Shown here piece by piece: positions 1-64,000 of a stretch of DNA of 64,000 nt. Source of the stretch: a virus. Position numbers and translations under genes: made by a program. Location of the stretch: positions 1 to 64,000 of IMG/VR virus record IMGVR_UViG_3300026292_000004, one strand, 5' to 3'. Positions within the stretch are counted from its first letter, which is position 1. Each line of letters begins with the position of its first letter. The notes under the pieces are model-generated. The model saw only the letters and a list, made by a program, of their open reading frames with translations. It had not been told where the DNA came from and did not search any database.

Positions 1-1162
1 ACTCTTTTCCGTCTGCTAAATCAGGACGCATCAGTATAGATCTGTTACCTAATGCTCTGGGACCTAGTTCACCATGTCCTTGATACCATCCAACAATTCT
101 ACCATCAGCAATATACTCAGCAACCTGTGTAATAGTTTTAGGTGATGGTCTCTCAGCAGGTGCTTCATCATCTTGCCAGAATGGGAATCCACTTCTATCA
201 AATTCAGGTTGCTTCCACTGTCTTCTTAACCACTCAACTATACCAAGTGTTAGACCTTCATCAGCACAGTGTGGTATAATATTTAAGTTTGGTCTTACCT
301 TTTTAATCTTAGAATTTACGATAGTATTGAGAGCAACCCCACCACTGTAGAGTATAGTGTCATTAGGTCTACTACTCTTTACGAAATGATTTACAAGAGT
401 ATCTTCTGTAACACTATGACAGAATTGAATTTGATCTAGTACCTTATGATCTTCTTCCTCACCTTGGTGTATTAAACGTTCAATATATTCTAGGTTCCAT
501 AGATCCCTTATACCTTCAATACCCATATCATAGGTATGACATTCTAATTTAGTTTTTTCTAAACACTCAGGTGTCAATCTACCATAGGCTTTTAATGCCA
601 TGACTTTACCTGCCATGTCATGTGGACTACCTTGTAACTTTAATATATGACCACCAAGATCCCCTAACACTCCACCAAAACTAGGTGCATCATTAGTAGT
701 ATATCTTTGAAATCTTTCATCACCATGATATGCAGTGAAGGTTATCTTATCATCACCAAATCCATCATACACAAAATTAACATCCGATTCAATACCAAGT
801 GGCCATGCACTTAGCATATGAGCATAGTGATGATCTATTCTATAGATGGGACAGTCATACCCAATATCTCTGAAGACTGGTATTTCAATTTGTTCAAATA
901 ACTTCTTCTCGTCTGTCTGTATCCTTGGGTACATATGACAGTCTAATACTATACCAATAGCATCAACGTCTTTAGGATCAAAAGTCTCTCCAGTTCTACA
1001 ATATGAATAACGCTCTAGACTATGTGCCCACGATGTTAAATCCTGTGGTGCATAATGCTTTTGTTGCAAATCTCTTTCATGTTTATAGTACCATACCTTA
1101 TCATCAACAGTATAAGTGATACTACTATCATGGTCACATAATCTTAATCCTAAGAAGTTCAT
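1..1162 (-). CDS. Carbamoyltransferase (NodU/CmcH/TobZ family), 3' end runs off the window
   Basis: Not in the ORF track. Read manually from ATG at 1162: [17 protein letters not shown]... Contains [41 protein letters not shown] and [20 protein letters not shown], which are hallmark motifs of this family. Confidence 0.9.
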
Positions 1163-1182
1163 AATGTAGTCAATCCTAATTT

Positions 1183-1189
1183 TATTTAG
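1183..1189 (-). promoter_or_regulatory. T4-type late promoter variant (CTAAATA) for the carbamoyltransferase
   Basis: CTAAATA on the minus strand ~20 nt upstream of ATG 1162, just downstream of the gp23 terminator. Confidence 0.6.
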
Positions 1190-1193
1190 ACAC

Positions 1194-1225
1194 AAAAAAA
1201 AGACCCCCGAAGGAGTCTCTTTTTT
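1194..1225 (-). terminator. Rho-independent terminator after gp23
   Basis: Minus strand reads AAAAAAGAGACTCC-TTCG-GGGGTCTTTTTTTT: a stem with a UUCG tetraloop followed by a U tract. Confidence 0.9.
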
Positions 1226-1241
1226 AATCTTATGTGATGGA

Positions 1242-2630
1242 TCACATGAGGTTTGTAACTTGTACACGTCTGTAGTACTTGTTAGTATTAGCAGTAAGTG
1301 CGCCAGATCCTTGTGTAAGACCTTGTGAGAATGGGTTTGAAACCATGCCGTAACGAGTCTTGAATCCAATTTTTGGTTGGAAGGTATCAGGATTGATCGC
1401 TCTGACTTGCTGTAGAGGAACGTAAGGACAATAGAATAGTCCAGCGTCATAAGGAGAAGTACCTTTGTATCCAGCAACGTAGAAGTGCTTATCAGCAACG
1501 TTAGCAGAATATGGGTCAACGTAAACCTTAATGCGTCCGTTAAGAGTACCAACGAATGTTGAAGAAGTGTCATCAACAGATGTTAGACTGTTATTACCAT
1601 TAAGAGCAGGAGCGTAGTCAAGAACACCAGCCATGCCTAGAGCAGAAGCAACGTCTGCGGAGCAGATCATTATGTTGCCCTTCCCGCGACGAGTCTCTTG
1701 TCCGATAGCGTTTGCATCTCTTTCAATCTGGAATAGAAGTCCTTTGAATTTCTCAACAGACCATCTACCATTTGAGTCAACGTCTAGGTCAAAGATTCCG
1801 TCTGTTGCGGTATCATTGATAGCACCTTTAACAGCGTTAACGTAGATTGTACGAACAACTTCACGGTTGATTTCAGCAAGAATTTCAGTTGAAAGAATAT
1901 TGCTAAGTTCCTGTTCAGCATCCAAACCATGAATTGCCTTAAGGTCTTGAGCAAGTTCTAAACTGTACTCTGCTTTCAAAGCACGAGACTTTGCAGTCAC
2001 CGTTACTTTCTCAATGGCGAAGCCCATTTCGCGGAACTCAGTTCCAGACTCACCTAAAGCTTCAGCACTTGCTGTTGCTAATCCTTGAGCATCACCTGTT
2101 AACTCGTAAGTTCCTGGTGAACCGTCGTTAAGAACGGCAGGGTTAGTACCCTCAGCGTCGTTGTTAGCAGAGCTAGAAGCGCCTGGATCATAGGAGGTTC
2201 CTGAACCACCAGATTGACCAGCGTTTGGCTCGTTGAAGAATGCTTCTCTGTATGCTGCATTCTGAGGGTCTCTTTGTGTACCGTAGTTAGTACGCATTGC
2301 GAAGATAAGTCCAGTTGGACCTGTCATTGGTTGAACGCCAGCAATGTCATAAGCAATAAGCTTAGGCATTGAACGACGAATCAAACTAATGAGTACAGGG
2401 TCAAAACCAGCAACAGGACCTGTTGCAGTAGCACCAGCACCGAATCCGCCTGTTCCAGCAGAGTTAGTTGGGGCTTCTGTTAGCATCTGCGACTCTTCGC
2501 GAGCAGCAAATTCTTGGTTCTCAAGAAGTTGTGCGACAACTCCACGCTTGTGAGAGTCTTCTATCTTTGGAAGACTATCGTGCTCAAGTACGGGTGCCCA
2601 CTTCTCTTGTAATTGTTTTAGATCAGCCAT
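1242..2630 (-). CDS. gp23: Major capsid protein
   Basis: [62 protein letters not shown]: T4 gp23 motifs. Confidence 0.99.
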
Positions 2631-2680
2631 TTTAATTCCTTAAAATTGTTTTTAGAAAAGTAGTGTTTACAAAATCATGC

Positions 2681-3766
2681 TTAATTAGTCCAACGGCTCA
2701 GGGCATCAACATAAGCTCCCATCACGCCTTCTGGTTTGGACTCTTCTACTAGGGGTTCTGAGTCTACACTTGGGTCACTAGTAGATGTAACTACAGTTTC
2801 CTTTTTGTTAGTGAAGTAAGATTCCTTAATAGTTGTGATCTTCTTACGAAAATCATCCTCACTCTCAAACTCAACACCCTCAGAAAGTTCGCTTAGCTTC
2901 TCTTTCTGTGTCTCACTGAGACCTAGAGCACACTCTGTCACAATTTCCATTTTAGTAAAGGCACCAACTTTCTTATTCAAAGAAACGTTAGCTTCAATTT
3001 GCTCGTTGAGTTTTCCTTCCATTTCATCTAATTGCTCAACCATACCGTCTAGGAGGTTGAACTTCTCTTCGGGTACACCAACATGGTGTTCCACGAATAG
3101 ATCTTTAAGACCAGTCATGAATGACTCTGCAATCTCGTTTTTAACACCATGCTCAATAGCAAGGGCGTTTTCTTCTGCCCACTGCTTTGCAGCATACGAG
3201 ATGTAGTCGTCAACCTTCTCGGCCAATTCTGTTTTGATTGCTTCCACTTGTTCGGTAAGTGCAGCTTCAAATGCTTCTTGTAGTGATGCTTTCTCTTTAG
3301 TAACGCGAGAATTAACAGCAGCTTCAAAAATAGTAACTGCTTTGTCTCTAAACTCTTCGCTTAGTTCTTCACCAGCGACAAGAGCGTTAACATCTTCAGT
3401 AAAGTCGTACTCGGCTTCAGGGGTTTCTTCTTGGATCGCTTCGCCATCTGTCTCCTTAGAGTCAAAGATTTTTCCTGAGAGTCCAGCACTTACGTTACCA
3501 GATCCTGCATCAGATCCCTTCGTTTTAATTGAAGAGTCTTTAGTTGCACCAACAGGTGCGGCAGCCTTAGCACCGAGGTTATCTGTACCTTCGGGGTTAG
3601 ACTTGTTATCTGATCCACCGATGTCGGAATGTTTCGCACCAGAGGTATCAATTTTTTCACCAGAGGTTGCCCCCTTCTTTATGGCGGCAACACCAGTCGC
3701 TGCGTCTTCGTTGACAGCAGTTTCTGACATTGAAGCCTCAAATTCTGTGTCGCGGGTTTCGGACAT
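2681..3766 (-). CDS. gp22: Prohead core scaffold protein
   Basis: Acidic coiled coil with LSEEFRDKAVTIFEAAV and KITTIKESYF; lies between gp21 and gp23. AGGAG Shine-Dalgarno before ATG 3766 suggests this start rather than 3790. Confidence 0.95.
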   Translation of the reverse strand: MSETRDTEFEASMSETAVNEDAATGVAAIKKGATSGEKIDTSGAKHSDIGGSDNKSNPEGTDNLGAKAAAPVGATKDSSIKTKGSDAGSGNVSAGLSGKIFDSKETDGEAIQEETPEAEYDFTEDVNALVAGEELSEEFRDKAVTIFEAAVNSRVTKEKASLQEAFEAALTEQVEAIKTELAEKVDDYISYAAKQWAEENALAIEHGVKNEIAESFMTGLKDLFVEHHVGVPEEKFNLLDGMVEQLDEMEGKLNEQIEANVSLNKKVGAFTKMEIVTECALGLSETQKEKLSELSEGVEFESEDDFRKKITTIKESYFTNKKETVVTSTSDPSVDSEPLVEESKPEGVMGAYVDALSRWTN

Positions 3767-3807
3767 TTGTGGTTCTCCTGAGTTCAGCATTTGCTTTTAT
3801 CTAAGAT

Positions 3808-3815
3808 TATTTATA
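3808..3815 (-). promoter_or_regulatory. T4 late promoter TATAAATA upstream of gp22
   Basis: Exact consensus in the gp21-gp22 gap. Confidence 0.85.
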
Positions 3816-3817
3816 CT

Positions 3818-4465
3818 TTATAATGTTTGTAAAAAGGATTTGAACGCGGAAATCTTGCGTTCTTGGATGTTGACGAGAGTAGCTGCATCAAGTTCTTTCT
3901 TAATTTCAGCTATTTTGGACTCTTTAATGACTCCGTTATCCCACACCCACTCTTTACCTTCCATGATTCCATCCACAAATGCGTCTGGAGCTGATGGATC
4001 TGCTACAATATCAGCAGCGGTTGCCAACATGAAGTCATCCTGTATGATGTTCATGTTATTTTCTCTACGGATGGATCCCATACCGCGAGATGATACACCT
4101 AGTTTTACACCTTCATCAAGTAGGTTTTTAGCGATAGATCCCATTGGTGTATCCATGATCTTCGCTCTACCGATGAAATTAGATCCCTCTTGTTTAAGAG
4201 AATTGATCTTGTGTGACACACGATCTAAGTTGATGGAAGGACCATCAGGGTGACCGAGTTCTCCAAGAGCTCTTCCTTTAGTAATGAAAGACTCTTCGTA
4301 TTTAGCAACTTCCCTACCAAGGGTTTCCACGGGATAGTATCTCCCGTTTCTATTCTTGATGTTACCTTGCAAGAAGACACCCTCAATGTAGTGTGCTTTC
4401 TTACCGTTTTTTTCTTCGGTAATAAATTCTACCTGATTGATTTCTTCAGCTATTAGCTTCATCAT
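3818..4465 (-). CDS. gp21: Prohead core protease
   Basis: IEGVFLQ..KNRNGRYYP, ALGELGHP, GVSSRGMGS, DIVADPSAPDAFV. Confidence 0.98.
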   Translation of the reverse strand: MMKLIAEEINQVEFITEEKNGKKAHYIEGVFLQGNIKNRNGRYYPVETLGREVAKYEESFITKGRALGELGHPDGPSINLDRVSHKINSLKQEGSNFIGRAKIMDTPMGSIAKNLLDEGVKLGVSSRGMGSIRRENNMNIIQDDFMLATAADIVADPSAPDAFVDGIMEGKEWVWDNGVIKESKIAEIKKELDAATLVNIQERKISAFKSFLQTL

Positions 4466-4811
4466 TCGTCTCCTCTTCTGGGGTAGTTTCTGTTTCAGCA
4501 GATGCTTCTGGTTCTACACTTGAAGGTGTACCAGGAGCTTCATCCTCTGGTGGTTCATGGGGTTGACGTTCGCCAGGATCGTAGTCCTTAACTTGGTTAG
4601 TCCCATCAGGCAGAGTAGCACTTAACTCATCAGCAGCAGCTTGACCAGTTTGTGCAGGATCGTAACCCCACTTCTGTGCCCAGTCTGCCTTAGTTGCTTG
4701 TACTAAGTCATAAGATGCAGCAGATAAAGCAGTATTAGTTTGATCCAATGCAGCTGCTTTATCATCAGCAAAAATCTTATTCACTATGTCAGTTGCTATT
4801 TCTGATGCCAT
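4446..4811 (-). CDS. Acidic hypothetical protein in the gp67/gp68 position (possible prohead core component)
   Basis: ORF between gp20 and gp21, preceded by CTAAATA at 4834-4840. Confidence 0.7.
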   Translation of the reverse strand: MASEIATDIVNKIFADDKAAALDQTNTALSAASYDLVQATKADWAQKWGYDPAQTGQAAADELSATLPDGTNQVKDYDPGERQPHEPPEDEAPGTPSSVEPEASAETETTPEEETNDEANS

Positions 4812-4836
4812 AATATGTATCTATGTATAGTACTAT

Positions 4837-6462
4837 TTAGAAAGTTCCGCGCTTCGCATCTTCAGCACTAAGATCTTTGTCGTTAAATAACGGTTTTTGT
4901 TCTTGTGCAGGAGCTGCTCCACCAGCAGGATCCATTCCCCCACCAGCAGCGGCCATCATTGCTTCTTCAGCAGGATCAACGATCTTACCTTCTGCCATTT
5001 CTTCTTCAATCTGTTTATCTATTTCTTTAATTTCTACGTCAGTTTGCTTAAGAACCTGACGACGTACGTAATCTATTGAGAAGTATTTGCCTACGAATGG
5101 ATCAATTGTGTTAACCAGATTCATTCTTTCATTGCGGATCTCAGTCTCCTTCAGTTCGTTGAAGTAACTATCAGCGATATAATCTATCTGAATGTTCTCC
5201 TTCATGTCATCCCATTCTTCAATGGAGATGATACCCTTAAGAATTAACTGAGTTTTCAAAAGATCCATGAATAGTTCACCGAATCTCTTGCGTAAACGTG
5301 CAATGAATTTCTGGAATTTAACTTCGTCTCGTGTTATCTCTGCTGCGCGACCAATGTTAAATGTAGTTTCTGTTTCTAATCTAGAAGTTGGAACGTTAAG
5401 TGCTTTGTATAATTTCTTCTGGAAGTACTTAACATCTTCTAACTCACCTAAGTTCTGACCACCTGGTAAAGTTGTAATCTCAGTTCCTCTACCACCTTCA
5501 CGTCTAGGTAACCAGAAATCTTCTAGCATAGACATGAACTTCTTGTCATCTCTTATCTCACCAGTTGCTGCATCATATACTAACTTGTTACGGTATCTAC
5601 CCATAACTTCACGGAGGTATTGCTCCGCTTTTTGCTTAGGTAAGTTACCTACATCAATGTAGAAAATTCTTCTTTCTGGTGCTCTTGATAATCTGTAGAT
5701 AACAAGAGAGTCTTCAATCATGCGGAGTTGGTTTACCGCTTTAATTGCTTTATGTAAATGAGACAGTACCATGTTCTTATTCAGATCCATGATACCTGAG
5801 TGAACATAAGTAACAGAATCAGGAGAAATCTTCAGTCCTTGATTACCTGTTTGCTTAAGTCCCTTTGGATTGTATAGGAAATAATCTACTTGTTTCTGAG
5901 TTAGAGCATCATTTAATTCTACTGGTGCTCCAGAACGGATCTTATTAGCACCGTCTATCTCAGTAACCTTTCTAATCTTGCGAGGGTCAATATATCTAAT
6001 GTCAACCAGACCCTTCTTTGGTTGCTTAGGATCAATTACCTTATGATAAAAAAGTCTTCCGTCCACATACCAGCGGCGAAAGATCTCATAACTTCTATTG
6101 TCAAAATCTAAAAGTCTTAGAATCGTATCAAACTCTTCTCTAATTAACTTCTTGATTTTTTCTGATTGCTTTAAATTTGATAGTTCAACTGCTACTGGTA
6201 CTGCGTCAAAGTTCCCACATATTGTTTCGTTAACCACATCATCTACAGCAGAGTCACACTCTGGTTGTAGAATCATATCACGATAACGTCCAATTAACTC
6301 ATACTCATTACGAACAGTGCCATCTATATCTACGGTGTAGCCAAAGTGGGATCCCCCTACGACTGGATACGATCCGTCTAGGTGATCCTTTTGAACGAAA
6401 GAAGGCCCCTTTGGAGCCTTCTTCGCTCTTTCTATGGAAAAACCGAATAGTTGTGACATCAC
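4837..6462 (-). CDS. gp20: Portal vertex protein
   Basis: IFRRWYVDGRLFYHK, IYRLSRAPERRIFYIDVGNLPK, EDFWLPRREGGRGTEITTLPGGQNLG. Confidence 0.99.
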   Translation of the reverse strand: MMSQLFGFSIERAKKAPKGPSFVQKDHLDGSYPVVGGSHFGYTVDIDGTVRNEYELIGRYRDMILQPECDSAVDDVVNETICGNFDAVPVAVELSNLKQSEKIKKLIREEFDTILRLLDFDNRSYEIFRRWYVDGRLFYHKVIDPKQPKKGLVDIRYIDPRKIRKVTEIDGANKIRSGAPVELNDALTQKQVDYFLYNPKGLKQTGNQGLKISPDSVTYVHSGIMDLNKNMVLSHLHKAIKAVNQLRMIEDSLVIYRLSRAPERRIFYIDVGNLPKQKAEQYLREVMGRYRNKLVYDAATGEIRDDKKFMSMLEDFWLPRREGGRGTEITTLPGGQNLGELEDVKYFQKKLYKALNVPTSRLETETTFNIGRAAEITRDEVKFQKFIARLRKRFGELFMDLLKTQLILKGIISIEEWDDMKENIQIDYIADSYFNELKETEIRNERMNLVNTIDPFVGKYFSIDYVRRQVLKQTDVEIKEIDKQIEEEMAEGKIVDPAEEAMMAAAGGGMDPAGGAAPAQEQKPLFNDKDLSAEDAKRGTF

Positions 6463-6481
6463 TTATGCTCTATTATGTAAG

Positions 6482-6488
6482 TATTTAG
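6482..6488 (-). promoter_or_regulatory. Late promoter variant CTAAATA upstream of gp20
   Basis: Motif ~20 nt upstream of the gp20 start. The same motif and spacing recur at 4834-4840 and 7125-7131. Confidence 0.65.
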
Positions 6489-6508
6489 GTACTTACGCAG
6501 ACCCTATC

Positions 6509-7099
6509 TTAGGCGACTACGCCATCAGGGATTGCTTGCCAGTACTGAACCTGAAGTTCTACGGTGAATTCTTCAACAGCATCGTTGCTTCCGAAGTCCA
6601 AATCAATCGCCGAAACGTTGCTTGGGAATACATCTGTAAACTTATAAGATCTCAAGATGCTTGCCTTCTCTCCAGAAGATGCATCGCGAGATAGTTGGTG
6701 AACAAACATATCTGCAAAATATCCTGTAGCATCAGACTCATCGCCAAGTCCAGAGACCTGTGTGATGTTTTCATTAGCGGCTTGAATCTTTTCTACCCAT
6801 ACCTCAAATGCGTTGCGGAGTGCGAACTTACTGTCATTCATAACAGTAATTGTCCAAGGTTCAAAAGTCCTGTCTCCAGCGATCTTTAGAACACGTCCTC
6901 TAAAAGGAACCTCAACGATACCCATTTGACTGGAAGGTAAGTTCGCTGCGCGAACAGTGTACTTACCTAACTGTTGTAATCCAGTACCGTTTGCAATCAC
7001 CTGAGAAGGGAAGGCAAGGTCAATCTGAAATAGATTGGGTCTCGCAAAATCCGAAACTACGCTTGACTTAAATGAGTCAATAGTGCCTCTTACTGCCAT
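6509..7099 (-). CDS. gp19: Tail tube protein
   Basis: ARPNLF, VPFRGRVLKIAGDRTFEPWTITV, IDLDFGSNDAVEEFTVELQVQYW. Confidence 0.98.
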   Translation of the reverse strand: MAVRGTIDSFKSSVVSDFARPNLFQIDLAFPSQVIANGTGLQQLGKYTVRAANLPSSQMGIVEVPFRGRVLKIAGDRTFEPWTITVMNDSKFALRNAFEVWVEKIQAANENITQVSGLGDESDATGYFADMFVHQLSRDASSGEKASILRSYKFTDVFPSNVSAIDLDFGSNDAVEEFTVELQVQYWQAIPDGVVA

Positions 7100-7132
7100 T
7101 TTCTCTTTCTCCTGATGTTATTATTATTTAGA

Positions 7133-9535
7133 CTAAGAAGCAATTTCAGAGAAGGCTACGCCCGTTCTGGTTGCTGTGAAGGTCAATGTAATGTAGTTGA
7201 TAGTACGTGTTGGCTTAACGTATATCTCAGCGTAGAACTCACCACGATCAACAGAATCAGGAGGGTTATTCTCTTCGTCACACTTAACCAAGAAATCGGT
7301 GACCCCACGACGGCCTTGGACATCGCGTAAATAAGGTTCAACGATATTACGGAAGAGTGACCTTGAAGTCTCATCGTTCTGCTCAAATAGTTGTTGCTTT
7401 GCAGCACTACTTATAACTCTTTCCATTGTAAGGAAGAGACGGCGAACGTTAATTCTGTCAAAGGCAGACTGGTAACCAAGTGCAGTCTTATCACCGAATA
7501 GGATAATACCTTGTCCAGGGAATGAGACGATTGGGTTAACTCTTTCTGCGTACAACTTATCGCGTTGATCTTTGTTAGGAGAGTAAGCAAGTTTAATTGC
7601 ATTACGTAGAACACCACGAGAGAAACCAGCAGGTGAATACCAAGGATCTTGGTTGATACCTGTTTCTAGGCAGAGTCCAGCAGTGTCTCCATTGCAAGGA
7701 ATGTAACGATAAACATCATTGTACTTGTCATAGACGTACTTGTAACCTGCGTCTAGAACAGCATAAGATGTAGAACCAATTTTATTAAAATAGGTTAGGA
7801 TGCGTTCTGTAATCGTATCAGCATTTGATTGACCAATAACATCAGTTCTCTGTGGAGAGAAGAATGCTAGGCAATCCTTACGTGTATTAACGATTTGAAG
7901 AATAGCATTTGCTTTTGCTACAGCAGCATCAGTAGTTTCTCCTTGAGGACCACTAAGGATGTAATCAACTTGTAATGATTCTGCATCAGATACTAAGTTG
8001 TATGCTGTACTAAAGTTTGCTGAAGTGTTAGAATAGTCATCTGCACCACCAGCGAATTTATACTGAAGTGAAGAACCTTCAAATCCACCAACGTGCTCAC
8101 GTCCACTTGGTTCTGAAATAACAGGACCAGCAGATTGGATTAAGTTGAATGAACGGTTTGCAGCAGCATTACCCCAGTCACCTGAAGAAGCAGCAGCACC
8201 TACTGTAAATGTATCAGCAGGATGTGAACCCCAATAGATGTAAGAAGAAGTCTGCTTAAGAACATTACCGTAGTAGTTGTTCTCTCCGACTGTGCTCTTA
8301 GCATCAGTTGCTTTAGATACTGAGATGAACTTCTCTAGAAGTGTATTAGGTGTTCCACTTAGAGCACCATCACCATCAAGAACGATGACGTGAAGCTCGT
8401 CACGATATCCACCTTTGTCAGTTGTATAGAGTGAAGTTGCTGGACGTGGTGCAATAGATACCCACTTTTTACCAGGAAGATACTCACGCTCAGGATACTC
8501 ATCTCTTACTGCACTTATAGTAGCAGTAGCAGAGTTGTCATCTGAAATTGTATTAGTTGCAGCGAATGCACCAGAGTCTTTGGCAAGTGCAACTTGTAGT
8601 TCACGAGTAACACTATCAATAGAACCTGTAACAGTACCCTGTGTCAATACCATTGTGCTATCAATGATACCAGTAATACCAGCACCAGGAATTGCAATCT
8701 CAGCAATACGATCTGTTGGATTCCATGCAAGAATAGTAATCGTCTGAGGTGAACCACCAATTTCAATAGTGGAAGCAGTTACTGTACCTTCAAAGGCCCA
8801 AATAACAGCACCGTCAGTAACGTTACCAGACGTATGGGTAGGAGCAGTAGCACCAGCAGTACCAGCATTTTGAGCAACGTAAGACTTACCACCGTTACTA
8901 ACTCTAGCGTACTGACTATAGTATGAACCTTGTGACCATGCATCATGCACTACAGGAGTGAAATCACCTGTTACGTCTGTTTCAATTTGAAGTTTGATTG
9001 TATAGCGGAAAACCTTACCAGATTTACCACCGTTAGAAACACCAGCACCTTTAACAAACTCATACTCGTTACCAGATGAGGGAGCAGTAATTGTTGCGAT
9101 CTGATCAGCACCAGCGTCGGTTAAAAATACTCTTAGTGAGTTTCCATAAGCACCTGGAGTTTGTGTTCCAATCTTCCAGTTGTTTGTTTGACCAGTCTCA
9201 TATGTGGTCTCGTAGTCTTGTAAATTCTTGATCTTAACAGCAGCTGCATTGCTAACCGCATTTTTCAAGTTTGTTGCATCTGCACGGATGGTTTTTAGTG
9301 TGCCTCCGTAGCTTAAGAATTGAGCGGCTGTGAACCAGTACTCGTAATTACTGTCGTTTGGTTTGCCATAGGTGGAGATCAGAGTCCTTTCGTTGTTTAC
9401 ATCAACGATTTGCTCTACTGGACCTCTTTCAAATGGGGCAGCAATCGCACCAATGTTAGCCAGTGATACTGTGCTAACTGTAGTGAAGTCGCGCTCCCTA
9501 ATAACGACACCTGGCGATAGTTGTGACGCTGCCAT
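7133..9535 (-). CDS. gp18: Tail sheath protein with extra inserted outer domains
   Basis: SPGVVIRERDFT, WYSPAGFSRG, FGDKT, SAFDRINVRRLF, KPTRTINYITLTFTATRTGVAFSE. Confidence 0.98.
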   Translation of the reverse strand: MAASQLSPGVVIRERDFTTVSTVSLANIGAIAAPFERGPVEQIVDVNNERTLISTYGKPNDSNYEYWFTAAQFLSYGGTLKTIRADATNLKNAVSNAAAVKIKNLQDYETTYETGQTNNWKIGTQTPGAYGNSLRVFLTDAGADQIATITAPSSGNEYEFVKGAGVSNGGKSGKVFRYTIKLQIETDVTGDFTPVVHDAWSQGSYYSQYARVSNGGKSYVAQNAGTAGATAPTHTSGNVTDGAVIWAFEGTVTASTIEIGGSPQTITILAWNPTDRIAEIAIPGAGITGIIDSTMVLTQGTVTGSIDSVTRELQVALAKDSGAFAATNTISDDNSATATISAVRDEYPEREYLPGKKWVSIAPRPATSLYTTDKGGYRDELHVIVLDGDGALSGTPNTLLEKFISVSKATDAKSTVGENNYYGNVLKQTSSYIYWGSHPADTFTVGAAASSGDWGNAAANRSFNLIQSAGPVISEPSGREHVGGFEGSSLQYKFAGGADDYSNTSANFSTAYNLVSDAESLQVDYILSGPQGETTDAAVAKANAILQIVNTRKDCLAFFSPQRTDVIGQSNADTITERILTYFNKIGSTSYAVLDAGYKYVYDKYNDVYRYIPCNGDTAGLCLETGINQDPWYSPAGFSRGVLRNAIKLAYSPNKDQRDKLYAERVNPIVSFPGQGIILFGDKTALGYQSAFDRINVRRLFLTMERVISSAAKQQLFEQNDETSRSLFRNIVEPYLRDVQGRRGVTDFLVKCDEENNPPDSVDRGEFYAEIYVKPTRTINYITLTFTATRTGVAFSEIAS

Positions 9536-9578
9536 GTGATAACTCCTTATAAAGAATACTATATCAGTTTTCTGAAAT

Positions 9579-9586
9579 TATTTATA
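9579..9586 (-). promoter_or_regulatory. T4 late promoter TATAAATA upstream of gp18
   Basis: Exact consensus in the gp17-gp18 gap. Confidence 0.85.
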
Positions 9587-9604
9587 ATTTTCAACTACTG
9601 AGTT

Positions 9605-11260
9605 TCAGCGATACTCCCACATATAAGCACGATCTCCGTATTCATCAGTGTGCCAAACATCTCCATCCGCATCTACAAATGTTTCATCCGCACTCCCATC
9701 ATCTATAAATCCGAATGGTGCCATGTCCTGTTCTATATTTTCTTTCTGGTCATCATAAATTCTTTGACGGACATCATTGTCATTCATCTCTCTGAAATAT
9801 GGTTGTAATGCCAACCATGCAAATATCACCAAAGTCATTGCCAGGTCATCGTTGCAACCATCTTCTGCTTCAAATGACTTACCCTTTTGAATGAATGTAG
9901 TAAGTTCTGAAATTATGTCATAGTCTGCTATTAGGAGTTTATCTTCTTCTATCAATGCTTTTAGATTAGAACATCCTACCTGTTTAACAGTGGTGCTCAT
10001 CTTAACTCCCATCTGAGTTTTATTACCTGAGAATCCCTGACCAACAACTTGACCTGCTCTACCTCTCATGGATGCCATAAGAAGATTATCATATTCCAAA
10101 TCAAAATGTATGATGTCAGCAACCTGTCCACCCACATCATTAATCTCTACTAAAACAAATGCATGATTATAGTTAGCAGCAGTTTGTACTATGATGTTAG
10201 GAAATAATAGAGGTTTTATAGTATTGTTTCTATACTTGGCAACCAGTTTATATGGGAACGTAGTAGTATCTACAACTGTGAATGCAGAATAGTCATGAGA
10301 CACACCTCTGGCCACATCAACTGCTATGACATACTGATGATCTTTAATTGCTTCTTCATATATGTCTAGTCCCGCATTAGATGTTATTGCTTCATCGTAT
10401 GCTAATACTTTTAATTTAGATGGAGCTATAAGAGTATCAACAGATCCTAAGAATTCACATTCAAACTCAACTTTGAACTGTTGTTCTGATGTGTTCCTAA
10501 TTGTCTGCTCTCTCCATGCAGCATCTCTACCAGGTATCTCCGACCAATGCACTTCAGTATTTACATACTCATTTTTACCACGTTCTGAATCGTGCCACAA
10601 CTTGTAGAACATATTCATACCATGTGGTGTGGATATGATTATAACTTTAGTTTTCTTACCAGATGAAATGGTAGGATATACAGAGGAGAAGAACTCATCT
10701 GCGATATGAGTTGGAACGAACGCGAACTCATCTAGGAATATAACGTTAAATGACATACCACGAACAGCACTACTAGATGTAGATGCTGCCATGATCTTAG
10801 AACCATTCTCTAATTCTAGACTACCTCGGTTCCAGTTTACGACCCCTTGCTGGAGCCATTTCGGTAAGTGTTCGTACGATTTTTGTAACCTCCCCAACAT
10901 TTCCCGCGACGTTGCCGCTTTGTTGGCGAGGATCGCGACGTTAACCTCTTCATTAAATAATACGTACCATAGAAGGTAACTCGTAACAATAGTGGACTTC
11001 CCAGATTGCCTGGGTAGTTTTGCAATGTTGAATCTGTGCTCATGAAATTTATTCACCATCTCCTCTTGAAAAGGATACATGTTAAAAGGTACAAGACCCT
11101 CATCAAGAGAAACAATTTGAACATACTCACGAATGAAGTATGCAGGGTTGCCAGCACATTTTAAAAATTCAGCAACCTGTTCTTTGGTAAAATTCTGAGC
11201 GACATTAGATCGCTTCAGATTGGGATTACCTAAGTAAATATCATTTGGGGCGGTTGCCAT
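9605..11260 (-). CDS. gp17: Terminase large subunit
   Basis: YLGNPNLK, Walker A PRQSGKST, Walker B IFLDEFAF, IIISTPHG, nuclease-domain VDVARG and NDDLAM. Confidence 0.99.
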   Translation of the reverse strand: MATAPNDIYLGNPNLKRSNVAQNFTKEQVAEFLKCAGNPAYFIREYVQIVSLDEGLVPFNMYPFQEEMVNKFHEHRFNIAKLPRQSGKSTIVTSYLLWYVLFNEEVNVAILANKAATSREMLGRLQKSYEHLPKWLQQGVVNWNRGSLELENGSKIMAASTSSSAVRGMSFNVIFLDEFAFVPTHIADEFFSSVYPTISSGKKTKVIIISTPHGMNMFYKLWHDSERGKNEYVNTEVHWSEIPGRDAAWREQTIRNTSEQQFKVEFECEFLGSVDTLIAPSKLKVLAYDEAITSNAGLDIYEEAIKDHQYVIAVDVARGVSHDYSAFTVVDTTTFPYKLVAKYRNNTIKPLLFPNIIVQTAANYNHAFVLVEINDVGGQVADIIHFDLEYDNLLMASMRGRAGQVVGQGFSGNKTQMGVKMSTTVKQVGCSNLKALIEEDKLLIADYDIISELTTFIQKGKSFEAEDGCNDDLAMTLVIFAWLALQPYFREMNDNDVRQRIYDDQKENIEQDMAPFGFIDDGSADETFVDADGDVWHTDEYGDRAYMWEYR

Positions 11261-11859
11261 TAGCTTAAAGGATAAGGTCTTTCGTTTGGTAGTTCTTGTT
11301 CAGCATGTGCAAGCATATCTTCTTCTTGCCCAGGAGTGAACTGAAATACTGCACTGAATCTTGCTACACCACCGTGCTGACGGTTAGGAGCTTTACCTCC
11401 ATGTGGTATTGATCCAGGAAAAATTACTACTCTACCAGGTTTGGGTACTACACAATCAGTAACCTCACCATCTCTAACAAATACTGTTTCTCCACCCCAA
11501 GATTCGCACCACTCGGTAAGTGGATATACCATGAAACTTAATGAGTCTTCAGACTCACCGTCATGGTGTAGATTAGGAGAATCTCCAAATCTGAAACAAT
11601 TATATACTACTCTATGAAAAGGAGGGACTGGTATACCAGATCTCTCTTGAAATGCTTGTGCACAAAATACATCAAACTCTCCAAAGTTAGGTTGGTCTAT
11701 AACCTTACCTAAAGAATATGTATTTAAACTTTGTGATGGATCGTCAAAAATCAATTGCCATCCATCAAAGTGAATGAAGTATTCCTCCATCTGTTCCACT
11801 TCACGCTTGGTGAACAGGTCATCTATAATCATGACCTGCTCTCGCTTCATAATTTGCAT
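11260..11859 (-). CDS. 2OG-Fe(II) oxygenase (prolyl-4-hydroxylase-like)
   Basis: HxD (LHHDG), WGGETVF, PKPGRVVIFPGSIPHGG and a distal R-x-S. TAATG overlap with the gp17 start. Confidence 0.9.
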   Translation of the reverse strand: MQIMKREQVMIIDDLFTKREVEQMEEYFIHFDGWQLIFDDPSQSLNTYSLGKVIDQPNFGEFDVFCAQAFQERSGIPVPPFHRVVYNCFRFGDSPNLHHDGESEDSLSFMVYPLTEWCESWGGETVFVRDGEVTDCVVPKPGRVVIFPGSIPHGGKAPNRQHGGVARFSAVFQFTPGQEEDMLAHAEQELPNERPYPLS

Positions 11860-11864
11860 TGGAA

Positions 11865-12056
11865 TTACTTCTTAAGTTTCTTACAACCAAACTTAAGTAT
11901 AGCACCTGCTGCTACTACACCTACTACTATTCCTATACCAACTCCCCAACCGATACCTTGTGGTTCTGGTTCAATAAGTTCCTGTAAGGCAGGTACTTCC
12001 TGAATCATCTGTTGTGCTTCTTTTGGTAAGGGAAGATCTTTAAATGCGCTTTCCAT
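11865..12056 (-). CDS. Small membrane-anchored hypothetical protein
   Basis: Single C-terminal hydrophobic helix followed by a lysine-rich tail; tightly packed with its neighbours. Confidence 0.7.
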   Translation of the reverse strand: MESAFKDLPLPKEAQQMIQEVPALQELIEPEPQGIGWGVGIGIVVGVVAAGAILKFGCKKLKK

Positions 12057-12058
12057 TG

Positions 12059-12523
12059 TTAGGACTCAATTAGTGTACCGTGAGCACGACGTATCTCACG
12101 TAATGATTCAAAGTCTTTCTGCTTGGTTCCACCATCGTAGGCCCATGCATAACCTTCATCAATCATTTTTTCGTTAAGGGACAATTGTTCATCCCCAATA
12201 TATAGCCACCCAAGAAGCCTGCCATACTTCCCAACGCCGCCGTGAAGCTCAGTACGAACAATGAGCTCATCATCGCCAGCCAAAACATCTTCCAGTTTTT
12301 CTTTGAGCCAGTTTGTTGCATGAATCCCCAGTTCCTTTTCTTCTAGGTCTCGCGTACGTTTCTCTGGTGTATCTACTCCAGCTACTCTGACACGTTCTTT
12401 TTTAAATAAGTCAAATCCAAGATCAATGGTGACATCTATAGTGTCTCCGTCAAGGACTTTATCAACTGTTACTACTCGGAAGTTGTAACAACTCTTCCGA
12501 CTTGGCGGAACCATCGCTCCCAT
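12059..12523 (-). CDS. Thermonuclease (staphylococcal nuclease-like)
   Basis: VLDGDTIDV, RVRVAGVDTPE, GKYGRLLG, LNEKMIDEGYA. Confidence 0.9.
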   Translation of the reverse strand: MGAMVPPSRKSCYNFRVVTVDKVLDGDTIDVTIDLGFDLFKKERVRVAGVDTPEKRTRDLEEKELGIHATNWLKEKLEDVLAGDDELIVRTELHGGVGKYGRLLGWLYIGDEQLSLNEKMIDEGYAWAYDGGTKQKDFESLREIRRAHGTLIES

Positions 12524-12698
12524 ATTCTAACTCCATTAGTGATCTATTTATCATATCTTCAATTGGCTCTCTTTCCTTCTCCTGCTTCCACTGCTTGAGT
12601 TTATTTACTATACTTTCAAGCTGATAAAATTCTCTGGCAGACTCACTCGGTATGGGAGTCGTTGCTATCAGAGATGTCATTAGGAGTGTGGGTATCAT
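12462..12698 (-). CDS. Hypothetical protein, possibly with an N-terminal signal
   Basis: ORF fills the gap in the operon and overlaps both neighbours. Confidence 0.55.
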   Translation of the reverse strand: MIPTLLMTSLIATTPIPSESAREFYQLESIVNKLKQWKQEKEREPIEDMINRSLMELEYGSDGSAKSEELLQLPSSNS

Positions 12699-12783
12699 AA
12701 GTAAAGATCCAATATATTAGATACCCTACTCCACCGAGTAACGTACCTAGCATAATATTTATAGACCAAATAACATCATTCAT
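12643..12783 (-). CDS. Small single-pass membrane protein ([13 protein letters not shown]...)
   Basis: ATG at 12783 overlaps the petF stop (TAATG); one hydrophobic helix. Confidence 0.6.
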   Translation of the reverse strand: MNDVIWSINIMLGTLLGGVGYLIYWIFTYDTHTPNDISDSNDSHTE

Positions 12784-13073
12784 TAATAGAGATTCTCCTC
12801 TTGTTCTGTTAATAGTGTTAGATCTGATGTTGGTAAAGCAACACATGTTAGGACATAACCTTCTTCAAGTTGGTCATCATCCAGAAAGGATTGCTCCTCT
12901 TGGTCTACTGTACCTGACTCAATTTTCATAGCACATGATGAACATGCACCTGCACGACATGATGAAGGATGATCTAGACCTGCTTCTTCTAAACCCTCTA
13001 GTATACTAGTTTCTTCACCACATTCAAATGATTCTGTGGTTCCGTCAGGTGCTTTAAGAGTTATAGTAGCCAT
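12783..13073 (-). CDS. petF: Plant-type [2Fe-2S] ferredoxin (auxiliary metabolic gene)
   Basis: CRAGACSSC...LTCVA cluster motif, [14 protein letters not shown]-terminus. Confidence 0.97.
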
Positions 13074-13093
13074 AATTATTTTACAAGGCCATG

Positions 13094-13101
13094 TATTTAT
13101 T
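13094..13101 (-). promoter_or_regulatory. Late-promoter-like AATAAATA upstream of petF
   Basis: One mismatch to TATAAATA, 20 nt before the petF ATG. Confidence 0.55.
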
Positions 13102-13102
13102 A

Positions 13103-13366
13103 CTACAGCGGAGGGTACTCAGATTCAATGTCAACTTCCACATCAATATGAGGATCAAATTGTTTTGCTAACCTCTCTACTTGTTTTCTATCAAGACCTG
13201 CAAGTGCTCTAGAATTATCTAAACACTTGTAAATACATTCTCTATCAGAAATGGGTGGCTTCTTTGGCCACCCTTGATGATCTACTTCACCTCCAGCACT
13301 TGCTTCTAAATGAGAAAGGTCTTGTTTCTCAGAGGGGTTAGTATAATTATGTGTTTCAGGAGACAT
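13103..13366 (-). CDS. Hypothetical protein
   Basis: ORF overlaps the petE end and fills the operon gap. Confidence 0.65.
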
Positions 13367-13736
13367 GTACTACGCCTTTCATACCAGCACCAGCATGAGG
13401 TTCACATTGAAACTCATAATCTCCTGCTTTGTCAAAAGTAACTGGAATCTGTTCACCACTCATAAATGCTAAATCAGGATGTGATATCTCTGGATTGTCT
13501 AGGAATACTATATTATGAGGTGGTAGATCTCCATTAAGAAAGGTGACCGTATCTCCTACTGAGACCGTCACCTCGTTTGGTTCAAAGACTAAGTTACCTC
13601 CTGCACCCATTTGTATAGTTTCAGCAGCATATGCTTGTGCTGCTAGTGTCATGGATAGGAATAATGCAGATACCATTAAGGTTAATCTGCTCATCCACCA
13701 CATGATTTCATGTTTGTGTTTAGTAATAGTAGTCAT
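13356..13736 (-). CDS. petE: Plastocyanin precursor (auxiliary metabolic gene)
   Basis: Signal peptide ending A-Y-A, LVFEP, PHNIVF, CEPHAGAGM; type-1 Cu ligands H/C/H/M. Confidence 0.97.
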   Translation of the reverse strand: MTTITKHKHEIMWWMSRLTLMVSALFLSMTLAAQAYAAETIQMGAGGNLVFEPNEVTVSVGDTVTFLNGDLPPHNIVFLDNPEISHPDLAFMSGEQIPVTFDKAGDYEFQCEPHAGAGMKGVVHVS

Positions 13737-13897
13737 GATCTTGTAGCATAGTCAATAAAATGAGGATGCTCCCTTAAATATGGGACATCCTCTTTGCTGT
13801 GTTCTATTGCTTCATATGCGTCAGTCGCATACTCACAAATTTCTAAATGATGCTGTTCCGTATCGTGGTAACCTACGGTGTAATGAGTCAGGGGCAT
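13733..13897 (-). CDS. Small hypothetical protein (MPLTHYTVGYHD...ICEYATDAYEAI)
   Basis: ATGA overlap with petE. GATAAATA at 13923-13930 supports the 13897 start. Confidence 0.7.
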   Translation of the reverse strand: MPLTHYTVGYHDTEQHHLEICEYATDAYEAIEHSKEDVPYLREHPHFIDYATRS

Positions 13898-13965
13898 GAT
13901 TGTTTCAATCCCATACTGCATATATTTATCCGACCAATGAGTAGAAATTACTAAGATGTCCTGAC

Positions 13966-14292
13966 TCAAAGACCTGGTACAAATCTCTGATATTTTTGTA
14001 CGTGAGGGATAACATCTCTCTCAACTCTATCAACTATATCATCTATTATATCAACGTCAATATCCATGAAAGGTGGAATGATACCAAGGATTCTCAGGAG
14101 TCCATCTACAAACAATGCTAATACAGTGAACCCTAATATCATGCTAATGATAGTAGCATCACGGTTGTGCTTTGCCATAGAGATGCGATCAATTTCTTGT
14201 GCTTCTTCAACAGCAGCACGAATCATCTGGTCAACTTCTGTCTTGGTATAGAAATCCCCTAGAATGGGTATGTCGTGTCTATCTGGTGTCAT
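13966..14292 (-). CDS. Hypothetical membrane protein
   Basis: KHNRDATIISMILGF..LALFVDGLLRILGIIPPFM hydrophobic segment; first gene after the sigma70 promoter. Confidence 0.75.
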   Translation of the reverse strand: MTPDRHDIPILGDFYTKTEVDQMIRAAVEEAQEIDRISMAKHNRDATIISMILGFTVLALFVDGLLRILGIIPPFMDIDVDIIDDIVDRVERDVIPHVQKYQRFVPGL

Positions 14293-14311
14293 GTTATATC
14301 TATCCGTTCAC

Positions 14312-14340
14312 AGTATACCACAAGGTATAGATGTTGTCAA
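14312..14340 (-). promoter_or_regulatory. Host sigma70-type promoter (TTGACA-17 bp-TATACT, with extended -10 TG)
   Basis: Minus strand reads TTGACA acatctataccttgtgg TATACT; -35 at 14340-14335 and -10 at 14317-14312. Confidence 0.85.
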
Positions 14341-14606
14341 TTCATCTCATGAAGGTGCTTTCCTGATGATGCACGTTTTCCATCGTGCTGATCTTTTTCC
14401 CGTTCAAGATCCTGGATCTTTTGCAGCATCTGCTGTTTCTTTTCAATGTTCTCCAGTTTCTTTTGTAATTCTTTTACTTCGTCGTTAATAGACATGGGTT
14501 CGTTTTTGGTAGAGATCCCCCAACTGAGACCAGCAATCCCTGCCACGATTATAATCAATCGTGCGAATCCAGTGATTGCTAACACCAACATCAATTTTCT
14601 GTTCAT
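14337..14606 (-). CDS. Hypothetical protein with N-terminal membrane anchor and coiled coil
   Basis: Hydrophobic N-terminus followed by heptad-like EVKELQKKLENIEKKQQML. Confidence 0.6.
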   Translation of the reverse strand: MNRKLMLVLAITGFARLIIIVAGIAGLSWGISTKNEPMSINDEVKELQKKLENIEKKQQMLQKIQDLEREKDQHDGKRASSGKHLHEMN

Positions 14607-14622
14607 TATATAGGTGAGTTAT

Positions 14623-15366
14623 CTACTTGTTGTAATGATAACTTGGTTTGTTGGTCTTCTTCGGTAACTTGCCACTACGCACCTTCGTTCCAGATGTTTC
14701 TCCAGAAGATGATGGGTGTTTTCCTGCTTTGGACTTTCCTAATGATATGGACTTACCAGGCTTTTTAGATTCTGTATCGTGCAGTTTTGCTGGTTTGTTC
14801 TTATCTTTTGTAATAACTGATTCTTGGCCATGCTTCCGTCCTAGTCGTCGCATGACTTTACCAAAGCGACGCTTGGACATCTTATCGGGTTTGGAGGTTT
14901 GGTATGATACTTCACGACCTTTTTTACCATCGCCGTACTTGTATTCACCTACACCTTTCTTGTGACCAATGCCTTTCTTTTTGAGATCTTTCTCTAGAGC
15001 GCGGCGTTTCTCACGGTTCTTTTTTTCAGAGTCCCCTCTATCAGCAGAAATATTTCCTGTTACTGAGGTCTTTGATTTATGAAGCATACGAGAGGTTGGG
15101 TTGCCCTCCATAAACTGAGCAAAGGTCTTACCTTCTTTGTTGAGCTTTCGCTTCTCAATTTTCTTTTTCTGCCAAGAGTCAAGTGCGTCTACTGGACGAC
15201 CTCCCTTAGCTAGAACTGATGCTTTATGCTTCTTAAATGCATCAGCGGATTTAGCAGCCTTTGCTTTCTTAGCATCAGAAGATGCTTTTTGTTTTGCAAC
15301 GTTTGCTTTTGATTGACGGTCAATACGTTCAGCAGGAGTTTCCTCCTTAAGATGATCAGTACTCAT
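14623..15366 (-). CDS. Very basic protein, candidate capsid internal protein
   Basis: Lys/Arg-rich; contains KTFAQFMEG, similar to the T4 capsid-targeting sequence. Confidence 0.7.
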   Translation of the reverse strand: MSTDHLKEETPAERIDRQSKANVAKQKASSDAKKAKAAKSADAFKKHKASVLAKGGRPVDALDSWQKKKIEKRKLNKEGKTFAQFMEGNPTSRMLHKSKTSVTGNISADRGDSEKKNREKRRALEKDLKKKGIGHKKGVGEYKYGDGKKGREVSYQTSKPDKMSKRRFGKVMRRLGRKHGQESVITKDKNKPAKLHDTESKKPGKSISLGKSKAGKHPSSSGETSGTKVRSGKLPKKTNKPSYHYNK

Positions 15367-15367
15367 G

Positions 15368-15907
15368 TTAACCTCCTACTACTTGGACTTCTTCAACTAC
15401 AATAGCATTACCTGTTACTACGATCTTAACGCAACGTTTTACTTTTGCTTGACCGCCAGATGCATATGTGTAGTCACCTGATGCTGCTTGTGAATCAATA
15501 TCAGTTGTTATAGTTGCACCAGTAGTAGCAGTAATTTTCTTACCAACTGTACCAGCACTTAAAAAACCAGCATGTATTGCAGGAGCAGTACCATCATCTA
15601 TCACAGCGATGAAGTCATCAACTGAGAATGGATGCGTATCTCGCGACATGTTTTCTTGCAGGTTGTTACCTAATGTATAGACTGCTGTAGCAGCATCGGT
15701 TCCTTTAACTACTTTCGCAGTACCAGGTTTGCCACCTCTCACCAGTAGAGATTCATTATCTATTAAAGTTATAGCAGGTCCGCCATTAAATGATACCGTA
15801 GCATCTCCAGCATTTGCTATGACTCTAAAATAGCCAGTTTGTACAACTTGATATTCAGTAGCACCTGCGGCCACTGCGTTTGTACTTAGAACATTTAGGA
15901 CTGTCAT
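15368..15907 (-). CDS. Probable virion structural protein
   Basis: Beta-rich, Gly/Ala/Thr-rich; CATAAATA at 15932-15939 upstream. Confidence 0.7.
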   Translation of the reverse strand: MTVLNVLSTNAVAAGATEYQVVQTGYFRVIANAGDATVSFNGGPAITLIDNESLLVRGGKPGTAKVVKGTDAATAVYTLGNNLQENMSRDTHPFSVDDFIAVIDDGTAPAIHAGFLSAGTVGKKITATTGATITTDIDSQAASGDYTYASGGQAKVKRCVKIVVTGNAIVVEEVQVVGG

Positions 15908-15920
15908 TGTCGTGTCGTGT

Positions 15921-16340
15921 TTAATCCTTATTATTTATGTTGTTTTGTTGCTTCAATAATTTTTGAAGTTCAGTAGTGCTACCTACAAACATTGCATTTG
16001 TAACATTAGTTGGACCTTTTCTTTCTTCCTTATCAAGTTCTTTCATCTTACCTTGAAGATCAATTAACTTGTCTGCTACATCCCCGACTGACTTAATGAG
16101 TTGACCTGCAACCTCATAAGCACGTGGATGATCGCTTGCTCGTGCCACATCAAGTATACCATCTACTGCCTCCTGCCCTTTCATAACTAAGTTATGTAGT
16201 TGAGCACGAGAAACTTCATAATCCTGTTGTATCTCAGGATTATCTGTTAGTTTAGTTATTTCCTTCTTTTTCTCAACATGCTTTTGTAACTCAGATGGTT
16301 CATTACCAAAGACTTCATTCAACCCATCAAAGGTGCTCAT
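15921..16340 (-). CDS. gp16: Terminase small subunit
   Basis: DYEVSRAQL, SDHPRAYEVAGQLIK, NAMFVGSTTELQKLL. Confidence 0.96.
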   Translation of the reverse strand: MSTFDGLNEVFGNEPSELQKHVEKKKEITKLTDNPEIQQDYEVSRAQLHNLVMKGQEAVDGILDVARASDHPRAYEVAGQLIKSVGDVADKLIDLQGKMKELDKEERKGPTNVTNAMFVGSTTELQKLLKQQNNINNKD

Positions 16341-16342
16341 AA

Positions 16343-17128
16343 TTAAATTGCCTCATCTTGACCGCTAGTAGGATTACGTTTCTTACCGTCACCAAAATCC
16401 TCCCATGTTTCACCGAATCCAAAATCGTCATCTGCATCAGCAGTAACAGGATCTGGTTGTACAGTGTAACGAACTTCTCTTGGTGCAGTACCAACCTTGG
16501 TGCTGGTATAAGAATCTGTAATAACCTTTTTGATTGTAGAAGATTCTGTAACAGGACCGTAGATGTAAGTCTTAGCAGTAAAACTTAAAGTGTAAATGAT
16601 TGCGCGACGAGTGGCAAAATTGCCCTCATACTCATCATCATAGTCAATATTATTAATAACGACAGGAACATCCTTTGTTTCGTTGAGTCCTGGAACCAAC
16701 TTGAGGGGTAGGTTATAACTTGGCTGGAAGTAAGGTAAAATTTGTTCCAGAATTTCAAGGCCGTCATCTTGCGTTTTAGAAATAATTGCTAACTCAAATC
16801 CTACACTATAAGGAACTGGCATATATGCCACCTTACTCTTATCTGAAGTACTTGTTACCGTTATCTTCTGAGTAGGACTAACCTTTCTTGCAGGGTCATA
16901 ATCAATACTAGTTATCTCAAATGAGATTCTAGGAAGAGTAATACCTACTCTTTTGTTTGTTGGATCAGGAGTCTGTTCCAAACGTGCTAAAAACTTTTGC
17001 TTTGGACCATAAGCAAGAGGTACTTTCATAACCTCACTGCCTTGTTTGATCTCTATATTATTAAACAGAGTACCAAATCCAACAACGGTCTTTCTAAAGA
17101 CTTCGTGATAGTGATATTTTCCTAGCAT
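16343..17128 (-). CDS. gp15: Tail sheath stabiliser/completion protein
   Basis: FGTLFNNI, VPLAYGPKQKFLARL, LPRISFE, ILEQILPYFQP. Confidence 0.97.
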   Translation of the reverse strand: MLGKYHYHEVFRKTVVGFGTLFNNIEIKQGSEVMKVPLAYGPKQKFLARLEQTPDPTNKRVGITLPRISFEITSIDYDPARKVSPTQKITVTSTSDKSKVAYMPVPYSVGFELAIISKTQDDGLEILEQILPYFQPSYNLPLKLVPGLNETKDVPVVINNIDYDDEYEGNFATRRAIIYTLSFTAKTYIYGPVTESSTIKKVITDSYTSTKVGTAPREVRYTVQPDPVTADADDDFGFGETWEDFGDGKKRNPTSGQDEAI

Positions 17129-18288
17129 TAGATTGTTAAGTCAGTAGTAGAACCGATGGATCCAAATGGATTACCTTCGGAGAAATCAATAATGTCATCG
17201 TCAGCTGTCTCAAATGAGTAGTTCTGATCAACTTCACTGTTAGTATTATCTATCGTATTAAAGGATTCAGGACTCCAGAGAGCACCAGATGTTTGACCTT
17301 TAATGTTTTCTCCAGTATTAAATGTACCTGTACGATTTATAACCTGAAGCGTTCTAGTACCAGCATCCCAAGATTTAACCTCTGCCTGTGTATCCTTCGG
17401 TGAATTACCAAAGGTAACCGTTGGTGCAGAAGTATATCCAGTACCAGCAGTATTTATGGTAACTCCAGTTACCAATCCACCAGCAGATATTACAGCAGTA
17501 CCAGCAGCACCAGATCCTCCACCACCACTGAATGTTACAGTAGGAGCAGAAGTATAATACTCACCACCATCAGTAATGGTAATACTGTCAACACCATCAC
17601 CAGATATAGTAGAAGTTCCAATGGCAGTATTAAGATCCCCAATAACAATTTCACCAACTGTAAAAGCACCAGTCCCACCAGTACCCATGACAAACGCCGT
17701 GGAGTTACTAAAGGCGTATTCAATAGCATCAATGTCAGCGATACCAGTATCAAGGTCTTCATTAGAGTACTCAAATATTTCGCATTGCATTTCCCAGACG
17801 TATCCTTTACCTAACTGGTAAAATGGTCTTTCTGCTTCTACGAATTTAATTTCAAATAAATGTTTTGTTGTCGGGAACCAAACTAAATCTCCTTCATTGG
17901 GTCTACCTTCAACATTTAATGTAACGTTGTTATCAACCTTCTCAGTAAACTTTTCACGGGAAACAATAAAGGTTGTCTTGTCTTCTATTCTAACACCAAA
18001 TTTAGTTAGGAGTTCTCCTTGTCCTTCCCAACCTTCAACATTATTAACATATGCTCTGATAGGATATGCATTACTAAAGGTACTAGTATCTACCTCATCT
18101 AAGATTTGATCTCTTCCAACGTAGGTTCTAGGTAAGTAATAAACATCTTGTCCATACAATTCAATAGACTCCACAACAAGATTCTCCATGAACTTACGTT
18201 CCTGTGCAGAACCGTTAATGTTCAATCTACAGGCAGAATTATAATCTGACTGTACACAATCCTTTGCTGGAGTATTGGAATATGACAT
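17128..18288 (-). CDS. gp14: Neck protein with inserted beta domains
   Basis: ESIELYGQDVYYLPR, RPNEGDLVWFP, PFYQLGKGYV, IIDFSEGNPFG. Confidence 0.96.
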   Translation of the reverse strand: MSYSNTPAKDCVQSDYNSACRLNINGSAQERKFMENLVVESIELYGQDVYYLPRTYVGRDQILDEVDTSTFSNAYPIRAYVNNVEGWEGQGELLTKFGVRIEDKTTFIVSREKFTEKVDNNVTLNVEGRPNEGDLVWFPTTKHLFEIKFVEAERPFYQLGKGYVWEMQCEIFEYSNEDLDTGIADIDAIEYAFSNSTAFVMGTGGTGAFTVGEIVIGDLNTAIGTSTISGDGVDSITITDGGEYYTSAPTVTFSGGGGSGAAGTAVISAGGLVTGVTINTAGTGYTSAPTVTFGNSPKDTQAEVKSWDAGTRTLQVINRTGTFNTGENIKGQTSGALWSPESFNTIDNTNSEVDQNYSFETADDDIIDFSEGNPFGSIGSTTDLTI

Positions 18289-18289
18289 A

Positions 18290-19096
18290 TTAACCTACAA
18301 GATCTAGTGGTGGTATTTCATAACGATCTCTAATCTCTTCTTCCAACTGGACTTTACGAGTAGATGCATCTTCTAAGATCTGACGACCATTGAGTGTTAC
18401 ACCACCTAGCATTTGAATGCCATCATACTTACTTAGGTTACGACCCCACTGTTGCATGAAGATCGCTTCACAATAATCTTTTAACCAGTTGTCATTATAA
18501 GAAGAAGTAAAGATTTCAGTATCAGTTCTCATAGTACAGTCAACTAAAATATAGTTACCTACTGTGAGTTCATCCCAACTAAAGTCAAGGTATAATTTAT
18601 TCTCAACCCTATTGTATCTAATTCTACGATTAGCACGAGAGTTAGTTACCCAATCAAGTGTCTCAAGATATTGAGAAACCATATAATAATGTAGGATTTG
18701 AGAGTTCGTGAATGCGTAAATATCATTCAAGAAAATCTGGTACTTAATGTTAAACATGTTACCAGGTACTACGCTACTGCTACTTAAATTAGCATACACC
18801 TGATTAATTCCTACCACGCCAGGAGGTAGATCAATACTAAGATTATTCTTCTTCCAGTCAGTTCCAGTTATGTCTGTACTGCCCATTGCAGAAGTCTTAA
18901 TAGCTTCAGTAACCTCAATCTTAATCAACTGTTTATCAGAACCATCGTAATGATATTCTTGCCAATAGTCAATCGCTTCTTCCACTAGGTCATCCAGCTG
19001 CTCATCACATACATTGATGTCAATAGCAGGGTATCCTAATCTACGAAGAGCATAGTTTTTTAACTCAGTTTTAGTGGCAGGTTTTGTAGCAGACAT
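18290..19096 (-). CDS. gp13: Neck protein
   Basis: LKNYALRRLGYPAIDINV, QQWGRNLSKYDGIQMLGGVTLNG. Confidence 0.97.
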   Translation of the reverse strand: MSATKPATKTELKNYALRRLGYPAIDINVCDEQLDDLVEEAIDYWQEYHYDGSDKQLIKIEVTEAIKTSAMGSTDITGTDWKKNNLSIDLPPGVVGINQVYANLSSSSVVPGNMFNIKYQIFLNDIYAFTNSQILHYYMVSQYLETLDWVTNSRANRRIRYNRVENKLYLDFSWDELTVGNYILVDCTMRTDTEIFTSSYNDNWLKDYCEAIFMQQWGRNLSKYDGIQMLGGVTLNGRQILEDASTRKVQLEEEIRDRYEIPPLDLVG

Positions 19097-19102
19097 TTTT
19101 TA

Positions 19103-22100
19103 TTAAGCGAATGAGGATATAGTCAATGTAGTTACATCGTTAGCAGCAACAGCTTCTCCAACTTTGAAGAATCCATCAACATTATCAACAGTAATTAAAC
19201 TTGTACCCATAGCAGTGATAACTCCAGTAGTACCAGAGGTTGCACCAGTTACGGTTGCACCAACTTCCATCGTTGTGATATCGGATAGTGCGAAGGTAGC
19301 ATGAGTATAGGTAGTTGCGATATCAACCGTTGCGTTAGCAAAGATTGTTGCAACATCAATAGTTGAACTATTACCATGAATAGCAGATACAGGTATCGTT
19401 GCACTGTTACCATGAATTGCAGAAACTGGAATCGTTGCTGCACTACCATGAATAGCACCCACAGTTAGGGTAGCACTGTTACCGTGGATAGCACCAACAG
19501 TAGTTGTTGCATTACCATGAATAGCAGCAACACCAGTAATTGAGTTACCATCTCCAGATCCAGAAATTGTGATCGTGTCAGAAGCAGCATATCCAGTACC
19601 ATCATTATTAATTGCAATACCAACTACGTGTCCAGATCCATTGGTAGTAACGTCAAGAGTCAATCCAGTACCAGAGTTATTAGTAGTTGTAGCAACACCA
19701 GTTATAGTTTGACTAGCAGGGTATCCAGTACCAGCGACCATTATTGAATTAAGAGTCTTAACACCAGATGCATTAGCATTAGTTAATGTGATTGTATCTG
19801 ATGCAGCATAACCAGAACCATCGTTAACGACAGTCATTCCAGTTACTCCACCAGATCCATTAACAGCAACAGTAACTGTTAATCCAGTACCAGAACCTCC
19901 AGAGGTTGTATTAACTGTACCAGCAGAATAACCTGAAGCAGCAGAAACAATAGAACCAAGTGTATTAACACCAGTTGCATTAGCATTGGTGATTGTCAAT
20001 GTATCACCATTAGAATAATTTATACCATCATTATTAACTGCTACAGCAGTTACTCCACCAGATCCATTAGCTGTAATGTCAACAGTTAAACCAGTACCAG
20101 ATCCACCCGTTGTAGTTGCAAGTGCAGAACCAGTAGAGTATCCAGAACCAGCAGCAGTAACAGTACCAAGTGTATTAACACCAGATGCGTTAGCGTTAGC
20201 AATCGTAATTACTTCAGATGCAGCATATCCTGATCCATCGTTGTTAATTGAAACACCGTCAACAACACCGTTAGTAACAGTAACGTTAACAGTTAGACCA
20301 GATCCAGAACCAGATGATGTCGTATTTAGAGCAGTACCTGAACCGTATCCAGTACCACCTGCACTAATTGATCCTAGAGTTTTAACTCCAGATGCATTAG
20401 CGTTAGTGATTGTTAAGACTTCAGAGTTAGCATAACCAGAACCATCATCATTGATAGTTACTCCAGTTACAGAACCTGAACCATCAACTGTAATGTCAGC
20501 AGTAAATCCTGTACCAGATCCAGATGCAGTTGTTGCAATTGCAGATCCAGCAGCATAACCTGTTCCAGCAGTTGCTATAGAACCAAGAGTTCTAACACCT
20601 GTTGCATTGGCATTGACAATAGTGATTGTATCATCTACTGCGTAACCAGTACCAGCAGCGTTAATAGCAGCGTTAGTTACAACACCATTAGATGTTGTGA
20701 GGTTTAGAGTTAATCCTGATCCACCACCTCCAGTAGTTGCAATAGCAGTACCGTTTGCGTATCCTGTACCACCAACAAGAGTATCAATAGTAGAAGCACC
20801 ACCAGCGTTAGCATTAACTATAGTGATCGTCTCTCCGTTTGCATATCCTGTACCAGCAGCATTAACTGAAAGGTTGGTGATGTTACCATTTCCATCAACG
20901 GTAGTGTCAAAGGTTAATGCAGATCCACTTCCACCAGTTGTAGAAACGTTAGTACCAGAAGTGAATCCACCAACTCCACCTGATAATGTACCCAAGTTCA
21001 AGGTAGAAACACCACCAAGGTTAGGGTTAGTAATTTGTAAACTATCTCCGATTAAGTATCCTGTACCAGCACCATTTACAGCAATGGCAGTTATAGCACC
21101 AGCAGCACTTACTGTAGTATCAACTGTCAATCCAGTTCCAGTTCCACCAGATGTGGCAACTGCGGATCCAGCAGTGAATCCACCAAGACCACTAGCAGTA
21201 ATTGATCCAAGACTTACAACAGTTCCTGGTGTAGGATCTCCAGATAAGTTAAGTGTTAATGTTGTTGCAGTAGCAAGGTTATTCAACATAGCACTAAGTT
21301 GTGCATATGCGTTGTCAAGTTTTGCTTGAACTCTTGCTTCTGTATAGTAAAGATTAGTTCCTTCAGAAAGATCAGCAGTATCATGGTTGCTGAGGTTTGC
21401 TGCTTGAGTAGCAGTTGCAGGAGTGATGTCAGCAGTACCATTAAAGGCAGTACCACCAATATTTCTTGGAGTTGCTAGAGCAGTAGCAGTAGCAGCATTT
21501 CCAGAGGTGTCCTGATTACCCGCTGCGTTAACGCCTGGAAGGTTAATTGCAGCAGTACCGTCAAATGATACCCCACCAATGTTTCTTGCCGTTGCAAGGG
21601 CAGTAGCGGTGTCTGCGTTACCTGTCACATTACCAGTGACATTACCAGTAAGAGCACCAGTTATAGTTCCACCTGCTTCAATATCATCCGTCCAGATCTT
21701 ACTCCATCTGTGAGTAGTAGTTCCTAAAGTATAAGAACTATCTGTATCAGGTCTAACATTCTTAGAATCAGTAGTTGTAGCAAGAAGATTACCAGTAACG
21801 TTACCAGTAACAGCTCCAGTTAGTGATGCTGTAATAACACCAGCAGCAAAGTTACCAGATGCGTCACGAATGACTAGGTTGTTTGCTGAGTTAGCAGAGT
21901 TAGATGTAATTGTAATACTTGGATTACCAGCAACACCACCACCGTTTGAAATACCAATACCACCACCAGATACCTGAATAGTACGTTGAGCATATGTGTT
22001 AGCAGCTGTACGGGCAACCAGACCTGTTCCACTCATTCCTGCCAAAGCAGTAATATCTGCGTCATTAAAGGTAGTAGTAACAGTAAAGTCTGCACTACCA

Positions 22101-25100
22101 TTTACAGAAACCGTACCATCTACTACACCATCAATGGTGAGAGTTCTAGCAGTTTTCCAAATATCAGCAGAAGTTGCGTTACCCTGAATACCAGCAGAAG
22201 CACCAGCACCACTTTCAACAGTGATGATGTGAGCAGAGAAGTCTCCAGAAGAGTCACGAGCAACAACTGTAGAGTTTGTAGCAGCAGTTGCAGTTGTCAT
22301 TCCATCTAACAAGTCTGCGTTAAGGTTAGCAATCTTGACTGTATTAGGAATAACTAAAGCAGGTCCAGAAGGAACTTGTGAAATTAATTGTCCGTCAACA
22401 GTAATAGTACCATCAACGTTTACGTTGTTATCTACATCAAGAGCAGTACCAGCACCAGTAATATTAACTGAACCAACCTGTAGAGTACCATCAGTTCCAC
22501 TGAATGTCTCAGCACTATTGGTTGCAGCAGTTAAAAGTCTGAATGTATTAAGGTTGTTATCCCATCCAAAGAATCCAAGTCTTGCTTGAGAATCATAGTA
22601 TCTAAACTCAATACCACGATCTAAACCATCATTAGAAGTAGGAGCAGTAGCACCACCCAAAGTCATTACAGGGTCTTCTACCGTAGTGACAGTACTTTCT
22701 ACTGTGGTAGTAGATCCTAATACGGTGAGGTTTCCACCTACTTGGAAATTATTTCTTACTTCAGCATTACCTGAAGATGTATCTACAAAGAAACTATTCT
22801 GAGTTCCAACAGTATCATATACAACAAAGTCTCCACCAGTATAGAGGTTCTTATTTACTCTCGCACCACCAGTAGTTGTTAATGATACCTGAGCATCACC
22901 ATAGGATGTAATATCCTTAGTATCTGTAATGGTAATCTTACCAGCAAATGCTGCATCATCAGTCTGAGTTAAGGTTCCTGTAGTTTCTAGGTTACCATAA
23001 ATTCTTGCACTACCACCAATAGCAGTGTCTCTAGCAATACCAACACCACCAGTTACTTGTAATGAACCATCAGCAGCATAAGATCCTGTTAAGGTTTGCT
23101 GTGTGTTGTTAGTAACAGATGTAATACCAGTAACACCTAGAGTGTTGTTAATACCAGCAGCAAGAGATACGTCTAGTGTACCTGAAATAGTTGTATTACC
23201 ATTATCTGTGTCAACAGTAAACTTATCTACTGCACCAGCAGTCTGAATCTTGAACATCTTGTTGTCAGACTTGACAATAAGATCATCTTGGATAGTTGTA
23301 GCACCATCTACATTTAAAGTAGTGTCAAAGTCAACTGCATCCTGACCATTCAGTGTACCTTTAATAACTGTATTACCAGTTGAAGATGCAACTGTAAATT
23401 TATCAGTTGTACCTGATCTAACTGCAAAGTTATTATCTACATCTACAGTTCCATTGAACTCTGAATTATTTGTGACTTCTAATGTTCCACCAATAGTTGT
23501 ATTACTATCAACGTTAAGAGTTGAATTTAACTCAGTGTGTCCATCAGCAGTTAGAGTACCCTCAATATTAGTATTACCAGTTACGTTATCAACGAAGAAC
23601 TTATCAGTAGTACCGTTGCGAACTGCAAAATCAGCATCTACATCAACAGTACTGTTAAATTCTGTAGCACCAGTTACAGTTACGTCACCATCTATCTGTA
23701 CATCTCTACCAAGAGTAGTATCACCATGAACTGTGAATGTACCTACAGTTGCTGAACCAGTTGCAGATCTACCAACAGTAGTATTACCAGTTGCACCAAT
23801 TACTTGGAACTCAATATCGTCTCCACTATTCTTCTTACCAATAAAGAGACCTTCACCAGAACCAGTAGCACCAATGAATAGTGAGGTGTTAATACCAGCA
23901 CCACCATAGACCCTTAAGTTAGATGTGTTATGGTTTGAATAACTTGGAGTGTATGCAGAAACAGAACCAGTACGTAGTTTATAACGTATTGATAGGTAGT
24001 TTCTTAGACCGTAGTTTTCAGTTGCGTCTTCTTGCTGGTTAAAGTCACCGTTTAGATATAAGTCACCATTAAAGAGAACGTCTTTATCAAAGTATGCACC
24101 ACCATCTACTCTCAATGCACCGTAGTCAGAAGACCCAATTGTATGTGGAGCACCAGATACAATATTAGGATTGTCTGTAGACTCAAGATAAACCAGACCA
24201 GCTACATTTAAACTAGAAGCAGCATCAATAGCACCAGTCTGAGTTAAGATACCACCAATATCAACATTACCTGTGGTAGTATGAAGTGTAGTCTTAGTAG
24301 TTCCTGAACCATTCTTAAGTTCTAAAGTCTTAGAAGCACCTTGGAATACGATATTATCATCAAATCTACTTGTACCGTGAGTACGGAAGTTAGTATCTAC
24401 ATCTAAAGTACCACCAATATTAACATCATCTCCAATACCAGCACCACCAGCAACTACTAAATCTCCAGTAGTATTTGATGTTGAGTTAGTATTAGTTGTT
24501 AGACTTAAGTTACCAGCGATGATCCCTGCATTTGTTCCAGTGAATACCTCTGAGGTATTTGTGGCATCGTAGAGGAATGTGAACGCTCCTGTATGCCCTC
24601 CAAGATCTGAGGCCGAATCATCGTAACCAAAGAATCCAACTTTTGCGCTTGCGTCGTAATATCTGAATTCAACTCCTCTATCCTTATTGTCGTCTGCCGC
24701 AGGAGCAGTATCACCACCAAGAGTGATAATAGGGTCATCCACTGCAAGAGTGGTAGAATTAACCGTTGTAGTTGTTCCATCTACTTGTAAATTTCCTTGT
24801 ACTACTACCGTTCCAGTGACCGCACGGTCATCACCTGGATCCAAATACATTGTTGCATTGGAAGTAGCAATATAATTTGATTGGAATCTTGAATCTTCTA
24901 TATGAACTTTACCAGTTGCTTCAGTAGCATCAATAGTTACAGTATCTTCTGCTTGAATAACAACACTACTTGTTCCAGCACCAGCATTAAGGGCAACAAG
25001 TGTTAGGTTTCTAGCACTACCACTGTTCTGAGACAGACCAAGAGTGAAGTTTCCATCACCTGTCTTACTTATTGTTTGATTAACTGCACCATCAAATGTT

Positions 25101-26461
25101 ACGTCAGGGTCACTGAAGTAAGATCTGACGTTAATATCAATTTCTCCAGCACCACCGTCACCAGTATTATTAGCACCGAATAGAAGATTCCCTGAAGTAT
25201 CGTTAATTTTAACATAGTTTAAATAATCAAATCCATGATGTGAACCTGCTATTGTTAACTCTTGATCTAGTTCAAAATTCTGTTGTGTATTATTGTCAGA
25301 GAATGATAATCTATTATTCTGAAGTTGAGTATTATCAATACCTTGAGCAGCAATGCTTACATGACCATTATCATCAACATCAAAATCTTCTTGTGCAAAT
25401 GAAGCAAGACCTTTTTGTTCTACCTTAGCAGCAGCAAGATATCTCCATCCATTAGTATCAGATGCATCTGTATGAGTTGGTGCTGCAACTCCAGCAGAAA
25501 TACCTGTAATTGCCTGATAAACCTTTGAAGCGTTCTCAATAATATCGTAACGCACATACGTAGTACCTGCATTGTAAGCAGCATACTTACTACCTTCTAT
25601 TGCAGTAGCAATAGGAATAGTTAATGCGGATGTAAATCTACCCCACTGATCAACTGTAAATTGTGTTGTGTTAACAGTTATATTTGCAGCAGTTGGAAGA
25701 CTATCTCCACCAACCGAAATTAAAGTAGATGGATTGTATACACCAACTTGTGCAATAAATTCTGCCTCTGATGCAATTGATGTATCAATAAGGTCAATCG
25801 TTGGGTTACCTGCAACACCACTACCATTAACAATAGATATCTTTCCAGAGGAACCCTGAAGGGTTCTAGGGATCATATTACCTGCTGATGCCCTAGTAAT
25901 CAAACCTGTTGCAGTCATTCCTGCAATAGATGTTAAGTCAGTATCTAATGGTTGTACGTCAGTTAAACCTAAATCTACATATGAAGAAGGTGAAGCACCT
26001 GTTGTAATTCTACCTTTTGCGTCTACTGTTACCTTTGAATATTGTCCTGTAGATGTTGTAGTACCATCATAATGTGGTAACGAAGTTAAGATCTGTAATT
26101 GTGCCGATATTGATAAGTTAGAAGATCCATCAAATGTGCCCGAACCTGCTAAGTCACTTGATAACTGTATCTGACGTGGGTTTGCTAGTCTAGATGCTGT
26201 AGCAGCATTACCAATAATAGTGGCGGTGATAGATCCTGCACTAAAATTACCATCTGCGTCTCTTGCTACAAGAGTATTTGCTGTGTTAGCAACTGACTCT
26301 ATCGGTCTAGCATATGGCAACGTGTTCCAACCCCTAACACCATCACCAATTTTGAATCGGTTTGTATCAAGTTCAATTCCAAGTTCACCTTGGGCTAACG
26401 TTGGGTTTTCGTTTGCCCACTCTTGAGCACCCCCTCGTCTTAGTTGAATTCTATTAGCCAT
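19103..26461 (-). CDS. Giant fibre protein (2,452 aa) in the wac/fibritin position
   Basis: N-terminal RIQLRRG..EW..NPTLAQGELGIELDT..FKIGDG fibre-anchor domain, GNA.TA..L.T.R.IGG shaft motifs, FxVD..TGNT.I.GTL repeats, C-terminal GTGY repeats. Confidence 0.9.
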   Translation of the reverse strand: MANRIQLRRGGAQEWANENPTLAQGELGIELDTNRFKIGDGVRGWNTLPYARPIESVANTANTLVARDADGNFSAGSITATIIGNAATASRLANPRQIQLSSDLAGSGTFDGSSNLSISAQLQILTSLPHYDGTTTSTGQYSKVTVDAKGRITTGASPSSYVDLGLTDVQPLDTDLTSIAGMTATGLITRASAGNMIPRTLQGSSGKISIVNGSGVAGNPTIDLIDTSIASEAEFIAQVGVYNPSTLISVGGDSLPTAANITVNTTQFTVDQWGRFTSALTIPIATAIEGSKYAAYNAGTTYVRYDIIENASKVYQAITGISAGVAAPTHTDASDTNGWRYLAAAKVEQKGLASFAQEDFDVDDNGHVSIAAQGIDNTQLQNNRLSFSDNNTQQNFELDQELTIAGSHHGFDYLNYVKINDTSGNLLFGANNTGDGGAGEIDINVRSYFSDPDVTFDGAVNQTISKTGDGNFTLGLSQNSGSARNLTLVALNAGAGTSSVVIQAEDTVTIDATEATGKVHIEDSRFQSNYIATSNATMYLDPGDDRAVTGTVVVQGNLQVDGTTTTVNSTTLAVDDPIITLGGDTAPAADDNKDRGVEFRYYDASAKVGFFGYDDSASDLGGHTGAFTFLYDATNTSEVFTGTNAGIIAGNLSLTTNTNSTSNTTGDLVVAGGAGIGDDVNIGGTLDVDTNFRTHGTSRFDDNIVFQGASKTLELKNGSGTTKTTLHTTTGNVDIGGILTQTGAIDAASSLNVAGLVYLESTDNPNIVSGAPHTIGSSDYGALRVDGGAYFDKDVLFNGDLYLNGDFNQQEDATENYGLRNYLSIRYKLRTGSVSAYTPSYSNHNTSNLRVYGGAGINTSLFIGATGSGEGLFIGKKNSGDDIEFQVIGATGNTTVGRSATGSATVGTFTVHGDTTLGRDVQIDGDVTVTGATEFNSTVDVDADFAVRNGTTDKFFVDNVTGNTNIEGTLTADGHTELNSTLNVDSNTTIGGTLEVTNNSEFNGTVDVDNNFAVRSGTTDKFTVASSTGNTVIKGTLNGQDAVDFDTTLNVDGATTIQDDLIVKSDNKMFKIQTAGAVDKFTVDTDNGNTTISGTLDVSLAAGINNTLGVTGITSVTNNTQQTLTGSYAADGSLQVTGGVGIARDTAIGGSARIYGNLETTGTLTQTDDAAFAGKITITDTKDITSYGDAQVSLTTTGGARVNKNLYTGGDFVVYDTVGTQNSFFVDTSSGNAEVRNNFQVGGNLTVLGSTTTVESTVTTVEDPVMTLGGATAPTSNDGLDRGIEFRYYDSQARLGFFGWDNNLNTFRLLTAATNSAETFSGTDGTLQVGSVNITGAGTALDVDNNVNVDGTITVDGQLISQVPSGPALVIPNTVKIANLNADLLDGMTTATAATNSTVVARDSSGDFSAHIITVESGAGASAGIQGNATSADIWKTARTLTIDGVVDGTVSVNGSADFTVTTTFNDADITALAGMSGTGLVARTAANTYAQRTIQVSGGGIGISNGGGVAGNPSITITSNSANSANNLVIRDASGNFAAGVITASLTGAVTGNVTGNLLATTTDSKNVRPDTDSSYTLGTTTHRWSKIWTDDIEAGGTITGALTGNVTGNVTGNADTATALATARNIGGVSFDGTAAINLPGVNAAGNQDTSGNAATATALATPRNIGGTAFNGTADITPATATQAANLSNHDTADLSEGTNLYYTEARVQAKLDNAYAQLSAMLNNLATATTLTLNLSGDPTPGTVVSLGSITASGLGGFTAGSAVATSGGTGTGLTVDTTVSAAGAITAIAVNGAGTGYLIGDSLQITNPNLGGVSTLNLGTLSGGVGGFTSGTNVSTTGGSGSALTFDTTVDGNGNITNLSVNAAGTGYANGETITIVNANAGGASTIDTLVGGTGYANGTAIATTGGGGSGLTLNLTTSNGVVTNAAINAAGTGYAVDDTITIVNANATGVRTLGSIATAGTGYAAGSAIATTASGSGTGFTADITVDGSGSVTGVTINDDGSGYANSEVLTITNANASGVKTLGSISAGGTGYGSGTALNTTSSGSGSGLTVNVTVTNGVVDGVSINNDGSGYAASEVITIANANASGVNTLGTVTAAGSGYSTGSALATTTGGSGTGLTVDITANGSGGVTAVAVNNDGINYSNGDTLTITNANATGVNTLGSIVSAASGYSAGTVNTTSGGSGTGLTVTVAVNGSGGVTGMTVVNDGSGYAASDTITLTNANASGVKTLNSIMVAGTGYPASQTITGVATTTNNSGTGLTLDVTTNGSGHVVGIAINNDGTGYAASDTITISGSGDGNSITGVAAIHGNATTTVGAIHGNSATLTVGAIHGSAATIPVSAIHGNSATIPVSAIHGNSSTIDVATIFANATVDIATTYTHATFALSDITTMEVGATVTGATSGTTGVITAMGTSLITVDNVDGFFKVGEAVAANDVTTLTISSFA
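19277..19543 (-). repeat. Eight tandem 33-36 nt coding repeats (consensus SATIxVxAIHGN)
   Basis: Plus-strand units such as ttaccatgaatagcag recur; the translation shows 8 units of about 11-12 aa. Confidence 0.85.
19544..21226 (-). repeat. Eight ~70-aa coding repeats (VxTLGSI..GTGY...GSGTGLTV.....G.GY...DTITITNANASG)
   Basis: Visible directly in the translation of the 2,452-aa ORF. Confidence 0.9.
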
Positions 26462-26499
26462 TTGTTATATATTCGTGATGGGCACAGATCTATCCTAGA

Positions 26500-26507
26500 T
26501 ATTTATA
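26500..26507 (-). promoter_or_regulatory. T4 late promoter TATAAATA upstream of the fibre gene
   Basis: Exact consensus immediately after a terminator. Confidence 0.85.
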
Positions 26508-26509
26508 AC

Positions 26510-26536
26510 AAAAAAAGAAGGGGTCATGTGACCCCT
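26510..26536 (-). terminator. Rho-independent terminator
   Basis: Minus strand reads AGGGGTCA-CA-TGACCCCT then TCTTTTTTT. Confidence 0.8.
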
Positions 26537-26541
26537 GACCT

Positions 26542-26778
26542 TTATTCTTCAGTTGTGACTTCATCCACGGTCTCAACACCGCCAGGAGGACCGTCCTCAA
26601 GATACTGCAAAGTCTCTAGAGCACCTTGCAATTTGAGAGCAGTAGTCTCATTTTCTTTAATTTTTGCTGCCAATTGATTGTTTTCATTAACCAATTTGGT
26701 TAGTCTCTCAGTAAATTGAACTTTCAATTCTTCTGGAGATACCTTTTCAACTGGGCTTTCAGTTGGAGTTGCTGTCAT
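26542..26778 (-). CDS. Small acidic coiled-coil protein
   Basis: LVNENNQLAAKIKENE..ALKLQGALETLQYL heptads. Confidence 0.75.
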   Translation of the reverse strand: MTATPTESPVEKVSPEELKVQFTERLTKLVNENNQLAAKIKENETTALKLQGALETLQYLEDGPPGGVETVDEVTTEE

Positions 26779-27028
26779 TTTCTTTATTAAGTAGAAGTTT
26801 CAGTAGGTCTTTGACATCGCCTATATCAGATTTTAACCCATCTACGTCAGTTTGTAAAGTAGTAAAATCTTTTTTCTTAGCTTGCCTTGCCTCATATTGT
26901 GCCATGTACTCATCGTACTTGGTCATATTACAATTGACAATTGCATTTGATTCTGGATCACGATACCACCCATCCTGTCCTTCAACAGGAATGAGTTCAT
27001 CGGTAAAGTTAATTTTATTGTCAATCAT
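26759..27028 (-). CDS. Small hypothetical protein (LIPVEG..WYRDPESNAIVN, C-terminal coiled coil)
   Basis: ATGA overlap with the upstream DUF4815-like gene. Confidence 0.8.
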   Translation of the reverse strand: MIDNKINFTDELIPVEGQDGWYRDPESNAIVNCNMTKYDEYMAQYEARQAKKKDFTTLQTDVDGLKSDIGDVKDLLKLLLNKENDSNSN

Positions 27029-30000
27029 TTAGCAAGTGCAATAGCACGGAAGTCAGAGATCAAAGGAACACGAGCTTGGTTTGTAGAACGCATTACAATT
27101 TTAACTTGCATTGCATTGAAGTTCAAACCTTTCACTTCATATTCATAGTCTTTCCAAAGTTCCTCTTCTGTAGCAGTTGAGTTATAATTTGTTTGATAAC
27201 CCATGTTGACCCACTGTTGCTCATCTATGTTACCAGTTGATCCAACAGGAACAACCTTATAATAGATTGAGATAGTAGTGTCAGGATGTCTACTAGCAGC
27301 GAACGAAACCGTCAAAGCAGTTGCCTTGGTTGCGAGTTTAGTTAGACGTGTAATGTATATAGCTTCGTTTGGATCACCCTTTGCTACGGTTGACCAGTCT
27401 GTATTTGTACTGAATCCACTGTCTCCACTCTGCATATAATAACCAGATCCACTAGTACTAGAACTAACAATATTGTTGATTCTATTAGAGGTGGTAATTA
27501 GAGAAGAACGGTCAAGGTCAATAACAGGTGATACATTATCAGACTCACTAGTTAATATACATTCCATAGTGAATGATTTATTACCACTCAATTCATTATC
27601 TTCATTCAACTTGGAGCATATAATACGAGGTGTTGGGAAGACATTTTGCTCATTTAAAATAATATCTTCAAATACACCATCATTTATAAATGACTGTTGA
27701 GTCATATTTGCTGCCTTACCATCATTCATTGACGTACCAGTAACAGTATTACATCTAGCACGAATTTCGGTCTTAGGTAGAACCATAGTCTTCATGTTAG
27801 GTGTCAATACTTCAAATGGTAAGTTCTGAGTTGCAACACCAAATAGACCACCTGAACGTATGCCAGCAGTAGCGACAGAATCCAAGTGAAGCATATAAGT
27901 GTCCATAGTAGGACAAGAGATTGAGGTATGTACCTTATTAATTTCTGTTAGAGGAACACCATCAATGTTGTAACAGAATATTGGTTCTGCATTAGCATGA
28001 GCAGCAGCCGTAGTACCACCAGCACCTCTACCAGCAGCATTAGGAACTGTGATGGTCTTTCCATCACTAGAAATTCCACTATACTGAATAATTTCATCTT
28101 CAATTTTTAAGTAACCAGGATTACTTACAGAGATTGCAACACCGTTAACTATCTGATGGAATACACCAGCAGACTCAACACTAATTGAAAGTGCGTCAGC
28201 AGCAAGAGCAGATGTCAATACAGTTGGAGCAATCTCAGATGTAATACCTGAAATTTCAACGTTGTTTCCACGATCATGCATACCGTGGTTCTGATGATAG
28301 ATCCAGCACTCACGTTCTGCATTATTATATGTTGGTTGTGCAACTGGGTATGCGTTAACACTATCACCAACGGCAGTAACACCACCACTAGCGTGTGAAG
28401 TAGCAAATGCACCAGCAGCAGTACTATTTTCTTGGTCAATTTGATCGTTAGCAGGATCAAATACACCACTTACATAACGAACTGTTAATTGTGAAGGAAC
28501 ACCTGATGAACCTTCAGTAAATCCTGTAATTTGTGCTCTAGTAGAACTAGAAGATCCAACAACCCATCCACCTTCAACATTATTACCTGCATCAGGAACA
28601 GTGAATGTACCTGTAACAGGGTGTGTTAGATATAAAGTAGCAGTAGCAGCAGAAGATACGATACCTTGTACTGTATTACCAGAGTTGTCTATAGATCCTG
28701 ATAACCACGATCCTTTAATATCAGTAATAGTAATTGTGTCAGGGTCAGTTGTACTATTGAATGCTGTAACAGTTGCTTCAGCGTTAGTAGTTTCTTGATA
28801 CAGACGAGCACCAACTGATATAGTATAGTTAGTACCAGTAGCAAGTGTTAGAACCTGTTGAGGTTTCAATGTCTGAACTGGGTTCTCAACTAGAGTATGT
28901 GAACCAGCATTTGCTAATCCAAGTTCTGCGTTTTCAAACTTAGCAAGACCACCAGCACTAGTATCAAACTTAGCACGGTAAATTGTAAACTTCAAATCTT
29001 CGTACTGGTCAGCAGTCCACGTAGATGCGTTCTGTGACTTGAATAGTACACCAGCGTAAGGCTGTTCTGATATAGTTCTATCTCCACCAATCTCTAGGTC
29101 TCCCATTCGGGATATCCAGATAGTATATTCGTTAGAGTCAGATAATAGAACGAAACAATATTCAGTTGACTGCTGAATATAAACAGGTGCTTGGAATACA
29201 AACGTTGTTGATACAGCAGCATTATCAGAAATTTCAACATCCTCTGGGTTTAAACTAACGTCAGAGAAAGGTAGAATAACTTTAGAAGGATAACCATTTT
29301 CCATAGCACGAATCTGCATGGAGATTGGAATGTTCTTATCCTTACTTCCAAAGAATACGTCAACCTTAGTTAAGAATACTCCACCCTCAGTGTCAACAAT
29401 AAAGGATTGTGCAACAGGGTCATACCAACCAATCTGTCTAACCTCAGTTCTAGTAGATCTAACAGTACGACTATCTGTAACAGTATCCATAACGACTTGA
29501 GCGTTACGTATTGAGTGGATAGTCTCTTGAACGGTAGTTAAAGTACCTCTTGCTGTAAAGTTTGCTTCAGCAGATGAATCAACTGTACCTGGAACTAGAG
29601 AGTTCTTTTCACTAGATGTAAATCTAATTTGTCTAATACCAGTTGCCCAACGTGGGTTAACGTTCTTAACTGGAGGTGGTATAAAGAAACAACCTCTAGC
29701 ATATCCACGCTTATCGGTAATAAGACGACGATCTTTAACAACAGCACGAGCACCAGATGTCTGTCCTATCAATACTTCTCCTACCTGAATATTACCTCTT
29801 GCTTTGTTATTGGTAATCTTTGCCATCTGTGCAGCATTGTGGTTTAACAATGGTGTCTGAGATGAATAGGATGATGGTAGTGCAGCATCATCAGTTGAAT
29901 ATGGGTTAGTGTCATATACACTATTAGGTTTCAAAACTTTCAAACGAACGTCTGAAGTCATACCTTTAACAATTTCACCAACAACAAATGGTGTTTCATT

Positions 30001-33000
30001 TGTTCTAGCATCTTCAGTTGAGTTCTTAACTAACTCAATCAGTTTAGGAGTAATATAGTTACTAATCTTTTTCTTATCAAAGAAAGCATAAAGTCTTGTC
30101 TTAGGCTTAGCACGAGTAATAGTATAACGAATATTTCTGGATCTCATCCAAGGAATATTGGTTTGTGATAGAATTGAATCACCCTGTGATTGCCTTGTAA
30201 TCTTAGGTACAACACGAGTTCTGATACCTAAACGAGTTTGGTTGTTAGTAACAGTAAACTCACGACGTTGGTGTAGATAGAATAGACCTTGAGAACGACC
30301 AGCGTGACCCAATCTACCTAATCTACGACCACCACCTAGGTTAGTTCTAGAACGGAAGTTACGAGTAGATCTTACTCTTTCACCAGTCCAGTTAGTTGTC
30401 CAACCAGTCCACTGAGTAGGAGAAAATCCATTCTTATCAACGTTAAGATCTCTTGATACTTGTGAGAAGTCACCTTCAACGTTCTCAACACGAGCAGGTA
30501 GACGCTTGATGTCAACCCAGTCATCAGAGGATGGAAGAAGGTCAACACGTCCAATGAATGTGAATACGTTAAATGGGTTTACGTTCTCAAGTCTTGAAGC
30601 ATATGGTTGCTCAATAATCTGTTCAGATTCATAAGGAAGAGTAGCAACTAATGCCTCATCAACATCATCTATATCCCAAGGAGTTAACATAATACCTGTT
30701 GAGGTAGTAGCATTAAACTCCAATGGGCAGTTATTGGTATAGTGAGAAGGTCTTAAATATCCATTCTGTATATCAATAGATGCTTTATAATCTTCGTTTA
30801 AAATGTCACCAATAGTATGGTCAGTAAAGTCATCTACAACATAACCATTCTTAAATCTGTTTAAACCATCTTCATCGTAAGTAGTAGCATTCTGAGTCTC
30901 AGTTTCTAAAAGAGATAGTGAAGTATAGTATTCAACGTTATCTAATCTAGTTTCAATGTTACCAATGTCACGCATTGTATAACGTCTGTTATTCTCAACC
31001 TCTACTAAAATATCTCTTTCTGGATCATAGCAATATGGTTTATGTTCAAGAACTGCCAAGAGCATTGCTGAGTCCATATGGTCAGGTTCTTGAGGTTCCT
31101 CAGCAGACTTACCTCTAACAATAGTAAATTCTCCATCATGTGTAAGGAATAATTTATCAATTCTTGGTAGATAATAATCAAAGTCACATCGGAATGATGT
31201 GCCAGTATCCATTATATCAAAGACAGTTGAAGTAGCATCAAAGACACGGGATTCAAAGTCAAAACAAGTACAAGTCACATAGTATGGGTTTCCAACTGTA
31301 CCAGAACCATTAGCAAGTTCTTTAACACCTGGACGGAAATCAATTGTATCACGTAAGAACATAATACCGCCTTCTGGTTTCCAGTTAGGAATCTCAGAAT
31401 AATCTATACCAACATATGACTGAGCATTAAAGTAGTCTCCTGAAGACTCATGCTTGAAGTAGTCAAATACAACTGCTAATTGATGTCTTGGTTGCGAATA
31501 AGATCTTCCACGAACAAGTCTTGATACATCATAGTAATAAGAATCTTGTCCTGGTTGTAGGTTGAACTGTACAGTGATATCTGTTGATCCATTCTCAATT
31601 GCACCATCAGCATCAGAAACAAATGCTTGAATTGTTTCAGAGTTACTATTAACACCTGTTACAAGTTCACCAGGTATGAATGTACCATCAAGAACTACAT
31701 GGTATAATTTTAGTGTTGAAGAAACAAAGTCTACAACTGTTGCACGAGCACCAGAAGTTGTACCTTCAATAATAGTACCAGTTGCAAAGAATGCTGTTTC
31801 AACTAGAGTTACAAAAGGAACCTTAGCAGCTTCACCATCTAGTGATTCATATACTGCATGAATCTTATAAACGTCATTTAAACCAAATGTAATTTCCTCG
31901 TCTTCAATACGGGTTCCGTACTTGTTACTATAACCTAATCCAAATAATTGTTGATCCTGCTTAGTTCTAGTCTTATTGACTGCCATAACTTGCATCTTAG
32001 ATGCAGTTTTAATTTTACGTTGGACTACAGACTTAGATAATGCAACTGTGGCTTTAATAGAAGTAATATTCTTAAGTCCAGTATTAGCACCACCTGGAGA
32101 TGTTAACGTAGCAGTTTGTCTATCAGCACCAAATGTAATTGCAATAGTACCTGCATTAACAGCAGCTTCCATATCAATCTTAGTACCAGGACCAGCGTAG
32201 TCGTTGTTACTACCACCACCTGTGTCAATAGTTACTACAAAGTTATCATTGGAGAATGTTTCAAACTGTTCATTCTCACCAAGAGTAATTGTTGTACCAC
32301 CATTATTAATACTGGTAGCATTGTAACTTCTATAAACTGTGAAGGACTCGTCAGAAATTGACTTAATGGAGTGCTTCGGCATGTCAATGGTAAGGTTACC
32401 ATTCTGATAATTCTTGAGGAATACTCTAGGTCTCATACGACCTACTTGCTGATAATCTCCATCTACAACAGTACCTATCTTATCTGCACCATCACATAAT
32501 ACAGTCTGAGCACCTGGTGTACCAAATATAACATTGGTTCCACTATTCTTATTAGCAGCAGTAACGTTAATATCAGATTGATTAACTTTCTCTGCTCTAA
32601 ATGTATTGTTACCTACTTCATCAGATAGACCTACAGTTAGAACTTCACCTGGTCTTATATCTGAAGCATAGTTAGATGCAAATCCAGTCAGTTTTGTAGT
32701 AGGTATACTACCTGTCAATACAACATTATGAGTTGAACCTTCAATCTGTTCAACAGTATTCAATAGAAGGTCAGCAGTAAATACTACTTGTGATGATAAT
32801 GAAAGATCAGCACGTCCTACAACAGAACGAGTATCAGTAAATTCATATTCCCACAAAGCAGAAATAGATGTTAATGATACACCATCCAATTCAATAGCTT
32901 CTCCTTGTCTAAATCTACCTTTAACGTCTGTTAATTGAATAGTAGTTGTACTAATAGCACGAATAGATCCTATAGCACCTGAAGAAGCACCTCTAACGAT

Positions 33001-34479
33001 CATTCCAGTCTCATTAAGAGTGGCAGATACATCAGCAGCAGTATTTAATACTGTATACATTTGCACGTCAAAGATGTGCAATTCATTACCTTCAGTAGCA
33101 CCAGCAATACCACCATTAGTAAGGTTATTGCTTAACTGTGCACATCTTGCAAAACCAATTATATTACCTTGAGGTGTACCTTCACCAGCAACATCCCAGT
33201 CATCACGTAATTCAAGTACTTGATAGTTATAAGTTACGTTTGGTCCTGTAAGTAATGGCCAACCATATATGTTAGTAACTAGAACTGACTGTGCAAGTTC
33301 AAATGGAATAATTGTATTCTGAACTGCCTTAGTATCTCTTGCTTTTGGAATATCAACATAAGTTGGTGCAAGGGTATGAAGTCTATAACCTCTTACATAC
33401 GCTTTACCTGGAGCAATCTCAGCAGCAATATATTCATCAGATGCTGCTAGTCCAGCATCAGAACTTTCATCCTGTTGATACACACCATTATTAAATCCAT
33501 CATCCTTATGCTCACGCATAGTGATGTCAAAAGTATCAAGAGCATAGTCTCCAGACTCTTCGTAAGTACGAATAGCCATTGATCTTTCAAGTTCTGAGTA
33601 TGCAGTCTTTTCTACAAACTCTTGTACCTTAGAGTTCTTAAGACGCAACAATTCTATAAAGTTTTTATCCGAGTCATCGTCTATTGCTTTCTTAACCAGA
33701 GTAGTTCTAATTCTAAATCTATGACCACCTGGAGCAGAGTAGTTTGACGTACCTGCTGCGTTATCATTTAGAGTTGGATCATCCTCAGAGGTAATAATTG
33801 ATTCTGATACCTCAAGTCCTACTCTATATGATGGAGTGTTTGTATACTGGTCTAGAATAATATAACCAGTAGGAACATCAACAAAATATCCACGAATGAA
33901 ATATACACCTTCGTTAATATATGCTGCTGAAGCAGTTGCAGTAGCACCATCTGGTAACATCTGAGCGAAAGGTGAACCCATTTCAATCAGTGTAGTACCA
34001 AAAGTGATGTCAGCATCTGCCATCAACTGTTCATTATTTTTAAATTGTTTAACATCTGTATCAGAAGTAGAGTCAGCAGAATCAATATACTTAACGTATA
34101 GTGTAATATACCCCTTGTCTGATATAGTTGATGATATAGAATATAATACTTTTGCCTTAATACCTGTTGTAACACCAGTAATTAACTTACCTGTCAACTG
34201 TTCCCTATACAACTCAACGTCAGCCCCTAAGAAGTTTTGTTGTAAAAGAATAGCAGAAACATTTAAGTCATAACCAATTTGACCAGGTATAACCATCGCA
34301 CCTTCTTTAAAGAAGTGCGTTCCCATGTTCTCAATCTGATTCTGCATGATTGATTGCATGGTCGTGAGTTCACGAGCCTGGATTGGAAACCCTGGTCGGA
34401 ACAACACCTTATAAAAATTTTTATCCTTGTCAAAGTCGTCGTAATACGGCGTGACATTCAGGTTAGTATTCTGTGGCAT
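27025..34479 (-). CDS. Large virion structural protein, DUF4815/VrlC-like (2,484 aa)
   Basis: NLNVTPYYDDFD..K.FYKVLFRPG..QARELT, RRYTMRDIG.IE.R..NVEYYTSLSLLE, DPVAQSF, GVLFKSQNASTWT, P.I.DFRAIAL. Confidence 0.9.
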   Translation of the reverse strand: MPQNTNLNVTPYYDDFDKDKNFYKVLFRPGFPIQARELTTMQSIMQNQIENMGTHFFKEGAMVIPGQIGYDLNVSAILLQQNFLGADVELYREQLTGKLITGVTTGIKAKVLYSISSTISDKGYITLYVKYIDSADSTSDTDVKQFKNNEQLMADADITFGTTLIEMGSPFAQMLPDGATATASAAYINEGVYFIRGYFVDVPTGYIILDQYTNTPSYRVGLEVSESIITSEDDPTLNDNAAGTSNYSAPGGHRFRIRTTLVKKAIDDDSDKNFIELLRLKNSKVQEFVEKTAYSELERSMAIRTYEESGDYALDTFDITMREHKDDGFNNGVYQQDESSDAGLAASDEYIAAEIAPGKAYVRGYRLHTLAPTYVDIPKARDTKAVQNTIIPFELAQSVLVTNIYGWPLLTGPNVTYNYQVLELRDDWDVAGEGTPQGNIIGFARCAQLSNNLTNGGIAGATEGNELHIFDVQMYTVLNTAADVSATLNETGMIVRGASSGAIGSIRAISTTTIQLTDVKGRFRQGEAIELDGVSLTSISALWEYEFTDTRSVVGRADLSLSSQVVFTADLLLNTVEQIEGSTHNVVLTGSIPTTKLTGFASNYASDIRPGEVLTVGLSDEVGNNTFRAEKVNQSDINVTAANKNSGTNVIFGTPGAQTVLCDGADKIGTVVDGDYQQVGRMRPRVFLKNYQNGNLTIDMPKHSIKSISDESFTVYRSYNATSINNGGTTITLGENEQFETFSNDNFVVTIDTGGGSNNDYAGPGTKIDMEAAVNAGTIAITFGADRQTATLTSPGGANTGLKNITSIKATVALSKSVVQRKIKTASKMQVMAVNKTRTKQDQQLFGLGYSNKYGTRIEDEEITFGLNDVYKIHAVYESLDGEAAKVPFVTLVETAFFATGTIIEGTTSGARATVVDFVSSTLKLYHVVLDGTFIPGELVTGVNSNSETIQAFVSDADGAIENGSTDITVQFNLQPGQDSYYYDVSRLVRGRSYSQPRHQLAVVFDYFKHESSGDYFNAQSYVGIDYSEIPNWKPEGGIMFLRDTIDFRPGVKELANGSGTVGNPYYVTCTCFDFESRVFDATSTVFDIMDTGTSFRCDFDYYLPRIDKLFLTHDGEFTIVRGKSAEEPQEPDHMDSAMLLAVLEHKPYCYDPERDILVEVENNRRYTMRDIGNIETRLDNVEYYTSLSLLETETQNATTYDEDGLNRFKNGYVVDDFTDHTIGDILNEDYKASIDIQNGYLRPSHYTNNCPLEFNATTSTGIMLTPWDIDDVDEALVATLPYESEQIIEQPYASRLENVNPFNVFTFIGRVDLLPSSDDWVDIKRLPARVENVEGDFSQVSRDLNVDKNGFSPTQWTGWTTNWTGERVRSTRNFRSRTNLGGGRRLGRLGHAGRSQGLFYLHQRREFTVTNNQTRLGIRTRVVPKITRQSQGDSILSQTNIPWMRSRNIRYTITRAKPKTRLYAFFDKKKISNYITPKLIELVKNSTEDARTNETPFVVGEIVKGMTSDVRLKVLKPNSVYDTNPYSTDDAALPSSYSSQTPLLNHNAAQMAKITNNKARGNIQVGEVLIGQTSGARAVVKDRRLITDKRGYARGCFFIPPPVKNVNPRWATGIRQIRFTSSEKNSLVPGTVDSSAEANFTARGTLTTVQETIHSIRNAQVVMDTVTDSRTVRSTRTEVRQIGWYDPVAQSFIVDTEGGVFLTKVDVFFGSKDKNIPISMQIRAMENGYPSKVILPFSDVSLNPEDVEISDNAAVSTTFVFQAPVYIQQSTEYCFVLLSDSNEYTIWISRMGDLEIGGDRTISEQPYAGVLFKSQNASTWTADQYEDLKFTIYRAKFDTSAGGLAKFENAELGLANAGSHTLVENPVQTLKPQQVLTLATGTNYTISVGARLYQETTNAEATVTAFNSTTDPDTITITDIKGSWLSGSIDNSGNTVQGIVSSAATATLYLTHPVTGTFTVPDAGNNVEGGWVVGSSSSTRAQITGFTEGSSGVPSQLTVRYVSGVFDPANDQIDQENSTAAGAFATSHASGGVTAVGDSVNAYPVAQPTYNNAERECWIYHQNHGMHDRGNNVEISGITSEIAPTVLTSALAADALSISVESAGVFHQIVNGVAISVSNPGYLKIEDEIIQYSGISSDGKTITVPNAAGRGAGGTTAAAHANAEPIFCYNIDGVPLTEINKVHTSISCPTMDTYMLHLDSVATAGIRSGGLFGVATQNLPFEVLTPNMKTMVLPKTEIRARCNTVTGTSMNDGKAANMTQQSFINDGVFEDIILNEQNVFPTPRIICSKLNEDNELSGNKSFTMECILTSESDNVSPVIDLDRSSLITTSNRINNIVSSSTSGSGYYMQSGDSGFSTNTDWSTVAKGDPNEAIYITRLTKLATKATALTVSFAASRHPDTTISIYYKVVPVGSTGNIDEQQWVNMGYQTNYNSTATEEELWKDYEYEVKGLNFNAMQVKIVMRSTNQARVPLISDFRAIALAK

Positions 34480-34493
34480 CTTAGGGACTTATA

Positions 34494-36026
34494 TTAGAAT
34501 TCAATAACAACTTTAATGTCTTCAATCTGGTCGTTAGCACGAGAAATCGTACGTCTATTATCTATGTAGATAAGATTACCAGAGTTAGACTCTATCTCAG
34601 GTTTTGCATAACCAGAGGTAAATCTCATACCTAGGTCATATTCGGTGTTGTTAATAACACGAGAAGAGGTGTTAGGAACAGCAGGGAAGTTCACATCTGG
34701 GTCGCCAGAAGCACCAGACGAGGAACCTTGAATGGCATTAGAACCATCAAACTCGTTCAAAGAACCAGTAACAGCAGGGAAAATACCATCAACTCTATTT
34801 TGATAATACTTAAGAACCTTAGTTGTTGAGTTCCAAGAAATAACCTTACCAGTTGCAGTAACAGACTGACCACCCACAATACGAGTTTGTGTAATTGTTT
34901 CGTCAGGAATGAAGTTACCTTGGAAGGTTGTTGGGAAGATAACTGCTCTTGCAGCAGATAATGTTAGATCAGAAAGAAGTTCAGTAGTACCATACTTCTT
35001 AGGATTAGTGCAAAGACCAATACGACGATAATCGTTATCAATCGGGAAGTCTCCAGCACCTTCATCATATGATAGTTTAGCGTTAACCATAACACGGTAA
35101 GCACCCACTTCCACTACTGGGTCTTTACCATGACCACCTGGAGGTGGAATGATAACGTCAATTTGACCACCAGTTCCAGTACCAATACCAGAAACTGAGT
35201 TAACGGTTACTTTACCAAAGGAATATCCAGTACCACCAGATGTCACAGTAGCAGAAATAACACGACCACCATCAACCACGATGGAAACACGTCCACCAGT
35301 TCCATCTCCAGCAATCGCTACGTTATCATATGTACCATTGTTATAACCTGAACCAGATGAAGTAATGACAACAGTGTCAATTTCACCAGCAACAGCGTTA
35401 GAACTTACTGAAGCATCTGAGAATACAGGCATGTAATCAGCAGAGAAGAACTTCAGAACCTGTGCGACAGGAATAGTATACATATACTTCCAACGATACC
35501 CGTCAGAAGTAGTGATGATGGATGTAGAAGTACCAGTAGGTTCAATGGTAGAAGGCTTACCATTAGGGTCAGCAGGAGAAGTACCGTTATAAATGCACTT
35601 ATATACTTGGTAATTGGAGTTAACGACATAGAAGTCAGAGTCATACAACTTAGTAGCACCAGACGATGCTGTGTTAGTTGGTGAGTAGTCATGACGATAC
35701 ATGTCATAAGTATAACCCAAACCACCAGTAGTTTGTTCTGGGGGAATCCAGTCAATACGACGTACGACTTGAATCGTGTCAGCAGCAAGAACACGCTTCA
35801 ATGACATCATATCATCGTAAGCATCAGAGAACTCATCAAATGAGTCTACCGCTTGCGGCGGTGAGTTTTCGTTGTCCCATTCTTGGGGACGACCAATAAA
35901 GATGTATAGACGATCTCTATCATCACCCGCAGTTGTGTCACTTGCCAGAGGATCTGGTCCTTCTAGTGACTTAATAAACTTCTGGGCTGTAAATATTCTA
36001 AATTGATCAGTAAGTAGTGCTGCCAT
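34494..36026 (-). CDS. gp8: Baseplate wedge subunit
   Basis: ALLTDQFRI, LYIFIGRPQEW, DFYVVNSNYQVYKCIYN, DGYRWKYMYTI, SGNLIYIDNRR..R..DQIEDIKVVIEF. Confidence 0.95.
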   Translation of the reverse strand: MAALLTDQFRIFTAQKFIKSLEGPDPLASDTTAGDDRDRLYIFIGRPQEWDNENSPPQAVDSFDEFSDAYDDMMSLKRVLAADTIQVVRRIDWIPPEQTTGGLGYTYDMYRHDYSPTNTASSGATKLYDSDFYVVNSNYQVYKCIYNGTSPADPNGKPSTIEPTGTSTSIITTSDGYRWKYMYTIPVAQVLKFFSADYMPVFSDASVSSNAVAGEIDTVVITSSGSGYNNGTYDNVAIAGDGTGGRVSIVVDGGRVISATVTSGGTGYSFGKVTVNSVSGIGTGTGGQIDVIIPPPGGHGKDPVVEVGAYRVMVNAKLSYDEGAGDFPIDNDYRRIGLCTNPKKYGTTELLSDLTLSAARAVIFPTTFQGNFIPDETITQTRIVGGQSVTATGKVISWNSTTKVLKYYQNRVDGIFPAVTGSLNEFDGSNAIQGSSSGASGDPDVNFPAVPNTSSRVINNTEYDLGMRFTSGYAKPEIESNSGNLIYIDNRRTISRANDQIEDIKVVIEF

Positions 36027-36049
36027 GGCCTATGGGGTTTCCTCCGTTT

Positions 36050-36057
36050 TATTTATA
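36050..36057 (-). promoter_or_regulatory. T4 late promoter TATAAATA upstream of gp8
   Basis: Exact consensus 24 nt before the ATG. Confidence 0.85.
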
Positions 36058-36058
36058 C

Positions 36059-39000
36059 TCAGTCGTTGCGGATACTTGTATCGTAGGTTATTCTCTTTAT
36101 TCTCCAAGAAGCACCACCCGCACCAACGAGCTTCTCACCACCAAGGATAACCTCAGCGACTGCACCACTTCCTGTAGTATCAATTCCTGCATTTGTAAAT
36201 GTCACAGTAGGGTGCAAAGTACCTGCTGTAACTACTTTCTTATATCCGTAACCACCATTGGTCACAGTTAAAGAACCAACCTGGTCACCGTCAGATGTCA
36301 TATTAACAACTGCCTGTGCTTGTATCTCACCAGAATTTTCAATTACAACTGTTGGAGTTGCAGTATAATCAAGTCCTGGTTCCAGTACCCTAACCTCTGT
36401 CACAGTAGAATCATCAGAGAACTCATAGAAATAACCATTTGTTCCGAGGTTTAGATTGTTAGTAAAGTATGGAAGTGGGTTGATAAGAACTAGAGTTCTA
36501 GTTGCTTGCTCCCATGATTCCACCGTTGCTTGAATATTAGAACTTTGTCCTGTTACAGTCTCACCTACAACAAATGCTATACTATTAGTATCTGTTGTTG
36601 CTAATGTTACTCTTATTCTAGCAGTATGCTCAACACCATCTCTTAATGCTCCAGCAGATTCAACCGTGGAGTACTTAAATGGTATAGAAGCATCTTTTAC
36701 TTGATCACCAATTGCGAAGATAGTAGTATTCTGACCACCAACGGTTTCTTCAATACCATATAATGAACTATGTATCCCACCATCTAAGTTAATTTGGTCG
36801 GCATAATCAGTTCCAGTATTGAATACATCAGGAATACCATCACCTGCACCTGAAGCTTCAGCATCATCTTCAAATGCTTTGTCTGTCAAAGTTAATTGAT
36901 AGACGACAATATTACTTCCTACCTCATCTATAATGTTATGTGGTAACTGTGTATTGTTTGATGCATTAGGAGTACCACCATCAAAAGCAACTGTTCTATC
37001 TGAAGTAGATGGAATACCAGCATCAATGAATGCCAACTCATCAACTTGGAATACAATTAACAGTTCTCTACTTACTGGGTTCCAGTCATAAACTTTAGCA
37101 ATCTTATTACTTGCACTCTCAACCTTACGAACTAACCTATCTCCAACATTAAATTCGTATGTTGATACACCATCAACGTTCTGAATACCATCAACTATAA
37201 CTCTCTGGTCATATCTAAAGTTAGTACCTCTAGTACATCCTAAGAATTTTTTAGTATTTTTACTAGTATATTCAATGATCTCCTTACCGATCATGAATTT
37301 TCCAGATCCAGGATAGGCATCTGTACTATCTACAACTACTTCTTCATCGTTAGTATCAAGAGATTTTTGAAGACCAGTAACAAAGAAACTAGCAGCATTA
37401 TAAGACTGACGATTTCTAACCTTTCTTTTTACATTAACTAATTTAGTAAATATTATATTAGGTGATGATGTATATCCTCTACCTGGATCTATAACATCAA
37501 TACCTACAACTTCACCTTGATCAATCCTTGCAGTTGCTCTAGCACCAACTCCACCACCACCTTGAATGTAAATATATGGTGGTTCTTGATAGAATCTACC
37601 TGGATTAGTAACAGCAATATTAGTAACTATACCACTATAATCAATGTTAGCAACACCCTCAGCATCTTGTCCACCACCACCTTGGAAGAATAAAGTTGGT
37701 GGAGTTATATAACCAGAACCAGGATTATCTAATGATAAACCACTTATAGACTGTGTTACGGGAATAGCAGTAGCACCCGTACCTTCACCACCAAGAATAT
37801 CTGCTCTTGCTTCACCAAAATATCCATCACCACCAGCAATCATCTTAACATATTCAACCTGACCAGCATTAGTTTCACTAAGAACAACTTCTGCTCTAGC
37901 ACCGCTAGGTACTTCAGATGCTTGTACAGGAGGATTTGCACCTTTTCTAACTACATCACCATAATAAGTATTACCAATAGCATAAGGGTACTCTGGAGTC
38001 CCATCAGCTGCCGTTGTCATAAAGTATGCATAAGTTCCATTTGGATACTCAGGAGTTACACAATACCTACCATTATGCTCATCAAGATCACCTTCAGTAA
38101 CATCCCAAATATAATCTGAAATGAATGTACCAGCAGGATAATTTAGAATATTAGTCTTATTACCCATGTTAGGATGCATATAACAGAAGTAATGCAAATT
38201 AGCAGGTGCAAACCAAGGAACTGTAATTACAAGTTTTCTATTAGTAGCAGAGGTGTAATTAGAAACATACTGAGAATAGGTTACTTCTGCATTATTAATA
38301 TAATACTTAACACCACGTTCATAAAGAACATCTTGATCATATAAGGTTTGACTATCTGCATGCCAACCTTGCTTATCTGTTTCTCCAGCAAAATCTGTTA
38401 ATAGTAATACATGACCATCATTACTTGCATCATCTAAATTAAATGTAACTGTATCACCACGATTAATAAGTTCAATAGGTGCTACAACTCCATCTAATAA
38501 GAACTTACTATTAGCAGTAGTAACAACATAAGTTGTATTAGTAGGTGTATTGATTCCTACTCTATTACCATCAATTTCAACACCAGTTTTAAACCTATAA
38601 CCAGTATCAATTCTCTTAATTGCAGACTGATCATCTAATGGTGTTGTATAACCAAATGGTCCATATATCGGATACCCATCATATGATATACCTAAAACCT
38701 TACTATGTCCGTTAGTATGACGTGACTTATCTCCACCAAAATTAGTTTCATTATAATAAGTCTTAATTGTAAATAAACTATTGGCAGCAGCAAATGAATC
38801 AACTACCTTAGCATCTTGGAACAAATATAAATGATCATTATTTGGATACCCATGATAAGCATCATGATCTCTATAATTTATCTTAATCTGATCAAAATTA
38901 AATCCAACAGGAGGAGTACCATCTGATCCTGCATCTGGAGATATTAATGGTGATCCATTAGCAAGTAATCCAACCTGTTCAGGAAGACGATTAGGATTAT

Positions 39001-39496
39001 TCTGTTCAGGAACATCTTTACCACCACGATAAACTATCGTATGAGAATATGTCTGACCAAAAATATTATTGTTATTAAATGTACTAGGAAATACTCCTGT
39101 CCTAGCAGGATCTGGAAGATTGTTAGATACTAGTGTTAACCTATCTCCAGCAAATGCTCCTGTAGTAATAGATGCAGTTGTACTACTTAAAATACTTCTG
39201 ATATCAAAAGAATCGTTGGTTAAGTTATCATCCTGTTTTGCTGTTATAACAACACGCAAAGGATCATACCCTTTACCACCATTTAATACTCTTACATGAA
39301 CAACCTTACCAGCTTCTATTATTGGATATAATATTGCTTCAATCTCTGGTGTACCACAATTAGTGATATCTAACTTAGGTGGATCTGTAGCAACATAGTC
39401 TTTACCACCGTCTTTAACGACAACAGCATCTACACCAAAGTCTTTATTAAAGATTGGTGTAATAACTGCTCCAGATCCAGGTATTGTTCTCGTCAT
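36059..39496 (-). CDS. Virion structural protein with a degenerate YHYH domain, an inserted cupredoxin-like domain and G.GY...P.I repeats
   Basis: GHSKVLG.SYDGYPIYGPFGY and GDLDEHNGRYCVTPEYPNGTYAYF; YFCYMHPNMG; repeated V..GG.GY...P.I...GGGG.GA. Confidence 0.85.
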   Translation of the reverse strand: MTRTIPGSGAVITPIFNKDFGVDAVVVKDGGKDYVATDPPKLDITNCGTPEIEAILYPIIEAGKVVHVRVLNGGKGYDPLRVVITAKQDDNLTNDSFDIRSILSSTTASITTGAFAGDRLTLVSNNLPDPARTGVFPSTFNNNNIFGQTYSHTIVYRGGKDVPEQNNPNRLPEQVGLLANGSPLISPDAGSDGTPPVGFNFDQIKINYRDHDAYHGYPNNDHLYLFQDAKVVDSFAAANSLFTIKTYYNETNFGGDKSRHTNGHSKVLGISYDGYPIYGPFGYTTPLDDQSAIKRIDTGYRFKTGVEIDGNRVGINTPTNTTYVVTTANSKFLLDGVVAPIELINRGDTVTFNLDDASNDGHVLLLTDFAGETDKQGWHADSQTLYDQDVLYERGVKYYINNAEVTYSQYVSNYTSATNRKLVITVPWFAPANLHYFCYMHPNMGNKTNILNYPAGTFISDYIWDVTEGDLDEHNGRYCVTPEYPNGTYAYFMTTAADGTPEYPYAIGNTYYGDVVRKGANPPVQASEVPSGARAEVVLSETNAGQVEYVKMIAGGDGYFGEARADILGGEGTGATAIPVTQSISGLSLDNPGSGYITPPTLFFQGGGGQDAEGVANIDYSGIVTNIAVTNPGRFYQEPPYIYIQGGGGVGARATARIDQGEVVGIDVIDPGRGYTSSPNIIFTKLVNVKRKVRNRQSYNAASFFVTGLQKSLDTNDEEVVVDSTDAYPGSGKFMIGKEIIEYTSKNTKKFLGCTRGTNFRYDQRVIVDGIQNVDGVSTYEFNVGDRLVRKVESASNKIAKVYDWNPVSRELLIVFQVDELAFIDAGIPSTSDRTVAFDGGTPNASNNTQLPHNIIDEVGSNIVVYQLTLTDKAFEDDAEASGAGDGIPDVFNTGTDYADQINLDGGIHSSLYGIEETVGGQNTTIFAIGDQVKDASIPFKYSTVESAGALRDGVEHTARIRVTLATTDTNSIAFVVGETVTGQSSNIQATVESWEQATRTLVLINPLPYFTNNLNLGTNGYFYEFSDDSTVTEVRVLEPGLDYTATPTVVIENSGEIQAQAVVNMTSDGDQVGSLTVTNGGYGYKKVVTAGTLHPTVTFTNAGIDTTGSGAVAEVILGGEKLVGAGGASWRIKRITYDTSIRND

Positions 39497-39499
39497 TTA

Positions 39500-40684
39500 T
39501 TAAGTTACGATTACGATTTGGTTGCCCATAGTGGGATGCATGGTACACTGATAATATAATGTTGCTGGTGCATCCATAGGTACTGTGAATGTAGTTGTAC
39601 CAGAACCATCATTAGTCACTCCAGCAGTATAAGCATTACCACCATTTGATTGTCTTATCTCAAATGGATGAACAACATACTGTGAATCATTCTTAAATCT
39701 ATAGACTTGTCCTCTTTGTAGATAGAGGATAGGATCATTAGTAGCACTTACAAATCCTGAACCAGTAAATGTATAGTGACTATTAGTTCCATCTTCACCT
39801 AGAGTCCATGTTAATGTTGGACCTGAAACTGGAATCCAGTCAAATCCATCATACATCAGCATGTCTCCTTCAGCTACACCTGTTCCTTCATAGGAGAATC
39901 CACCAGAACCAGTATAGTTAATGGTTAAGGTGTCACCAGTAATACTGGTTGTTATAGATGTACCACCAGTAACAGTTAATGTATCAGTTGCTCCAAGAGC
40001 AGTTGTTGTACCAGTGTCAGCATTGATTGTAGCAAATATATTTCCACCGCCAGCCCCGCCACCAGTTCCAGGTCTAAACTCACCATTAGCAGAATTCCAG
40101 GTAGGAACTTCCCCGTCTGCATAAGTTGTACTTTGAACATTACCAATACTTTGTAATGTAGAAGTAGAAGTGTCTAAGATCTCACGCCATCCAGCAGCTG
40201 CTGAATAGTATGCTTTACCTACATCATTAACATAGGCAAACATTCCTGTATACGTTCCATGTGCAGGAAGATTAGCAGATGCAACATAAGGAGCATTCCA
40301 CTTTAGAAATCCATCAGCACCATCAATAATAGTATCGGTAGCATTAGTACCATTTCTTAAAGCAATATCACCACTTCCATCCGATTGAATTACAATATTA
40401 CCATTACCTGAAGATACAATGTTATATCCATTAACGTTTAAATTCTGTTCTAACGTTGCTTTATTAGTACCTTGACCTGGAGCAAAAGCAGTACCATTCC
40501 AAGTCAAAGAATCTCCTAAGTTAGGAGATGCAGTACTTACTAGAAGGTTTCCTGCTCCAGCCGATCCACCTAATGAATCATAGAGTTCTGTGAAATTTTC
40601 ATTGACTTTAGTACCACCAGCACGTAGTGAATCACCAGTGCCATCATTAGCTGTAGTACCAAGTGCTAGTAGTTGTTTTGCCAT
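39500..40684 (-). CDS. gp9/gp10-like baseplate-fibre connector with C-terminal cupredoxin-like domain
   Basis: N-terminal LGTTANDGTGDSLRAGGTKVNENFTELY (T4 gp9/gp10 N-terminal motif); C-terminal HPF...LYYQCTMHPTMG. Confidence 0.8.
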   Translation of the reverse strand: MAKQLLALGTTANDGTGDSLRAGGTKVNENFTELYDSLGGSAGAGNLLVSTASPNLGDSLTWNGTAFAPGQGTNKATLEQNLNVNGYNIVSSGNGNIVIQSDGSGDIALRNGTNATDTIIDGADGFLKWNAPYVASANLPAHGTYTGMFAYVNDVGKAYYSAAAGWREILDTSTSTLQSIGNVQSTTYADGEVPTWNSANGEFRPGTGGGAGGGNIFATINADTGTTTALGATDTLTVTGGTSITTSITGDTLTINYTGSGGFSYEGTGVAEGDMLMYDGFDWIPVSGPTLTWTLGEDGTNSHYTFTGSGFVSATNDPILYLQRGQVYRFKNDSQYVVHPFEIRQSNGGNAYTAGVTNDGSGTTTFTVPMDAPATLYYQCTMHPTMGNQIVIVT

Positions 40685-40701
40685 TAGACTAAGTTTTTAA
40701 G

Positions 40702-40709
40702 TATTTATG
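40702..40709 (-). promoter_or_regulatory. Late-promoter-like CATAAATA
   Basis: 18 nt upstream of ATG 40684. The same motif and spacing occur at 41578-41585 before the YHYH gene. Confidence 0.6.
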
Positions 40710-41559
40710 AAGGTCTCTGTTCTTTAGTACTAGGACCGAAGATGTATGGGTAAACTGGCTTGTTATCCTCATCTAATGTGAGGTAATAAGCAAATGTACC
40801 ACTAGGAAATTCAGGAGTAACTGCGTATCTACCATTATAAACATCAAGGTCTCCTAAACCATTTACGTATTCATAATCTTGGATAAAAGTTCCAGCATTA
40901 TATTGGCTGTAACTATATGTCCTATTCGCAGGTGGAGTAGTTAATACTCTATATGAACTAGTGAGTCTTTTAGTTCCTTGTGAATTATCAGTTGAAACTT
41001 TATACCCAAATGGTCCATATATCGGATACCCATCAAAACATACACCAACGATCTTTGAATGACCATCAGGATGTCTAAAGAAGTTACCTTCATAGTTGGA
41101 ATTTGAGAAGTATCCATTGGATTGAATTACTCCGTTTGCCCAACAGTTAGTAAGAAAACTTCCTGAATGATAATGATATGATCCATTCTGCTCTGGGTGA
41201 CCCCCACAAGGGTCTACACCGTACGCTTCTTCATTATATACTGCATTCCATTGAAAGTTCGCTGGTAGAGCATTAGTATCACCAGGTAGAGGACCACCAG
41301 CCGCAGAAGGGTTGGTCATCAATACACCATTAAGTGCAATACCTATACCACCAAGACCAGTTGCTTGAGGGTTAGAAGTATTAGTTCCACCTCTATATGT
41401 AATATCAAAACTATAAGTTTGTGCAGAGATATTGTTAGGATTATTAGGAAAATTCCCAGAACCTAAAGGATATCCAGCCAAAGCAGGATCGGGAAGACCA
41501 TTACTTGTTACAGTAAGAGTATTCCCATCAATAGTAGCAGTAGTATTAGAAGCTGGCAT
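40705..41559 (-). CDS. YHYH domain protein
   Basis: SNGLPD, GIALNGV, DPCGGHP..NGSYHYH, FDGYPIYGP, DLDVYNGR, YPYIFGP. Confidence 0.9.
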   Translation of the reverse strand: MPASNTTATIDGNTLTVTSNGLPDPALAGYPLGSGNFPNNPNNISAQTYSFDITYRGGTNTSNPQATGLGGIGIALNGVLMTNPSAAGGPLPGDTNALPANFQWNAVYNEEAYGVDPCGGHPEQNGSYHYHSGSFLTNCWANGVIQSNGYFSNSNYEGNFFRHPDGHSKIVGVCFDGYPIYGPFGYKVSTDNSQGTKRLTSSYRVLTTPPANRTYSYSQYNAGTFIQDYEYVNGLGDLDVYNGRYAVTPEFPSGTFAYYLTLDEDNKPVYPYIFGPSTKEQRPS

Positions 41560-41580
41560 GTCTACAGAACTTTTTAATAT

Positions 41581-44500
41581 TTATGGGGCGGGTGTACTTG
41601 ACCATATGCTTGTTACAGCGAAGGTTCCAACTGTAGTACCTGTACCCGCTGGAGATGATCCTTGTCCAGGAATGTCTCCACTGTCCACGTTGGCAAGATT
41701 TTCGGGTGTTACATTAATAACATCAGTATCAACAACCTCTTCTTTATAAAGAGCTTCTTCACCGTATGCACTGAGATCTGGAGCAGTCCATTCATCAGCA
41801 ACCACGTTAGTGATAGTAACACCAGGATAATTATAATTTGAACCAGGGGCGGTTGTATCTACACGAGAAACACCAACCAGTGCTTTAACTGCACCATCAA
41901 AACCAGATGCACTGTCAACACGGATAACTGGACGTGCGCTGAATCCAGATCCAGGATTGGTTACCTGAACAGAATCAATTCTATTCTTAACGATAGCAGC
42001 ATTACCTTGAGCATCACGACCAAATACAGATCCGATATACTCAAATGTTACTAGTGTATTAGAAGATTCAATGACAGCAACTTCTCTATCTTCAGTCTCA
42101 CCTTGAATGTCTAAGAGGTCACCTGCCTCAATTGGAGGAACAATCTCAGACTGCGTAACGTCAGCATCAGAACCAATGTATGCGAAACCAACGAATGTTG
42201 ATCCTACACGAGGAGTTTCTTTGAAAACGACACGAGAACCAACAAGTTCAAAACCGATTCCAGGTTGCTGAATAACACCGTTAAGCGAGATAATGATGTT
42301 GTTGTCTGCGATAATAGACTCAGTTGCCTGTACACCTTCAGTAAGTGCGATAGAGTAGAATGTACCGTCACGCTTAAGGTTGAAGGATGATCTCAATGAG
42401 TCAAACTCAAATGATATGTCATCCAACTGACGCATCTTACCTACGTAGAAACCAGTGAAGGAAGAACCAATGGTAGGTGCTTCGTTGAACTGTATGATGT
42501 CAGAGAATGCTGTGTATGAACCAGCCGCGCCTGGAGGTTGTAGAATACCATTCACAAAGACCATCATGTGACCTTCAGGATCTGGGAAGTATGGAGTACC
42601 GTTTTGCTCAGTTAGTTTGAACTGTGTTTGTGTACCATCAAATCCAACGAACCAACGCTTAGTACGTCCTACGACATCTATCTTCTCACTAGATGCTGCT
42701 TTATATCCATCATCAGAAATGATAGTATCATTTCCAGTAAATGTTCCAACAACATCACTTAGATACACACGATTTGTTAATCCAATTTCATCAATTCTAC
42801 TGACTGTACCGTAAGCAGTTGTAGTTGCGTTAACTGTAGTAGATACCTGACCATAAATTATTGGACTTGAAGTTTCACCTAATTGGTATTGACCAATATA
42901 TTGACCATTAGCGAATGCTGAAGATCCTATTGGTGACACGTACAAGTAATTATTTGCATCATCCCATCCAGTAACAATACCATATGCACCACCGTCAATT
43001 ATTGACTGATTATTGTTTGCTTGATAAACATACTGACCAACAGAGAAGTCAAGAGTTGCGTTAGCACCTGTGAGAGTAACACCTAAGCGTGTGTAACCCG
43101 TAGCAACAACCTTATCACCCGTAGCAATATTTGCTGCTATTGAAGGATGCTTAGTAACATCTAAGTAAATTCTAGTAGCATCTGGGTAAACAACTGAATT
43201 CTCTTCAAATGCACCTACGACACTCTCAGTATCAATTGTAAGTTTACCACCAGTATTATCAAGAACTGCACCTTCATTCTTATTGAATGCTACGATATCT
43301 GCCTTAGCACCACTACTATAACCCTTGAATGAGTATCCTGCCTTCATCTCATTAACGAGATTAATAACTTGGAATCTATCAACGATAGTTTGAATACCCG
43401 CGTTAGTTAAAGTACCAACTTCAAATGTGATATTTGGAGCACCACCATTACCTAATAGTGCATCAGGAAGTGTTAATACATCACTAACACCATATCCAGT
43501 ACCACCATTAGCAATTGTAATATTAGCAGCACCTTGATCATCAACAGTTATGTTAAATGTTGCGTTAGAACCATTACCACCTGTAGCAGCGATACCATCG
43601 TAAGAACCTTGAGTTCTATTTACGTTAGCACCTGCATTTGTTAAGTTCGTAATAGATCCAACAAGGTTAGTACCACCTGCGAGAGCAGCACCAGAAGTTT
43701 GACCTGTAATTCCTAGGTATTGTGTGAATGTACCTGCACTGATTACAACGTCCATATAACGGAAGTTATCATCAGAAGAAGTAGCATAAACAACACCTGT
43801 TATAGCAGCGTTACCAGTGATTTGTATGATTTCACCTAAAGCGAAGTCTGCATTACCACCACCTAGAGTAACTTGATCTGCTTTGAAACTAAATCTCTTA
43901 AAGATCTTAGCAATTCTTGCTTCGTTACTTGTAACTTTCTCAATTTCAGCATAACTATCAGATCCAACAGCATAGAAGTGATCAGAACCAACTATTTTTT
44001 GTCCAAGTCCTACAGGAACGTTTCTAGTACCACCAGCCACGTACGTAGTTGTTGGAAGTGTTACACCAACATAACCAGTTTGTTGCTCATAGAAACTATC
44101 ATCTACAAGTTGTGACTTATAAAGTCTGATAGTATTCTTGATACGGAACATTACTTCAGGTGTATCATAGTATATGTTCAATTCTGGTTTGTAAGCAGGT
44201 ATTGTTCCAGAATCAGGAGCAGGATTAATCAAATTATTATTGAGTTGCTCCTCAACAAAGTCCTCAAATTTATCAAGAATATAGTTCTTAATATTAAATT
44301 CATCAGAGATATAGAACTTCTCACCAGCCTCAGACTGATAGATGTCTAGGAATCCCTTATTAAGTTTAGCACCCCAGATAAATGAACCCTTAGTACCATC
44401 ACCCTCAGAACCACCACCAGCTAAAGTACCAGTATTATTGAGCATGTATTCCTTCATAGTGATAGTAGAAATACCGAATGGAACACGAATTGTTATGAAT

Positions 44501-47500
44501 GGTCGGAACCAACCAAATCCATAAGGTTTAACACCCCAGTATGTTCCCTTCATACCATTTGAATCTGAACCATCACCAACAATTACGTTACCGTTAATGA
44601 ATAGTGAAGGACCAATAGCACCTGTTACTGCATCCCATGTAAATTCTGCCTTATCGGTAGCACTCCATGAAATACTATGACGGAACTTATAATACTCATC
44701 TTGCTTAACAAAGCAACTGAATGTATATTCCTGATAGGATAGTGAAGAACCTTCGTCAAACTTGTTGATAGCATCATCAAATTTGATTGTGTCCTTATCA
44801 AAGGTATCATATGTTGGTAGTGTAAATTCTCTTTCAATTACCTTAGCACTAGTATTAGCACCAGGAATATACTTGTCAGCAGTCATAGTGCCGTCTGGTG
44901 CAACACCTATATCATTAGAAATAGTACCACCAGTTACAGTCCAACCACCAGCATCAAAAGTCTCTCTTTGACCACTTGGCCAGATATTATCTGATTGAGT
45001 CTCACCTGAGACTGGTGATTGTATTAGACGTATATTTTTTAATGCTGCGGTATTGTTGAGGGTAGCAGTAGTTACTGGACCTTCAATACATTCTTCATCA
45101 GCACTCGTAAATGTATGAGTGAAATCACCACCAGTTTGTATCGCATTAATAGCAGCACTTTGTCCAGCAACAAATGTATGTGGGTACTGATCAGCAGTAG
45201 CAGCAATACCAACATTAACAATAATAGTACCATCTTGCTTCTTAATACCGTTAGGTGTACATGTTACGTACGTGTGTAAAGAAGTATCAGGTGAAGCACC
45301 AATATTAACAGAAAGCTGATCAGCACTAATGATTGTAGGTTCTAACCACTTTTGACTCCAAGGATCAGTTGATCTTGGATAAGCATGAACACTAATCTCA
45401 TTATCTAACTGACACTTGAATGTGATTGCTCCATCCTCAAATTTAATCAAATCACCAGCAGAAAGACCGTGGTTGTTGATGTCAAGTGTTAATATACCAT
45501 TATTAGGATTATATGAAGCAGTATCAGGATCATCTACATTATCTGTACCTACTGATTTAATGTTAATTGACTTATTATAGAATGGGTCAGTTGTACGTGG
45601 GTATGTTTGGTTACCACCACCTTGAGTACAAGTGAATGTCAAACTATTAGGTGCAAGTCTAATACTAGTACCAGCAAGCAATCTATGACCAGTCATCACT
45701 GCACCAGGTAGACTGGAAGCATATGTATGAGATAATGGTACGCTAATAGCACCCTGACCACCGTTAACGTTAACTGTAATAGTTGTAGAACTAGTTCCTG
45801 TAATAGCGAGTCTGTTCTTGGCAGCATAATCTATACCACCTACAGCACGAGAACCAGTTAATCTAGGATACGCAGATTGAGTTTGATTACTTTGTCCAAC
45901 ATCAACAGTAACAGTTGTTCCAGTTACAGCATCAATTGATAATATTTGTCCAGATGCAGGGTCGGAAGAACGAGGATAAGGGTGCTGTGTAGCATGACTA
46001 TCAGCATCGCAAGTAAAGATGACTGCCTGATCATCAATCTCAAGAGTATCAGAAGTAGTATAACTATGAGATCCAATCTCCAATACTAGAAGTCCAGTAG
46101 CAGGAGTATATGTTGTACCAGCAGCAGCAGTCTTTTGACTTAAAGTTCCACCAACATCAAAGGTTAATCCATTAGTTACACCAGTAACAAATGTATGAGT
46201 ACCTGTTGCAGCAGCACAAGTAAAGGTGAGAGATTCTGGTTTAAGACCAATGGTATCATCAGTAGTCAATCCATGATTAAGACCAACAGTCAACTCCATA
46301 TCACCACTTGTGGCATTGTATGTTGCGTTAGTTACATCAAGTGCCCCAACTGTCAACTCCATATCACCAGTAGTATGGTTATAATCAGCAGCAGTAGGAG
46401 TATAAGTTCCAGCAGTTGTCTTACCAACATCAACCGTAATAGTATTTGTGGTTACAGATTCAACAGCAATATCTTTCTTATAGAATGGATCAGTTGGTCT
46501 TGGATATGAATGGTAACTACTATCATCATCCATTGCACAAGTAAATGTCAATGAATTTGGTTTGATTTGAATTACATCATTCTGTTTCTGGAGACAATCA
46601 CTAAGTGCTGTCTGGAAAGTATGAGCAGTAGTGTTAGAAGATATTCCTACATTAACCACAAAAGTATTTGTAGTTACTCCTGTAATAGTCAACCATCTAC
46701 CACTAGCAGGGTCAGATGATCTTGGATAAGTCTTAGTTACACTATTGTCTTGAGCACACTTGAATGTTAATGAATTATCATCAAGTTTAATCTTATCACC
46801 ATTACTAAATCCATGACCACTTAAAGTGATAGTCATTGCACCTGTAGCAGGTGTAAAGGCAGCACCAGTTGGTGTATGCTTAGTATATGGTGTCATTCCA
46901 TGACCAGCAATGGTCAGTACCAATTTACCTGTTGAAGGAGTATATGATACATTAGTTGGACTATAAAGTGTACCAATTAAATCAGGTGTAGAAAGTAAAT
47001 CATAGATTGCATCATCTTTAACCTGAGTTAAGAATGCAGTTTCTTCTTCCTCTTCCCAAACTCCACCCCAGTCAGCGATGGTAGAAGACCTAATCTCTTC
47101 TTCAAAGTATTCATCACCAACAAGTATTTGTAGTGCTGATTCACGACCTTGCTTACCAGAAGGTACAAGAATCTCAATTATAGTTTCAATTAAAGTATCA
47201 ATAGCAGATTGAACATTAGCACAATCTTGAGCAGTATAATCAGTACTATAACCATCATCCTGAGAATCAGTTATAGTTAAATCTGTAACAGCAGGAATTA
47301 TGTTTTGATCAGTAAATCTACCAACATAATGTTCTGGAGATAATTGACCAGCACCAGTACTCTGAAGTAAGTTATTAACTGCTTTCTTACAAAGGAATCC
47401 TACTCTTTCAATTGCCTCAGCAGTTTGAGCAAGTTGATCTTCAACCTGTACAATATTTTGAGATGTATCAAGGAACTTCTTAGCAGCTTCTACAGAACTG

Positions 47501-50500
47501 TAGTTACCACCAACAAGAAGGTCAGAAGCAATAGAGTCAACAATAAGAGTCATATCTCTGACACACTTATTCTTACCGTCAGTATCGCCACCTGGATAAT
47601 TAAATACTCTGACATCATTACTACCAGCATCCTGATAAGTAAATTTCTCTTGCATTAAACCAACTGCTTCATTACCAATGTAATCCTTGTTAAAGATCAT
47701 CAAATCAGCAGCATCAGCATATCTATCACCAGTTGGTGAAAGAGTACTATTCATTAAAGTAATAAGAGTATCAATAGAGGTTTTAACATTAGCACATCCA
47801 CCACCATCAACAGTAATTCCAGCAGGAGGAATAATAACATTAGTAGAGTAATTAGCAACTAGAGTTCCGTCAATTGCTGCCTTAGCATAGAATGCTAAAC
47901 GCTCATGAGCATATAGTGATTGTAGAAGTTGTAGTCTAATGTGAAGTATCTCACCATTAGAACCAAGATAGAATCTAAAGGCAGTAACAGTATTTGCATT
48001 ACCACCATACTCTAAATCTTCTGCAATAGCATCAAGAATTAAACCAAGGTCAGTCTTACAACGTATTGTACCAAGACCAGAAGCACCACCTTCGTTTCTA
48101 GGCATATCCTGTACAAGATCAGGATAGCGATTAAGCATATCACCAGCAGTCTCGTCAACAATAACAGTTGCATTAGCACGAATTAGATTCGCGGCATCCT
48201 TATATCTGTTAAGTGCATCTGGATTTAATTGATTACTTACAAATAAGTCATCATCTGGGAATTCCTTATCACAAGTAAATTCACTAGTAACATAAGCATC
48301 AACTACACCACCACCAGTTTCACTAGTAGGAGCAGTTCTAGTTACAGTACCAAGATGATCACTTGGTGTTAATGAATCTGCATTAAAGATAGTATCAGAA
48401 ATAATACCAGTGTATGTTGTGATAGCAGTTGCTACATCCTGACAATAAGGATTAGCGGTATCTGTAGTGATTGTATTATCAATTACCTGCTCATAACCAT
48501 GATCACCTGTGATTGATATAGCGTCTCTACGCATCACATTGATCATGAAATCACGAACCTTACCAATTGCCCATACAGTCTCACCCTCTTCACCTGAAAT
48601 ATGATTAATAAGTATATTATTAGTATCTGCACGATTAACATAATATGCAGCAGTATCCCAAGACTTACTGTTACCTTCGTTACGAAGATCATAGCATATT
48701 GCCTTAACCCACTCCTTAGCATCTCTAACACACTTAGAGAATGATGGATGAGTTCTTTGAATAAAGTTAACTGAACTTGGATATTCAATTGTTCTTAAAG
48801 CACCAGGATCAGATAAAGTATCTGTCACGATCTTCATCAAAGCATCAAGACGTGCATTTGCTTCAGGATATCCACCATAAACGAATGGAATATTTGAATT
48901 AGTTTGCTGAATTTCACCGTGAGAAGTAATTGCATTATCTTCAGAACTTACAAATGTATGTGCATAACCACCACCAGTCTTAACAGCACCAGCAGCAGCA
49001 CTCTGGAATACATGAGTATAGTTACCACCAGCAATTACAGCACCAGCAGATGCACCGATGAATGTATGTGCTGTAGGTGAACCTACAGAAGTAATTGGTT
49101 TTACATCAACTGTAATAGTTCCAGTCTGTGTCTCAAGACCATTAGATGAAGCACTTATAAATGTATGTTCAAAATCTCCAATACTAGTTTGACCAACTTG
49201 AACATCAAATGTATTATCAGTTATATTACTGATTGCTGTCCACTTATTACTAATAGGATCATTTCCTCTAGGATAAGTATGAAGTGTCTGATGTAAATCT
49301 TGATTACATGTAAATGTTAATGAGTTATCTAATATTCTAATCTTATCTTGATCAGTAAATCCATGATTAGCAATAGTTAGTCTTAAAATACCAGTAGAAG
49401 CAGTATATGTTGCACCTGTTACTGTGTGCTGGTTCTTACCAATAGCAGTAATAGGAAGTGCTCTCTGCCAAGCATAGTCAGCACCAGATGGTGTACCACC
49501 ACTGTAACTAGAACCTGTGCCACGAGGATATGCAACCTGTACAGGTGAACCACCGTAAGTACACTGGAATGTTAATGAACTATCTGCTAGTTTAATACTC
49601 TGTGCTTCAATTAAGTCATGAGTTCCGATATTAAGTACCAAATCACCAGAGGTGAAGTTATAAGTTGCACCAGCAACATCATATAGAACTTGAGGTGATG
49701 CACCAACATTAACTGTAATTTCACCAGTCTGCTTCTTAAGAGCATTACCTACACAACTGTTAAAGGTATGAACAGAAGTATCTGGTGACTTACCAATTTG
49801 TATGTCAAATGTATGTGTTGTTAGGTTCTCAATTGGGATCCACTGAGATGCAGAAGGATCTTTTGGTCTTGGATATGAATGATATGAAGTATCACCATCT
49901 AACTTACAAGTAAACTTCAGAGCTTCGTTATCAAGTTTAACCTGATCACCAGCAACCTTAATACCATTAGAAGCAGAAGATTGCCATACATGAGTATAGT
50001 TTCCACCAGTTCTAACAACAGAAGTTAGAATACTATTGTTTACAGCATTAACGAATGTATGTGTATAGTTACCACCACTTGTTATAGCATTAGATGAAGT
50101 ACCACCAACCCATGTATGTGTTGATACGTTAGAAGAAATACCAACGTTAACAGTAATAGTTGTACGAGTTACACCATCAACATAGATTGTTCTATCATAG
50201 TATGGGTCTCTCTGAATTGAAATACCATTTGCAGTAGCAGACTCAAATATATGAGTATCTGGGTTTGTAGAAGGTGCAAGATCTAAAACTTGAACTTTAA
50301 ACGTAGTTGAAGTTACATCAAAAATTGGTAACCATCTACCACTAGCATAATCACTTCCACGAGGATATGAGTGGTTAGTAGCATTACCATCCTTAGCACA
50401 CTTGAATGTTAATGAATTATCTGCGATCTTAATCTTCTCACCATACTTGTAACCATGAAGAGGTACAGTCAATGTCAAATGTCCTGTAGCAGGATCATAT

Positions 50501-53500
50501 GATGCAGTATTAACTGTAGAAGTATCAATTGTATTTCTTGGATAAGTATGAGTTGTTACACCATCTGGTTCAGCGAGAGTAGCATCTTGCTGACACTTGA
50601 AGGATAACTTATCCTGTCCAATCTTAATACCTTGTCCTTTCTTAATTCCGTGGTTATGACCAACAGTAAGAACCATCTCACCTGTATTTGGTGAATAAAC
50701 TGCATTAGTTACATCATGGTTAACTAGAGGTGTTGTACCAACAGGAACAGTAATTGTATTAGCATCTACAACAGTAACATCTAACCACTTGTTAGCAACT
50801 GGATCTGTTGAACGAGGATATGCATGAACAGTTTCATGATGATCCATGTCACATGTAAACTGAAGTGCATCCTCAGCAATCTTAATTCTACTTGTACTTT
50901 CAAGTCCATGACCAGTAATAGTCATCTGAAGAGTACCGTTACCAGGATTATATGTTGCAGCAGTAGGTGTTAATCCTACAGCAGGAACAAACTTATGGGC
51001 AAACTGGTTACCACCAGATCCTACATTTACATTAATAGTAATAGTAGTTGGAGTAACTCCCTTAATATTCAATGCTGCATTATAAGCAGGATCAGTTGAT
51101 CTTGGATACTTATGAGTAGTAGCATAACCATCATTAGAACATGTAAATTCTAAAGATTCTTTTGCTAGTTTAATAGCAGTTCCAACCTTAAGATCGTGAT
51201 TACCAATCTCAAGTACTAAATCACCACCAGTATGATCATATTCAGCATGAGCAACATGGAAATCTTTAAGAGGTGACTTACCAACATTAACTTTGAATAC
51301 TGTAGTACTGTCAACATCTACATCTAACCACTTACCGAAAGTAGGATCACTCTTACGTGGATAGGTCTTATTACCAGAACCCATTGCACAACTAAATGTG
51401 AATGCACCTTCTTCAAATCTTACACGAGCACCGTTAGCAAGACTATGAACACCAGTTGTAGTAACTGACAATTCTCCAGTTGCAGGGTCGTATGTTGTTC
51501 CAGAAGCACCTGTTAGATTAGTTGGTCCACTCCAACCATGATTTTGAATATCAAGAGTTAGAACACCTGTTTCAGGATTGTACTTAGTACCAGCAGTACC
51601 AATACCAACATTCATTGTAATGTCGTTTCCAGCCTTAGTGATTGGAATAGTTCTACTCCAAGTAGCATCTGAGGTTCCTGTTCCTAATGTAGTAAAGATT
51701 GGGTCGGTTGCTCTTGGATATGCATGGTTAGTAGCATTTTGATCAAGATCACAAGTCATTGTTAGTGAACTTACCTTCATGTTAATGAAGTCACTAGCAG
51801 CAAGTGAATCTGTACCATCAGCACCAACAGTAAGAACTAGGTTACCAGTTTCAGCAGTATAAACTGCATTAGTTACTGTATAAGTATTGCCTGTAGCACT
51901 AGCATCTCTGATACCGCCACTAAGAGCAGAAACAAATGCATGGTTACCAGCAACTACTGTATGTTGAGTTTGACCAACAGCAGTAATAGGAATATTTGTG
52001 TTATGTACTGGATCAGTTGATCTTGGATAAGTCTTATTAGTATTCTGACTATCCATGTTACACTGGAATGTCAGAGAGTCAGTATCAATCTTAATAGCAT
52101 TACCAACATTCATATTGTGCTTACCAATATTGAGTGTTAGATTACCATCAGCAGGAGTATATGTAGCAGCAGATACATCATGTCCGACTTCAGGAGAAGC
52201 ACCAACATTAAATGTAACGTTACCATCTTGTCCTAAAAGTCCATGTGGAGCATGAGACTTGAATGTATGATTATAAGCACCACCATTGTATACAACTGCT
52301 CTTGATACACAATTGAATACCGCAGAAACAAATGTATGAACTGTATTATTAGAAGTAATTCCAACGTTAATAGCAAATGTATCTGTAGTGACCTTACCAA
52401 TCTTCATCCACTTACCGCTAAATGGATCGGTCTCTCTTGGATAAGAATGCTGTGTCTTATTATCGTCAGTAGCACAAGTGAATACTAAACCAGCATCAGC
52501 AACCTTGATATATTCACCACTTGCAAATGTATGACCAGCAAGAGTTAGAGTCATCCAACCTGTAGCAGGATCATAATCAGCATCAGTTGGAGTATACTGG
52601 TTGTTAGCATTAACAAATTGATGAGTACTTGTATTGGTTGGAGTAGTACCCTGTAATGCATTAACCTTAATAATACCACTCTGATACTGAAGACCATTAG
52701 CAACAGCACTGTCAAATGAATGAACAGTAGTGTTAGAAGAAACTCCTACGTTACACTTAAAGGTATCAGCATCTACTACCGTTACTGTAATCCACTTACC
52801 ACTTATAGGGTCAGTAGATCTTGGATATGCATGAGTACCACCACCAGCAGTACAAGTAAACACGATTGAACTGTCTACTATTTTAATTCTTTGACCAGAA
52901 ACAAATCCATGAGCAGCAGATGTAATTGTTAATAAACCTGTAGTAGGTTCGTAAGTTGCACCAGTTGCTGTCTTAGCATTAGTTCCAATATCAGTAATCT
53001 TAAGGAACTTATTGTATGCAGGATCAGTTGTTCTTGGATATGACTTATTAGTGATGTAGTTATCACTGTTATGGTTACAAACAAAGTTTAGAGAGTTGTT
53101 TGCAATCTTAACATACTCACCAACAGAGAAGTCATGATCTCCAATAGTAAGTTCTAGAACTCCAGATGCAGGTGTATAAGATGCACCAGTAACACCAAAT
53201 CCTTCAATATTTTCACCAGTACCAGTTTCAATACAGTTATTATCAGCACGAACAAATGTATGTCCAGATGTATTAGAAGATACACCAACGTTAACAGTAA
53301 TCTTACTGTCTCTTCTTATAATACCATTTGCAGCAACTGCTGTACAGTTATGATTAGAAGTGTCTGAAGACTTACCTATTTGAACATCAAAACTATCTGT
53401 AGCAACAGCATCAATACGTAACCATTGACCACTAGCAGGGTCAGTTGGACGTGGATATAGATGATTACTACCGTAACTATCAGTATTACACTGGAAGGTT

Positions 53501-56500
53501 AAGGACTCATCAACAATCTTAACGTATTCACCGACAGTGAAATTATGACCTGTTTGTCCAATTGTTAGAACACCTGTAGTAGGTTCGTAGTCAGTATCTG
53601 ACTGAGCAGCAGTATATGGTGTACCTTCATACTTAATAGGAATTGAAGTATCATATACTTTGTCACGTTTCTGTTGAATACCATCAGCAACACCAGAAAC
53701 AAATGTATGAGTGTAGTTACCACCAGTCTGTACAGCACCAGCAGAAGCAGAAACGAATCTATGCTCTGTCTGATCTGTTGAAGGAGCAGATGGAAGAACC
53801 TGCATACTAATAGTCATGTCCTGACCAGTAACACATCCAGCAGTACAAGATACGAAAGTATGCTCTGTTGCGTTAGTAGAAGGTACAGAAGCAAGAATCT
53901 GAACATCAAATGTATCAGGAGTTCTATTGAATACAGTTAACCACTTACCACTTGATTCATCAGTTGCTCTTGGATAAGAATGTACTGTGTCATGATTGTC
54001 ATGATCACATGTAAAGCTAAGAGCATTGTTTGCAATCTTGATCTTATCACCATTCTGTACAGGATGATCCTTAATAGTTAAGGTTACATGACCTGTATTA
54101 GGATTATAATCAGCAAATGTAGGTGTTAAAACAGCATCGCCAACCGCAGTGATAGCAATGGAAGTGTTGTATGTAGCACTATCATTACCATTATTTCTAG
54201 GATAAGTCTTAGTTGTTGCGTGATTATCGTTGTTATAATCACAAGTAAATGTTAATGAATCCTGAGCAAGTTTAATTGCATCACCCGCAACCATTCCATG
54301 AGTACCAATGGTAAGTTCCATGATACCTGTGGTTGGGTTGTATGCAGCATCAGTTGGTGTATAGTTTACAGCAGGTGACTTACCTACATTAACAGTAAAT
54401 CTTGTTGTACTAGGAACACTCTCAACTTGTAACCACTTATCATATGTTGGGTCAGTCTGACGTGGATATGCCTTATTAGAACTACCACCGTCCATTGTGC
54501 AATTAAATGTGATTGCACCTTCATTAAACTTGATCCAATCACCTACTTGCATACCATGTGTAGCAGCAGTAGTAACATCTAAAACACCAGTTAAAGGAGC
54601 ATAAGTTGAACCAGATGCTGCCTGATGAGTATCAATAGCTGTACGAGGATAAGTATGCTCAGTAGCATTACTATCTAAAGCACAAGTCCAAACTAATGAA
54701 TTGGGTTGAATCTTAATTGTCTGACCAGCAGCAAGACTATGAGTACCAATATCAAGTACCATATCTCCTGTAGTAGGATCATAAGTACCAGCAGAAGGAG
54801 TAAATGTGTATGATAAACTCTTACCTACATTAACTTCAAAACTGTCTGGATTTGAATTAGAAATCTTTAACCAACGACCATTCCAAGGATCAGTTGTTCT
54901 TGGATAGTTATGATCAGTATGATGATCATCTTGATCACATGTGAATACTAATGACTTACCAAGAATCTGAACACTATTACCATCTACAAATTTATGTCCA
55001 GGAACCCATAACTGAAGTATTCCAGTCTCAGGATCATAAGTTGCATTATCTATAGTATGAGATGTAATACCAACTTCTTTAATTGCATTCTTACGTAAGT
55101 ATGATTGATCTTCAAGACGAGGATATGTGTGCTCAGACTTATTACCGTCCATTGCACAAGTAAACTTCAATGAGTTAGCAGTAACACATGCACTACCATT
55201 AGAACGAGTAGAGTTAACTATAAAGTTGTGTGATTTACCAATATCTACTGTAAGATCACCAGATACAGGTTCATAAGTTGCATCAGATGCCTTAAATCCA
55301 TTATACTGAAGAACTGGAGAGTTGTTGATTACTCTCTTAGCAATATCTCTTGCTTCATTAAATACACGAATTGAGAAACTTTCTTTACCCTTAAGGTGAT
55401 CAAGTTTAGCATTATTAACATATAATTTAGCAGCATCATAGGTCTTATTGTTAAAACCATATGTTAGGTTATAAGAAATATTACGAATAATATCTTTTAC
55501 GTCATCCTTACAATCTATAGGACCAGTTCCTGGAGGTGGTTCTGGTGAAATACGATCATATGCTTCAGCAGCAATGAAATCTAAGTTACTATTGATAACA
55601 TCGTAGAATTCCTTACCGTAAGTAATAGGTACTTCAGTATCAGGATGAGGAATGTGTAATTTAACAAACTCTTTATCAGTCTGATAAATTGCTTCATTAG
55701 CAATCAATTCAACGTTGTTTAATATCTCAGTTGAAGCATCAAAGAATCTGAAGGTAGTATCTCCAGTTAAGAACTGATCACCTTCGTTCCATGTAGGTAC
55801 TCCAGACCAATCTTGGAAAGTAGTAGATAGGTTAGCACCATCAAAGTGTACTAAGAGGAGAGTATTAATATCTCCTTGATGCATATAAGTTGCATTAGTA
55901 AAGTTAGTAGTGTAACGCTTATTATTAGATACTCTTAATTCATCAACATATCCTTGGAACTGGTTAGCAGCAGCGTGATCTGCACCAACCTTAATTGGTT
56001 TTGTAGTACCATAATCAGTAGCATTAGACCAAGTAGAACCTACCTGAGTTCCATCTAAGAACATTCTATGATTGTTTCCGTCTCTAGAAACTGCTACATG
56101 ATGCCATGTATTTTGAGTTACAGTACCACCAGTAATTACATCAGCACCACTAACATGGTATTCTAATCCAGTACCATCAAGTCTTATGCAAGGTGATGCT
56201 TCTGAAGCTTGAGTTCTAAAGTCAATTAAATGCTGAGTACCAGTAACACTAGCAGCATAGAACCAACACTCAACTGTCCACTCACCATTTCCAAAACCAA
56301 ATTCAGTTGAAGTTGGAACTGAAACATAAGCAGAACCATTCAAATATAGAGATGCACTACCAAATTTCTTCTGTAGAGTTGCATTAATAGCACCACTTTG
56401 AGCAACAGGAACGTGTAAATCTGTACTACGACGTGCTACCTTACCAAGATAAAGGTATTTACGTGCATAGTTAGTACCAATTACTTGAGCAGTACCATTC

Positions 56501-59500
56501 TCACTACGGATAATATCACCAGTTAAAATTAAACCATCAGGAGTAACTTTAGGTTCATCATATGCAAGTTTGTATAGACGAACTGTTTCTCCATCAATTA
56601 AATCGCCTGAGATGTTAGAGTAGTTAACAATGTGGTTACGAATATCTTCGTCAACTGTAAACGTACCAGCAGCATTATTATACTCTAGAATTAAGTTACT
56701 TACAACTTCAGAATTAGGGAACTTACTATTAAATTCAGTATTCTTATCATTAACATCAGTTAGTTGTAACTGAGTCTGTGAAACATTATCAAGAATAACG
56801 TTCTGGAAATTAATATTAGTAATTCTGTTGAATACTAATCCTTGGAAAGTAGATCCTTCAGAAATAATAACTTGGTTATTTGGTTCATTAGTTACAGGAT
56901 CTCTGTATGCAGAAATACCAATAACTTCAGCAACAATATTACTCTTCTGACCAATGATTATATCACCAATAACAATATCAAATAAACCAGCAGTAGACTG
57001 ATAAGTACCAGCAGTCTTACTTAATAATACAGTATCTCCAATCTCAATAGTTGTTCCAAAGACATTACTATCAGTTTGGTGACCTACAACAGCAGTTCCA
57101 TCAACACCTCTGTTAGCAGTAACAGTGTTACCAACTATAGTTGCCACCTCAAATCTCTCAGAATCAATCTGATAAACTCCACCAGTATTAGCAACAATAG
57201 TAACAGTAGCATCTTGATTACCACCACCACTAATTGTAATTACATCTCCAAGAGCATATCCTGTACCACGTTCCTTAATCTTAGTTGCAGTTATTACTCC
57301 ACTACCATCTGCATCAACAGTAACAGTCATTCCAGTACCAGATCCACCTGATGTAGATACACCATCAATATTATCAATGTATCCAGTACCAGCAGTAGTT
57401 AATGTTACCTTAGAAAGTGCATATCCAGAAGCAACATCAAATGTGTTACCAGATGCAGAAAGACCAGCAGGGATAGTAGTTAGAACCTGACCATTATCAC
57501 CTTCTAGGTTAACTCTTTCAATCTTAGCATTGTCCCCTCTAAGGTTCTCAATATCTTCTTTAAACTGGAATAAGTTAGTATTTGTGATAGGATCAATACT
57601 ATCAACGTTTGCAGTAAATCCTGTAGCAGATGAAGTGATAGCCTCACCTTCATATGTAAGAGTTGTAGCAGGATCATCAACCTGGAAAGGTTGACCAGCA
57701 GTAGTCTTATAATAGAAGTCAACAGTTGTTAAACCAGTAGCAACAACAATTGCCTCATAATCAGTTATAATACCTCTAATAGTACCACCTACAAGTGGGA
57801 AAATACCAGAAATAGTACTTAAATTCGCTCTATAAAGAGTTTTAAACTCTAATGTAGCATTTGAATACTGAACATTAGCAGGAGGTTGAGGTGGTGATGA
57901 GAATACAACATTTGATCCCTGAACAGTAAATGCATCTCCAGGAGACTGTACAATACCATTCAAACTAATTAAGAGTTGATTAGCAGATGCAATAACAGGT
58001 TCTGTTACAACATTACCATCTTGGTTAATATTTTGAACAGTCAATCCAAATGAGATCTTCTCGCCATCAAACTGATCTGAAATATCATTAATCTTCTGAA
58101 CAGTAGAAGTTAGAATCTGCTCGGAAGAAGTCAAATTCTTCTGTCTGAAACGAACCTCAGTGTTATCAAATTCAGTATAAACTGGTTCAACTAGAGTAAA
58201 GTTCTGTAGATTTGGAACAATAGCAGATTCTGCAAGGTTAACTGACTTAGTAAGTTCAAATGCAGTCTCTTTGTTCTCAATAGTTGATTTTTCAACTAAT
58301 CCCAATTCACCAAATACCTTAAATCCAGCAGGGTGAACGTTAGTAATAAGGATGTCTCTCCAGTCAGATATTGAAACAGGAGCCTTAACACTATAGGAGA
58401 AGTCCTGATAGAAATAAGAGTCTTGAATCTTCTGAATGATTTCTGAAGGTTTACCTACATCATCAACGAATCTACCTGGAGTTGTAGTGATAGCACCAAC
58501 TTCTAGGACACCCTTAGCAATACTAAAGTTATCAATTGTACCAGATGCCTTGGAAATAGTACCAGTAACAATCTGATTCTTACTAAATGTACCAGTATAA
58601 TCAACAATCTTAAGAATTCTAGGTCCAATTTGCCAACCATCATTCTCTGAAACGTATCCAGTTGCAGTTGCATTTTCTAATGTATCACCTTGATAGATTA
58701 ATTCACCAGCAAGGAAACGACCAGTAACAACGTTTGCAGTAGCAGCACCACCGAATGAATCTGTTAAAACGACCTGTCTACCAGTACCAGCATTAGTATA
58801 TGAAATATAATCACCAATTGCAGCATTATCTTTAGTAATTGCTAAACGCAATTGATCATTTTCTAGTGAATTACTAATACCAGAAATAGCATAATATGTT
58901 GTATTGGCATTCAATCTACCGAAAGATGAGATTGGTAGTTCTGGATCATCTCCACTACCATCATCATTAGAAGTTAATGTTACAGCAGAACCATTTACAA
59001 TACCATGTGGGAACGAGAATTGTAGTAAATTAAGGTCAAGGTTAACAACATAGTTAAAGGATGACTTCAAAGTTACAGCAGGTTGTGAGGAGTAACCTGC
59101 ACCTGGATCCTTAACTTCAATAGCATCAATACGTCCGTTCTTAATAGATGCCTCAGCAGTTGCTCCTGAACCTCCACCACCAGCAATAATAACAGCAGGA
59201 GGGGTAGCATATCCAGAACCTGGGTCAGTAACAGTAATACTATCCAGTATGTTTGTACTAGTTAACTGAACGTTGACTGGGAATGTGATTTCAGGACGTA
59301 ATGTATAGTCATGAGTATAATCAAAACCGAAGTTGTTGTTCTTAAGTTTCTTAATCTTACCGATCTTATCTGCTTTAACGAAGACAGATGCACCAGTTCC
59401 ATTTGGAGGAATAACAACAGTTAATTCTGCACCAGAACCAGTAAGTCCAGCACCTAAAATACCAGTGATAGACTCAATGTCAATAGTTGCAGTAGTATAA

Positions 59501-62500
59501 TTCTTACCTGGATCAGTAACGATTACCTCAGCAATCTGACCTGGAATGTTGTTACCTTCATCATCCTCACCATCAGCAACAGTAATATTAACCTTACCAC
59601 CTTCTCCATCACCACTAATAGGTACTCCAGTGTATTCTCCTACAGCATATTCAGTACCTGGTTCAGTGATTGCAACTCTTTCAATCTTACGATTGGAGAC
59701 AATTTGTGAAATAACAGGTAACTTCTTGTAGAACCCACCACCATTTACTAGACGGATATCTCCAATTGGTCCAACTGCTTTAGTTGAGAATGTTGTATAT
59801 TTAACTAAACTTGCTTGAGCAGTACCTTCTGGTTCCGAAGTTAATGGGAACTTAAAGATTGTATCACCAGTAGTAATAGTACCACCACTAGTAGAGTATA
59901 TTACGAAATTGCCGTTATATGGTGTAGTTACAACATCCATGTAAGTACCAGCATCAACTGGAGATGTATCACCAGTTTTTGATGGATCAAAGTAATATGA
60001 TATATTTGTTACATCATTATTAATAGAAATCTGAACATAAGGTTCTGGTTGGTTTCCAACCTGATAACCTGGAGTTCCAACACGAGTAATTGAGTTGAAT
60101 GAATATTCTAACTTAAATAGGTTATCCTTAGAGAAGGACATGAAATATCCTTGCAAGGATGTATCACCAAGCATAAACTTATACTTGTGCTGATAATACA
60201 TCTTAAGTACAGGATGCTTGGCATATATGTCAATTGCCGAAGCAGCAACAGGTAAACCAACAGCAACTGCTCGTAAACCAACAATAAATGATCTAGTGCT
60301 TAAAACATTAGTAACATTGAATGATCCATTAAATTCCTCAAGATCATTACCAGAAATTAATAGATTATCTCCAACTTTATGGCGATGTGCTTCAGCAGTA
60401 GTAAAGTAAATCTTATCAGTATTAGCAGCATCATCAAGGATTATAATCTTCTCAAGATTAGTAATTAGAGTAATCTGAGTTACAGCAGTCAATTGATTAG
60501 GTGAAGCACCAATTGTTAACTGAGTTCTATCGGCATTCCAAGAAACAGTATCTGAAGTTGGAGTAATAACACTTCCAACAATATATGGAGATCCAGCAGG
60601 TGCAGTAGCATCAATTCTTACAGTATAATCATTAATACTATATTCCTTAAATCTAGCAGATAATCCACCAGGAATGTCAAATATGAATGTACCTTGTCCA
60701 GCAGTAGCATCATGATCCTGATTAGCAAAGGTTTGTGATGCAATTTCATTAACTTCAGTTCCAGTAGATACAATTTCTCCAGTATCTTCCCAACCTACCC
60801 AATCAGTAGCAGTACCGTAACTTGCAACATATACACCAGTAGAATCACTATCTACAATAGTAGCAGTTCCTATAACCTGCCCACCAGCATTCTTTTGTTG
60901 TAATTGAGATCCAACATTAAAAGTTGCAGGTTGATTGAATGTGAATTTAAGAATATTATCTGCTTGTATAGCATCAACAGTCTGAATATAAAACTTACCC
61001 CAAGTTAGTGGAGTTGCTTTAACCTTTCTACCACCAATAGCAGGTATAGTAGCAGTTCTAGTAGACCATACATCTGTAGTAGATGATATAGTTACAGAGT
61101 CAAGTACAAGAGTTGAGTTTGCATCATTGTAGTCTAGAACCTGTAAACCTTCACCTGCAAGTGTTAATGCTCCTGGATTAATTACCTGATCAGTAACATT
61201 ACTGTAGGTATATGCAGCAGTATTGAATTGCCACGTAGTATTAGTTCCAGTAAAGTCTCCTTGACGACTAGTATCAACATTCTTATCAGTCTTAAGTATT
61301 AAACTGCAATCAACAGCGTAAGTATATTTCTGGAGATAAGTATTAAAATCAGCAGTAGTAGAAGGAACTATAACCTGTATTACACGGTCAGTAATCTTAA
61401 ATCCATCAACATTAAATGATCCAGCAGTGGTAACAGTCAATCCTGAAGAAGCACTCTGCCAATTAGGTGAGTTACCCATGTAAATCTTAGCAGTAGTTGC
61501 AATATTGCTATTTCCTGGAAGAGTTCCTGTACCTACTTGAGTTCCATTAGCATATACAGTATAGACATTACCATTCTTAGTTAATGCAATATGAACATAA
61601 CCAACGTTGTTAATAAGAACATTATCAACACTAGCAATAGCACCAGCAGTTCTTTGAGTAGTAGCAGAAGCATACATCTCAATCCGCTTATTACTACGGT
61701 TTAACATGACCGTAATACCTGGTTCATTACCATGTCCTACACCAAATAGGATATGGTGACTAGATCCAGCAGTACCTAATCTAGTATCTTGCTGATCATT
61801 AGATTCATCAACTGAGAAGAATCCTTCAATTGTCCAATTACCATTAACATCAAATGAATCCTTGAATCCCCAAATACCTGTATTATTGCCTGGTTCTAGT
61901 TCAAAGTGAGTATCTGCCCATGCAGATCCATCCCAAGCATCAATCATCAAACCACCAGTACTACCCTTACCATTAGGAGCACCACTAGTAATATTAGAAC
62001 CTTTATAGTAATCTCCAATAAGATTTCTATTAGTAATGTTACCTGTTGTATCTACAGGTTCAGTTTCACTAGTTTGTTCAAAGTTAAAGAGTCCAATGAC
62101 TTCATTACGGAATGCTTGTCCTACAAAAATTGGGTCACCAGAAGCATCTGAAACAAAATCGTTAATTTCAAATCCAACTATATTTCTAGTAAATTTAACT
62201 ACATTAGTAGAAATTAAAGTACCATCATACTTAATCTTGGTAATTTCACTTTGCTTACGATATGCATCATACTCAGCAGTAGATTCGTTAACCTCATAGT
62301 TACATGCAACGTTATACTGTCCGAATACATCAATATTACCACCAATTGCCTTTAAATTTCTCCAAGTAGTTCCTCCAGTAGGAGTCCAACGCTTACCCCA
62401 AACAACAGTGTCACTAGTAGTTACTTTAGTAACAATTATTGAATTTGAGTTAGATGCAGAGTATGCAGTACCAGAAACATAGAAATCTCCAAATTCGTCA

Positions 62501-63999
62501 ATATCAAACTTAGGATCCCAGAAATTATAACTGGTTGCAGTAAAGTTAGTAACTTTGTCTACAGCAAGTTGGAATTGTTGTGCTTCACAATGTGCAATAG
62601 CAAATGACTTCTGAGGACTAGTATTAGTAGGTGCAACCTCTAAAAGAGCATAGAATTTACCATTATCAGGATTATACTTAATATCTGCTACTTTTTCAGA
62701 AGAATCGGTACTAGCGATCTTTCTCTTTTGTTGAATAAGAAGGTTTTCGTTGAATACAATCAAGAAAGCATCATAAGGGTTAGAAGTGTTAGTATTGGTA
62801 TAACCACCCATACAGAACTTATTTTCACCAACCTTAGTAAGTGCAGTTACTATATCTTGACGAGTAGAACCTGAAATACCAGCAATTTCCTTCTGATACT
62901 GTATTCCTACATTAGCACCACCTGAAGATTGATTGAACTTCATCAAAACAATATCAGGGTTGTAGTTAATATTGAGTGAATTTGGTTTTGTAGTACCACT
63001 TACATATACATCTTGAGTATCACTAGTAATATCAACATATATTGCAGCAAAATCACAATAAGTATCTTGACCACTTGGTTGCTCAGATCTAGCAGTTTTA
63101 GACCAAATTAAGTCTCCAGACTGAGAATACTTAGCAACATAACCTACTCTGTTGTTATATTCATCTAATGTATTACCACAAACGTAATAATCCTTAGTAG
63201 AATTATCAGTGAATATAGAATTGGCAACAGTATTCTTTAAATTATTTGTATTGTTAAGGAAGTATTCTGCCTTCTTAAATGACTGAGGATGTGAAATTAC
63301 TAATTTTGGAGCAGTAGTAAACCCATTACCAGATCTAATAATATTAAATTCTGATACAGTACCATTACCAGTATCAATTATTGGAGTAATAGCAGCATGT
63401 TGTCCTACACCATCAATTTCAACACTAATAGGTACATCATCATTATATCCAGTACCAATCTGAGTAACATTAATTTGTTCAATACCATCAACGGCTTTAA
63501 CCTTATAAGTCTCTAATTCACTTGCTGAATTTGGAGTATAATCAATAAGAACTCTATCAGTAGCAAGAAGATCATGAGGTTCAGCACATTCCACAACACC
63601 ATGAGGAACATCATCAATTAACTCATAACTGTAAGAACTAACAGATTTACCTTCAATTGTTCTAACAACAGCAGATATACCATATCCTTCAGTATCAGTG
63701 TTATCAAAGACCAAACGGTCATTAACCTGATAACTATCACCTGGGTTCTCTACAACAAATGATGAAACAGCAGCATCCTCAAATTTAGTCGTTGTTTCAA
63801 CTTCAATATCAACTTTAGAGTCAAATCTAACTTTAGGGAAGTAGTCAAATAATTCTAACTTGTTTTCTTCAAGTAAAGATCCAACATCTGTAAGTTCTTC
63901 AGCAGTTGTTGTAGTATTAGTGATTTCATAGGTAGCGCGGAAACCGACGTACTCAATGTCAGTAATATTAGCACTTTGTGAAGTTCCGTTATTATCATA
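41581..63999 (-). CDS. gp7: Giant gp7-like baseplate wedge initiator, 5'-truncated by the window (at least 7,472 aa)
   Basis: The frame is open from 63999 to the stop at 41581, so the TTG at 63714 is internal. Contains IQDSYFYQDFSYSVK...WRD....VHPAGFKVFGE (~58300-58440) and lies upstream of gp8. Also has a beta-propeller-like region, two LamG-like domains, helical repeats and many beta modules. Confidence 0.8.
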   Translation of the reverse strand, partial: YDNNGTSQSANITDIEYVGFRATYEITNTTTTAEELTDVGSLLEENKLELFDYFPKVRFDSKVDIEVETTTKFEDAAVSSFVVENPGDSYQVNDRLVFDNTDTEGYGISAVVRTIEGKSVSSYSYELIDDVPHGVVECAEPHDLLATDRVLIDYTPNSASELETYKVKAVDGIEQINVTQIGTGYNDDVPISVEIDGVGQHAAITPIIDTGNGTVSEFNIIRSGNGFTTAPKLVISHPQSFKKAEYFLNNTNNLKNTVANSIFTDNSTKDYYVCGNTLDEYNNRVGYVAKYSQSGDLIWSKTARSEQPSGQDTYCDFAAIYVDITSDTQDVYVSGTTKPNSLNINYNPDIVLMKFNQSSGGANVGIQYQKEIAGISGSTRQDIVTALTKVGENKFCMGGYTNTNTSNPYDAFLIVFNENLLIQQKRKIASTDSSEKVADIKYNPDNGKFYALLEVAPTNTSPQKSFAIAHCEAQQFQLAVDKVTNFTATSYNFWDPKFDIDEFGDFYVSGTAYSASNSNSIIVTKVTTSDTVVWGKRWTPTGGTTWRNLKAIGGNIDVFGQYNVACNYEVNESTAEYDAYRKQSEITKIKYDGTLISTNVVKFTRNIVGFEINDFVSDASGDPIFVGQAFRNEVIGLFNFEQTSETEPVDTTGNITNRNLIGDYYKGSNITSGAPNGKGSTGGLMIDAWDGSAWADTHFELEPGNNTGIWGFKDSFDVNGNWTIEGFFSVDESNDQQDTRLGTAGSSHHILFGVGHGNEPGITVMLNRSNKRIEMYASATTQRTAGAIASVDNVLINNVGYVHIALTKNGNVYTVYANGTQVGTGTLPGNSNIATTAKIYMGNSPNWQSASSGLTVTTAGSFNVDGFKITDRVIQVIVPSTTADFNTYLQKYTYAVDCSLILKTDKNVDTSRQGDFTGTNTTWQFNTAAYTYSNVTDQVINPGALTLAGEGLQVLDYNDANSTLVLDSVTISSTTDVWSTRTATIPAIGGRKVKATPLTWGKFYIQTVDAIQADNILKFTFNQPATFNVGSQLQQKNAGGQVIGTATIVDSDSTGVYVASYGTATDWVGWEDTGEIVSTGTEVNEIASQTFANQDHDATAGQGTFIFDIPGGLSARFKEYSINDYTVRIDATAPAGSPYIVGSVITPTSDTVSWNADRTQLTIGASPNQLTAVTQITLITNLEKIIILDDAANTDKIYFTTAEAHRHKVGDNLLISGNDLEEFNGSFNVTNVLSTRSFIVGLRAVAVGLPVAASAIDIYAKHPVLKMYYQHKYKFMLGDTSLQGYFMSFSKDNLFKLEYSFNSITRVGTPGYQVGNQPEPYVQISINNDVTNISYYFDPSKTGDTSPVDAGTYMDVVTTPYNGNFVIYSTSGGTITTGDTIFKFPLTSEPEGTAQASLVKYTTFSTKAVGPIGDIRLVNGGGFYKKLPVISQIVSNRKIERVAITEPGTEYAVGEYTGVPISGDGEGGKVNITVADGEDDEGNNIPGQIAEVIVTDPGKNYTTATIDIESITGILGAGLTGSGAELTVVIPPNGTGASVFVKADKIGKIKKLKNNNFGFDYTHDYTLRPEITFPVNVQLTSTNILDSITVTDPGSGYATPPAVIIAGGGGSGATAEASIKNGRIDAIEVKDPGAGYSSQPAVTLKSSFNYVVNLDLNLLQFSFPHGIVNGSAVTLTSNDDGSGDDPELPISSFGRLNANTTYYAISGISNSLENDQLRLAITKDNAAIGDYISYTNAGTGRQVVLTDSFGGAATANVVTGRFLAGELIYQGDTLENATATGYVSENDGWQIGPRILKIVDYTGTFSKNQIVTGTISKASGTIDNFSIAKGVLEVGAITTTPGRFVDDVGKPSEIIQKIQDSYFYQDFSYSVKAPVSISDWRDILITNVHPAGFKVFGELGLVEKSTIENKETAFELTKSVNLAESAIVPNLQNFTLVEPVYTEFDNTEVRFRQKNLTSSEQILTSTVQKINDISDQFDGEKISFGLTVQNINQDGNVVTEPVIASANQLLISLNGIVQSPGDAFTVQGSNVVFSSPPQPPANVQYSNATLEFKTLYRANLSTISGIFPLVGGTIRGIITDYEAIVVATGLTTVDFYYKTTAGQPFQVDDPATTLTYEGEAITSSATGFTANVDSIDPITNTNLFQFKEDIENLRGDNAKIERVNLEGDNGQVLTTIPAGLSASGNTFDVASGYALSKVTLTTAGTGYIDNIDGVSTSGGSGTGMTVTVDADGSGVITATKIKERGTGYALGDVITISGGGNQDATVTIVANTGGVYQIDSERFEVATIVGNTVTANRGVDGTAVVGHQTDSNVFGTTIEIGDTVLLSKTAGTYQSTAGLFDIVIGDIIIGQKSNIVAEVIGISAYRDPVTNEPNNQVIISEGSTFQGLVFNRITNINFQNVILDNVSQTQLQLTDVNDKNTEFNSKFPNSEVVSNLILEYNNAAGTFTVDEDIRNHIVNYSNISGDLIDGETVRLYKLAYDEPKVTPDGLILTGDIIRSENGTAQVIGTNYARKYLYLGKVARRSTDLHVPVAQSGAINATLQKKFGSASLYLNGSAYVSVPTSTEFGFGNGEWTVECWFYAASVTGTQHLIDFRTQASEASPCIRLDGTGLEYHVSGADVITGGTVTQNTWHHVAVSRDGNNHRMFLDGTQVGSTWSNATDYGTTKPIKVGADHAAANQFQGYVDELRVSNNKRYTTNFTNATYMHQGDINTLLLVHFDGANLSTTFQDWSGVPTWNEGDQFLTGDTTFRFFDASTEILNNVELIANEAIYQTDKEFVKLHIPHPDTEVPITYGKEFYDVINSNLDFIAAEAYDRISPEPPPGTGPIDCKDDVKDIIRNISYNLTYGFNNKTYDAAKLYVNNAKLDHLKGKESFSIRVFNEARDIAKRVINNSPVLQYNGFKASDATYEPVSGDLTVDIGKSHNFIVNSTRSNGSACVTANSLKFTCAMDGNKSEHTYPRLEDQSYLRKNAIKEVGITSHTIDNATYDPETGILQLWVPGHKFVDGNSVQILGKSLVFTCDQDDHHTDHNYPRTTDPWNGRWLKISNSNPDSFEVNVGKSLSYTFTPSAGTYDPTTGDMVLDIGTHSLAAGQTIKIQPNSLVWTCALDSNATEHTYPRTAIDTHQAASGSTYAPLTGVLDVTTAATHGMQVGDWIKFNEGAITFNCTMDGGSSNKAYPRQTDPTYDKWLQVESVPSTTRFTVNVGKSPAVNYTPTDAAYNPTTGIMELTIGTHGMVAGDAIKLAQDSLTFTCDYNNDNHATTKTYPRNNGNDSATYNTSIAITAVGDAVLTPTFADYNPNTGHVTLTIKDHPVQNGDKIKIANNALSFTCDHDNHDTVHSYPRATDESSGKWLTVFNRTPDTFDVQILASVPSTNATEHTFVSCTAGCVTGQDMTISMQVLPSAPSTDQTEHRFVSASAGAVQTGGNYTHTFVSGVADGIQQKRDKVYDTSIPIKYEGTPYTAAQSDTDYEPTTGVLTIGQTGHNFTVGEYVKIVDESLTFQCNTDSYGSNHLYPRPTDPASGQWLRIDAVATDSFDVQIGKSSDTSNHNCTAVAANGIIRRDSKITVNVGVSSNTSGHTFVRADNNCIETGTGENIEGFGVTGASYTPASGVLELTIGDHDFSVGEYVKIANNSLNFVCNHNSDNYITNKSYPRTTDPAYNKFLKITDIGTNAKTATGATYEPTTGLLTITSAAHGFVSGQRIKIVDSSIVFTCTAGGGTHAYPRSTDPISGKWITVTVVDADTFKCNVGVSSNTTVHSFDSAVANGLQYQSGIIKVNALQGTTPTNTSTHQFVNANNQYTPTDADYDPATGWMTLTLAGHTFASGEYIKVADAGLVFTCATDDNKTQHSYPRETDPFSGKWMKIGKVTTDTFAINVGITSNNTVHTFVSAVFNCVSRAVVYNGGAYNHTFKSHAPHGLLGQDGNVTFNVGASPEVGHDVSAATYTPADGNLTLNIGKHNMNVGNAIKIDTDSLTFQCNMDSQNTNKTYPRSTDPVHNTNIPITAVGQTQHTVVAGNHAFVSALSGGIRDASATGNTYTVTNAVYTAETGNLVLTVGADGTDSLAASDFINMKVSSLTMTCDLDQNATNHAYPRATDPIFTTLGTGTSDATWSRTIPITKAGNDITMNVGIGTAGTKYNPETGVLTLDIQNHGWSGPTNLTGASGTTYDPATGELSVTTTGVHSLANGARVRFEEGAFTFSCAMGSGNKTYPRKSDPTFGKWLDVDVDSTTVFKVNVGKSPLKDFHVAHAEYDHTGGDLVLEIGNHDLKVGTAIKLAKESLEFTCSNDGYATTHKYPRSTDPAYNAALNIKGVTPTTITINVNVGSGGNQFAHKFVPAVGLTPTAATYNPGNGTLQMTITGHGLESTSRIKIAEDALQFTCDMDHHETVHAYPRSTDPVANKWLDVTVVDANTITVPVGTTPLVNHDVTNAVYSPNTGEMVLTVGHNHGIKKGQGIKIGQDKLSFKCQQDATLAEPDGVTTHTYPRNTIDTSTVNTASYDPATGHLTLTVPLHGYKYGEKIKIADNSLTFKCAKDGNATNHSYPRGSDYASGRWLPIFDVTSTTFKVQVLDLAPSTNPDTHIFESATANGISIQRDPYYDRTIYVDGVTRTTITVNVGISSNVSTHTWVGGTSSNAITSGGNYTHTFVNAVNNSILTSVVRTGGNYTHVWQSSASNGIKVAGDQVKLDNEALKFTCKLDGDTSYHSYPRPKDPSASQWIPIENLTTHTFDIQIGKSPDTSVHTFNSCVGNALKKQTGEITVNVGASPQVLYDVAGATYNFTSGDLVLNIGTHDLIEAQSIKLADSSLTFQCTYGGSPVQVAYPRGTGSSYSGGTPSGADYAWQRALPITAIGKNQHTVTGATYTASTGILRLTIANHGFTDQDKIRILDNSLTFTCNQDLHQTLHTYPRGNDPISNKWTAISNITDNTFDVQVGQTSIGDFEHTFISASSNGLETQTGTITVDVKPITSVGSPTAHTFIGASAGAVIAGGNYTHVFQSAAAGAVKTGGGYAHTFVSSEDNAITSHGEIQQTNSNIPFVYGGYPEANARLDALMKIVTDTLSDPGALRTIEYPSSVNFIQRTHPSFSKCVRDAKEWVKAICYDLRNEGNSKSWDTAAYYVNRADTNNILINHISGEEGETVWAIGKVRDFMINVMRRDAISITGDHGYEQVIDNTITTDTANPYCQDVATAITTYTGIISDTIFNADSLTPSDHLGTVTRTAPTSETGGGVVDAYVTSEFTCDKEFPDDDLFVSNQLNPDALNRYKDAANLIRANATVIVDETAGDMLNRYPDLVQDMPRNEGGASGLGTIRCKTDLGLILDAIAEDLEYGGNANTVTAFRFYLGSNGEILHIRLQLLQSLYAHERLAFYAKAAIDGTLVANYSTNVIIPPAGITVDGGGCANVKTSIDTLITLMNSTLSPTGDRYADAADLMIFNKDYIGNEAVGLMQEKFTYQDAGSNDVRVFNYPGGDTDGKNKCVRDMTLIVDSIASDLLVGGNYSSVEAAKKFLDTSQNIVQVEDQLAQTAEAIERVGFLCKKAVNNLLQSTGAGQLSPEHYVGRFTDQNIIPAVTDLTITDSQDDGYSTDYTAQDCANVQSAIDTLIETIIEILVPSGKQGRESALQILVGDEYFEEEIRSSTIADWGGVWEEEEETAFLTQVKDDAIYDLLSTPDLIGTLYSPTNVSYTPSTGKLVLTIAGHGMTPYTKHTPTGAAFTPATGAMTITLSGHGFSNGDKIKLDDNSLTFKCAQDNSVTKTYPRSSDPASGRWLTITGVTTNTFVVNVGISSNTTAHTFQTALSDCLQKQNDVIQIKPNSLTFTCAMDDDSSYHSYPRPTDPFYKKDIAVESVTTNTITVDVGKTTAGTYTPTAADYNHTTGDMELTVGALDVTNATYNATSGDMELTVGLNHGLTTDDTIGLKPESLTFTCAAATGTHTFVTGVTNGLTFDVGGTLSQKTAAAGTTYTPATGLLVLEIGSHSYTTSDTLEIDDQAVIFTCDADSHATQHPYPRSSDPASGQILSIDAVTGTTVTVDVGQSNQTQSAYPRLTGSRAVGGIDYAAKNRLAITGTSSTTITVNVNGGQGAISVPLSHTYASSLPGAVMTGHRLLAGTSIRLAPNSLTFTCTQGGGNQTYPRTTDPFYNKSINIKSVGTDNVDDPDTASYNPNNGILTLDINNHGLSAGDLIKFEDGAITFKCQLDNEISVHAYPRSTDPWSQKWLEPTIISADQLSVNIGASPDTSLHTYVTCTPNGIKKQDGTIIVNVGIAATADQYPHTFVAGQSAAINAIQTGGDFTHTFTSADEECIEGPVTTATLNNTAALKNIRLIQSPVSGETQSDNIWPSGQRETFDAGGWTVTGGTISNDIGVAPDGTMTADKYIPGANTSAKVIEREFTLPTYDTFDKDTIKFDDAINKFDEGSSLSYQEYTFSCFVKQDEYYKFRHSISWSATDKAEFTWDAVTGAIGPSLFINGNVIVGDGSDSNGMKGTYWGVKPYGFGWFRPFITIRVPFGISTITMKEYMLNNTGTLAGGGSEGDGTKGSFIWGAKLNKGFLDIYQSEAGEKFYISDEFNIKNYILDKFEDFVEEQLNNNLINPAPDSGTIPAYKPELNIYYDTPEVMFRIKNTIRLYKSQLVDDSFYEQQTGYVGVTLPTTTYVAGGTRNVPVGLGQKIVGSDHFYAVGSDSYAEIEKVTSNEARIAKIFKRFSFKADQVTLGGGNADFALGEIIQITGNAAITGVVYATSSDDNFRYMDVVISAGTFTQYLGITGQTSGAALAGGTNLVGSITNLTNAGANVNRTQGSYDGIAATGGNGSNATFNITVDDQGAANITIANGGTGYGVSDVLTLPDALLGNGGAPNITFEVGTLTNAGIQTIVDRFQVINLVNEMKAGYSFKGYSSGAKADIVAFNKNEGAVLDNTGGKLTIDTESVVGAFEENSVVYPDATRIYLDVTKHPSIAANIATGDKVVATGYTRLGVTLTGANATLDFSVGQYVYQANNNQSIIDGGAYGIVTGWDDANNYLYVSPIGSSAFANGQYIGQYQLGETSSPIIYGQVSTTVNATTTAYGTVSRIDEIGLTNRVYLSDVVGTFTGNDTIISDDGYKAASSEKIDVVGRTKRWFVGFDGTQTQFKLTEQNGTPYFPDPEGHMMVFVNGILQPPGAAGSYTAFSDIIQFNEAPTIGSSFTGFYVGKMRQLDDISFEFDSLRSSFNLKRDGTFYSIALTEGVQATESIIADNNIIISLNGVIQQPGIGFELVGSRVVFKETPRVGSTFVGFAYIGSDADVTQSEIVPPIEAGDLLDIQGETEDREVAVIESSNTLVTFEYIGSVFGRDAQGNAAIVKNRIDSVQVTNPGSGFSARPVIRVDSASGFDGAVKALVGVSRVDTTAPGSNYNYPGVTITNVVADEWTAPDLSAYGEEALYKEEVVDTDVINVTPENLANVDSGDIPGQGSSPAGTGTTVGTFAVTSIWSSTPAP
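45076..46977 (-). repeat. Second cluster of 6 nested copies of the same YPR domain
   Basis: 6 YPR motifs over 634 aa. Confidence 0.9.
48916..55305 (-). repeat. 20 nested copies of a ~105-aa domain (A.Y.P.TG.L.L.IG.H...G..IKI...SL.FTC..D...H.YPR.TDP...W..I..V..TF.VNVG.S...HTF.SA..N.I)
   Basis: 20 YPR motifs counted in the translation; the segments are interleaved rather than tandem. Confidence 0.9.
55810..56400 (-). other. LamG/concanavalin-A-like domain within the giant protein
   Basis: FGSASLYLNG, WTVECWFY, WHHVAVSRDGN...FLDG, FQGYVDELRVS. A second, diverged copy lies near 61330-62100. Confidence 0.8.
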
Positions 64000-64000
64000 A

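What the first reader, a model, noticed from the sequence alone, without database searches (positions are those of the whole stretch)
19277..21226. Matryoshka fibre tip: 8 incomplete domains followed by exactly 8 'return' strands
Seen: the C-terminus of the 2,452-aa fibre has 8 consecutive ~70-aa modules. Seven end ..TITITNANASG-like and the eighth ends TITISGSGDGN. Eight 11-12-aa units follow (SITGVAAIHGN, ATTTVGAIHGN, SATLTVGAIHGS, AATIPVSAIHGN, SATIPVSAIHGN, SSTIDVATIFAN, ATVDIATTYTH, ATFALSDI). An uninterrupted copy of the module in the giant gp7-like protein (~57190-57420) ends GTGYALGDVITISGGGNQD-ATVTIV, with a final strand the fibre modules lack. The five conserved AIHG strands come first and would match the five inner, most similar modules. 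The three divergent strands would match the three outer, divergent modules, as nesting predicts. The whole nest splits a small C-terminal domain (TLTLNLSGDP / TTMEVGATVTGATSG). Inference: the chain runs out and back, and the return strand completes each domain. This amounts to intramolecular strand complementation giving a double-tethered, possibly force-resistant rod. Its length can change only by paired duplication at two separate DNA sites.
Basis: partly seen in the sequence, partly recalled or inferred. Interest (0 to 1): 0.9.

Follow-up and report, generated by a model that had tools for sequence, protein, structure and literature searches.

The report
Nested-barrel tip of a cyanophage fibre
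The end of this marine cyanophage fibre seems to be built like Russian dolls: eight small incomplete barrel domains run outward, then the chain runs back and gives each one its missing strand. Fibres with one to eight layers follow the same rule, a repeat architecture I found described nowhere.

Summary
The 2,452-aa fibre ORF (19103-26461, minus strand) of a T4-like cyanomyovirus ends with 8 modules of about 70 aa, then 8 units of 8-12 aa, then a 57-aa tail.

The central interpretation is supported by comparative evidence:
- Counts: 151 distinct homologous C-termini carry 2 to 8 modules. In 150 the number of strands equals the number of modules, and two further proteins are 1:1. The two exceptions (4:3 and 4:6) are metagenome mosaics of balanced parents, joined in the innermost module.
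- Order: module types and strand types match in mirror order (MI 2.11 bits, against 1.14 for parallel order and 0.28 for random pairing).
- Residue coupling: Asp in the module's second GxGY loop tracks His of the AIHGN strand in 602 of 626 mirror pairs.
- Free-standing copies of the module in the giant baseplate protein carry a contiguous sixth strand homologous to the return strands.
- AlphaFold2 of a natural two-layer homologue has pLDDT 87-96 across both modules and both return strands. Structural alignment ranges indicate two six-stranded barrels, the outer one discontinuous.

Limits: AlphaFold2 failed on the window's own eight layers (pLDDT 44). Cis versus trans pairing within a trimer, force resistance and the 'split C-terminal domain' remain untested. 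The claim that length changes only by paired duplication is too strong, because the tip layer is contiguous DNA.

The parts
19103..26461 (-). Fibre gene, 2,452 aa. It has an N-terminal Mtd_N domain and belongs to phrog_697 (structural protein). It is the orthologue of the P-SSM4 and S-TIM4 'YadA domain-containing structural protein'.
21218..21346 (-). Predicted helix (EARVQAKLDNAYAQLSAMLNNLATA) followed by the conserved entry strand and linker TTLTLNLSGDPTPGTV, just before module 1 (aa 1706-1748).
   Evidence: The helix is predicted in both AF2 runs. The LNLSGDPTPG anchor is invariant in alignments A1 and A2.
21008..21217 (-). Module 1 (aa 1749-1818), the outermost layer. Its inferred partner is strand 8.
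   Evidence: HMM hit E 1e-23; mirror pairing
20798..21007 (-). Module 2 (aa 1819-1888). Its inferred partner is strand 7.
   Evidence: HMM hit E 1e-24
20597..20797 (-). Module 3 (aa 1889-1955), the 'xxTIDTLVGGTGYANG' type. Its inferred partner is strand 6 (ATIF type).
   Evidence: HMM hit E 6e-23. This module type co-occurs with the aromatic strand type in mirrored position and number.
19763..20596 (-). Modules 4-7 (aa 1956-2233), the canonical type with Asp in the NxDGSGY loop. Their inferred partners are strands 5, 4, 3 and 2 (AIHG type).
   Evidence: HMM hits E 1e-24 to 4e-30; Asp-His coupling; Mantel test
19511..19762 (-). Module 8 plus strand 1 (aa 2234-2317). This is the innermost layer and a contiguous complete domain, inferred to be the distal tip of the rod.
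   Evidence: It aligns end to end with the free-standing copies in the giant protein.
19277..19510 (-). Return strands 2-8 (aa 2318-2395): ATTTVGAIHGN, SATLTVGAIHGS, AATIPVSAIHGN, SATIPVSAIHGN, SSTIDVATIFAN, ATVDIATTYTH, ATFALSDI.
19106..19276 (-). C-terminal 57-aa conserved domain (TTMEVGA...VDNVDGFFKVGE...SSFA). It is inferred to sit at the base of the nest. Its fold is unknown.
   Evidence: It is conserved in all homologues. AF2 pLDDT is only 34-47 in the monomer. No family match was found.
57190..57414 (-). Free-standing complete copy of the domain (module plus contiguous sixth strand ATVTIVA) in the giant baseplate protein.
43399..43662 (-). Second free-standing complete copy in the giant protein. 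It is of the 'SRTxGTY' tip type, followed by the strand APNITFEVGTL.

Best explanation
The fibre's C-terminal 700 aa form a recursive domain insertion. The building block is a small six-stranded beta-barrel of about 82 aa, made of two halves of the form strand-GxGY-strand-Gly loop-strand. In the fibre, each module except the innermost has only the first five strands. After strand 5 the chain passes through a short NANASG linker straight into the next module. Only the last module (M8) is followed directly by its own sixth strand, so it is a normal contiguous domain and forms the far end of the rod. From there the chain runs back and lays one 11-12-residue strand into each open barrel in reverse order (S2 into M7 ... 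S8 into M1). It ends in a conserved 57-aa domain next to the helix where the nest began. Shown here: the count rule, the mirror-order correspondence of types, the Asp-His coupling, the homology of return strands to the sixth strand of free-standing copies, and a confident prediction for a two-layer relative. Inferred: that the same holds for all eight layers of this protein, that pairing is within one chain, that the result is a stiff rod whose length is set by the number of layers (roughly 3-4 nm per layer, judged from the 11-12-residue return strand), and that the contiguous tip layer is the exchangeable host-contact cassette.
For: Count rule. Of 151 distinct complete C-termini drawn from 120 database proteins and about 200 IMG/VR loci, the module:strand counts are 2:2 (27), 3:3 (30), 4:4 (31), 5:5 (29), 6:6 (24), 7:7 (3) and 8:8 (6). 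Two 1:1 forms also exist. On a quick tree built from the flanking parts, the layer number changes up to 31 times by parsimony, and at least 6 times.

Mirror order. After unbiased clustering of modules and 11-mer strands, the mutual information between module type and strand type is 2.11 bits for mirror pairing. It is 1.14 for parallel pairing, 1.30-1.37 for pairings shifted by one, and 0.28 +/- 0.02 for random pairing. Architectures read as mirror images, for example BCDDA against cgfea and BCDAAF against cbbaad.

Residue coupling. Module column 49 (Asp of NxDGSGY) against strand position 9 (His) is among the strongest couplings (1.01 bits, second of all column pairs). The D-H state agrees in 602 of 626 mirror pairs, against 156 for parallel pairing and 378 and 400 for shifted pairings. 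In the window, modules 4-8 have Asp and strands 1-5 have His.

Within the window protein alone, module-module identity correlates with partner-strand identity at r = 0.82 in mirror order (0 of 5000 permutations reached this) and 0.28 in parallel order.

Free-standing copies at 57190-57414 and 43399-43662 align through the sixth strand.

AF2 of the two-layer homologue L092 has mean pLDDT 77, with residues 41-205 at 87-96. Each module contributes five strands, and the two return strands are E183-189 and E193-200.

VIA-align matches six-stranded barrels (T4 gp18 domain I at Z 5.1, EF-Tu domain 2 type, GcvT C-terminal type) to model residues 110-189, which is M2 plus the first return strand. The same GcvT-type barrels also match model ranges 31/41..199 with only 70-78 aligned residues, which is M1 plus the last return strand.
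Against: AF2 on the window's own 748-aa C-terminus gave pLDDT 43.7 and pTM 0.27, so there is no structural statement for the eight-layer protein itself. I could not inspect contacts in the good model. Pairing there is inferred from alignment ranges and from high pLDDT. All VIA Z-scores are at or below 5.1, a level the tool itself calls common. Type-level MI and Asp-His agreement are inflated by shared ancestry and by the block arrangement of types, and the shifted pairings still reach 60-64% agreement. Two mismatched sequences exist: P0050 (4:3) and P0234 (4:6). Sixteen five-layer proteins carry an Asp module paired with a Phe strand. Phage fibres are usually trimers, and a monomer prediction cannot tell cis pairing from trans pairing.
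Confidence: 0.75

Rival explanations
1. The out-and-back topology and one-strand-per-module rule are the same, but pairing is in trans. In a trimeric fibre, each return strand closes the barrel of a neighbouring chain, giving a domain-swapped, interlocked bundle.
For: A predicted helix with a coiled-coil-like sequence lies directly upstream. The C-terminal 57-aa domain is poorly predicted as a monomer, as an oligomerisation domain might be. Phage fibres are generally trimeric, for example the T4 gp37 needle (PMC6957217). All the counting and covariation evidence fits trans pairing as well as cis pairing.
Against: AF2 closes both barrels confidently within a single chain. The innermost layer, the 1:1 forms and the free-standing copies are contiguous cis domains.
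Confidence: 0.12
2. The modules are self-sufficient domains. The return segment forms its own trimeric core or needle, with the AIHGN histidines binding metal on the axis as in T4 gp37. Counts match only because the returning chain has to span the same length.
For: One histidine recurs every 11-12 residues in the first five strands. The gp37 needle holds seven iron atoms bound by histidines of the three chains, and by my own recollection (Bartual et al. 2010, not fetched) its chain also runs out and back (PMC6957217). An 11-12-residue extended strand is about as long as a 70-aa domain.
Against: There is no HxH motif, and the outer strands and all two-layer fibres have no His at all. The strands are homologous to the sixth strand of free-standing copies. 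Strand type tracks the type of the mirror-partner module, including Asp-His, which a mere length match does not predict. The AF2 monomer integrates the strands at pLDDT above 90.
Confidence: 0.07
3. The equality of counts is inherited or accidental and has no structural meaning.
For: Many of the sequences are close relatives from similar ocean samples.
Against: The equality holds at eight different depths and across up to 31 inferred changes of depth. The only two violations are mosaics of two balanced parents.
Confidence: 0.02

Closest known systems
T4 tail sheath protein gp18 (nested domains I-IV)
   Same: Domain I is inserted into domain II, which is inserted into III, which is inserted into IV. 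[quoted passage not shown]
   Different: gp18 nests four unlike domains once. Here one and the same domain is nested in itself to a variable depth of 1-8, and the host domain is always cut before its last strand. The match is weak and shows fold class only.
T4 long tail fibre tip gp37 (needle domain)
   Same: It is a phage fibre tip with regularly spaced histidines (PMC6957217). By my own recollection (Bartual et al. 2010, not fetched), its chain also runs to the far end and back, so that the C-terminus lies near the start.
   Different: gp37 is an interwoven trimeric needle without globular modules, and its His residues bind iron on the axis. Here there are globular barrels, single His residues coupled to an Asp of the partner module, and no sequence similarity.
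Tandem beta-zipper (bacterial fibronectin-binding proteins on fibronectin F1 modules)
   Same: A string of short peptide motifs adds one antiparallel strand to each of several consecutive small modules (PMC4412574).
   Different: That is binding between two proteins, and the strand is added to a sheet that is already complete. Here it would be within one protein, and the strand is an original part of the fold.
Donor-strand complementation in chaperone-usher pili
   Same: A domain lacking its last strand is completed by a strand supplied from elsewhere (my own knowledge, not tested here).
   Different: The pilus strand comes from the next subunit and builds a polymer of Ig-like domains. Here the donor is most likely the same chain and the fold is a six-stranded barrel.
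Pilus adhesin RrgA and similar nested-domain adhesins
   Different: Those have two or three unlike domains at fixed depth, with no array of return strands.

Membership tests
Nested (recursive) domain insertion | The sequence of a host domain is interrupted by a complete guest domain, and the host's remaining part follows the guest. | tested here: met
   In the AF2 model of the two-layer homologue, M2 plus strand y (model 110-189) is contiguous. GcvT-type barrels align to 31/41..199 with only 70-78 residues, which is M1 plus strand z. This is a prediction, not a solved structure.
Nested (recursive) domain insertion | One displaced host segment is present for every guest layer. | tested here: met
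   Module count equals strand count in 150 of 151 distinct C-termini at depths 2-8, plus two 1:1 forms.
Nested (recursive) domain insertion | Displaced segments occur in reverse order of their host domains. | tested here: met
   Mirror pairing gives MI 2.11 bits against 1.14 for parallel pairing. Asp-His agreement is 602/626 against 156. The Mantel r is 0.82 against 0.28.
T4 gp37-type iron-binding needle | His-x-His motifs that bind metal on the trimer axis. | tested here: not met
   The strands carry a single His (AIHGN) or none. The two-layer fibres have none.
T4 gp37-type iron-binding needle | Sequence similarity to the gp37 C-terminal region. | tested here: not met
   No Pfam or PDB sequence match was found for the C-terminal region.
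EF-Tu domain 2 / GcvT C-terminal type six-stranded beta-barrel (fold class) | A closed six-stranded barrel that superposes on solved members. | tested here: inconclusive
   VIA-align Z is 3.3-5.1 with rmsd 2.8-3.5 A over about 73 residues. Foldseek gave nothing at E <= 0.001.
YadA-like adhesin (the database name of the orthologues) | A match to the YadA head, stalk or anchor Pfam models. | tested here: not met
   A Pfam scan of the whole protein at E <= 1 finds only Mtd_N and a sub-threshold NAGLU_N hit.
Mtd_N-headed phage fibre (PF18454) / phrog_697 | An N-terminal Mtd_N domain and a match to the PHROG profile. | tested here: met
   PF18454 matches at E 9e-13 over aa 5-42. phrog_697 matches at E 0 and 2875 bits.

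The most novel reading that the evidence does not exclude
This is a previously undescribed class of repeat protein: a homotypic, depth-variable 'matryoshka' in which one barrel domain is inserted into itself up to eight times. Its length is tuned layer by layer. Its far-end layer is a single contiguous DNA cassette flanked by repeats, so that phages can swap the host-contact tip or change reach by simple recombination. Mismatched products are purged because an unpaired module cannot close. The three nests of a trimer may project from a foldon-like C-terminal clamp at the end of the coiled coil.
Probability: 0.45. Interest if true: 0.9.

Novelty: new variant of a known kind. Interest (0 to 1): 0.8.

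Why it matters
Nested domain insertion is known as a rare, fixed feature of a few proteins. Here it appears as a repeat-building principle with a simple rule of one return strand per module. The rule holds across more than a hundred natural variants at depths of one to eight.

If confirmed, it would add a new topology to the catalogue of repeat proteins. It would also give a natural series of rods of graded length for folding and mechanics studies. Finally, it would explain how an abundant group of ocean phages can vary the reach and the tip of a fibre. In S-TIM4 the orthologous gene is the most frequently mutated gene during adaptation to new hosts (PMC6224464).

The module has no Pfam family, although about 4,900 sequence clusters carry it.

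Tried and rejected
- AlphaFold2 of the window's own last 748 aa with a 44-sequence alignment gave pLDDT 43.7, so nothing can be read from it.
I had prepared outer modules M1-M3 against the last three strands plus the C-terminal domain (alignments A3 and A4). No trimer or split-chain test could be run.
The contigs behind the two mismatched sequences could therefore not be inspected. The listing of cluster members gave only contig lengths.
- Foldseek against the PDB found no hit at E <= 0.001.
- Foldseek against BFVD returned only relatives and unnamed phage proteins.
- A profile search of PDB sequences found nothing relevant.
- Pfam finds nothing on the modules, on the C-terminal domain or on the module-bearing parts of the giant protein.
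- ESM Atlas on the last 65 aa returned only unnamed clusters.
- My first regex count of strands undercounted some variants (AQFALADI, VLHGN). My length formula overcounted 11 two-layer fibres that have a SNPGSGG linker. Both were resolved by eye.
- I looked for a zero-module form that would show the C-terminal domain unsplit and found none. The short hits are mostly gene fragments.
- I searched the supplements of PMC6224464 for the positions of its mutations. Only one cluster, near S-TIM4 100215-100308 and upstream of the nest, could be placed.
- Literature searches for a prior description ('nested domain' with tail fiber; cyanomyovirus cryo-EM fiber) returned nothing relevant.
Full report
**What the window is.**
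The window comes from a T4-like cyanomyovirus (Kyanoviridae). The C-terminal 719 aa of the fibre find 155 phage records, all of them Synechococcus or Prochlorococcus phages. The DNA is about 73-78% identical in parts to P-SSM4, P-RSM3, P-SSM7 and S-TIM4. The gene (19103-26461, minus strand, 2,452 aa) lies between large baseplate-region genes and the homologues of the neck genes gp13 and gp14, as in P-SSM4 and S-TIM4. Pfam sees only an N-terminal Mtd_N domain, and PHROGs places the protein in phrog_697, 'structural protein'. The orthologues are named 'fiber' or 'YadA domain-containing structural protein', but no YadA model matches here.

An HMM built from four of the protein's own modules and iterated on homologues finds eight consecutive modules at aa 1749-2307, with E-values from 6e-23 to 4e-30. 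Modules 1-7 end in an N(P/A)N(L/A)xG linker, and module 8 ends ISGSGDGN. Eight units of 8-12 aa follow at aa 2307-2395, the first five with AIHG. A 57-aa tail comes last. The short array is visible at DNA level, with periods of 36 and 33 nt. The module recurs as a single copy in the giant baseplate protein at 57190-57414 and 43399-43662, in the gp8-like protein, and as half-repeats in the 1,145-aa protein.

**Anatomy of the module.**
Each module reads strand-GxGY-strand-Gly loop-strand, then strand-GxGY-strand. That is two and two-thirds of a threefold pattern repeated twice, or five strands. The two free-standing copies in the giant protein continue with a Gly loop and a sixth strand...ITISGGGNQD-ATVTIVA and ...GNGGAPNITFEVGTL. 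A profile built from 'innermost module plus first strand' of 78 fibres aligns to both copies through that strand, reaching profile position 77-78 of 83 at E 2e-12 and 6e-12 (alignment A5). The return strands are therefore homologous to the sixth strand of the complete domain.

**Test 1: do the counts co-vary?**
I collected 120 homologous proteins and about 200 IMG/VR loci. I counted modules with the HMM, and strands by length and by eye. Among 151 distinct complete C-termini the module:strand counts are:
- 2:2 in 27
- 3:3 in 30
- 4:4 in 31
- 5:5 in 29
- 6:6 in 24
- 7:7 in 3
- 8:8 in 6

Eleven two-layer fibres carry an extra SNPGSGG linker that my length formula miscounted. Two further proteins are 1:1, a single contiguous domain between LNLSGDPTPG and xEMAVGD. 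On a quick tree of the flanking parts, the number of layers changes up to 31 times by parsimony and at least six times.

Two sequences break the rule.
- P0050 (4:3) is more than 95% identical to the balanced 4:4 protein P0376 until the last module, and from there on is identical to the 3:3 protein P0080.
- P0234 (4:6) is a singleton fragment on a 2.4-kb contig. It joins modules like those of four-layer fibres (the type of S-TIM4) to the tip and six strands of a P-SSM4-like fibre.

Both are mosaics joined in the innermost module.

**Test 2: is the pairing in mirror order?**
Modules and 11-mer strands were clustered without using position. Written as letters, the strand string read backwards mirrors the module string: BE/cb, BEA/cba, BEAF/cbad, BCDAA/cbbaa, BCDDA/cgfea, BCDAAF/cbbaad, BCDAAAF/cbbaaad and BCDAAAAG/cbbaaaaa. 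Where the 'D' module type is doubled, the aromatic strand type is doubled as well. Where it is absent, so is that strand.

- Mutual information between module type and strand type is 2.11 bits for mirror pairing. It is 1.14 for parallel pairing, 1.37 and 1.30 for mirror pairing shifted by one, and 0.28 +/- 0.02 for random pairing. The ranking is the same at two other clustering thresholds.
- Among the strongest column couplings (1.01 bits, second of all pairs) is the Asp of the second loop (NxDGSGY) with the His of AIHGN. The commonest pairs are (D,H) 169, (A,F) 89, (A,T) 53, (G,T) 48 and (G,A) 40.
- The Asp/His state agrees in 602 of 626 mirror pairs, against 156 for parallel pairing and 378 and 400 for shifted pairings.
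- In the window protein, modules 4-8 carry Asp and modules 1-3 carry Ala, while strands 1-5 carry His and strands 6-8 do not.
- Within this one protein, the matrix of module-module identities correlates with that of the partner strands at r = 0.82 in mirror order (0 of 5000 permutations reached this). In parallel order r is 0.28. Among the five inner layers alone r is 0.83. M4 and M5 are the most similar modules, and their partners S5 and S4 have identical 11-residue cores.

These measures are inflated by shared ancestry and by the block arrangement of types, so they rank the alternatives rather than give probabilities. There are also real exceptions: 16 five-layer fibres have an Asp module paired with a Phe strand.

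**Test 3: structure prediction.**
AlphaFold2 on the window's own 748 C-terminal residues failed, with mean pLDDT 43.7. A natural two-layer homologue (L092, 257 aa, 52-sequence alignment A2) gave mean pLDDT 77 and pTM 0.65. Residues 41-205 are at 87-96. This stretch covers both modules (five strands each) and both return strands (E183-189 and E193-200, pLDDT about 94). The 57-aa C-terminal domain is at 34-47.

I cannot see contacts in the model, but the structural alignments are informative.
- Six-stranded barrels align to model 110-189, which is module 2 plus the first return strand. They include T4 gp18 domain I (Z 5.1, rmsd 2.9 A, 73 residues), EF-Tu domain 2-type domains, and the C-terminal barrel of GcvT-like enzymes.
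- Other members of the same GcvT-type barrel align to model ranges 31/41..199 with only 70-78 aligned residues. These are 3tfh (Z 4.0, rmsd 3.4 A, 70 residues, 41..199), 6qe3, 2gag and 1pj5.
- A single 80-residue barrel spanning 160 model residues must skip the inner domain. It is therefore module 1 plus the last return strand.

The Z-scores are modest, and the tool warns that such values are common. They indicate fold class only. Foldseek found nothing in the PDB, and sequence profiles found no solved relative.

**Most likely mechanism.**
The tip is a recursive insertion of one barrel domain into itself, always between strands 5 and 6. The chain goes out through N open barrels and closes the last one directly. 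It then returns and closes each earlier barrel in turn. The C-terminus ends beside the helix where the nest starts.

Three consequences follow, all inferred.
- The rod length is set by N. An 11-12-residue strand spans at most about 4 nm.
- The far end of the rod is the innermost layer. This layer occurs in two or three alternative types on otherwise similar backbones (A/G type, or the 'SRTxGTY' F type, which also occurs in the giant baseplate protein).
- Because that layer is one contiguous DNA segment flanked by repeats, it can be inserted or replaced in one event. Changes deeper in the nest need matched changes at two sites. The co-similarity of M4/M5 and S5/S4 does show that paired changes happen.

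In S-TIM4 the orthologue (ORF108, four layers here) is a virion protein. It was the gene with the most mutations when the phage adapted to poorer hosts, and it shows intragenic recombination between repeats (PMC6224464). This fits a role in host contact, though the one mutation cluster I could place lies upstream of the nest.

**What remains open.**
- Whether pairing is within a chain or between chains of a trimer.
- Whether the His-Asp pairs are contacts or metal sites.
- Whether the 57-aa tail together with the TLTLNLS strand forms a split domain or a trimer clamp.
- Whether the rod resists force.

The complex predictor was not available.

**Comparison with known systems.**
- The nearest precedent is in T4 itself. 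In gp18, domain I is inserted in II, II in III and III in IV, and domain I is a six-stranded barrel (PMC3004832). That nest is made of unlike domains at a fixed depth.
- The gp37 needle has periodic His, but it is an interwoven trimer with axial iron and no modules (PMC6957217). By my own recollection, not checked here, its chain also runs out and back.
- The tandem beta-zipper of fibronectin-binding adhesins is the closest analogue for 'one short strand per consecutive module', but it acts between two proteins (PMC4412574).
- I found no description of a homotypic, depth-variable nest.
- The module family is large, with 4,857 cluster representatives at E <= 1e-3, and has no Pfam model. Elsewhere it occurs as ordinary tandem arrays with a period of about 78-82 aa, or as half-repeats of about 40 aa. 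The nested form is therefore a special arrangement of a common brick.

**Verdict.**
It is a new variant of nested domain insertion. Interest is high, and experimental structure determination is the missing step.

Noticed in passing
window 34494-36026 (-), aa ~216-290: The gp8-like baseplate protein (Pfam Phage-Gp8) carries one copy of the same module as an insertion (module HMM E 1e-7).
   Followed up: partly
window 36059-39496 (-), aa ~520-690 and ~1026-1106: The 1,145-aa YHYH-domain protein contains runs of the half-repeat (strand-PGxGY-strand-GGGG-strand) with a period of about 40 aa. This suggests the 82-aa barrel arose from a duplicated half.
   Followed up: no
window 43399-43662 (-): The giant protein's second module copy is of the same 'SRTxGTY' type as the alternative fibre tip layer seen in P-SSM4, S-TIM4 and others. 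This hints at exchange of this cassette between the baseplate protein and the fibre tip.
   Followed up: partly
P0050 and P0234 (metagenome proteins): These are the only two sequences with unequal counts (4:3 and 4:6). Each is a mosaic of two balanced fibres joined inside the innermost module. Whether they are chimeric assemblies or natural recombinants is unknown.
   Followed up: partly
P0229-P0375: The module family has about 4,900 cluster representatives. Some proteins carry up to 39 matched stretches. Spacings of about 78-82 aa (complete domains in tandem), about 40 aa (half-repeats) and about 70 aa occur. I did not check whether other families also nest.
   Followed up: partly
window 19106-19276 (-): The 57-aa C-terminal domain (VDNVDGFFKxGE motif) is among the most conserved parts of the region. 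It has no family match and is predicted poorly as a monomer. It may be a trimerisation clamp at the end of the upstream helix, like the foldon of fibritin.
   Followed up: partly
window 20076-20435 (+) and 20697-21329 (+): Long open frames lie on the opposite strand of the repeat region. They are most likely by-products of the Gly/Thr/Ser/Ala-rich coding sequence and not genes.
   Followed up: no
L028 and relatives (BCDDA type, 16 sequences): In this five-layer lineage three of the four outer strands have Phe where others have His, even opposite a module that keeps the Asp. This is an exception to the Asp-His rule and might mark a different packing solution.
   Followed up: no
window 18290-19096 (-) and upstream genes: The fibre gene sits directly before the gp13 and gp14 neck genes, the position held by gp12 and wac (fibritin) in T4. 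It is not settled whether this is a tail fibre or a neck or whisker fibre.
   Followed up: no

What the first reader, a model, noticed from the sequence alone, without database searches (positions are those of the whole stretch)
45076..46977. Second, independent nested tree of 6 YPR domains using additional insertion loops
Seen: E1[ E2, E3[ E4[E5], E6 ] ]. E2 sits after E1's HGMTP and E1 resumes at NDVIQIKPNSL. E4 sits between E3's MELTVG and GHRLLAG. E5 sits between E4's FTCAAA and NQTQSAYPR. The closers PHTFVAG and FTHTFTSA end the array. 634 aa / 6 = about 106 aa per unit. The balanced parse holds in a second place with different loops used, which argues for a general growth rule rather than chance.
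Basis: seen in the sequence. Interest (0 to 1): 0.75.

Follow-up and report, generated by a model that had tools for sequence, protein, structure and literature searches.

The report
Six self-nested beta-barrels in cyanophage baseplate protein
A 634-residue stretch of a giant baseplate-region protein of a marine T4-like cyanophage is built from six copies of one small beta-barrel domain, three of which are split open and carry further copies inside their loops; such self-nesting is rare and has otherwise been described mainly for cyanobacterial RNA polymerase.

Summary
The region is coding on the MINUS strand: residues 5675-6308 of a protein of more than 7,472 aa, in the baseplate-wedge gene cluster of a T4-like cyanomyovirus.

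- **Six domain equivalents.** A 93-position profile built from contiguous repeat units finds pieces with complementary coordinates. E1 is profile 3-21 plus 22-92, with a complete E2 between. Spliced in silico, E1, E3 and E4 each give one full-length match.
- **E1[E2] folds confidently.** AlphaFold2 with 35 collinear homologues gave pLDDT 90.3 and pTM 0.80. The 20-residue N-hairpin of the split host scored 90-95.
- **E4 halves come together.** In a weaker model of the remaining stretch, E3 through the closing strands (pLDDT 68.5), the two halves of E4, 106 residues apart, superpose as one barrel on the phage phi92 endosialidase beta-barrel (Z 7.3, 2.4 A, 81 residues). Contiguous E2 matches the same barrel.
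- **Closing strands balance.** Terminal "H-x-aromatic" strands equal YPR units in both arrays here (6:6, 20:20) and in four GenBank phages. This supports E1[E2,E3[E4[E5],E6]].
- **Not shown.** E3's reassembly, and E1 closing last, are inferred and not shown structurally. Function (lectin-like host binding) is inferred only.

The closest known case is the Si3 insertion of cyanobacterial RNA polymerase. This scan has already noted the same architecture on other DNA, in at least 17 genomes, including orthologues of this very six-unit tree.

The parts
46888..46959 (-). E1 N-piece (aa 5681-5704): first beta-hairpin plus HG loop, profile 3-21
   Evidence: hit 5685-5703, hmm 3-21; pLDDT 90-95, strands 3-7 and 12-16
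46582..46887 (-). E2 (aa 5705-5806): complete guest barrel inserted after E1's HG loop
   Evidence: 5713-5798, hmm 2-91, 114.7 bits; pLDDT 89-98; res 25-127 match the phi92 endosialidase barrel at Z 8.0 and UBA1 FCCH at Z 8.0
46405..46581 (-). E1 C-piece (aa 5807-5865): strands from IQIK through ITVDVG, profile 22-~80
   Evidence: 5806-5877, hmm 22-92; pLDDT 84-98; spliced E1 scores 93 bits, hmm 3-92
46345..46404 (-). E3 N-piece (aa 5866-5885): lead-in strand YTPTAA plus first hairpin, profile ~1-14
   Evidence: strands 2-9 and 14-22, pLDDT 62-70; spliced E3 scores 57.5 bits, hmm 3-88
46207..46344 (-). E4 N-piece (aa 5886-5931): hairpin, HG loop, IGL and LTFTC strands, profile 1-~45
   Evidence: 5891-5932, hmm 1-41; model range 20..240 with 81 residues aligned to one 83-residue barrel
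45889..46206 (-). E5 (aa 5932-6037): guest barrel, permuted; a d-type strand (THTFVTG) comes first and no d strand follows its c strand
   Evidence: 5962-6040, hmm 2-80; pLDDT 82-89, strand 70-75; hits over model 67-174; same layout in L002 and L008
45691..45888 (-). E4 C-piece (aa 6038-6103): YPR, variant b region (GIDYA), c strand ITVNVN, d strand SHTYAS
   Evidence: 6037-6095, hmm 41-90, weak; spliced E4 scores 43 bits, hmm 1-90
45526..45690 (-). E3 middle piece (aa 6104-6158): HG loop through b strand, profile 15-70
   Evidence: 6102-6155, hmm 15-70, 40.4 bits; pLDDT 60-75
45235..45525 (-). E6 (aa 6159-6255): complete guest barrel inserted between E3's b and c strands
   Evidence: 6160-6248, hmm 1-92, 111.9 bits; model 286..390 vs UBA1 FCCH, Z 7.0, 78 residues
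45154..45234 (-). E3 closing piece (aa 6256-6282): c strand IIVNVG and d strand PHTFVAG
   Evidence: homologous closers detected at hmm 65-92 in many loci; (pLDDT 70 falling to 45)
45076..45153 (-). Final d-type strand (aa 6283-6308, GGDFTHTFTSA), assigned to E1 by the count rule
   Evidence: d strands equal units in 6 of 6 arrays; not resolved by the profile or by the model (pLDDT <50)
41581..63999 (-). Host gene: giant virion structural protein (>=7,472 aa, 5' end outside the window) in the baseplate-wedge cluster
   Evidence: PHROG 701 and 18802, E = 0; neighbours are baseplate wedge subunits; T4-like cyanomyovirus synteny

Best explanation
Residues 5675-6308 of a giant baseplate-region virion protein of a T4-like cyanomyovirus form six copies of one beta-barrel domain of about 93-100 residues (the 'YPR' domain). 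No Pfam family covers it; its fold resembles the endosialidase and E1-FCCH six-stranded barrels. The copies are wired as a tree, not a string.

Shown:
- E1 is interrupted after its HG loop by a complete E2.
- E4 is interrupted between its FTC strand and YPR by E5, a permuted copy. E4's halves are modelled as one barrel.

Inferred from profile coordinates, homologous modules and strand counts:
- E3 is interrupted before its HG loop by E4 and between its b and c strands by E6.
- E3 itself sits between E1's c strand and E1's last strand, giving E1[E2,E3[E4[E5],E6]], four levels deep.

Why the fold tolerates insertions (inferred from strand pairing in the secondary-structure string; no coordinates were available): a guest's N- and C-terminal strands lie side by side, so a whole barrel can hang from a host surface loop without disturbing it.

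How the arrays change (partly shown): the same few loops are used again and again across phages. Arrays differ between phages by whole barrels and by recombination at conserved motifs.

Likely role (inferred, about 40%): a compact, branched, multivalent cluster of lectin-like barrels on the baseplate periphery that binds host surface polysaccharide and varies with host range.
For: **Coding and context**
- One open frame on the minus strand.
- PHROG virion structural protein families at E = 0, with baseplate wedge neighbours.
- Synteny with S-SSM4 and S-SSM6b.

**Complementary profile pieces in nested order**
- E1 is hmm 3-21 plus 22-92, around a full E2.
- E4 is 1-41 plus 41-90, around E5.
- E3 is 15-70, followed by a full E6.
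- Spliced pieces give single full-length matches.

**Structure**
- AF2 of E1[E2] with 35 collinear homologues: pLDDT 90.3, pTM 0.80. The host N-hairpin scores 90-95. Host and guest have the same strand order.
- E2 matches the phi92 endosialidase barrel residues 256-340 (Z 8.0, rmsd 2.3 A, 83 aa, 20% identity) and UBA1 FCCH (Z 8.0).
- In the model of E3 to the end, 81 residues spread over model 20..240 align to the same 83-residue barrel (Z 7.3, 2.4 A). That range is E4-N plus E4-C with E5 skipped. E5 (67..174) and E6 (286..390) hit barrels separately.

**Count rule**
- d-type strands equal units in array 2 (6:6) and array 1 (20:20).
- The same holds in the second arrays of S-SSM4 (3:3), P-TIM40 (3:3), S-RIM44 (4:4) and S-H9-2 (4:4).

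**Generality**
- 56 occurrences (34 non-redundant) of the 21/22-split module.
- A triple nest at site 14/15 in L115.
- Other split types occur too.

**Conservation**
- Orthologues L001 (90%) and L098 (83%) are collinear over 634 aa, with dN/dS 0.23 and 0.33.

**Mosaicism**
- P0123 is near-identical through E1-N, E2 and the start of E1-C, then switches at SLTFTCAMD to a different, longer array.
Against: - The model of E3 to the end is only middling: mean pLDDT 68.5, pTM 0.50, with the other four models at 46-58. It was built from 5 rows, three nearly identical. E3 pieces score 55-75 and both closing d strands score below 50.
- No coordinates were available, so contacts between E1's two pieces are inferred from confidence values, not measured.
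- The profile cannot tell whether E1 is closed by the nearby YTPTAA strand or by the far FTHTFTSA strand (93.0 vs 94.2 bits).
- A simple stack parse of raw profile hits is significant only in some proteins: W 4 of 6 continuations (15/2000 shuffles reach this), L008 10/13 (0/2000), L003 7/10 (5/2000). Others are not significant, because short pieces escape the profile.
- Fold matches are at Z 7-8, which the tool notes is common for unrelated barrels.
- Pfam matches to End_beta_barrel and E1_FCCH are below threshold and found in only 2 of 101 units each. The lectin-like role is therefore weakly grounded.
Confidence: 0.8

Rival explanations
1. Shallower tree. E1[E2] is closed locally by the YTPTAA strand and is followed in tandem by E3[E4[E5],E6]. 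The last FTHTFTSA strand is then an extra capping strand of the array, not part of E1. Depth is 3 instead of 4.
For: - The profile aligns GTYTPTAA to the d position of E1 as well as it aligns the far strand (93.0 vs 94.2 bits; hit 5806-5877, hmm 22-92).
- E1 is modelled at pLDDT 84-98 without any confident d strand.
- In 11 of 35 homologous modules the host is followed directly by such a strand plus the next hairpin.
Against: - Every complete array checked has exactly as many H-x-aromatic d strands as units (6:6, 20:20, 3:3, 3:3, 4:4, 4:4). An unowned extra cap would break that balance.
- In S-SSM4 the first unit likewise lacks a local d strand, and one surplus d strand ends the array.
- The YTPTAA-type strand also precedes guests such as E2 that have no preceding unit, so it belongs to the following unit.
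Confidence: 0.15
2. The split pieces do not refold in cis. Either they are decayed remnants of partial duplications that now act as linkers, or they are completed in trans by another copy of the protein (domain swapping in an oligomeric fibre).
For: - Many phage fibre proteins are intertwined trimers (established knowledge).
- The oligomeric state of this protein was not tested.
- E3's pieces are modelled only at pLDDT 55-75.
Against: - The pieces are exactly complementary in profile coordinates and keep the invariant residues (H, C, YPR, D, H).
- They are under purifying selection.
- A monomer model packs E1's hairpin at pLDDT 90-95, with pTM 0.80.
- A monomer model assembles E4's halves into one barrel.
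- The same split modules are conserved at 40-49% identity in 34 sequences.
Confidence: 0.04
3. The balanced parse is a chance pattern in a low-complexity, Thr/Gly-rich tandem repeat.
For: The repeats are compositionally biased. Short closers fall below the profile's detection limit in this window.
Against: All the quantitative tests above.
Confidence: 0.01

Closest known systems
Si3 insertion of cyanobacterial RNA polymerase beta' (RpoC2): eight sandwich-barrel hybrid motif (SBHM) domains
   Same: - Copies of one small beta domain are not in simple tandem. Several are discontinuous and built from distant parts of the chain: SBHM-2 to -5 in T. elongatus (PMC10895346).
- A 2026 survey calls this a six-level nest, the most complex case it found (PMC13114784).
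- Host and guest belong to the same family, as here.
   Different: - Different protein (transcription enzyme vs virion baseplate protein).
- No RNA polymerase chain appeared among the top 50 structural matches, though that is not an exclusion.
- This six-unit tree is branched, includes a permuted unit, and has a second tree of 20 units in the same protein.
- Arrays vary by whole barrels between closely related phages.
Beta-barrel domain of phage endosialidases (Pfam PF12195 End_beta_barrel; PDB 4hiz, 1v0e)
   Same: - Best structural match of both a contiguous unit (Z 8.0, 2.3 A, 83 aa, 20% identity) and the split E4 (Z 7.3, 2.4 A, 81 aa).
- In endosialidase the barrel is itself an insertion into another domain and carries a sialic-acid site (established knowledge of K1F endosialidase; not re-read here).
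- Both are phage host-recognition proteins.
   Different: - Sequence match is far below Pfam's threshold (18.7 vs 35 bits), and only 2 of 101 units match.
- The endosialidase has a single barrel, not self-nested.
- Ligand-binding residues were not compared.
FCCH domain of ubiquitin-activating enzyme E1 (Pfam PF16190; PDB 4p22, 2v31)
   Same: - Six-stranded barrel that is an inserted domain.
- Z 8.0, rmsd 2.5 A, 76 aa; Z 7.0 for E6.
- PF16190 is precomputed on many relatives of this protein.
   Different: - 9-12% identity, and only 2 of 101 units reach E <= 0.01.
- Unrelated biology; probably only a shared common fold.
Giant 'virion structural protein' of Kyanoviridae (PHROG 701 / 18802; e.g. 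S-SSM4 CYXG_00059, P-TIM40 PTIM40_99)
   Same: - Same gene family and position.
- Each has a second YPR array at the same place, between the helical region and the C-terminal domain.
   Different: - Those phages have 3-4 units there (nest depth 2-3). This phage and its two close relatives have 6 units, with two extra insertion sites in use.

Membership tests
Recursively self-nested domain insertion (as in RNA polymerase Si3) | Host and inserted domain belong to the same family | tested here: met
   All six units match one 93-position profile. Spliced hosts score 43-94 bits full length; guests score 88-125 bits.
Recursively self-nested domain insertion (as in RNA polymerase Si3) | Discontinuous pieces of a host come together as one folded domain | tested here: met
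   - E1: pLDDT 90-95 for the isolated N-hairpin, pTM 0.80.
- E4: 81 residues from model 20..240 superpose on one 83-residue barrel at 2.4 A.
- E3: only modest confidence.
Recursively self-nested domain insertion (as in RNA polymerase Si3) | An inserted domain is itself a host (depth of 2 or more) | tested here: met
   E3[E4[E5]] by profile coordinates, and E4 around E5 in the model. Depth 4 depends on the E1/E3 assignment.
Recursively self-nested domain insertion (as in RNA polymerase Si3) | SBHM fold | tested here: inconclusive
   The top 50 structural matches are other six-stranded barrels, with no RNA polymerase chain listed. Absence from the list is not an exclusion.
Pfam PF12195 End_beta_barrel | Sequence score at or above the gathering threshold (35 bits) | tested here: not met
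   E6 scores 18.7 bits, E 0.0017. Only 2 of 101 units reach E <= 0.01.
Pfam PF12195 End_beta_barrel | Same fold as the solved endosialidase barrel | tested here: inconclusive
   Z 8.0 / 2.3 A / 83 aa and Z 7.3 / 2.4 A / 81 aa against 4hiz_A residues 256-340. Z of 7-8 is common for unrelated barrels.
Pfam PF16190 E1_FCCH | Sequence score at or above the gathering threshold | tested here: not met
   No hit for the window's units at E <= 10. 2 of 101 related units hit, best E 0.0063.
PHROG 701 / 18802 giant virion structural protein of cyanomyoviruses | Significant full-length profile match and conserved position in the baseplate module | tested here: met
   E = 0 over several segments. Neighbours match the baseplate wedge subunit and connector families. 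Orthologous genes in S-SSM4 and P-TIM40 are annotated as structural protein.
T4 gp7 baseplate wedge protein | Homology of the core to T4 gp7 and one copy per wedge in the baseplate | not tested
   The N terminus lies outside the window. Only PHROG 'baseplate wedge subunit' labels on segments are available. Stoichiometry cannot be tested with these tools.

The most novel reading that the evidence does not exclude
The YPR barrel is a self-hosting domain. At least five of its surface loops accept a further copy of itself. They remodel the trees by whole-barrel gain, loss and recombination as a route to host-range change. That would be the deepest and most branched homotypic domain nest known, and a natural map of where a barrel tolerates insertion.
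Probability: 0.4. Interest if true: 0.75.

Novelty: new variant of a known kind. Interest (0 to 1): 0.6.

Why it matters
- **Protein architecture.** Self-nesting of one domain family several levels deep has been documented structurally mainly for RNA polymerase Si3. Here it appears in an unrelated barrel, in a virion protein, with branching and a permuted unit, and with dozens of natural variants of each insertion type. The variants form a ready-made data set on which loops of a small barrel tolerate whole-domain insertion, which is useful for protein design.
- **Annotation.** Tandem-repeat tools and domain callers mis-annotate such proteins as arrays of partial repeats.
- **Phage biology.** For marine phages it points to the hypervariable part of the largest baseplate protein as a candidate host-recognition organ.

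Tried and rejected
- **Foldseek against PDB.** Nothing at E <= 0.001.
- **Profile search of PDB sequences.** Only a chance hit at E 0.29.
- **Pfam on the segment.** No family at E <= 0.01.
- **Deeper alignment for E3/E4.**
  - Only two true orthologues exist in IMG/VR and the metagenome contigs.
  - The two protein searches found no closer fragments.
  - P0123 turned out to be a mosaic that leaves the array after E2.
  - Mixing paralogous modules into one MAFFT alignment always dragged them onto the majority block, so the second fold used 5 rows.
  - Adding contiguous 'GADYA'-type units paired E5-N with E4-C, so they were left out.
- **Complex prediction** (E4-N against E4-C, alignments A6 and A7) was not available, so nothing was folded and there is no verdict.
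- **Stack parse of raw profile hits.** Only partly informative, because short hairpins and closers score below zero.
- **Nearest-paralogue check of the unit cores.** Only 40-59% identity. E units are closest mostly to units of the first array, so there is no sign of recent local duplication. No full phylogeny was built.
- **Literature.** Searches for nested insertions in cyanophage or tail-fibre proteins found no description of this architecture.
Full report
**1. Where the finding lies**

The window is the structural module of a T4-like cyanomyovirus.
- Its first 20 kb match sheath, terminase, portal and capsid genes of S-SSM6b and S-SSM4 at about 76% identity.
- All long frames run on the minus strand. 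The + strand translation of 45076-46977 is full of stops.
- On the minus strand, the region is residues 5675-6308 of one open frame, 41581-63999, of at least 7,472 aa. Its 5' end is outside the window.
- The protein matches the cyanophage 'virion structural protein' families PHROG 701 and 18802 at E = 0.
- The genes downstream match the baseplate-wedge connector and wedge-subunit families.
- Pfam finds nothing in the 634 aa.

**2. The observation**

The protein has 26 YPR motifs: 20 in aa 2959-4909 and 6 in aa 5758-6207.

I built a 93-position profile from 12 uninterrupted units and scanned the protein. In the finding's region it reports, in order:

| Residues | Profile positions | Unit |
|---|---|---|
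| 5685-5703 | 3-21 | E1, N piece |
| 5713-5798 | 2-91 | E2 |
| 5806-5877 | 22-92 | E1, C piece |
| 5891-5932 | 1-41 | E4, N piece |
| 5962-6040 | 2-80 | E5 |
| 6037-6095 | 41-90 | E4, C piece |
| 6102-6155 | 15-70 | E3, middle piece |
| 6160-6248 | 1-92 | E6 |

The partial hits are complementary and ordered last-opened, first-closed. I joined the pieces inside a script and scored them against the profile. Each of E1, E3 and E4 then gives one full-length match, as does E5 once its leading strand is moved behind it:

| Unit | Bits | Profile span |
|---|---|---|
| E1 (spliced) | 93 | 3-92 |
| E3 (spliced) | 57.5 | 3-88 |
| E4 (spliced) | 43 | 1-90 |
| E5 (leading strand moved to the C end) | 93 | 2-90 |
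| E2 (contiguous) | 125 | 2-92 |
| E6 (contiguous) | 122 | 1-92 |

That makes six domain equivalents in 634 aa.

**3. Relatives**
- GenBank phages match only at repeat level, 32-36% identity.
- IMG/VR holds one orthologue (L001, 90% identity over all 634 aa). The metagenome contigs hold one more (L098, 83%).
- Both orthologues keep the whole arrangement. dN/dS is 0.23 and 0.33.
- The same profile run on related contigs shows split hits everywhere. Break points recur at profile ~14/15, 21/22, ~45, 52/53, ~69/70 and ~80.
- The module 'hairpin+HG / full unit / rest of host', which is the E1[E2] type, occurs 56 times, 34 at under 90% identity. These align collinearly at 40-49% identity to the window.
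- L115 shows three units nested at the same site before the HG loop.
- At the orthologous place, S-SSM4 and P-TIM40 have 3 units; S-RIM44 and S-H9-2 have 4.
- P0123, from a close relative, is nearly identical through the helical region, E1-N, E2 and the start of E1-C. It then switches at the conserved SLTFTCAMD motif to a different, longer array. So arrays are remodelled by recombination.

**4. Structure: E1[E2]**

AlphaFold2 on aa 5681-5880 with the 35-row collinear alignment gave mean pLDDT 90.3 and pTM 0.80. All five models scored 87-90.
- The host's isolated N-hairpin (residues 1-20) has pLDDT 90-95.
- Host and guest show the same order of strands.
- The guest's first and last short strands (26-28 and 123-125) flank it, as expected if its termini lie together.
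- The last 20 residues, which lead into E3, are at pLDDT about 60.
- VIA-align against 48,161 PDB representatives matched the guest (25-127) to six-stranded barrels. The best were the UBA1 FCCH domain (4p22_B: Z 8.0, 2.5 A, 76 aa) and the phi92 endosialidase barrel (4hiz_A 256-340: Z 8.0, 2.3 A, 83 aa, 20% identity).
- Foldseek found nothing at E <= 0.001. A profile search of PDB sequences found nothing.
- Pfam gives only sub-threshold hits to End_beta_barrel and E1_FCCH. The family is not a member of either by sequence. The fold similarity is a lead, at a Z value the tool warns is common.

**5. Structure: E3 to the end**

Only five collinear rows could be assembled, because MAFFT pulled any added paralogous modules onto the wrong barrel.
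- The model of aa 5866-6312 is middling: mean pLDDT 68.5, pTM 0.50, other models 46-58.
- By piece: E5 82-89, E4-N 64-80, E4-C 49-83, E3 pieces 55-75, E6 61-84, closing strands below 50.
- The fold search is still informative. The top match, again 4hiz_A 257-339, aligns 81 residues at 2.4 A (Z 7.3) over model range 20..240.
- A contiguous 83-residue barrel can only be laid on 81 residues spread over 221 if the alignment uses E4-N (model 21-66) and E4-C (173-238) and skips E5 (67-172).
- About 25 further single-domain barrels show the same 20..240 range.
- Separate matches cover E5 (67..174) and E6 (286..392).
- These ranges reproduce the parse boundaries to within a few residues. In the model, therefore, E4's halves form one barrel.
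- E3's assembly is not shown by this model.

**6. Who closes last**

Each complete unit ends in a strand with H-x-(F/Y/W).
- In the finding's region there are six such strands (at 5793, 5935, 6091, 6242, 6274 and 6295) for six YPR units. The first array has 20 for 20, counting HNC at 3553 and the HTF at about 5013.
- The second arrays of S-SSM4, P-TIM40, S-RIM44 and S-H9-2 give 3:3, 3:3, 4:4 and 4:4. Surplus strands are stacked at the array's end.
- This balance is what a nested tree predicts. It assigns the final FTHTFTSA to E1, so that E3 sits in E1's c/d loop.
- The strand at 5935 precedes E5, and E5 lacks one after its c strand. L002 and L008 have the same layout. It is modelled as a strand at pLDDT 83 together with E5. 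So E5 is a permuted unit.
- The profile cannot separate the near and far candidates for E1's last strand. I keep the shallower tree as a 15% rival.

**7. How it likely works**

A barrel whose ends lie together can hang from a loop of another barrel. Repeating this gives a compact, branched body instead of beads on a string. That much follows from the topology.

The role is inferred from four observations:
- The protein sits in the baseplate module.
- It also carries two ConA-like lectin domains (Laminin_G_3).
- The nearest fold is a phage carbohydrate-binding barrel.
- The arrays are the variable part between phages.

I therefore favour a multivalent host-surface binding organ (about 40%). The invariant His, Cys, Tyr-Pro-Arg, Asp and His could form a ligand or metal site; this was not tested.

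**8. Comparison with what is known**
- A 2026 survey of 48,551 insertion events names six-level nesting in cyanobacterial RNA polymerase as its most complex case (PMC13114784).
- The crystal structure of Si3 shows eight SBHM domains, four of them discontinuous (PMC10895346).
- The present case works like that, but in another protein and apparently another barrel. It also has branching and a permuted unit.
- My literature searches found no description of it in cyanophage proteins.
- Within this scan the architecture has already been noted in at least 17 other genomes. Two notes on orthologues of this very six-unit tree give the same parse. Those are unchecked AI notes and not independent evidence.

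**9. Tools that failed**
- No coordinates of the models could be inspected.

Noticed in passing
P0123 (metagenome protein, 1839 aa) vs window 46405-46581 (-): A close relative is nearly identical through the helical region, E1-N, E2 and the start of E1-C. It then switches at the conserved SLTFTCAMD motif to a different and much longer YPR array. This looks like a recombination mosaic within the repeats.
   Followed up: partly
window ~55918-56337 (-) and ~61456-61851 (-): Two Laminin_G_3 / ConA-like lectin domains in the same giant protein (Pfam E 1.2e-19 and 4.8e-8). They fit a host-surface binding role.
   Followed up: no
window 45076-46977 (-) and alignments A2, A5: One His (HG loop), one Cys (FTC), Tyr-Pro-Arg and an Asp are invariant across 101 diverse units. 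A second His (HTF strand) is nearly invariant. This may be a metal or ligand site. The residues' spatial proximity could not be checked without coordinates.
   Followed up: no
L115 aa 149-463 (IMGVR_UViG_3300030333_002570): Three units are nested one inside the other at the same loop (before the HG motif): hairpin, hairpin, full unit, rest, rest.
   Followed up: partly
P0017-P0054: A family of complete proteins of about 748 aa, on contigs up to 191 kb, shares YPR units at 35% identity over 57% of the query. The domain therefore also occurs in much smaller phage proteins.
   Followed up: no
relatives P0125, P0130, P0234; window ~46990-55750 (-): Precomputed Pfam PF00502 (phycobilisome protein) is recorded on relatives of the giant protein. 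It presumably lies in the helical regions that flank the YPR arrays. This is the subject of other notes of this scan.
   Followed up: no
window 46283-46369 (-): The hairpins of E3 and E4 both read GDMELTVG, 21 residues apart, right at the E3/E4 insertion junction. This may be a trace of how the insertion arose, by duplication of the hairpin.
   Followed up: no
L016 aa ~875-890 and L017 aa ~1215-1230 (S-RIM44, S-H9-2): The first unit of the second array has lost the YPR motif (it reads SAPQSHHY in one phage and HYLPESDQP in the other), yet it still has a matching closing strand at the array's end.
   Followed up: partly

What the first reader, a model, noticed from the sequence alone, without database searches (positions are those of the whole stretch)
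48916..55305. Recursively nested, branched domain tree: 20 copies of one domain inserted into each other's loops up to 8 levels deep
Seen in sequence: the ~105-aa unit has four parts, a (A.Y.P.TG...H...FTC...YPR), b (TDP...W..I..VG), c (TITVNVG.S) and d (HTFVSA..NGI). The parts are not in tandem order but close like balanced parentheses. Numbering domains by start, the parse is D1[ D2[ D3[ D4[D5[D6]], D7 ], D8[D9, D10] ], D11[ D12[ D13, D14[D15[D16[D17[D18]]]] ], D19[D20] ] ]. Every opened domain is later completed in last-in-first-out order. For example, after D18 come D17 bcd (RDPYYDRT...HTWVGG), D16 d (NYTHTFVNA), the D15 end, D14 d (NYTHVWQSS), the rest of D12 (GDQVKLDNEALKFTC) and D11 c. 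The array ends with three stacked closers (AHTFIGA / YTHVFQSA / YAHTFVSS). Insertion sites are stereotyped (after YPRx, after I.xVG, after VG.SP, after HG.., inside HxFV.A). 2,130 aa / 20 = about 106 aa per unit. Inference: the unit's N- and C-termini are adjacent, so one polypeptide folds into a dendritic scaffold projecting from the baseplate rather than a linear fibre. Single domain insertion is well known, but I know of no described case of self-similar branched nesting at this depth.
Basis: partly seen in the sequence, partly recalled or inferred. Interest (0 to 1): 0.95.

Follow-up and report, generated by a model that had tools for sequence, protein, structure and literature searches.

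The report
Self-nested beta-barrel tree in cyanophage baseplate protein
A giant baseplate protein of a marine T4-like cyanophage holds 20 (plus 6) copies of one unannotated ~100-residue beta-barrel domain inserted into each other's loops up to eight levels deep; this is the largest such self-nested protein tree I could find, though cyanobacterial RNA polymerase has a smaller one.

Summary
Window 48916-55305 (minus strand) is residues 2899-5028 of a >7,472-aa ORF in the baseplate-wedge module of a T4-like cyanomyovirus. It holds 20 openers, 20 C..YPR motifs and 20 HxF closers. Profile fragments close in last-in-first-out order.

After in-silico excision, all 20 units (and 6 of a second array) align full length to a profile built from uninterrupted units. 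Residue couplings learned from uninterrupted units favour nested over crossed pairing in 42 of 48 independent clusters.

AlphaFold2 models of D4[D5[D6]] (pLDDT 85) and of D11-D20 (pLDDT 72.5) contain single barrels. Their first and last aligned residues match five predicted split units, up to 520 residues apart, and three leaves.

Homologues differ by whole units gained or lost at the same loops. The architecture is family-wide: 387+ giant homologues, and 286 cultured phage records, all cyanophages.

The unit has no Pfam family and no solved relative by sequence. Its nearest folds are the E1 FCCH barrel and the phage endosialidase barrel, both inserted domains themselves.

The novelty claim is overstated. 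Cyanobacterial RNA polymerase Si3 is a published self-nested array of 8 domains and 6 levels. Three junctions can be read as tandem or nested from sequence alone. Function is unproven. The scan noted this same stretch before.

The parts
41581..63999 (-). Giant virion protein gene (>7,472 aa, 5' end beyond the window) at the gp7 position of the baseplate-wedge module
   Evidence: ORF list and translation. PHROG 701/18802 virion structural protein and 2885/13163 baseplate wedge subunit. Downstream genes match baseplate wedge, neck and sheath-stabiliser families. In P-SSM4 the homologous gene is annotated gp7.
48916..55305 (-). Array 1: 20 units of the ~100-aa 'YPR' beta-barrel domain, nested as D1[D2[D3[D4[D5[D6]],D7],D8[D9,D10]],D11[D12[D13p,D14[D15[D16[D17[D18]]]]],D19[D20]]]
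48919..55293 (-). D1 (root), three segments: 55051-55293, 52189-52248, 48919-48975
   Evidence: Reconstituted unit scores 58 bits over profile positions 4-102.
52249..55050 (-). D2, segments 54814-55050 and 52249-52293
   Evidence: 103 bits, profile 6-96.
53227..54804 (-). D3, segments 54637-54804, 53611-53673, 53227-53307
   Evidence: 98 bits, profile 3-101.
53674..54621 (-). D4, segments 54373-54621 and 53674-53727
   Evidence: 112 bits. In AF2 model 1, barrel matches of 74-85 residues span model residues 1..322.
53728..54363 (-). D5, segments 54136-54363 and 53728-53820
   Evidence: 109 bits. Barrel matches span 87..303 and 91..271 of model 1.
53827..54129 (-). D6, uninterrupted leaf
   Evidence: 136 bits. 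Barrel matches span 164..271 of model 1.
53317..53607 (-). D7, uninterrupted leaf
52294..53193 (-). D8, segments 52978-53193, 52600-52674 and probably a last strand at about 52294-52302
   Evidence: 110 bits. Whether D10 lies inside D8's last hairpin or after D8 is not resolved.
52687..52974 (-). D9, leaf
52303..52599 (-). D10, leaf
48976..52182 (-). D11, segments 51970-52182, 49681-49728, 48976-49032
   Evidence: 104 bits. Two weak barrel matches (Z 5.4-5.6) span 1..1073 of model 2.
49735..51969 (-). D12, segments 51946-51969 (first strand), 51529-51594, 49735-49956
   Evidence: 112 bits. Split inside part a, at profile positions 26|26.
51598..51945 (-). D13p, contiguous circular permutant read d-a-b-c
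   Evidence: 73 bits after reordering. Weak barrel matches span 79..197 of model 2 (Z 2.4-2.9). It can also be read as the end of a tandem D11.
49957..51507 (-). D14, segments 51271-51507 and 49957-50007
   Evidence: Barrel matches of 68-83 residues span 220..749 of model 2. Best are Uba1 FCCH at Z 8.2-8.6, rmsd 2.4-2.6.
50008..51258 (-). D15, segments 50977-51258 and a last strand at 50008-50025
   Evidence: Barrel matches span 304..727 of model 2. This places D16-D18 inside D15's last hairpin.
50026..50973 (-). D16, segments 50725-50973 and 50026-50085
   Evidence: 119 bits.
50095..50718 (-). D17, segments 50530-50718 and 50095-50211
   Evidence: 91 bits. The continuation starts at profile position 57.
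50218..50520 (-). D18, the deepest leaf (level 8)
   Evidence: 141 bits. Barrel matches span 552..663 of model 2.
49033..49680 (-). D19, segments 49432-49680 and 49033-49131
   Evidence: 72 bits.
49132..49431 (-). D20, leaf
   Evidence: 133 bits. Barrel matches span 917..1023 of model 2.
45082..46962 (-). Array 2: six more units, E1[E2,E3[E4[E5p],E6]], including a permutant inserted in the C..YPR loop
   Evidence: All six reconstitute full length at 73-136 bits.

Best explanation
Window 48916-55305 encodes a real, recursively nested and branched array of one small beta-barrel domain. The domain is about 100 aa. Its nearly invariant residues, in profile numbering, are Y9, G14, H23, C42, Y53-P54-R55, D58 and H91.

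Shown or strongly supported. Each unit is either continuous or cut at one or two permissive loops. The commonest cut is between parts c and d. Others lie between b and c, just after YPR, and after the first hairpin; cuts inside the C..YPR loop and inside the last hairpin are rarer. A complete unit, or a whole subtree, fills each cut. The host's remaining strands follow the guest, so segments close last-in-first-out and pair with partners up to about 2,100 residues away in sequence. The tree has 20 units and up to 8 levels. A second tree of 6 units lies about 650 residues downstream.

Inferred. The barrel's two ends lie side by side, which is what allows both insertion and the circular permutants. 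The tree grew by copying units or subtrees into these loops, since homologues differ by exactly one unit or one balanced subtree at the same sites. A tandem copy abcd-abcd has the same letter order as a host abc[d-abc]d with a permuted guest, so tandem duplication is one route into nesting.

Function is least certain. With roughly 55% confidence, I read it as a compact branched scaffold on the baseplate wedge that displays many copies of one conserved His/Cys/Asp/YPR site. That site would be a metal clamp tying the closing strand to the opener, a glycan-binding pocket, or both, and would help the phage adhere to the cyanobacterial surface.
For: - Counts and order: 20/20/20 motifs, a complete last-in-first-out parse, and few shuffles that parse.
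- Reconstitution: all 26 units of the window align full length to the profile. Family-wide, 558 of 619 strictly parsed split units do so, with a median of 100.5 bits against 119.4 for uninterrupted units.
- Couplings learned only from uninterrupted units (Neff 322): the true partner beats swapped closers in all four split classes. Nested pairing beats crossed pairing in 105 of 131 c|d pairs and 10 of 10 b|c pairs, and in 42 of 48 clusters at 60% identity, sign test p = 1e-7.
- AF2 model 1 (D4-D6): pLDDT 85.3, pTM 0.75, closers at pLDDT 78-91. Barrel matches of 74-85 residues span 1..322, 87..303 and 164..271.
- AF2 model 2 (D11-D20): pLDDT 72.5. Barrel matches span 220..749, 304..727, 552..663, 917..1023 and 1..1073.
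- An independent BFVD model of an ACG-2014d homologue matches model 1 at TM 0.61 and 40% identity.
- Whole-unit gain or loss at the c|d site and after the first hairpin between homologues of 68-81% identity.
- Spread: the same architecture in 387+ giant homologues and in 286 phage records, all Synechococcus or Prochlorococcus phages or marine single-cell viruses.
- Conservation: C42 100%, Y53 and P54 100%, R55 and H91 99.7%, D58 99%, H23 96%. Coupled column pairs 44-89, 50-94, 47-92 and 41-92 place the C42-H51 loop beside the H91 strand.
Against: I could not read model coordinates or PAE, so 3-D pairing rests on the first and last aligned residues of structural matches, not on measured contacts.

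Model 2 has a thin alignment for eight of its ten units. Confidence is low for D15's HKF strand (model residues 391-404, pLDDT below 50). Support for D11 (Z 5.4-5.6) and for D13p (Z 2.4-2.9) is weak.

Profile scores cannot tell alternative closers apart. The sequences in the coupling tests are related, so the p-values are optimistic.

No evidence here bears on function, on metal binding or on the shape on the virion.
Confidence: 0.85

Rival explanations
1. The array is nested but shallower and simpler than the reader's tree. The three sequence-ambiguous junctions (D8/D10, D11-D13, D15/D16) would be plain tandem neighbours, no unit would be circularly permuted, and the depth would be 7 rather than 8.
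For: A tandem abcd-abcd has the same letter order as abc[d-abc]d. D11 also scores 97.5 bits as one continuous unit, and swapping the candidate closers changes profile scores by under 5 bits. My first automatic parse took this reading and still closed every unit. Model 2 is least confident exactly at D15's HKF strand.
Against: Under this reading one extra c-type strand (window 49681-49728) has no unit to belong to, yet it is predicted at pLDDT 77-86. Barrel matches span 304..727 (D15 start to the strand after D16's closer) and 1..1073 (D11 opener to the final closer). In array 2, and as a recurring pattern in homologues, a d strand that precedes an a-b-c run sits inside a host that is completed later, so it can only belong to the permuted guest.
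Confidence: 0.25
2. There are no nested globular domains. The a, b, c and d pieces would be mosaic beta-strand modules of a linear fibre or continuous beta-structure that pair with whatever lies next to them in sequence.
For: Phage fibres are often built from short shuffled repeats. The closers look alike, so shuffling the continuations alone still parses in 1.2% of trials. Foldseek found weak matches to tandem FN3 arrays (E 2e-3 to 4e-2, TM 0.1-0.15).
Against: Each opener has exactly one set of later pieces completing a full-length unit. Couplings favour the distant partner. The models give separate barrels built from distant segments, with confident closers. Homologues gain or lose whole units without disturbing the host.
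Confidence: 0.04
3. On function: the tree is a glycan-binding (lectin-like) array rather than an inert scaffold. Each barrel would bind host surface polysaccharide, as the inserted beta-barrel of phage endosialidases does.
For: Structural matches to the beta-barrel of endosialidases K1F/NF and phi92 (Z 6.2-7.5, rmsd 2.1-2.5, 77-83 aligned). From my own knowledge, that barrel carries a sialic-acid binding site. Each unit holds a nearly invariant polar cluster. Concanavalin-like LamG domains lie in the same protein. The gene sits among baseplate and fibre genes.
Against: Z of 6-8 is within the range of common barrel arrangements, as the tool's own note says. Sequence identity is 12-17%. An invariant Cys/His set fits a structural metal site at least as well as a sugar pocket. 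No binding data exist.
Confidence: 0.3

Closest known systems
Si3 insertion of cyanobacterial RNA polymerase beta' (nested SBHM domains)
   Same: One small beta domain is repeated and inserted into copies of itself. Several domains are built from distant parts of the chain, and single hosts carry more than one insert. [quoted passage not shown]
   Different: Here there are 20 + 6 units and up to 8 levels in one chain, and up to about 30 units in homologues. The protein is a virion protein, not an enzyme. The unit has no detectable sequence relation to any annotated family, and RNA polymerase did not appear among the strong structural matches (Thermus chains only at Z 2.5). Circular permutants are present. 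The phage architecture is predicted, not solved.
FCCH beta-barrel of ubiquitin-activating E1 enzymes (Uba1/Uba6; Pfam PF16190)
   Same: This is the best structural match to both split and continuous units: Z 8.0-8.6, rmsd 2.3-2.7 A, 74-78 residues aligned, 14-18% identity. FCCH is itself a domain inserted into another domain. One homologue (P0010) reaches 30.4 bits for PF16190 by summing weak stretches, against a cutoff of 29.5.
   Different: The window's own units do not hit PF16190, and profile searches of PDB sequences do not find E1. FCCH occurs as a single copy, with no self-nesting. Z around 8 may reflect only a common barrel arrangement.
Inserted beta-barrel domain of phage endosialidase tailspikes (K1F/NF, phi92)
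   Same: It is a phage tail protein, a small barrel inserted into another domain, and a structural match at Z 6.2-7.5.
   Different: One barrel per chain, no nesting and no sequence similarity.
T4 gp7 baseplate wedge protein
   Same: The gene sits in the baseplate-wedge module. Parts of the giant protein hit PHROG 'baseplate wedge subunit' families, and GenBank annotates the P-SSM4 homologue as gp7.
   Different: T4 gp7 is about 1,000 aa (own knowledge), and I did not test whether it holds this domain. The cyanophage protein is seven times longer, and most of the difference is made of added modules, including these arrays.
Linear arrays of Ig-like, FN3 or BACON domains on phage particles (such as T4 Hoc)
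   Same: Many copies of a small beta domain decorate a virion, probably for weak multivalent adhesion.
   Different: Those arrays are beads on a string. This one is a tree in which hosts are interrupted by guests.

Membership tests
Recursive self-nested domain insertion architecture (type example: cyanobacterial RNAP Si3) | Repeated homologous domains within one chain | tested here: met
   20 + 6 units all match one 103-position profile at 58-141 bits.
Recursive self-nested domain insertion architecture (type example: cyanobacterial RNAP Si3) | Domains assembled from sequence-distant segments, A1-B-A2, applied recursively | tested here: met
   Last-in-first-out parse; couplings; spans of barrel matches in two AF2 models. 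This is a prediction, not a solved structure.
Recursive self-nested domain insertion architecture (type example: cyanobacterial RNAP Si3) | Branching: one host carries two or more inserts | tested here: met
   D1, D2, D3, D11 and D12 each hold two or more guests.
SBHM (sandwich-barrel hybrid motif) fold | Structural match of the unit to SBHM domains of RNA polymerase | tested here: inconclusive
   RNA polymerase chains appear only at Z 2.5. The top matches are other barrels.
E1_FCCH (PF16190) | Pfam match above the gathering score | tested here: not met
   No hit for the window's array or for its leaf units. Only homologue P0010 reaches 30.4 bits against a cutoff of 29.5, by summed weak stretches.
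E1_FCCH (PF16190) | Same fold | tested here: inconclusive
   Z 8.0-8.6, rmsd 2.3-2.7 A, 74-78 residues aligned. This is at the upper edge of what unrelated barrels give.
T4 gp7-type baseplate wedge protein | Gene in the baseplate-wedge module of a T4-like phage | tested here: met
   The neighbouring genes match baseplate wedge subunit, wedge-fibre connector, neck and sheath-stabiliser PHROGs.
T4 gp7-type baseplate wedge protein | Sequence homology to T4 gp7 itself | not tested
   Only PHROG families named 'baseplate wedge subunit' matched parts of the protein. No direct comparison with T4 gp7 was made.
Structural metal-binding (Cys/His) domain | Conserved ligand set clustered in space, with bound metal | not testable with these tools
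   H23, C42, D58 and H91 are 96-100% conserved, and the C42-H51 loop covaries with the H91 strand. Distances in the models could not be read.

The most novel reading that the evidence does not exclude
This is the largest and deepest self-nested domain tree known in any protein: 26 units in this chain, 8 levels, and about 30 units in relatives. It is built from a previously unnamed beta-barrel family confined to marine T4-like cyanophages. It grows by duplication into its own loops, with circular permutants as intermediates. It places well over a hundred identical His/Cys/Asp/YPR sites on each baseplate as a branched, mechanically protected adhesion or metal-binding dendrimer.
Probability: 0.45. 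Interest if true: 0.85.

Novelty: new variant of a known kind. Interest (0 to 1): 0.74.

Why it matters
Domain insertion is usually one level deep. The one well-studied recursive case, cyanobacterial RNA polymerase Si3, has eight domains. This array shows that the same principle can scale to 20-30 copies and eight levels in a single chain. It does so in a protein carried by some of the most abundant viruses in the ocean.

The family offers a natural series of trees that differ by single insertions. That series is useful for several questions: how discontinuous domains fold, how repeats evolve into trees rather than strings, and whether nesting shields inner domains from force or proteases.

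There are practical consequences too. The unit has no Pfam family, so these proteins are annotated inconsistently as gp7, YapH, tail fibre or short tail fibre. Repeat finders and domain callers that assume contiguous domains will miss or miscount the units. Cultured phages such as P-HM1, P-SSM7, P-SSM4 and Syn1 carry the same modules, so the prediction can be tested directly.

Tried and rejected
Searches that found nothing useful
- Pfam and NCBI-style family searches: nothing for the unit.
- PDB by sequence profile: only a weak iota-carbonic anhydrase row (E 0.0017-0.14), which I judged to be chance.
- Foldseek against PDB: nothing at E <= 1e-3.

Alignments that had to be dropped
- An alignment for the larger D3 subtree put the outer unit of the helper rows onto D3 instead of D4. 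I dropped it for the clean D4-D6 target.
- Helper rows of the [abc[a[leaf]bcd]d] pattern aligned chimerically onto D16 plus D19-D20, and were dropped.
- Sixty-five single-segment rows meant to deepen every unit were all stacked by MAFFT onto D19/D20, and were dropped.

Tests that could not discriminate
- Profile scores of alternative closer assignments differ by under 5 bits, so they cannot settle D11/D12/D13.

Searches for more orthologues
- The IMG/VR scan gave 2 loci and the metagenome scan 1 more, so this lineage is rare.
- The search for related loci with the leaf alignment had no stretch conserved enough to search with.

- One related-loci query was too long.

Other
- DNA repeats within the arrays are only 60-88% identical, so there is no sign of very recent copying.
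- Complex prediction was not used. A split-domain docking test would not show which closer binds which opener.

Full report
**Setting.** The finding lies on the minus strand inside one ORF that runs from 63999 (open at its 5' end) to 41581, more than 7,472 aa. The downstream genes match PHROG families for baseplate wedge subunits, the wedge-fibre connector, neck proteins and the sheath stabiliser. DNA and protein searches of cultured phages hit only Synechococcus and Prochlorococcus myoviruses, where the homologous gene is annotated variously as gp7 baseplate wedge initiator, structural protein, YapH or tail fibre. The window is therefore from a T4-like cyanomyovirus, and the gene sits at the gp7 position. 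Outside the arrays, Pfam sees only LamG-type lectin folds in this protein. PHROGs call it a virion structural or baseplate wedge protein.

**The observation.** Window 48916-55305 translates to 2,130 residues. Simple motif counts give 20 YxPxxG openers, 20 C..YPR and 20 HxF closers. Six units are uninterrupted and align with each other at 33-48% identity.

A profile built from them, then rebuilt from 509 uninterrupted units of 121 giant homologues, has 103 positions. Against the window protein it gives many truncated hits. The missing profile parts turn up later in the chain, in last-in-first-out order. One example is a unit that stops at profile position 26 (protein residue 4157) and resumes at position 26 at residue 4682, with five other units in between.

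The 32 segments of array 1 parse completely. The array still parses in 175 of 200,000 shuffles of all segments, and in 2,468 of 200,000 shuffles of the continuations only. The second test is weak because most closers are of the same type. I therefore looked for evidence beyond order.

With inserts excised inside a script, all 20 units, and the 6 units of a second array at 45082-46962, align to the uninterrupted-unit profile from positions 1-6 to 96-102, at 58-141 bits. The units account for 2,063 of the 2,130 residues. Across the family, 558 of 619 distinct strictly parsed split units do the same. Their median is 100.5 bits against 119.4 for uninterrupted units.

**Which closer belongs to which opener.** Profile scores cannot tell this, so I used residue couplings.
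- From 565 distinct uninterrupted units (Neff 322) I took the column pairs with the highest corrected mutual information. Several link the C42-H51 loop with the H91 strand.
- I scored split units with these tables. The partner assigned by the nested parse beats closers borrowed from other split units of the same protein in all four split classes. For c|d, n = 262 and p = 1e-10; for the split after YPR, 96% of cases favour the assigned partner.
- For host-guest pairs cut at the same loop, nested pairing beats crossed pairing in 105 of 131 c|d pairs and 10 of 10 b|c pairs.
- After collapsing relatives at 60% identity, nested pairing wins in 42 of 48 clusters, sign test p = 1e-7.

The sequences are related, so these p-values are optimistic. 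The direction is consistent throughout.

**Structure prediction, model 1.** The first job took D4[D5[D6]] (window 53665-54630, 322 aa) with 36 collinear sequences of the same three-level pattern from IMG/VR loci. The result was pLDDT 85.3 and pTM 0.75, with the closing strands at pLDDT 78-91.

I could not obtain coordinates. VIA-align against 48,161 PDB chains gave single-barrel matches of 74-85 residues, and their first and last aligned model residues fall into three classes:
- 1..322, which is D4 (predicted 4-86 plus 305-319);
- 87..303 and 91..271, which is D5 (predicted 90-165 plus 271-301);
- 164..271, which is D6 (predicted 168-268).

The model therefore contains three similar barrels, two of them made from both ends of a stretch with another barrel in between. 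An independent BFVD model of a homologous piece of phage ACG-2014d superposes at TM 0.61 over 323 columns.

**Structure prediction, model 2.** The second job took D11-D20 (window 48970-52188, 1,073 aa). Only four orthologues were available, plus 16 rows covering D19[D20]. Attempts to deepen the alignment failed. The result was pLDDT 72.5 and pTM 0.44. The spans of the barrel matches were:
- 220..749, which is D14 (predicted 228-306 plus 730-744), best Uba1/Uba6 FCCH at Z 8.2-8.6;
- 304..727, which runs from D15's start to the short strand just after D16's closer;
- 552..663, which is D18;
- 917..1023, which is D20;
- 1..1073 in two weak rows, which is D11's opener to the final closer;
- 79..197 in very weak rows, which is the permuted D13.

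They also made me give up my own shallower parse. D16-D18 sit inside D15's last hairpin. D12 begins with a short first strand before the permuted D13. D11 is closed only near the end of the array. With that reading D18 is at level 8.

These three junctions stay ambiguous on sequence alone. A tandem abcd-abcd has the same letter order as a host abc[d-abc]d with a permuted guest. I give the tandem reading 25%.

**Evolution.** Pairs of homologues at 56-91% identity differ by large indels that consist of whole units or balanced subtrees at the usual loops.
- P0022 has one extra unit between c and d, and another after the first hairpin, where P0030 is continuous.
- P0031 against P0034 differs by one unit after the first hairpin.
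- P0004 against P0009 differs by a balanced 333-aa block.

One lineage repeats a four-level module three or four times per protein. Among 578 two-segment units, cuts cluster at profile positions of about 85 (240 units), 70 (114), 80 (61), 55 (60) and 25 (57). DNA copies within the window are only 60-88% identical, so the duplications are old.

**What the unit is.** It has no Pfam family, no solved relative by sequence and no Foldseek match in PDB. Its nearest folds are small barrels. The E1 FCCH domain matches at Z 8.0-8.6, the endosialidase barrel at Z 6.2-7.5, and FNR-type FAD-binding and EF-Tu domain-2 barrels at Z 5-7. The first two are inserted domains themselves. One homologue barely passes Pfam's FCCH threshold by summed weak hits. 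I treat that as a lead, not as membership.

A profile search of 1.84 billion representative proteins finds 729 clusters. All 286 cultured-phage records with the domain are cyanophages or marine single-cell viruses, and 121 of them match most of the three-level query collinearly.

**Function.** This is inferred only. C42, Y53, P54, R55, D58 and H91 are 99-100% conserved, and H23 is 96% conserved. Couplings put the Cys loop next to the His strand. That would let a metal site, or a fixed polar pocket, tie the closing strand to the opener. It would also present one site per unit. With 26 units per chain and, if the protein is present once per wedge as T4 gp7 is (own knowledge), six chains per baseplate, that is about 150 sites. 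LamG domains in the same protein and the endosialidase-like barrel fit surface-glycan adhesion, but nothing here tests it.

**Novelty.** I found no paper on this array in the library searched. Recursive self-insertion itself is published for cyanobacterial RNA polymerase Si3: 8 SBHMs of which 4 are discontinuous, described as a 6-level architecture with bifurcating nodes. The phage tree is a larger, deeper and independent instance in a new domain family and a new setting.

Earlier first-reader notes of this scan on the same stretch describe the nesting, the second tree, the permutants and the Cys/His set. I tested the first three and partly tested the fourth.

Noticed in passing
window 45082-46962 (-): A second, separate nested tree of six units, E1[E2,E3[E4[E5p],E6]]. 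It uses two cuts after the first hairpin and one inside the C..YPR loop, and it holds a circular permutant. All six units reconstitute full length at 73-136 bits.
   Followed up: yes
window 46978-48915 and 55306-55700 (-): The alpha-helical stretches flanking both arrays carry a recurring motif: C..D, about 12 residues, DL..GGN, then an aromatic. Homologues (such as P0010, 27.9 bits) give weak Pfam Phycobilisome (PF00502) hits in comparable regions. The window's own protein gave none at E <= 0.01. The arrays may themselves be inserts in a helical repeat.
   Followed up: no
window 55921-56340 (-) and upstream: Two stretches of Concanavalin-A-like LamG domains (PF13385, E 1.8e-27) lie just before array 1 in the same protein.
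   Followed up: partly
window 49659-49726 and 52158-52225: A 68-nt stretch covering a host's c strand plus the start of the next unit is 76% identical between the D1/D11 junction and the D11/D19 junction. This suggests that a junction-spanning piece was copied.
   Followed up: partly
L003-L061 (IMG/VR loci related to P0092): One cyanophage lineage repeats a four-level module [abc[abc[ab[leaf]cd]d]d] three or four times per protein, so whole subtrees are duplicated as blocks.
   Followed up: partly
window 27025-34479 and 19103-26461 (-): Two further very large ORFs (2,484 and 2,452 aa) of PHROG 358 (unknown function) and PHROG 697 (structural protein) follow the baseplate genes.
   Followed up: no
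window 40705-41559 (-): The 284-aa ORF directly after the giant gene shares a segment of about 110 aa with the giant-protein PHROGs (701, 4406) and with baseplate wedge PHROGs (708, 2885). It is a shared module between neighbouring baseplate proteins.
   Followed up: no
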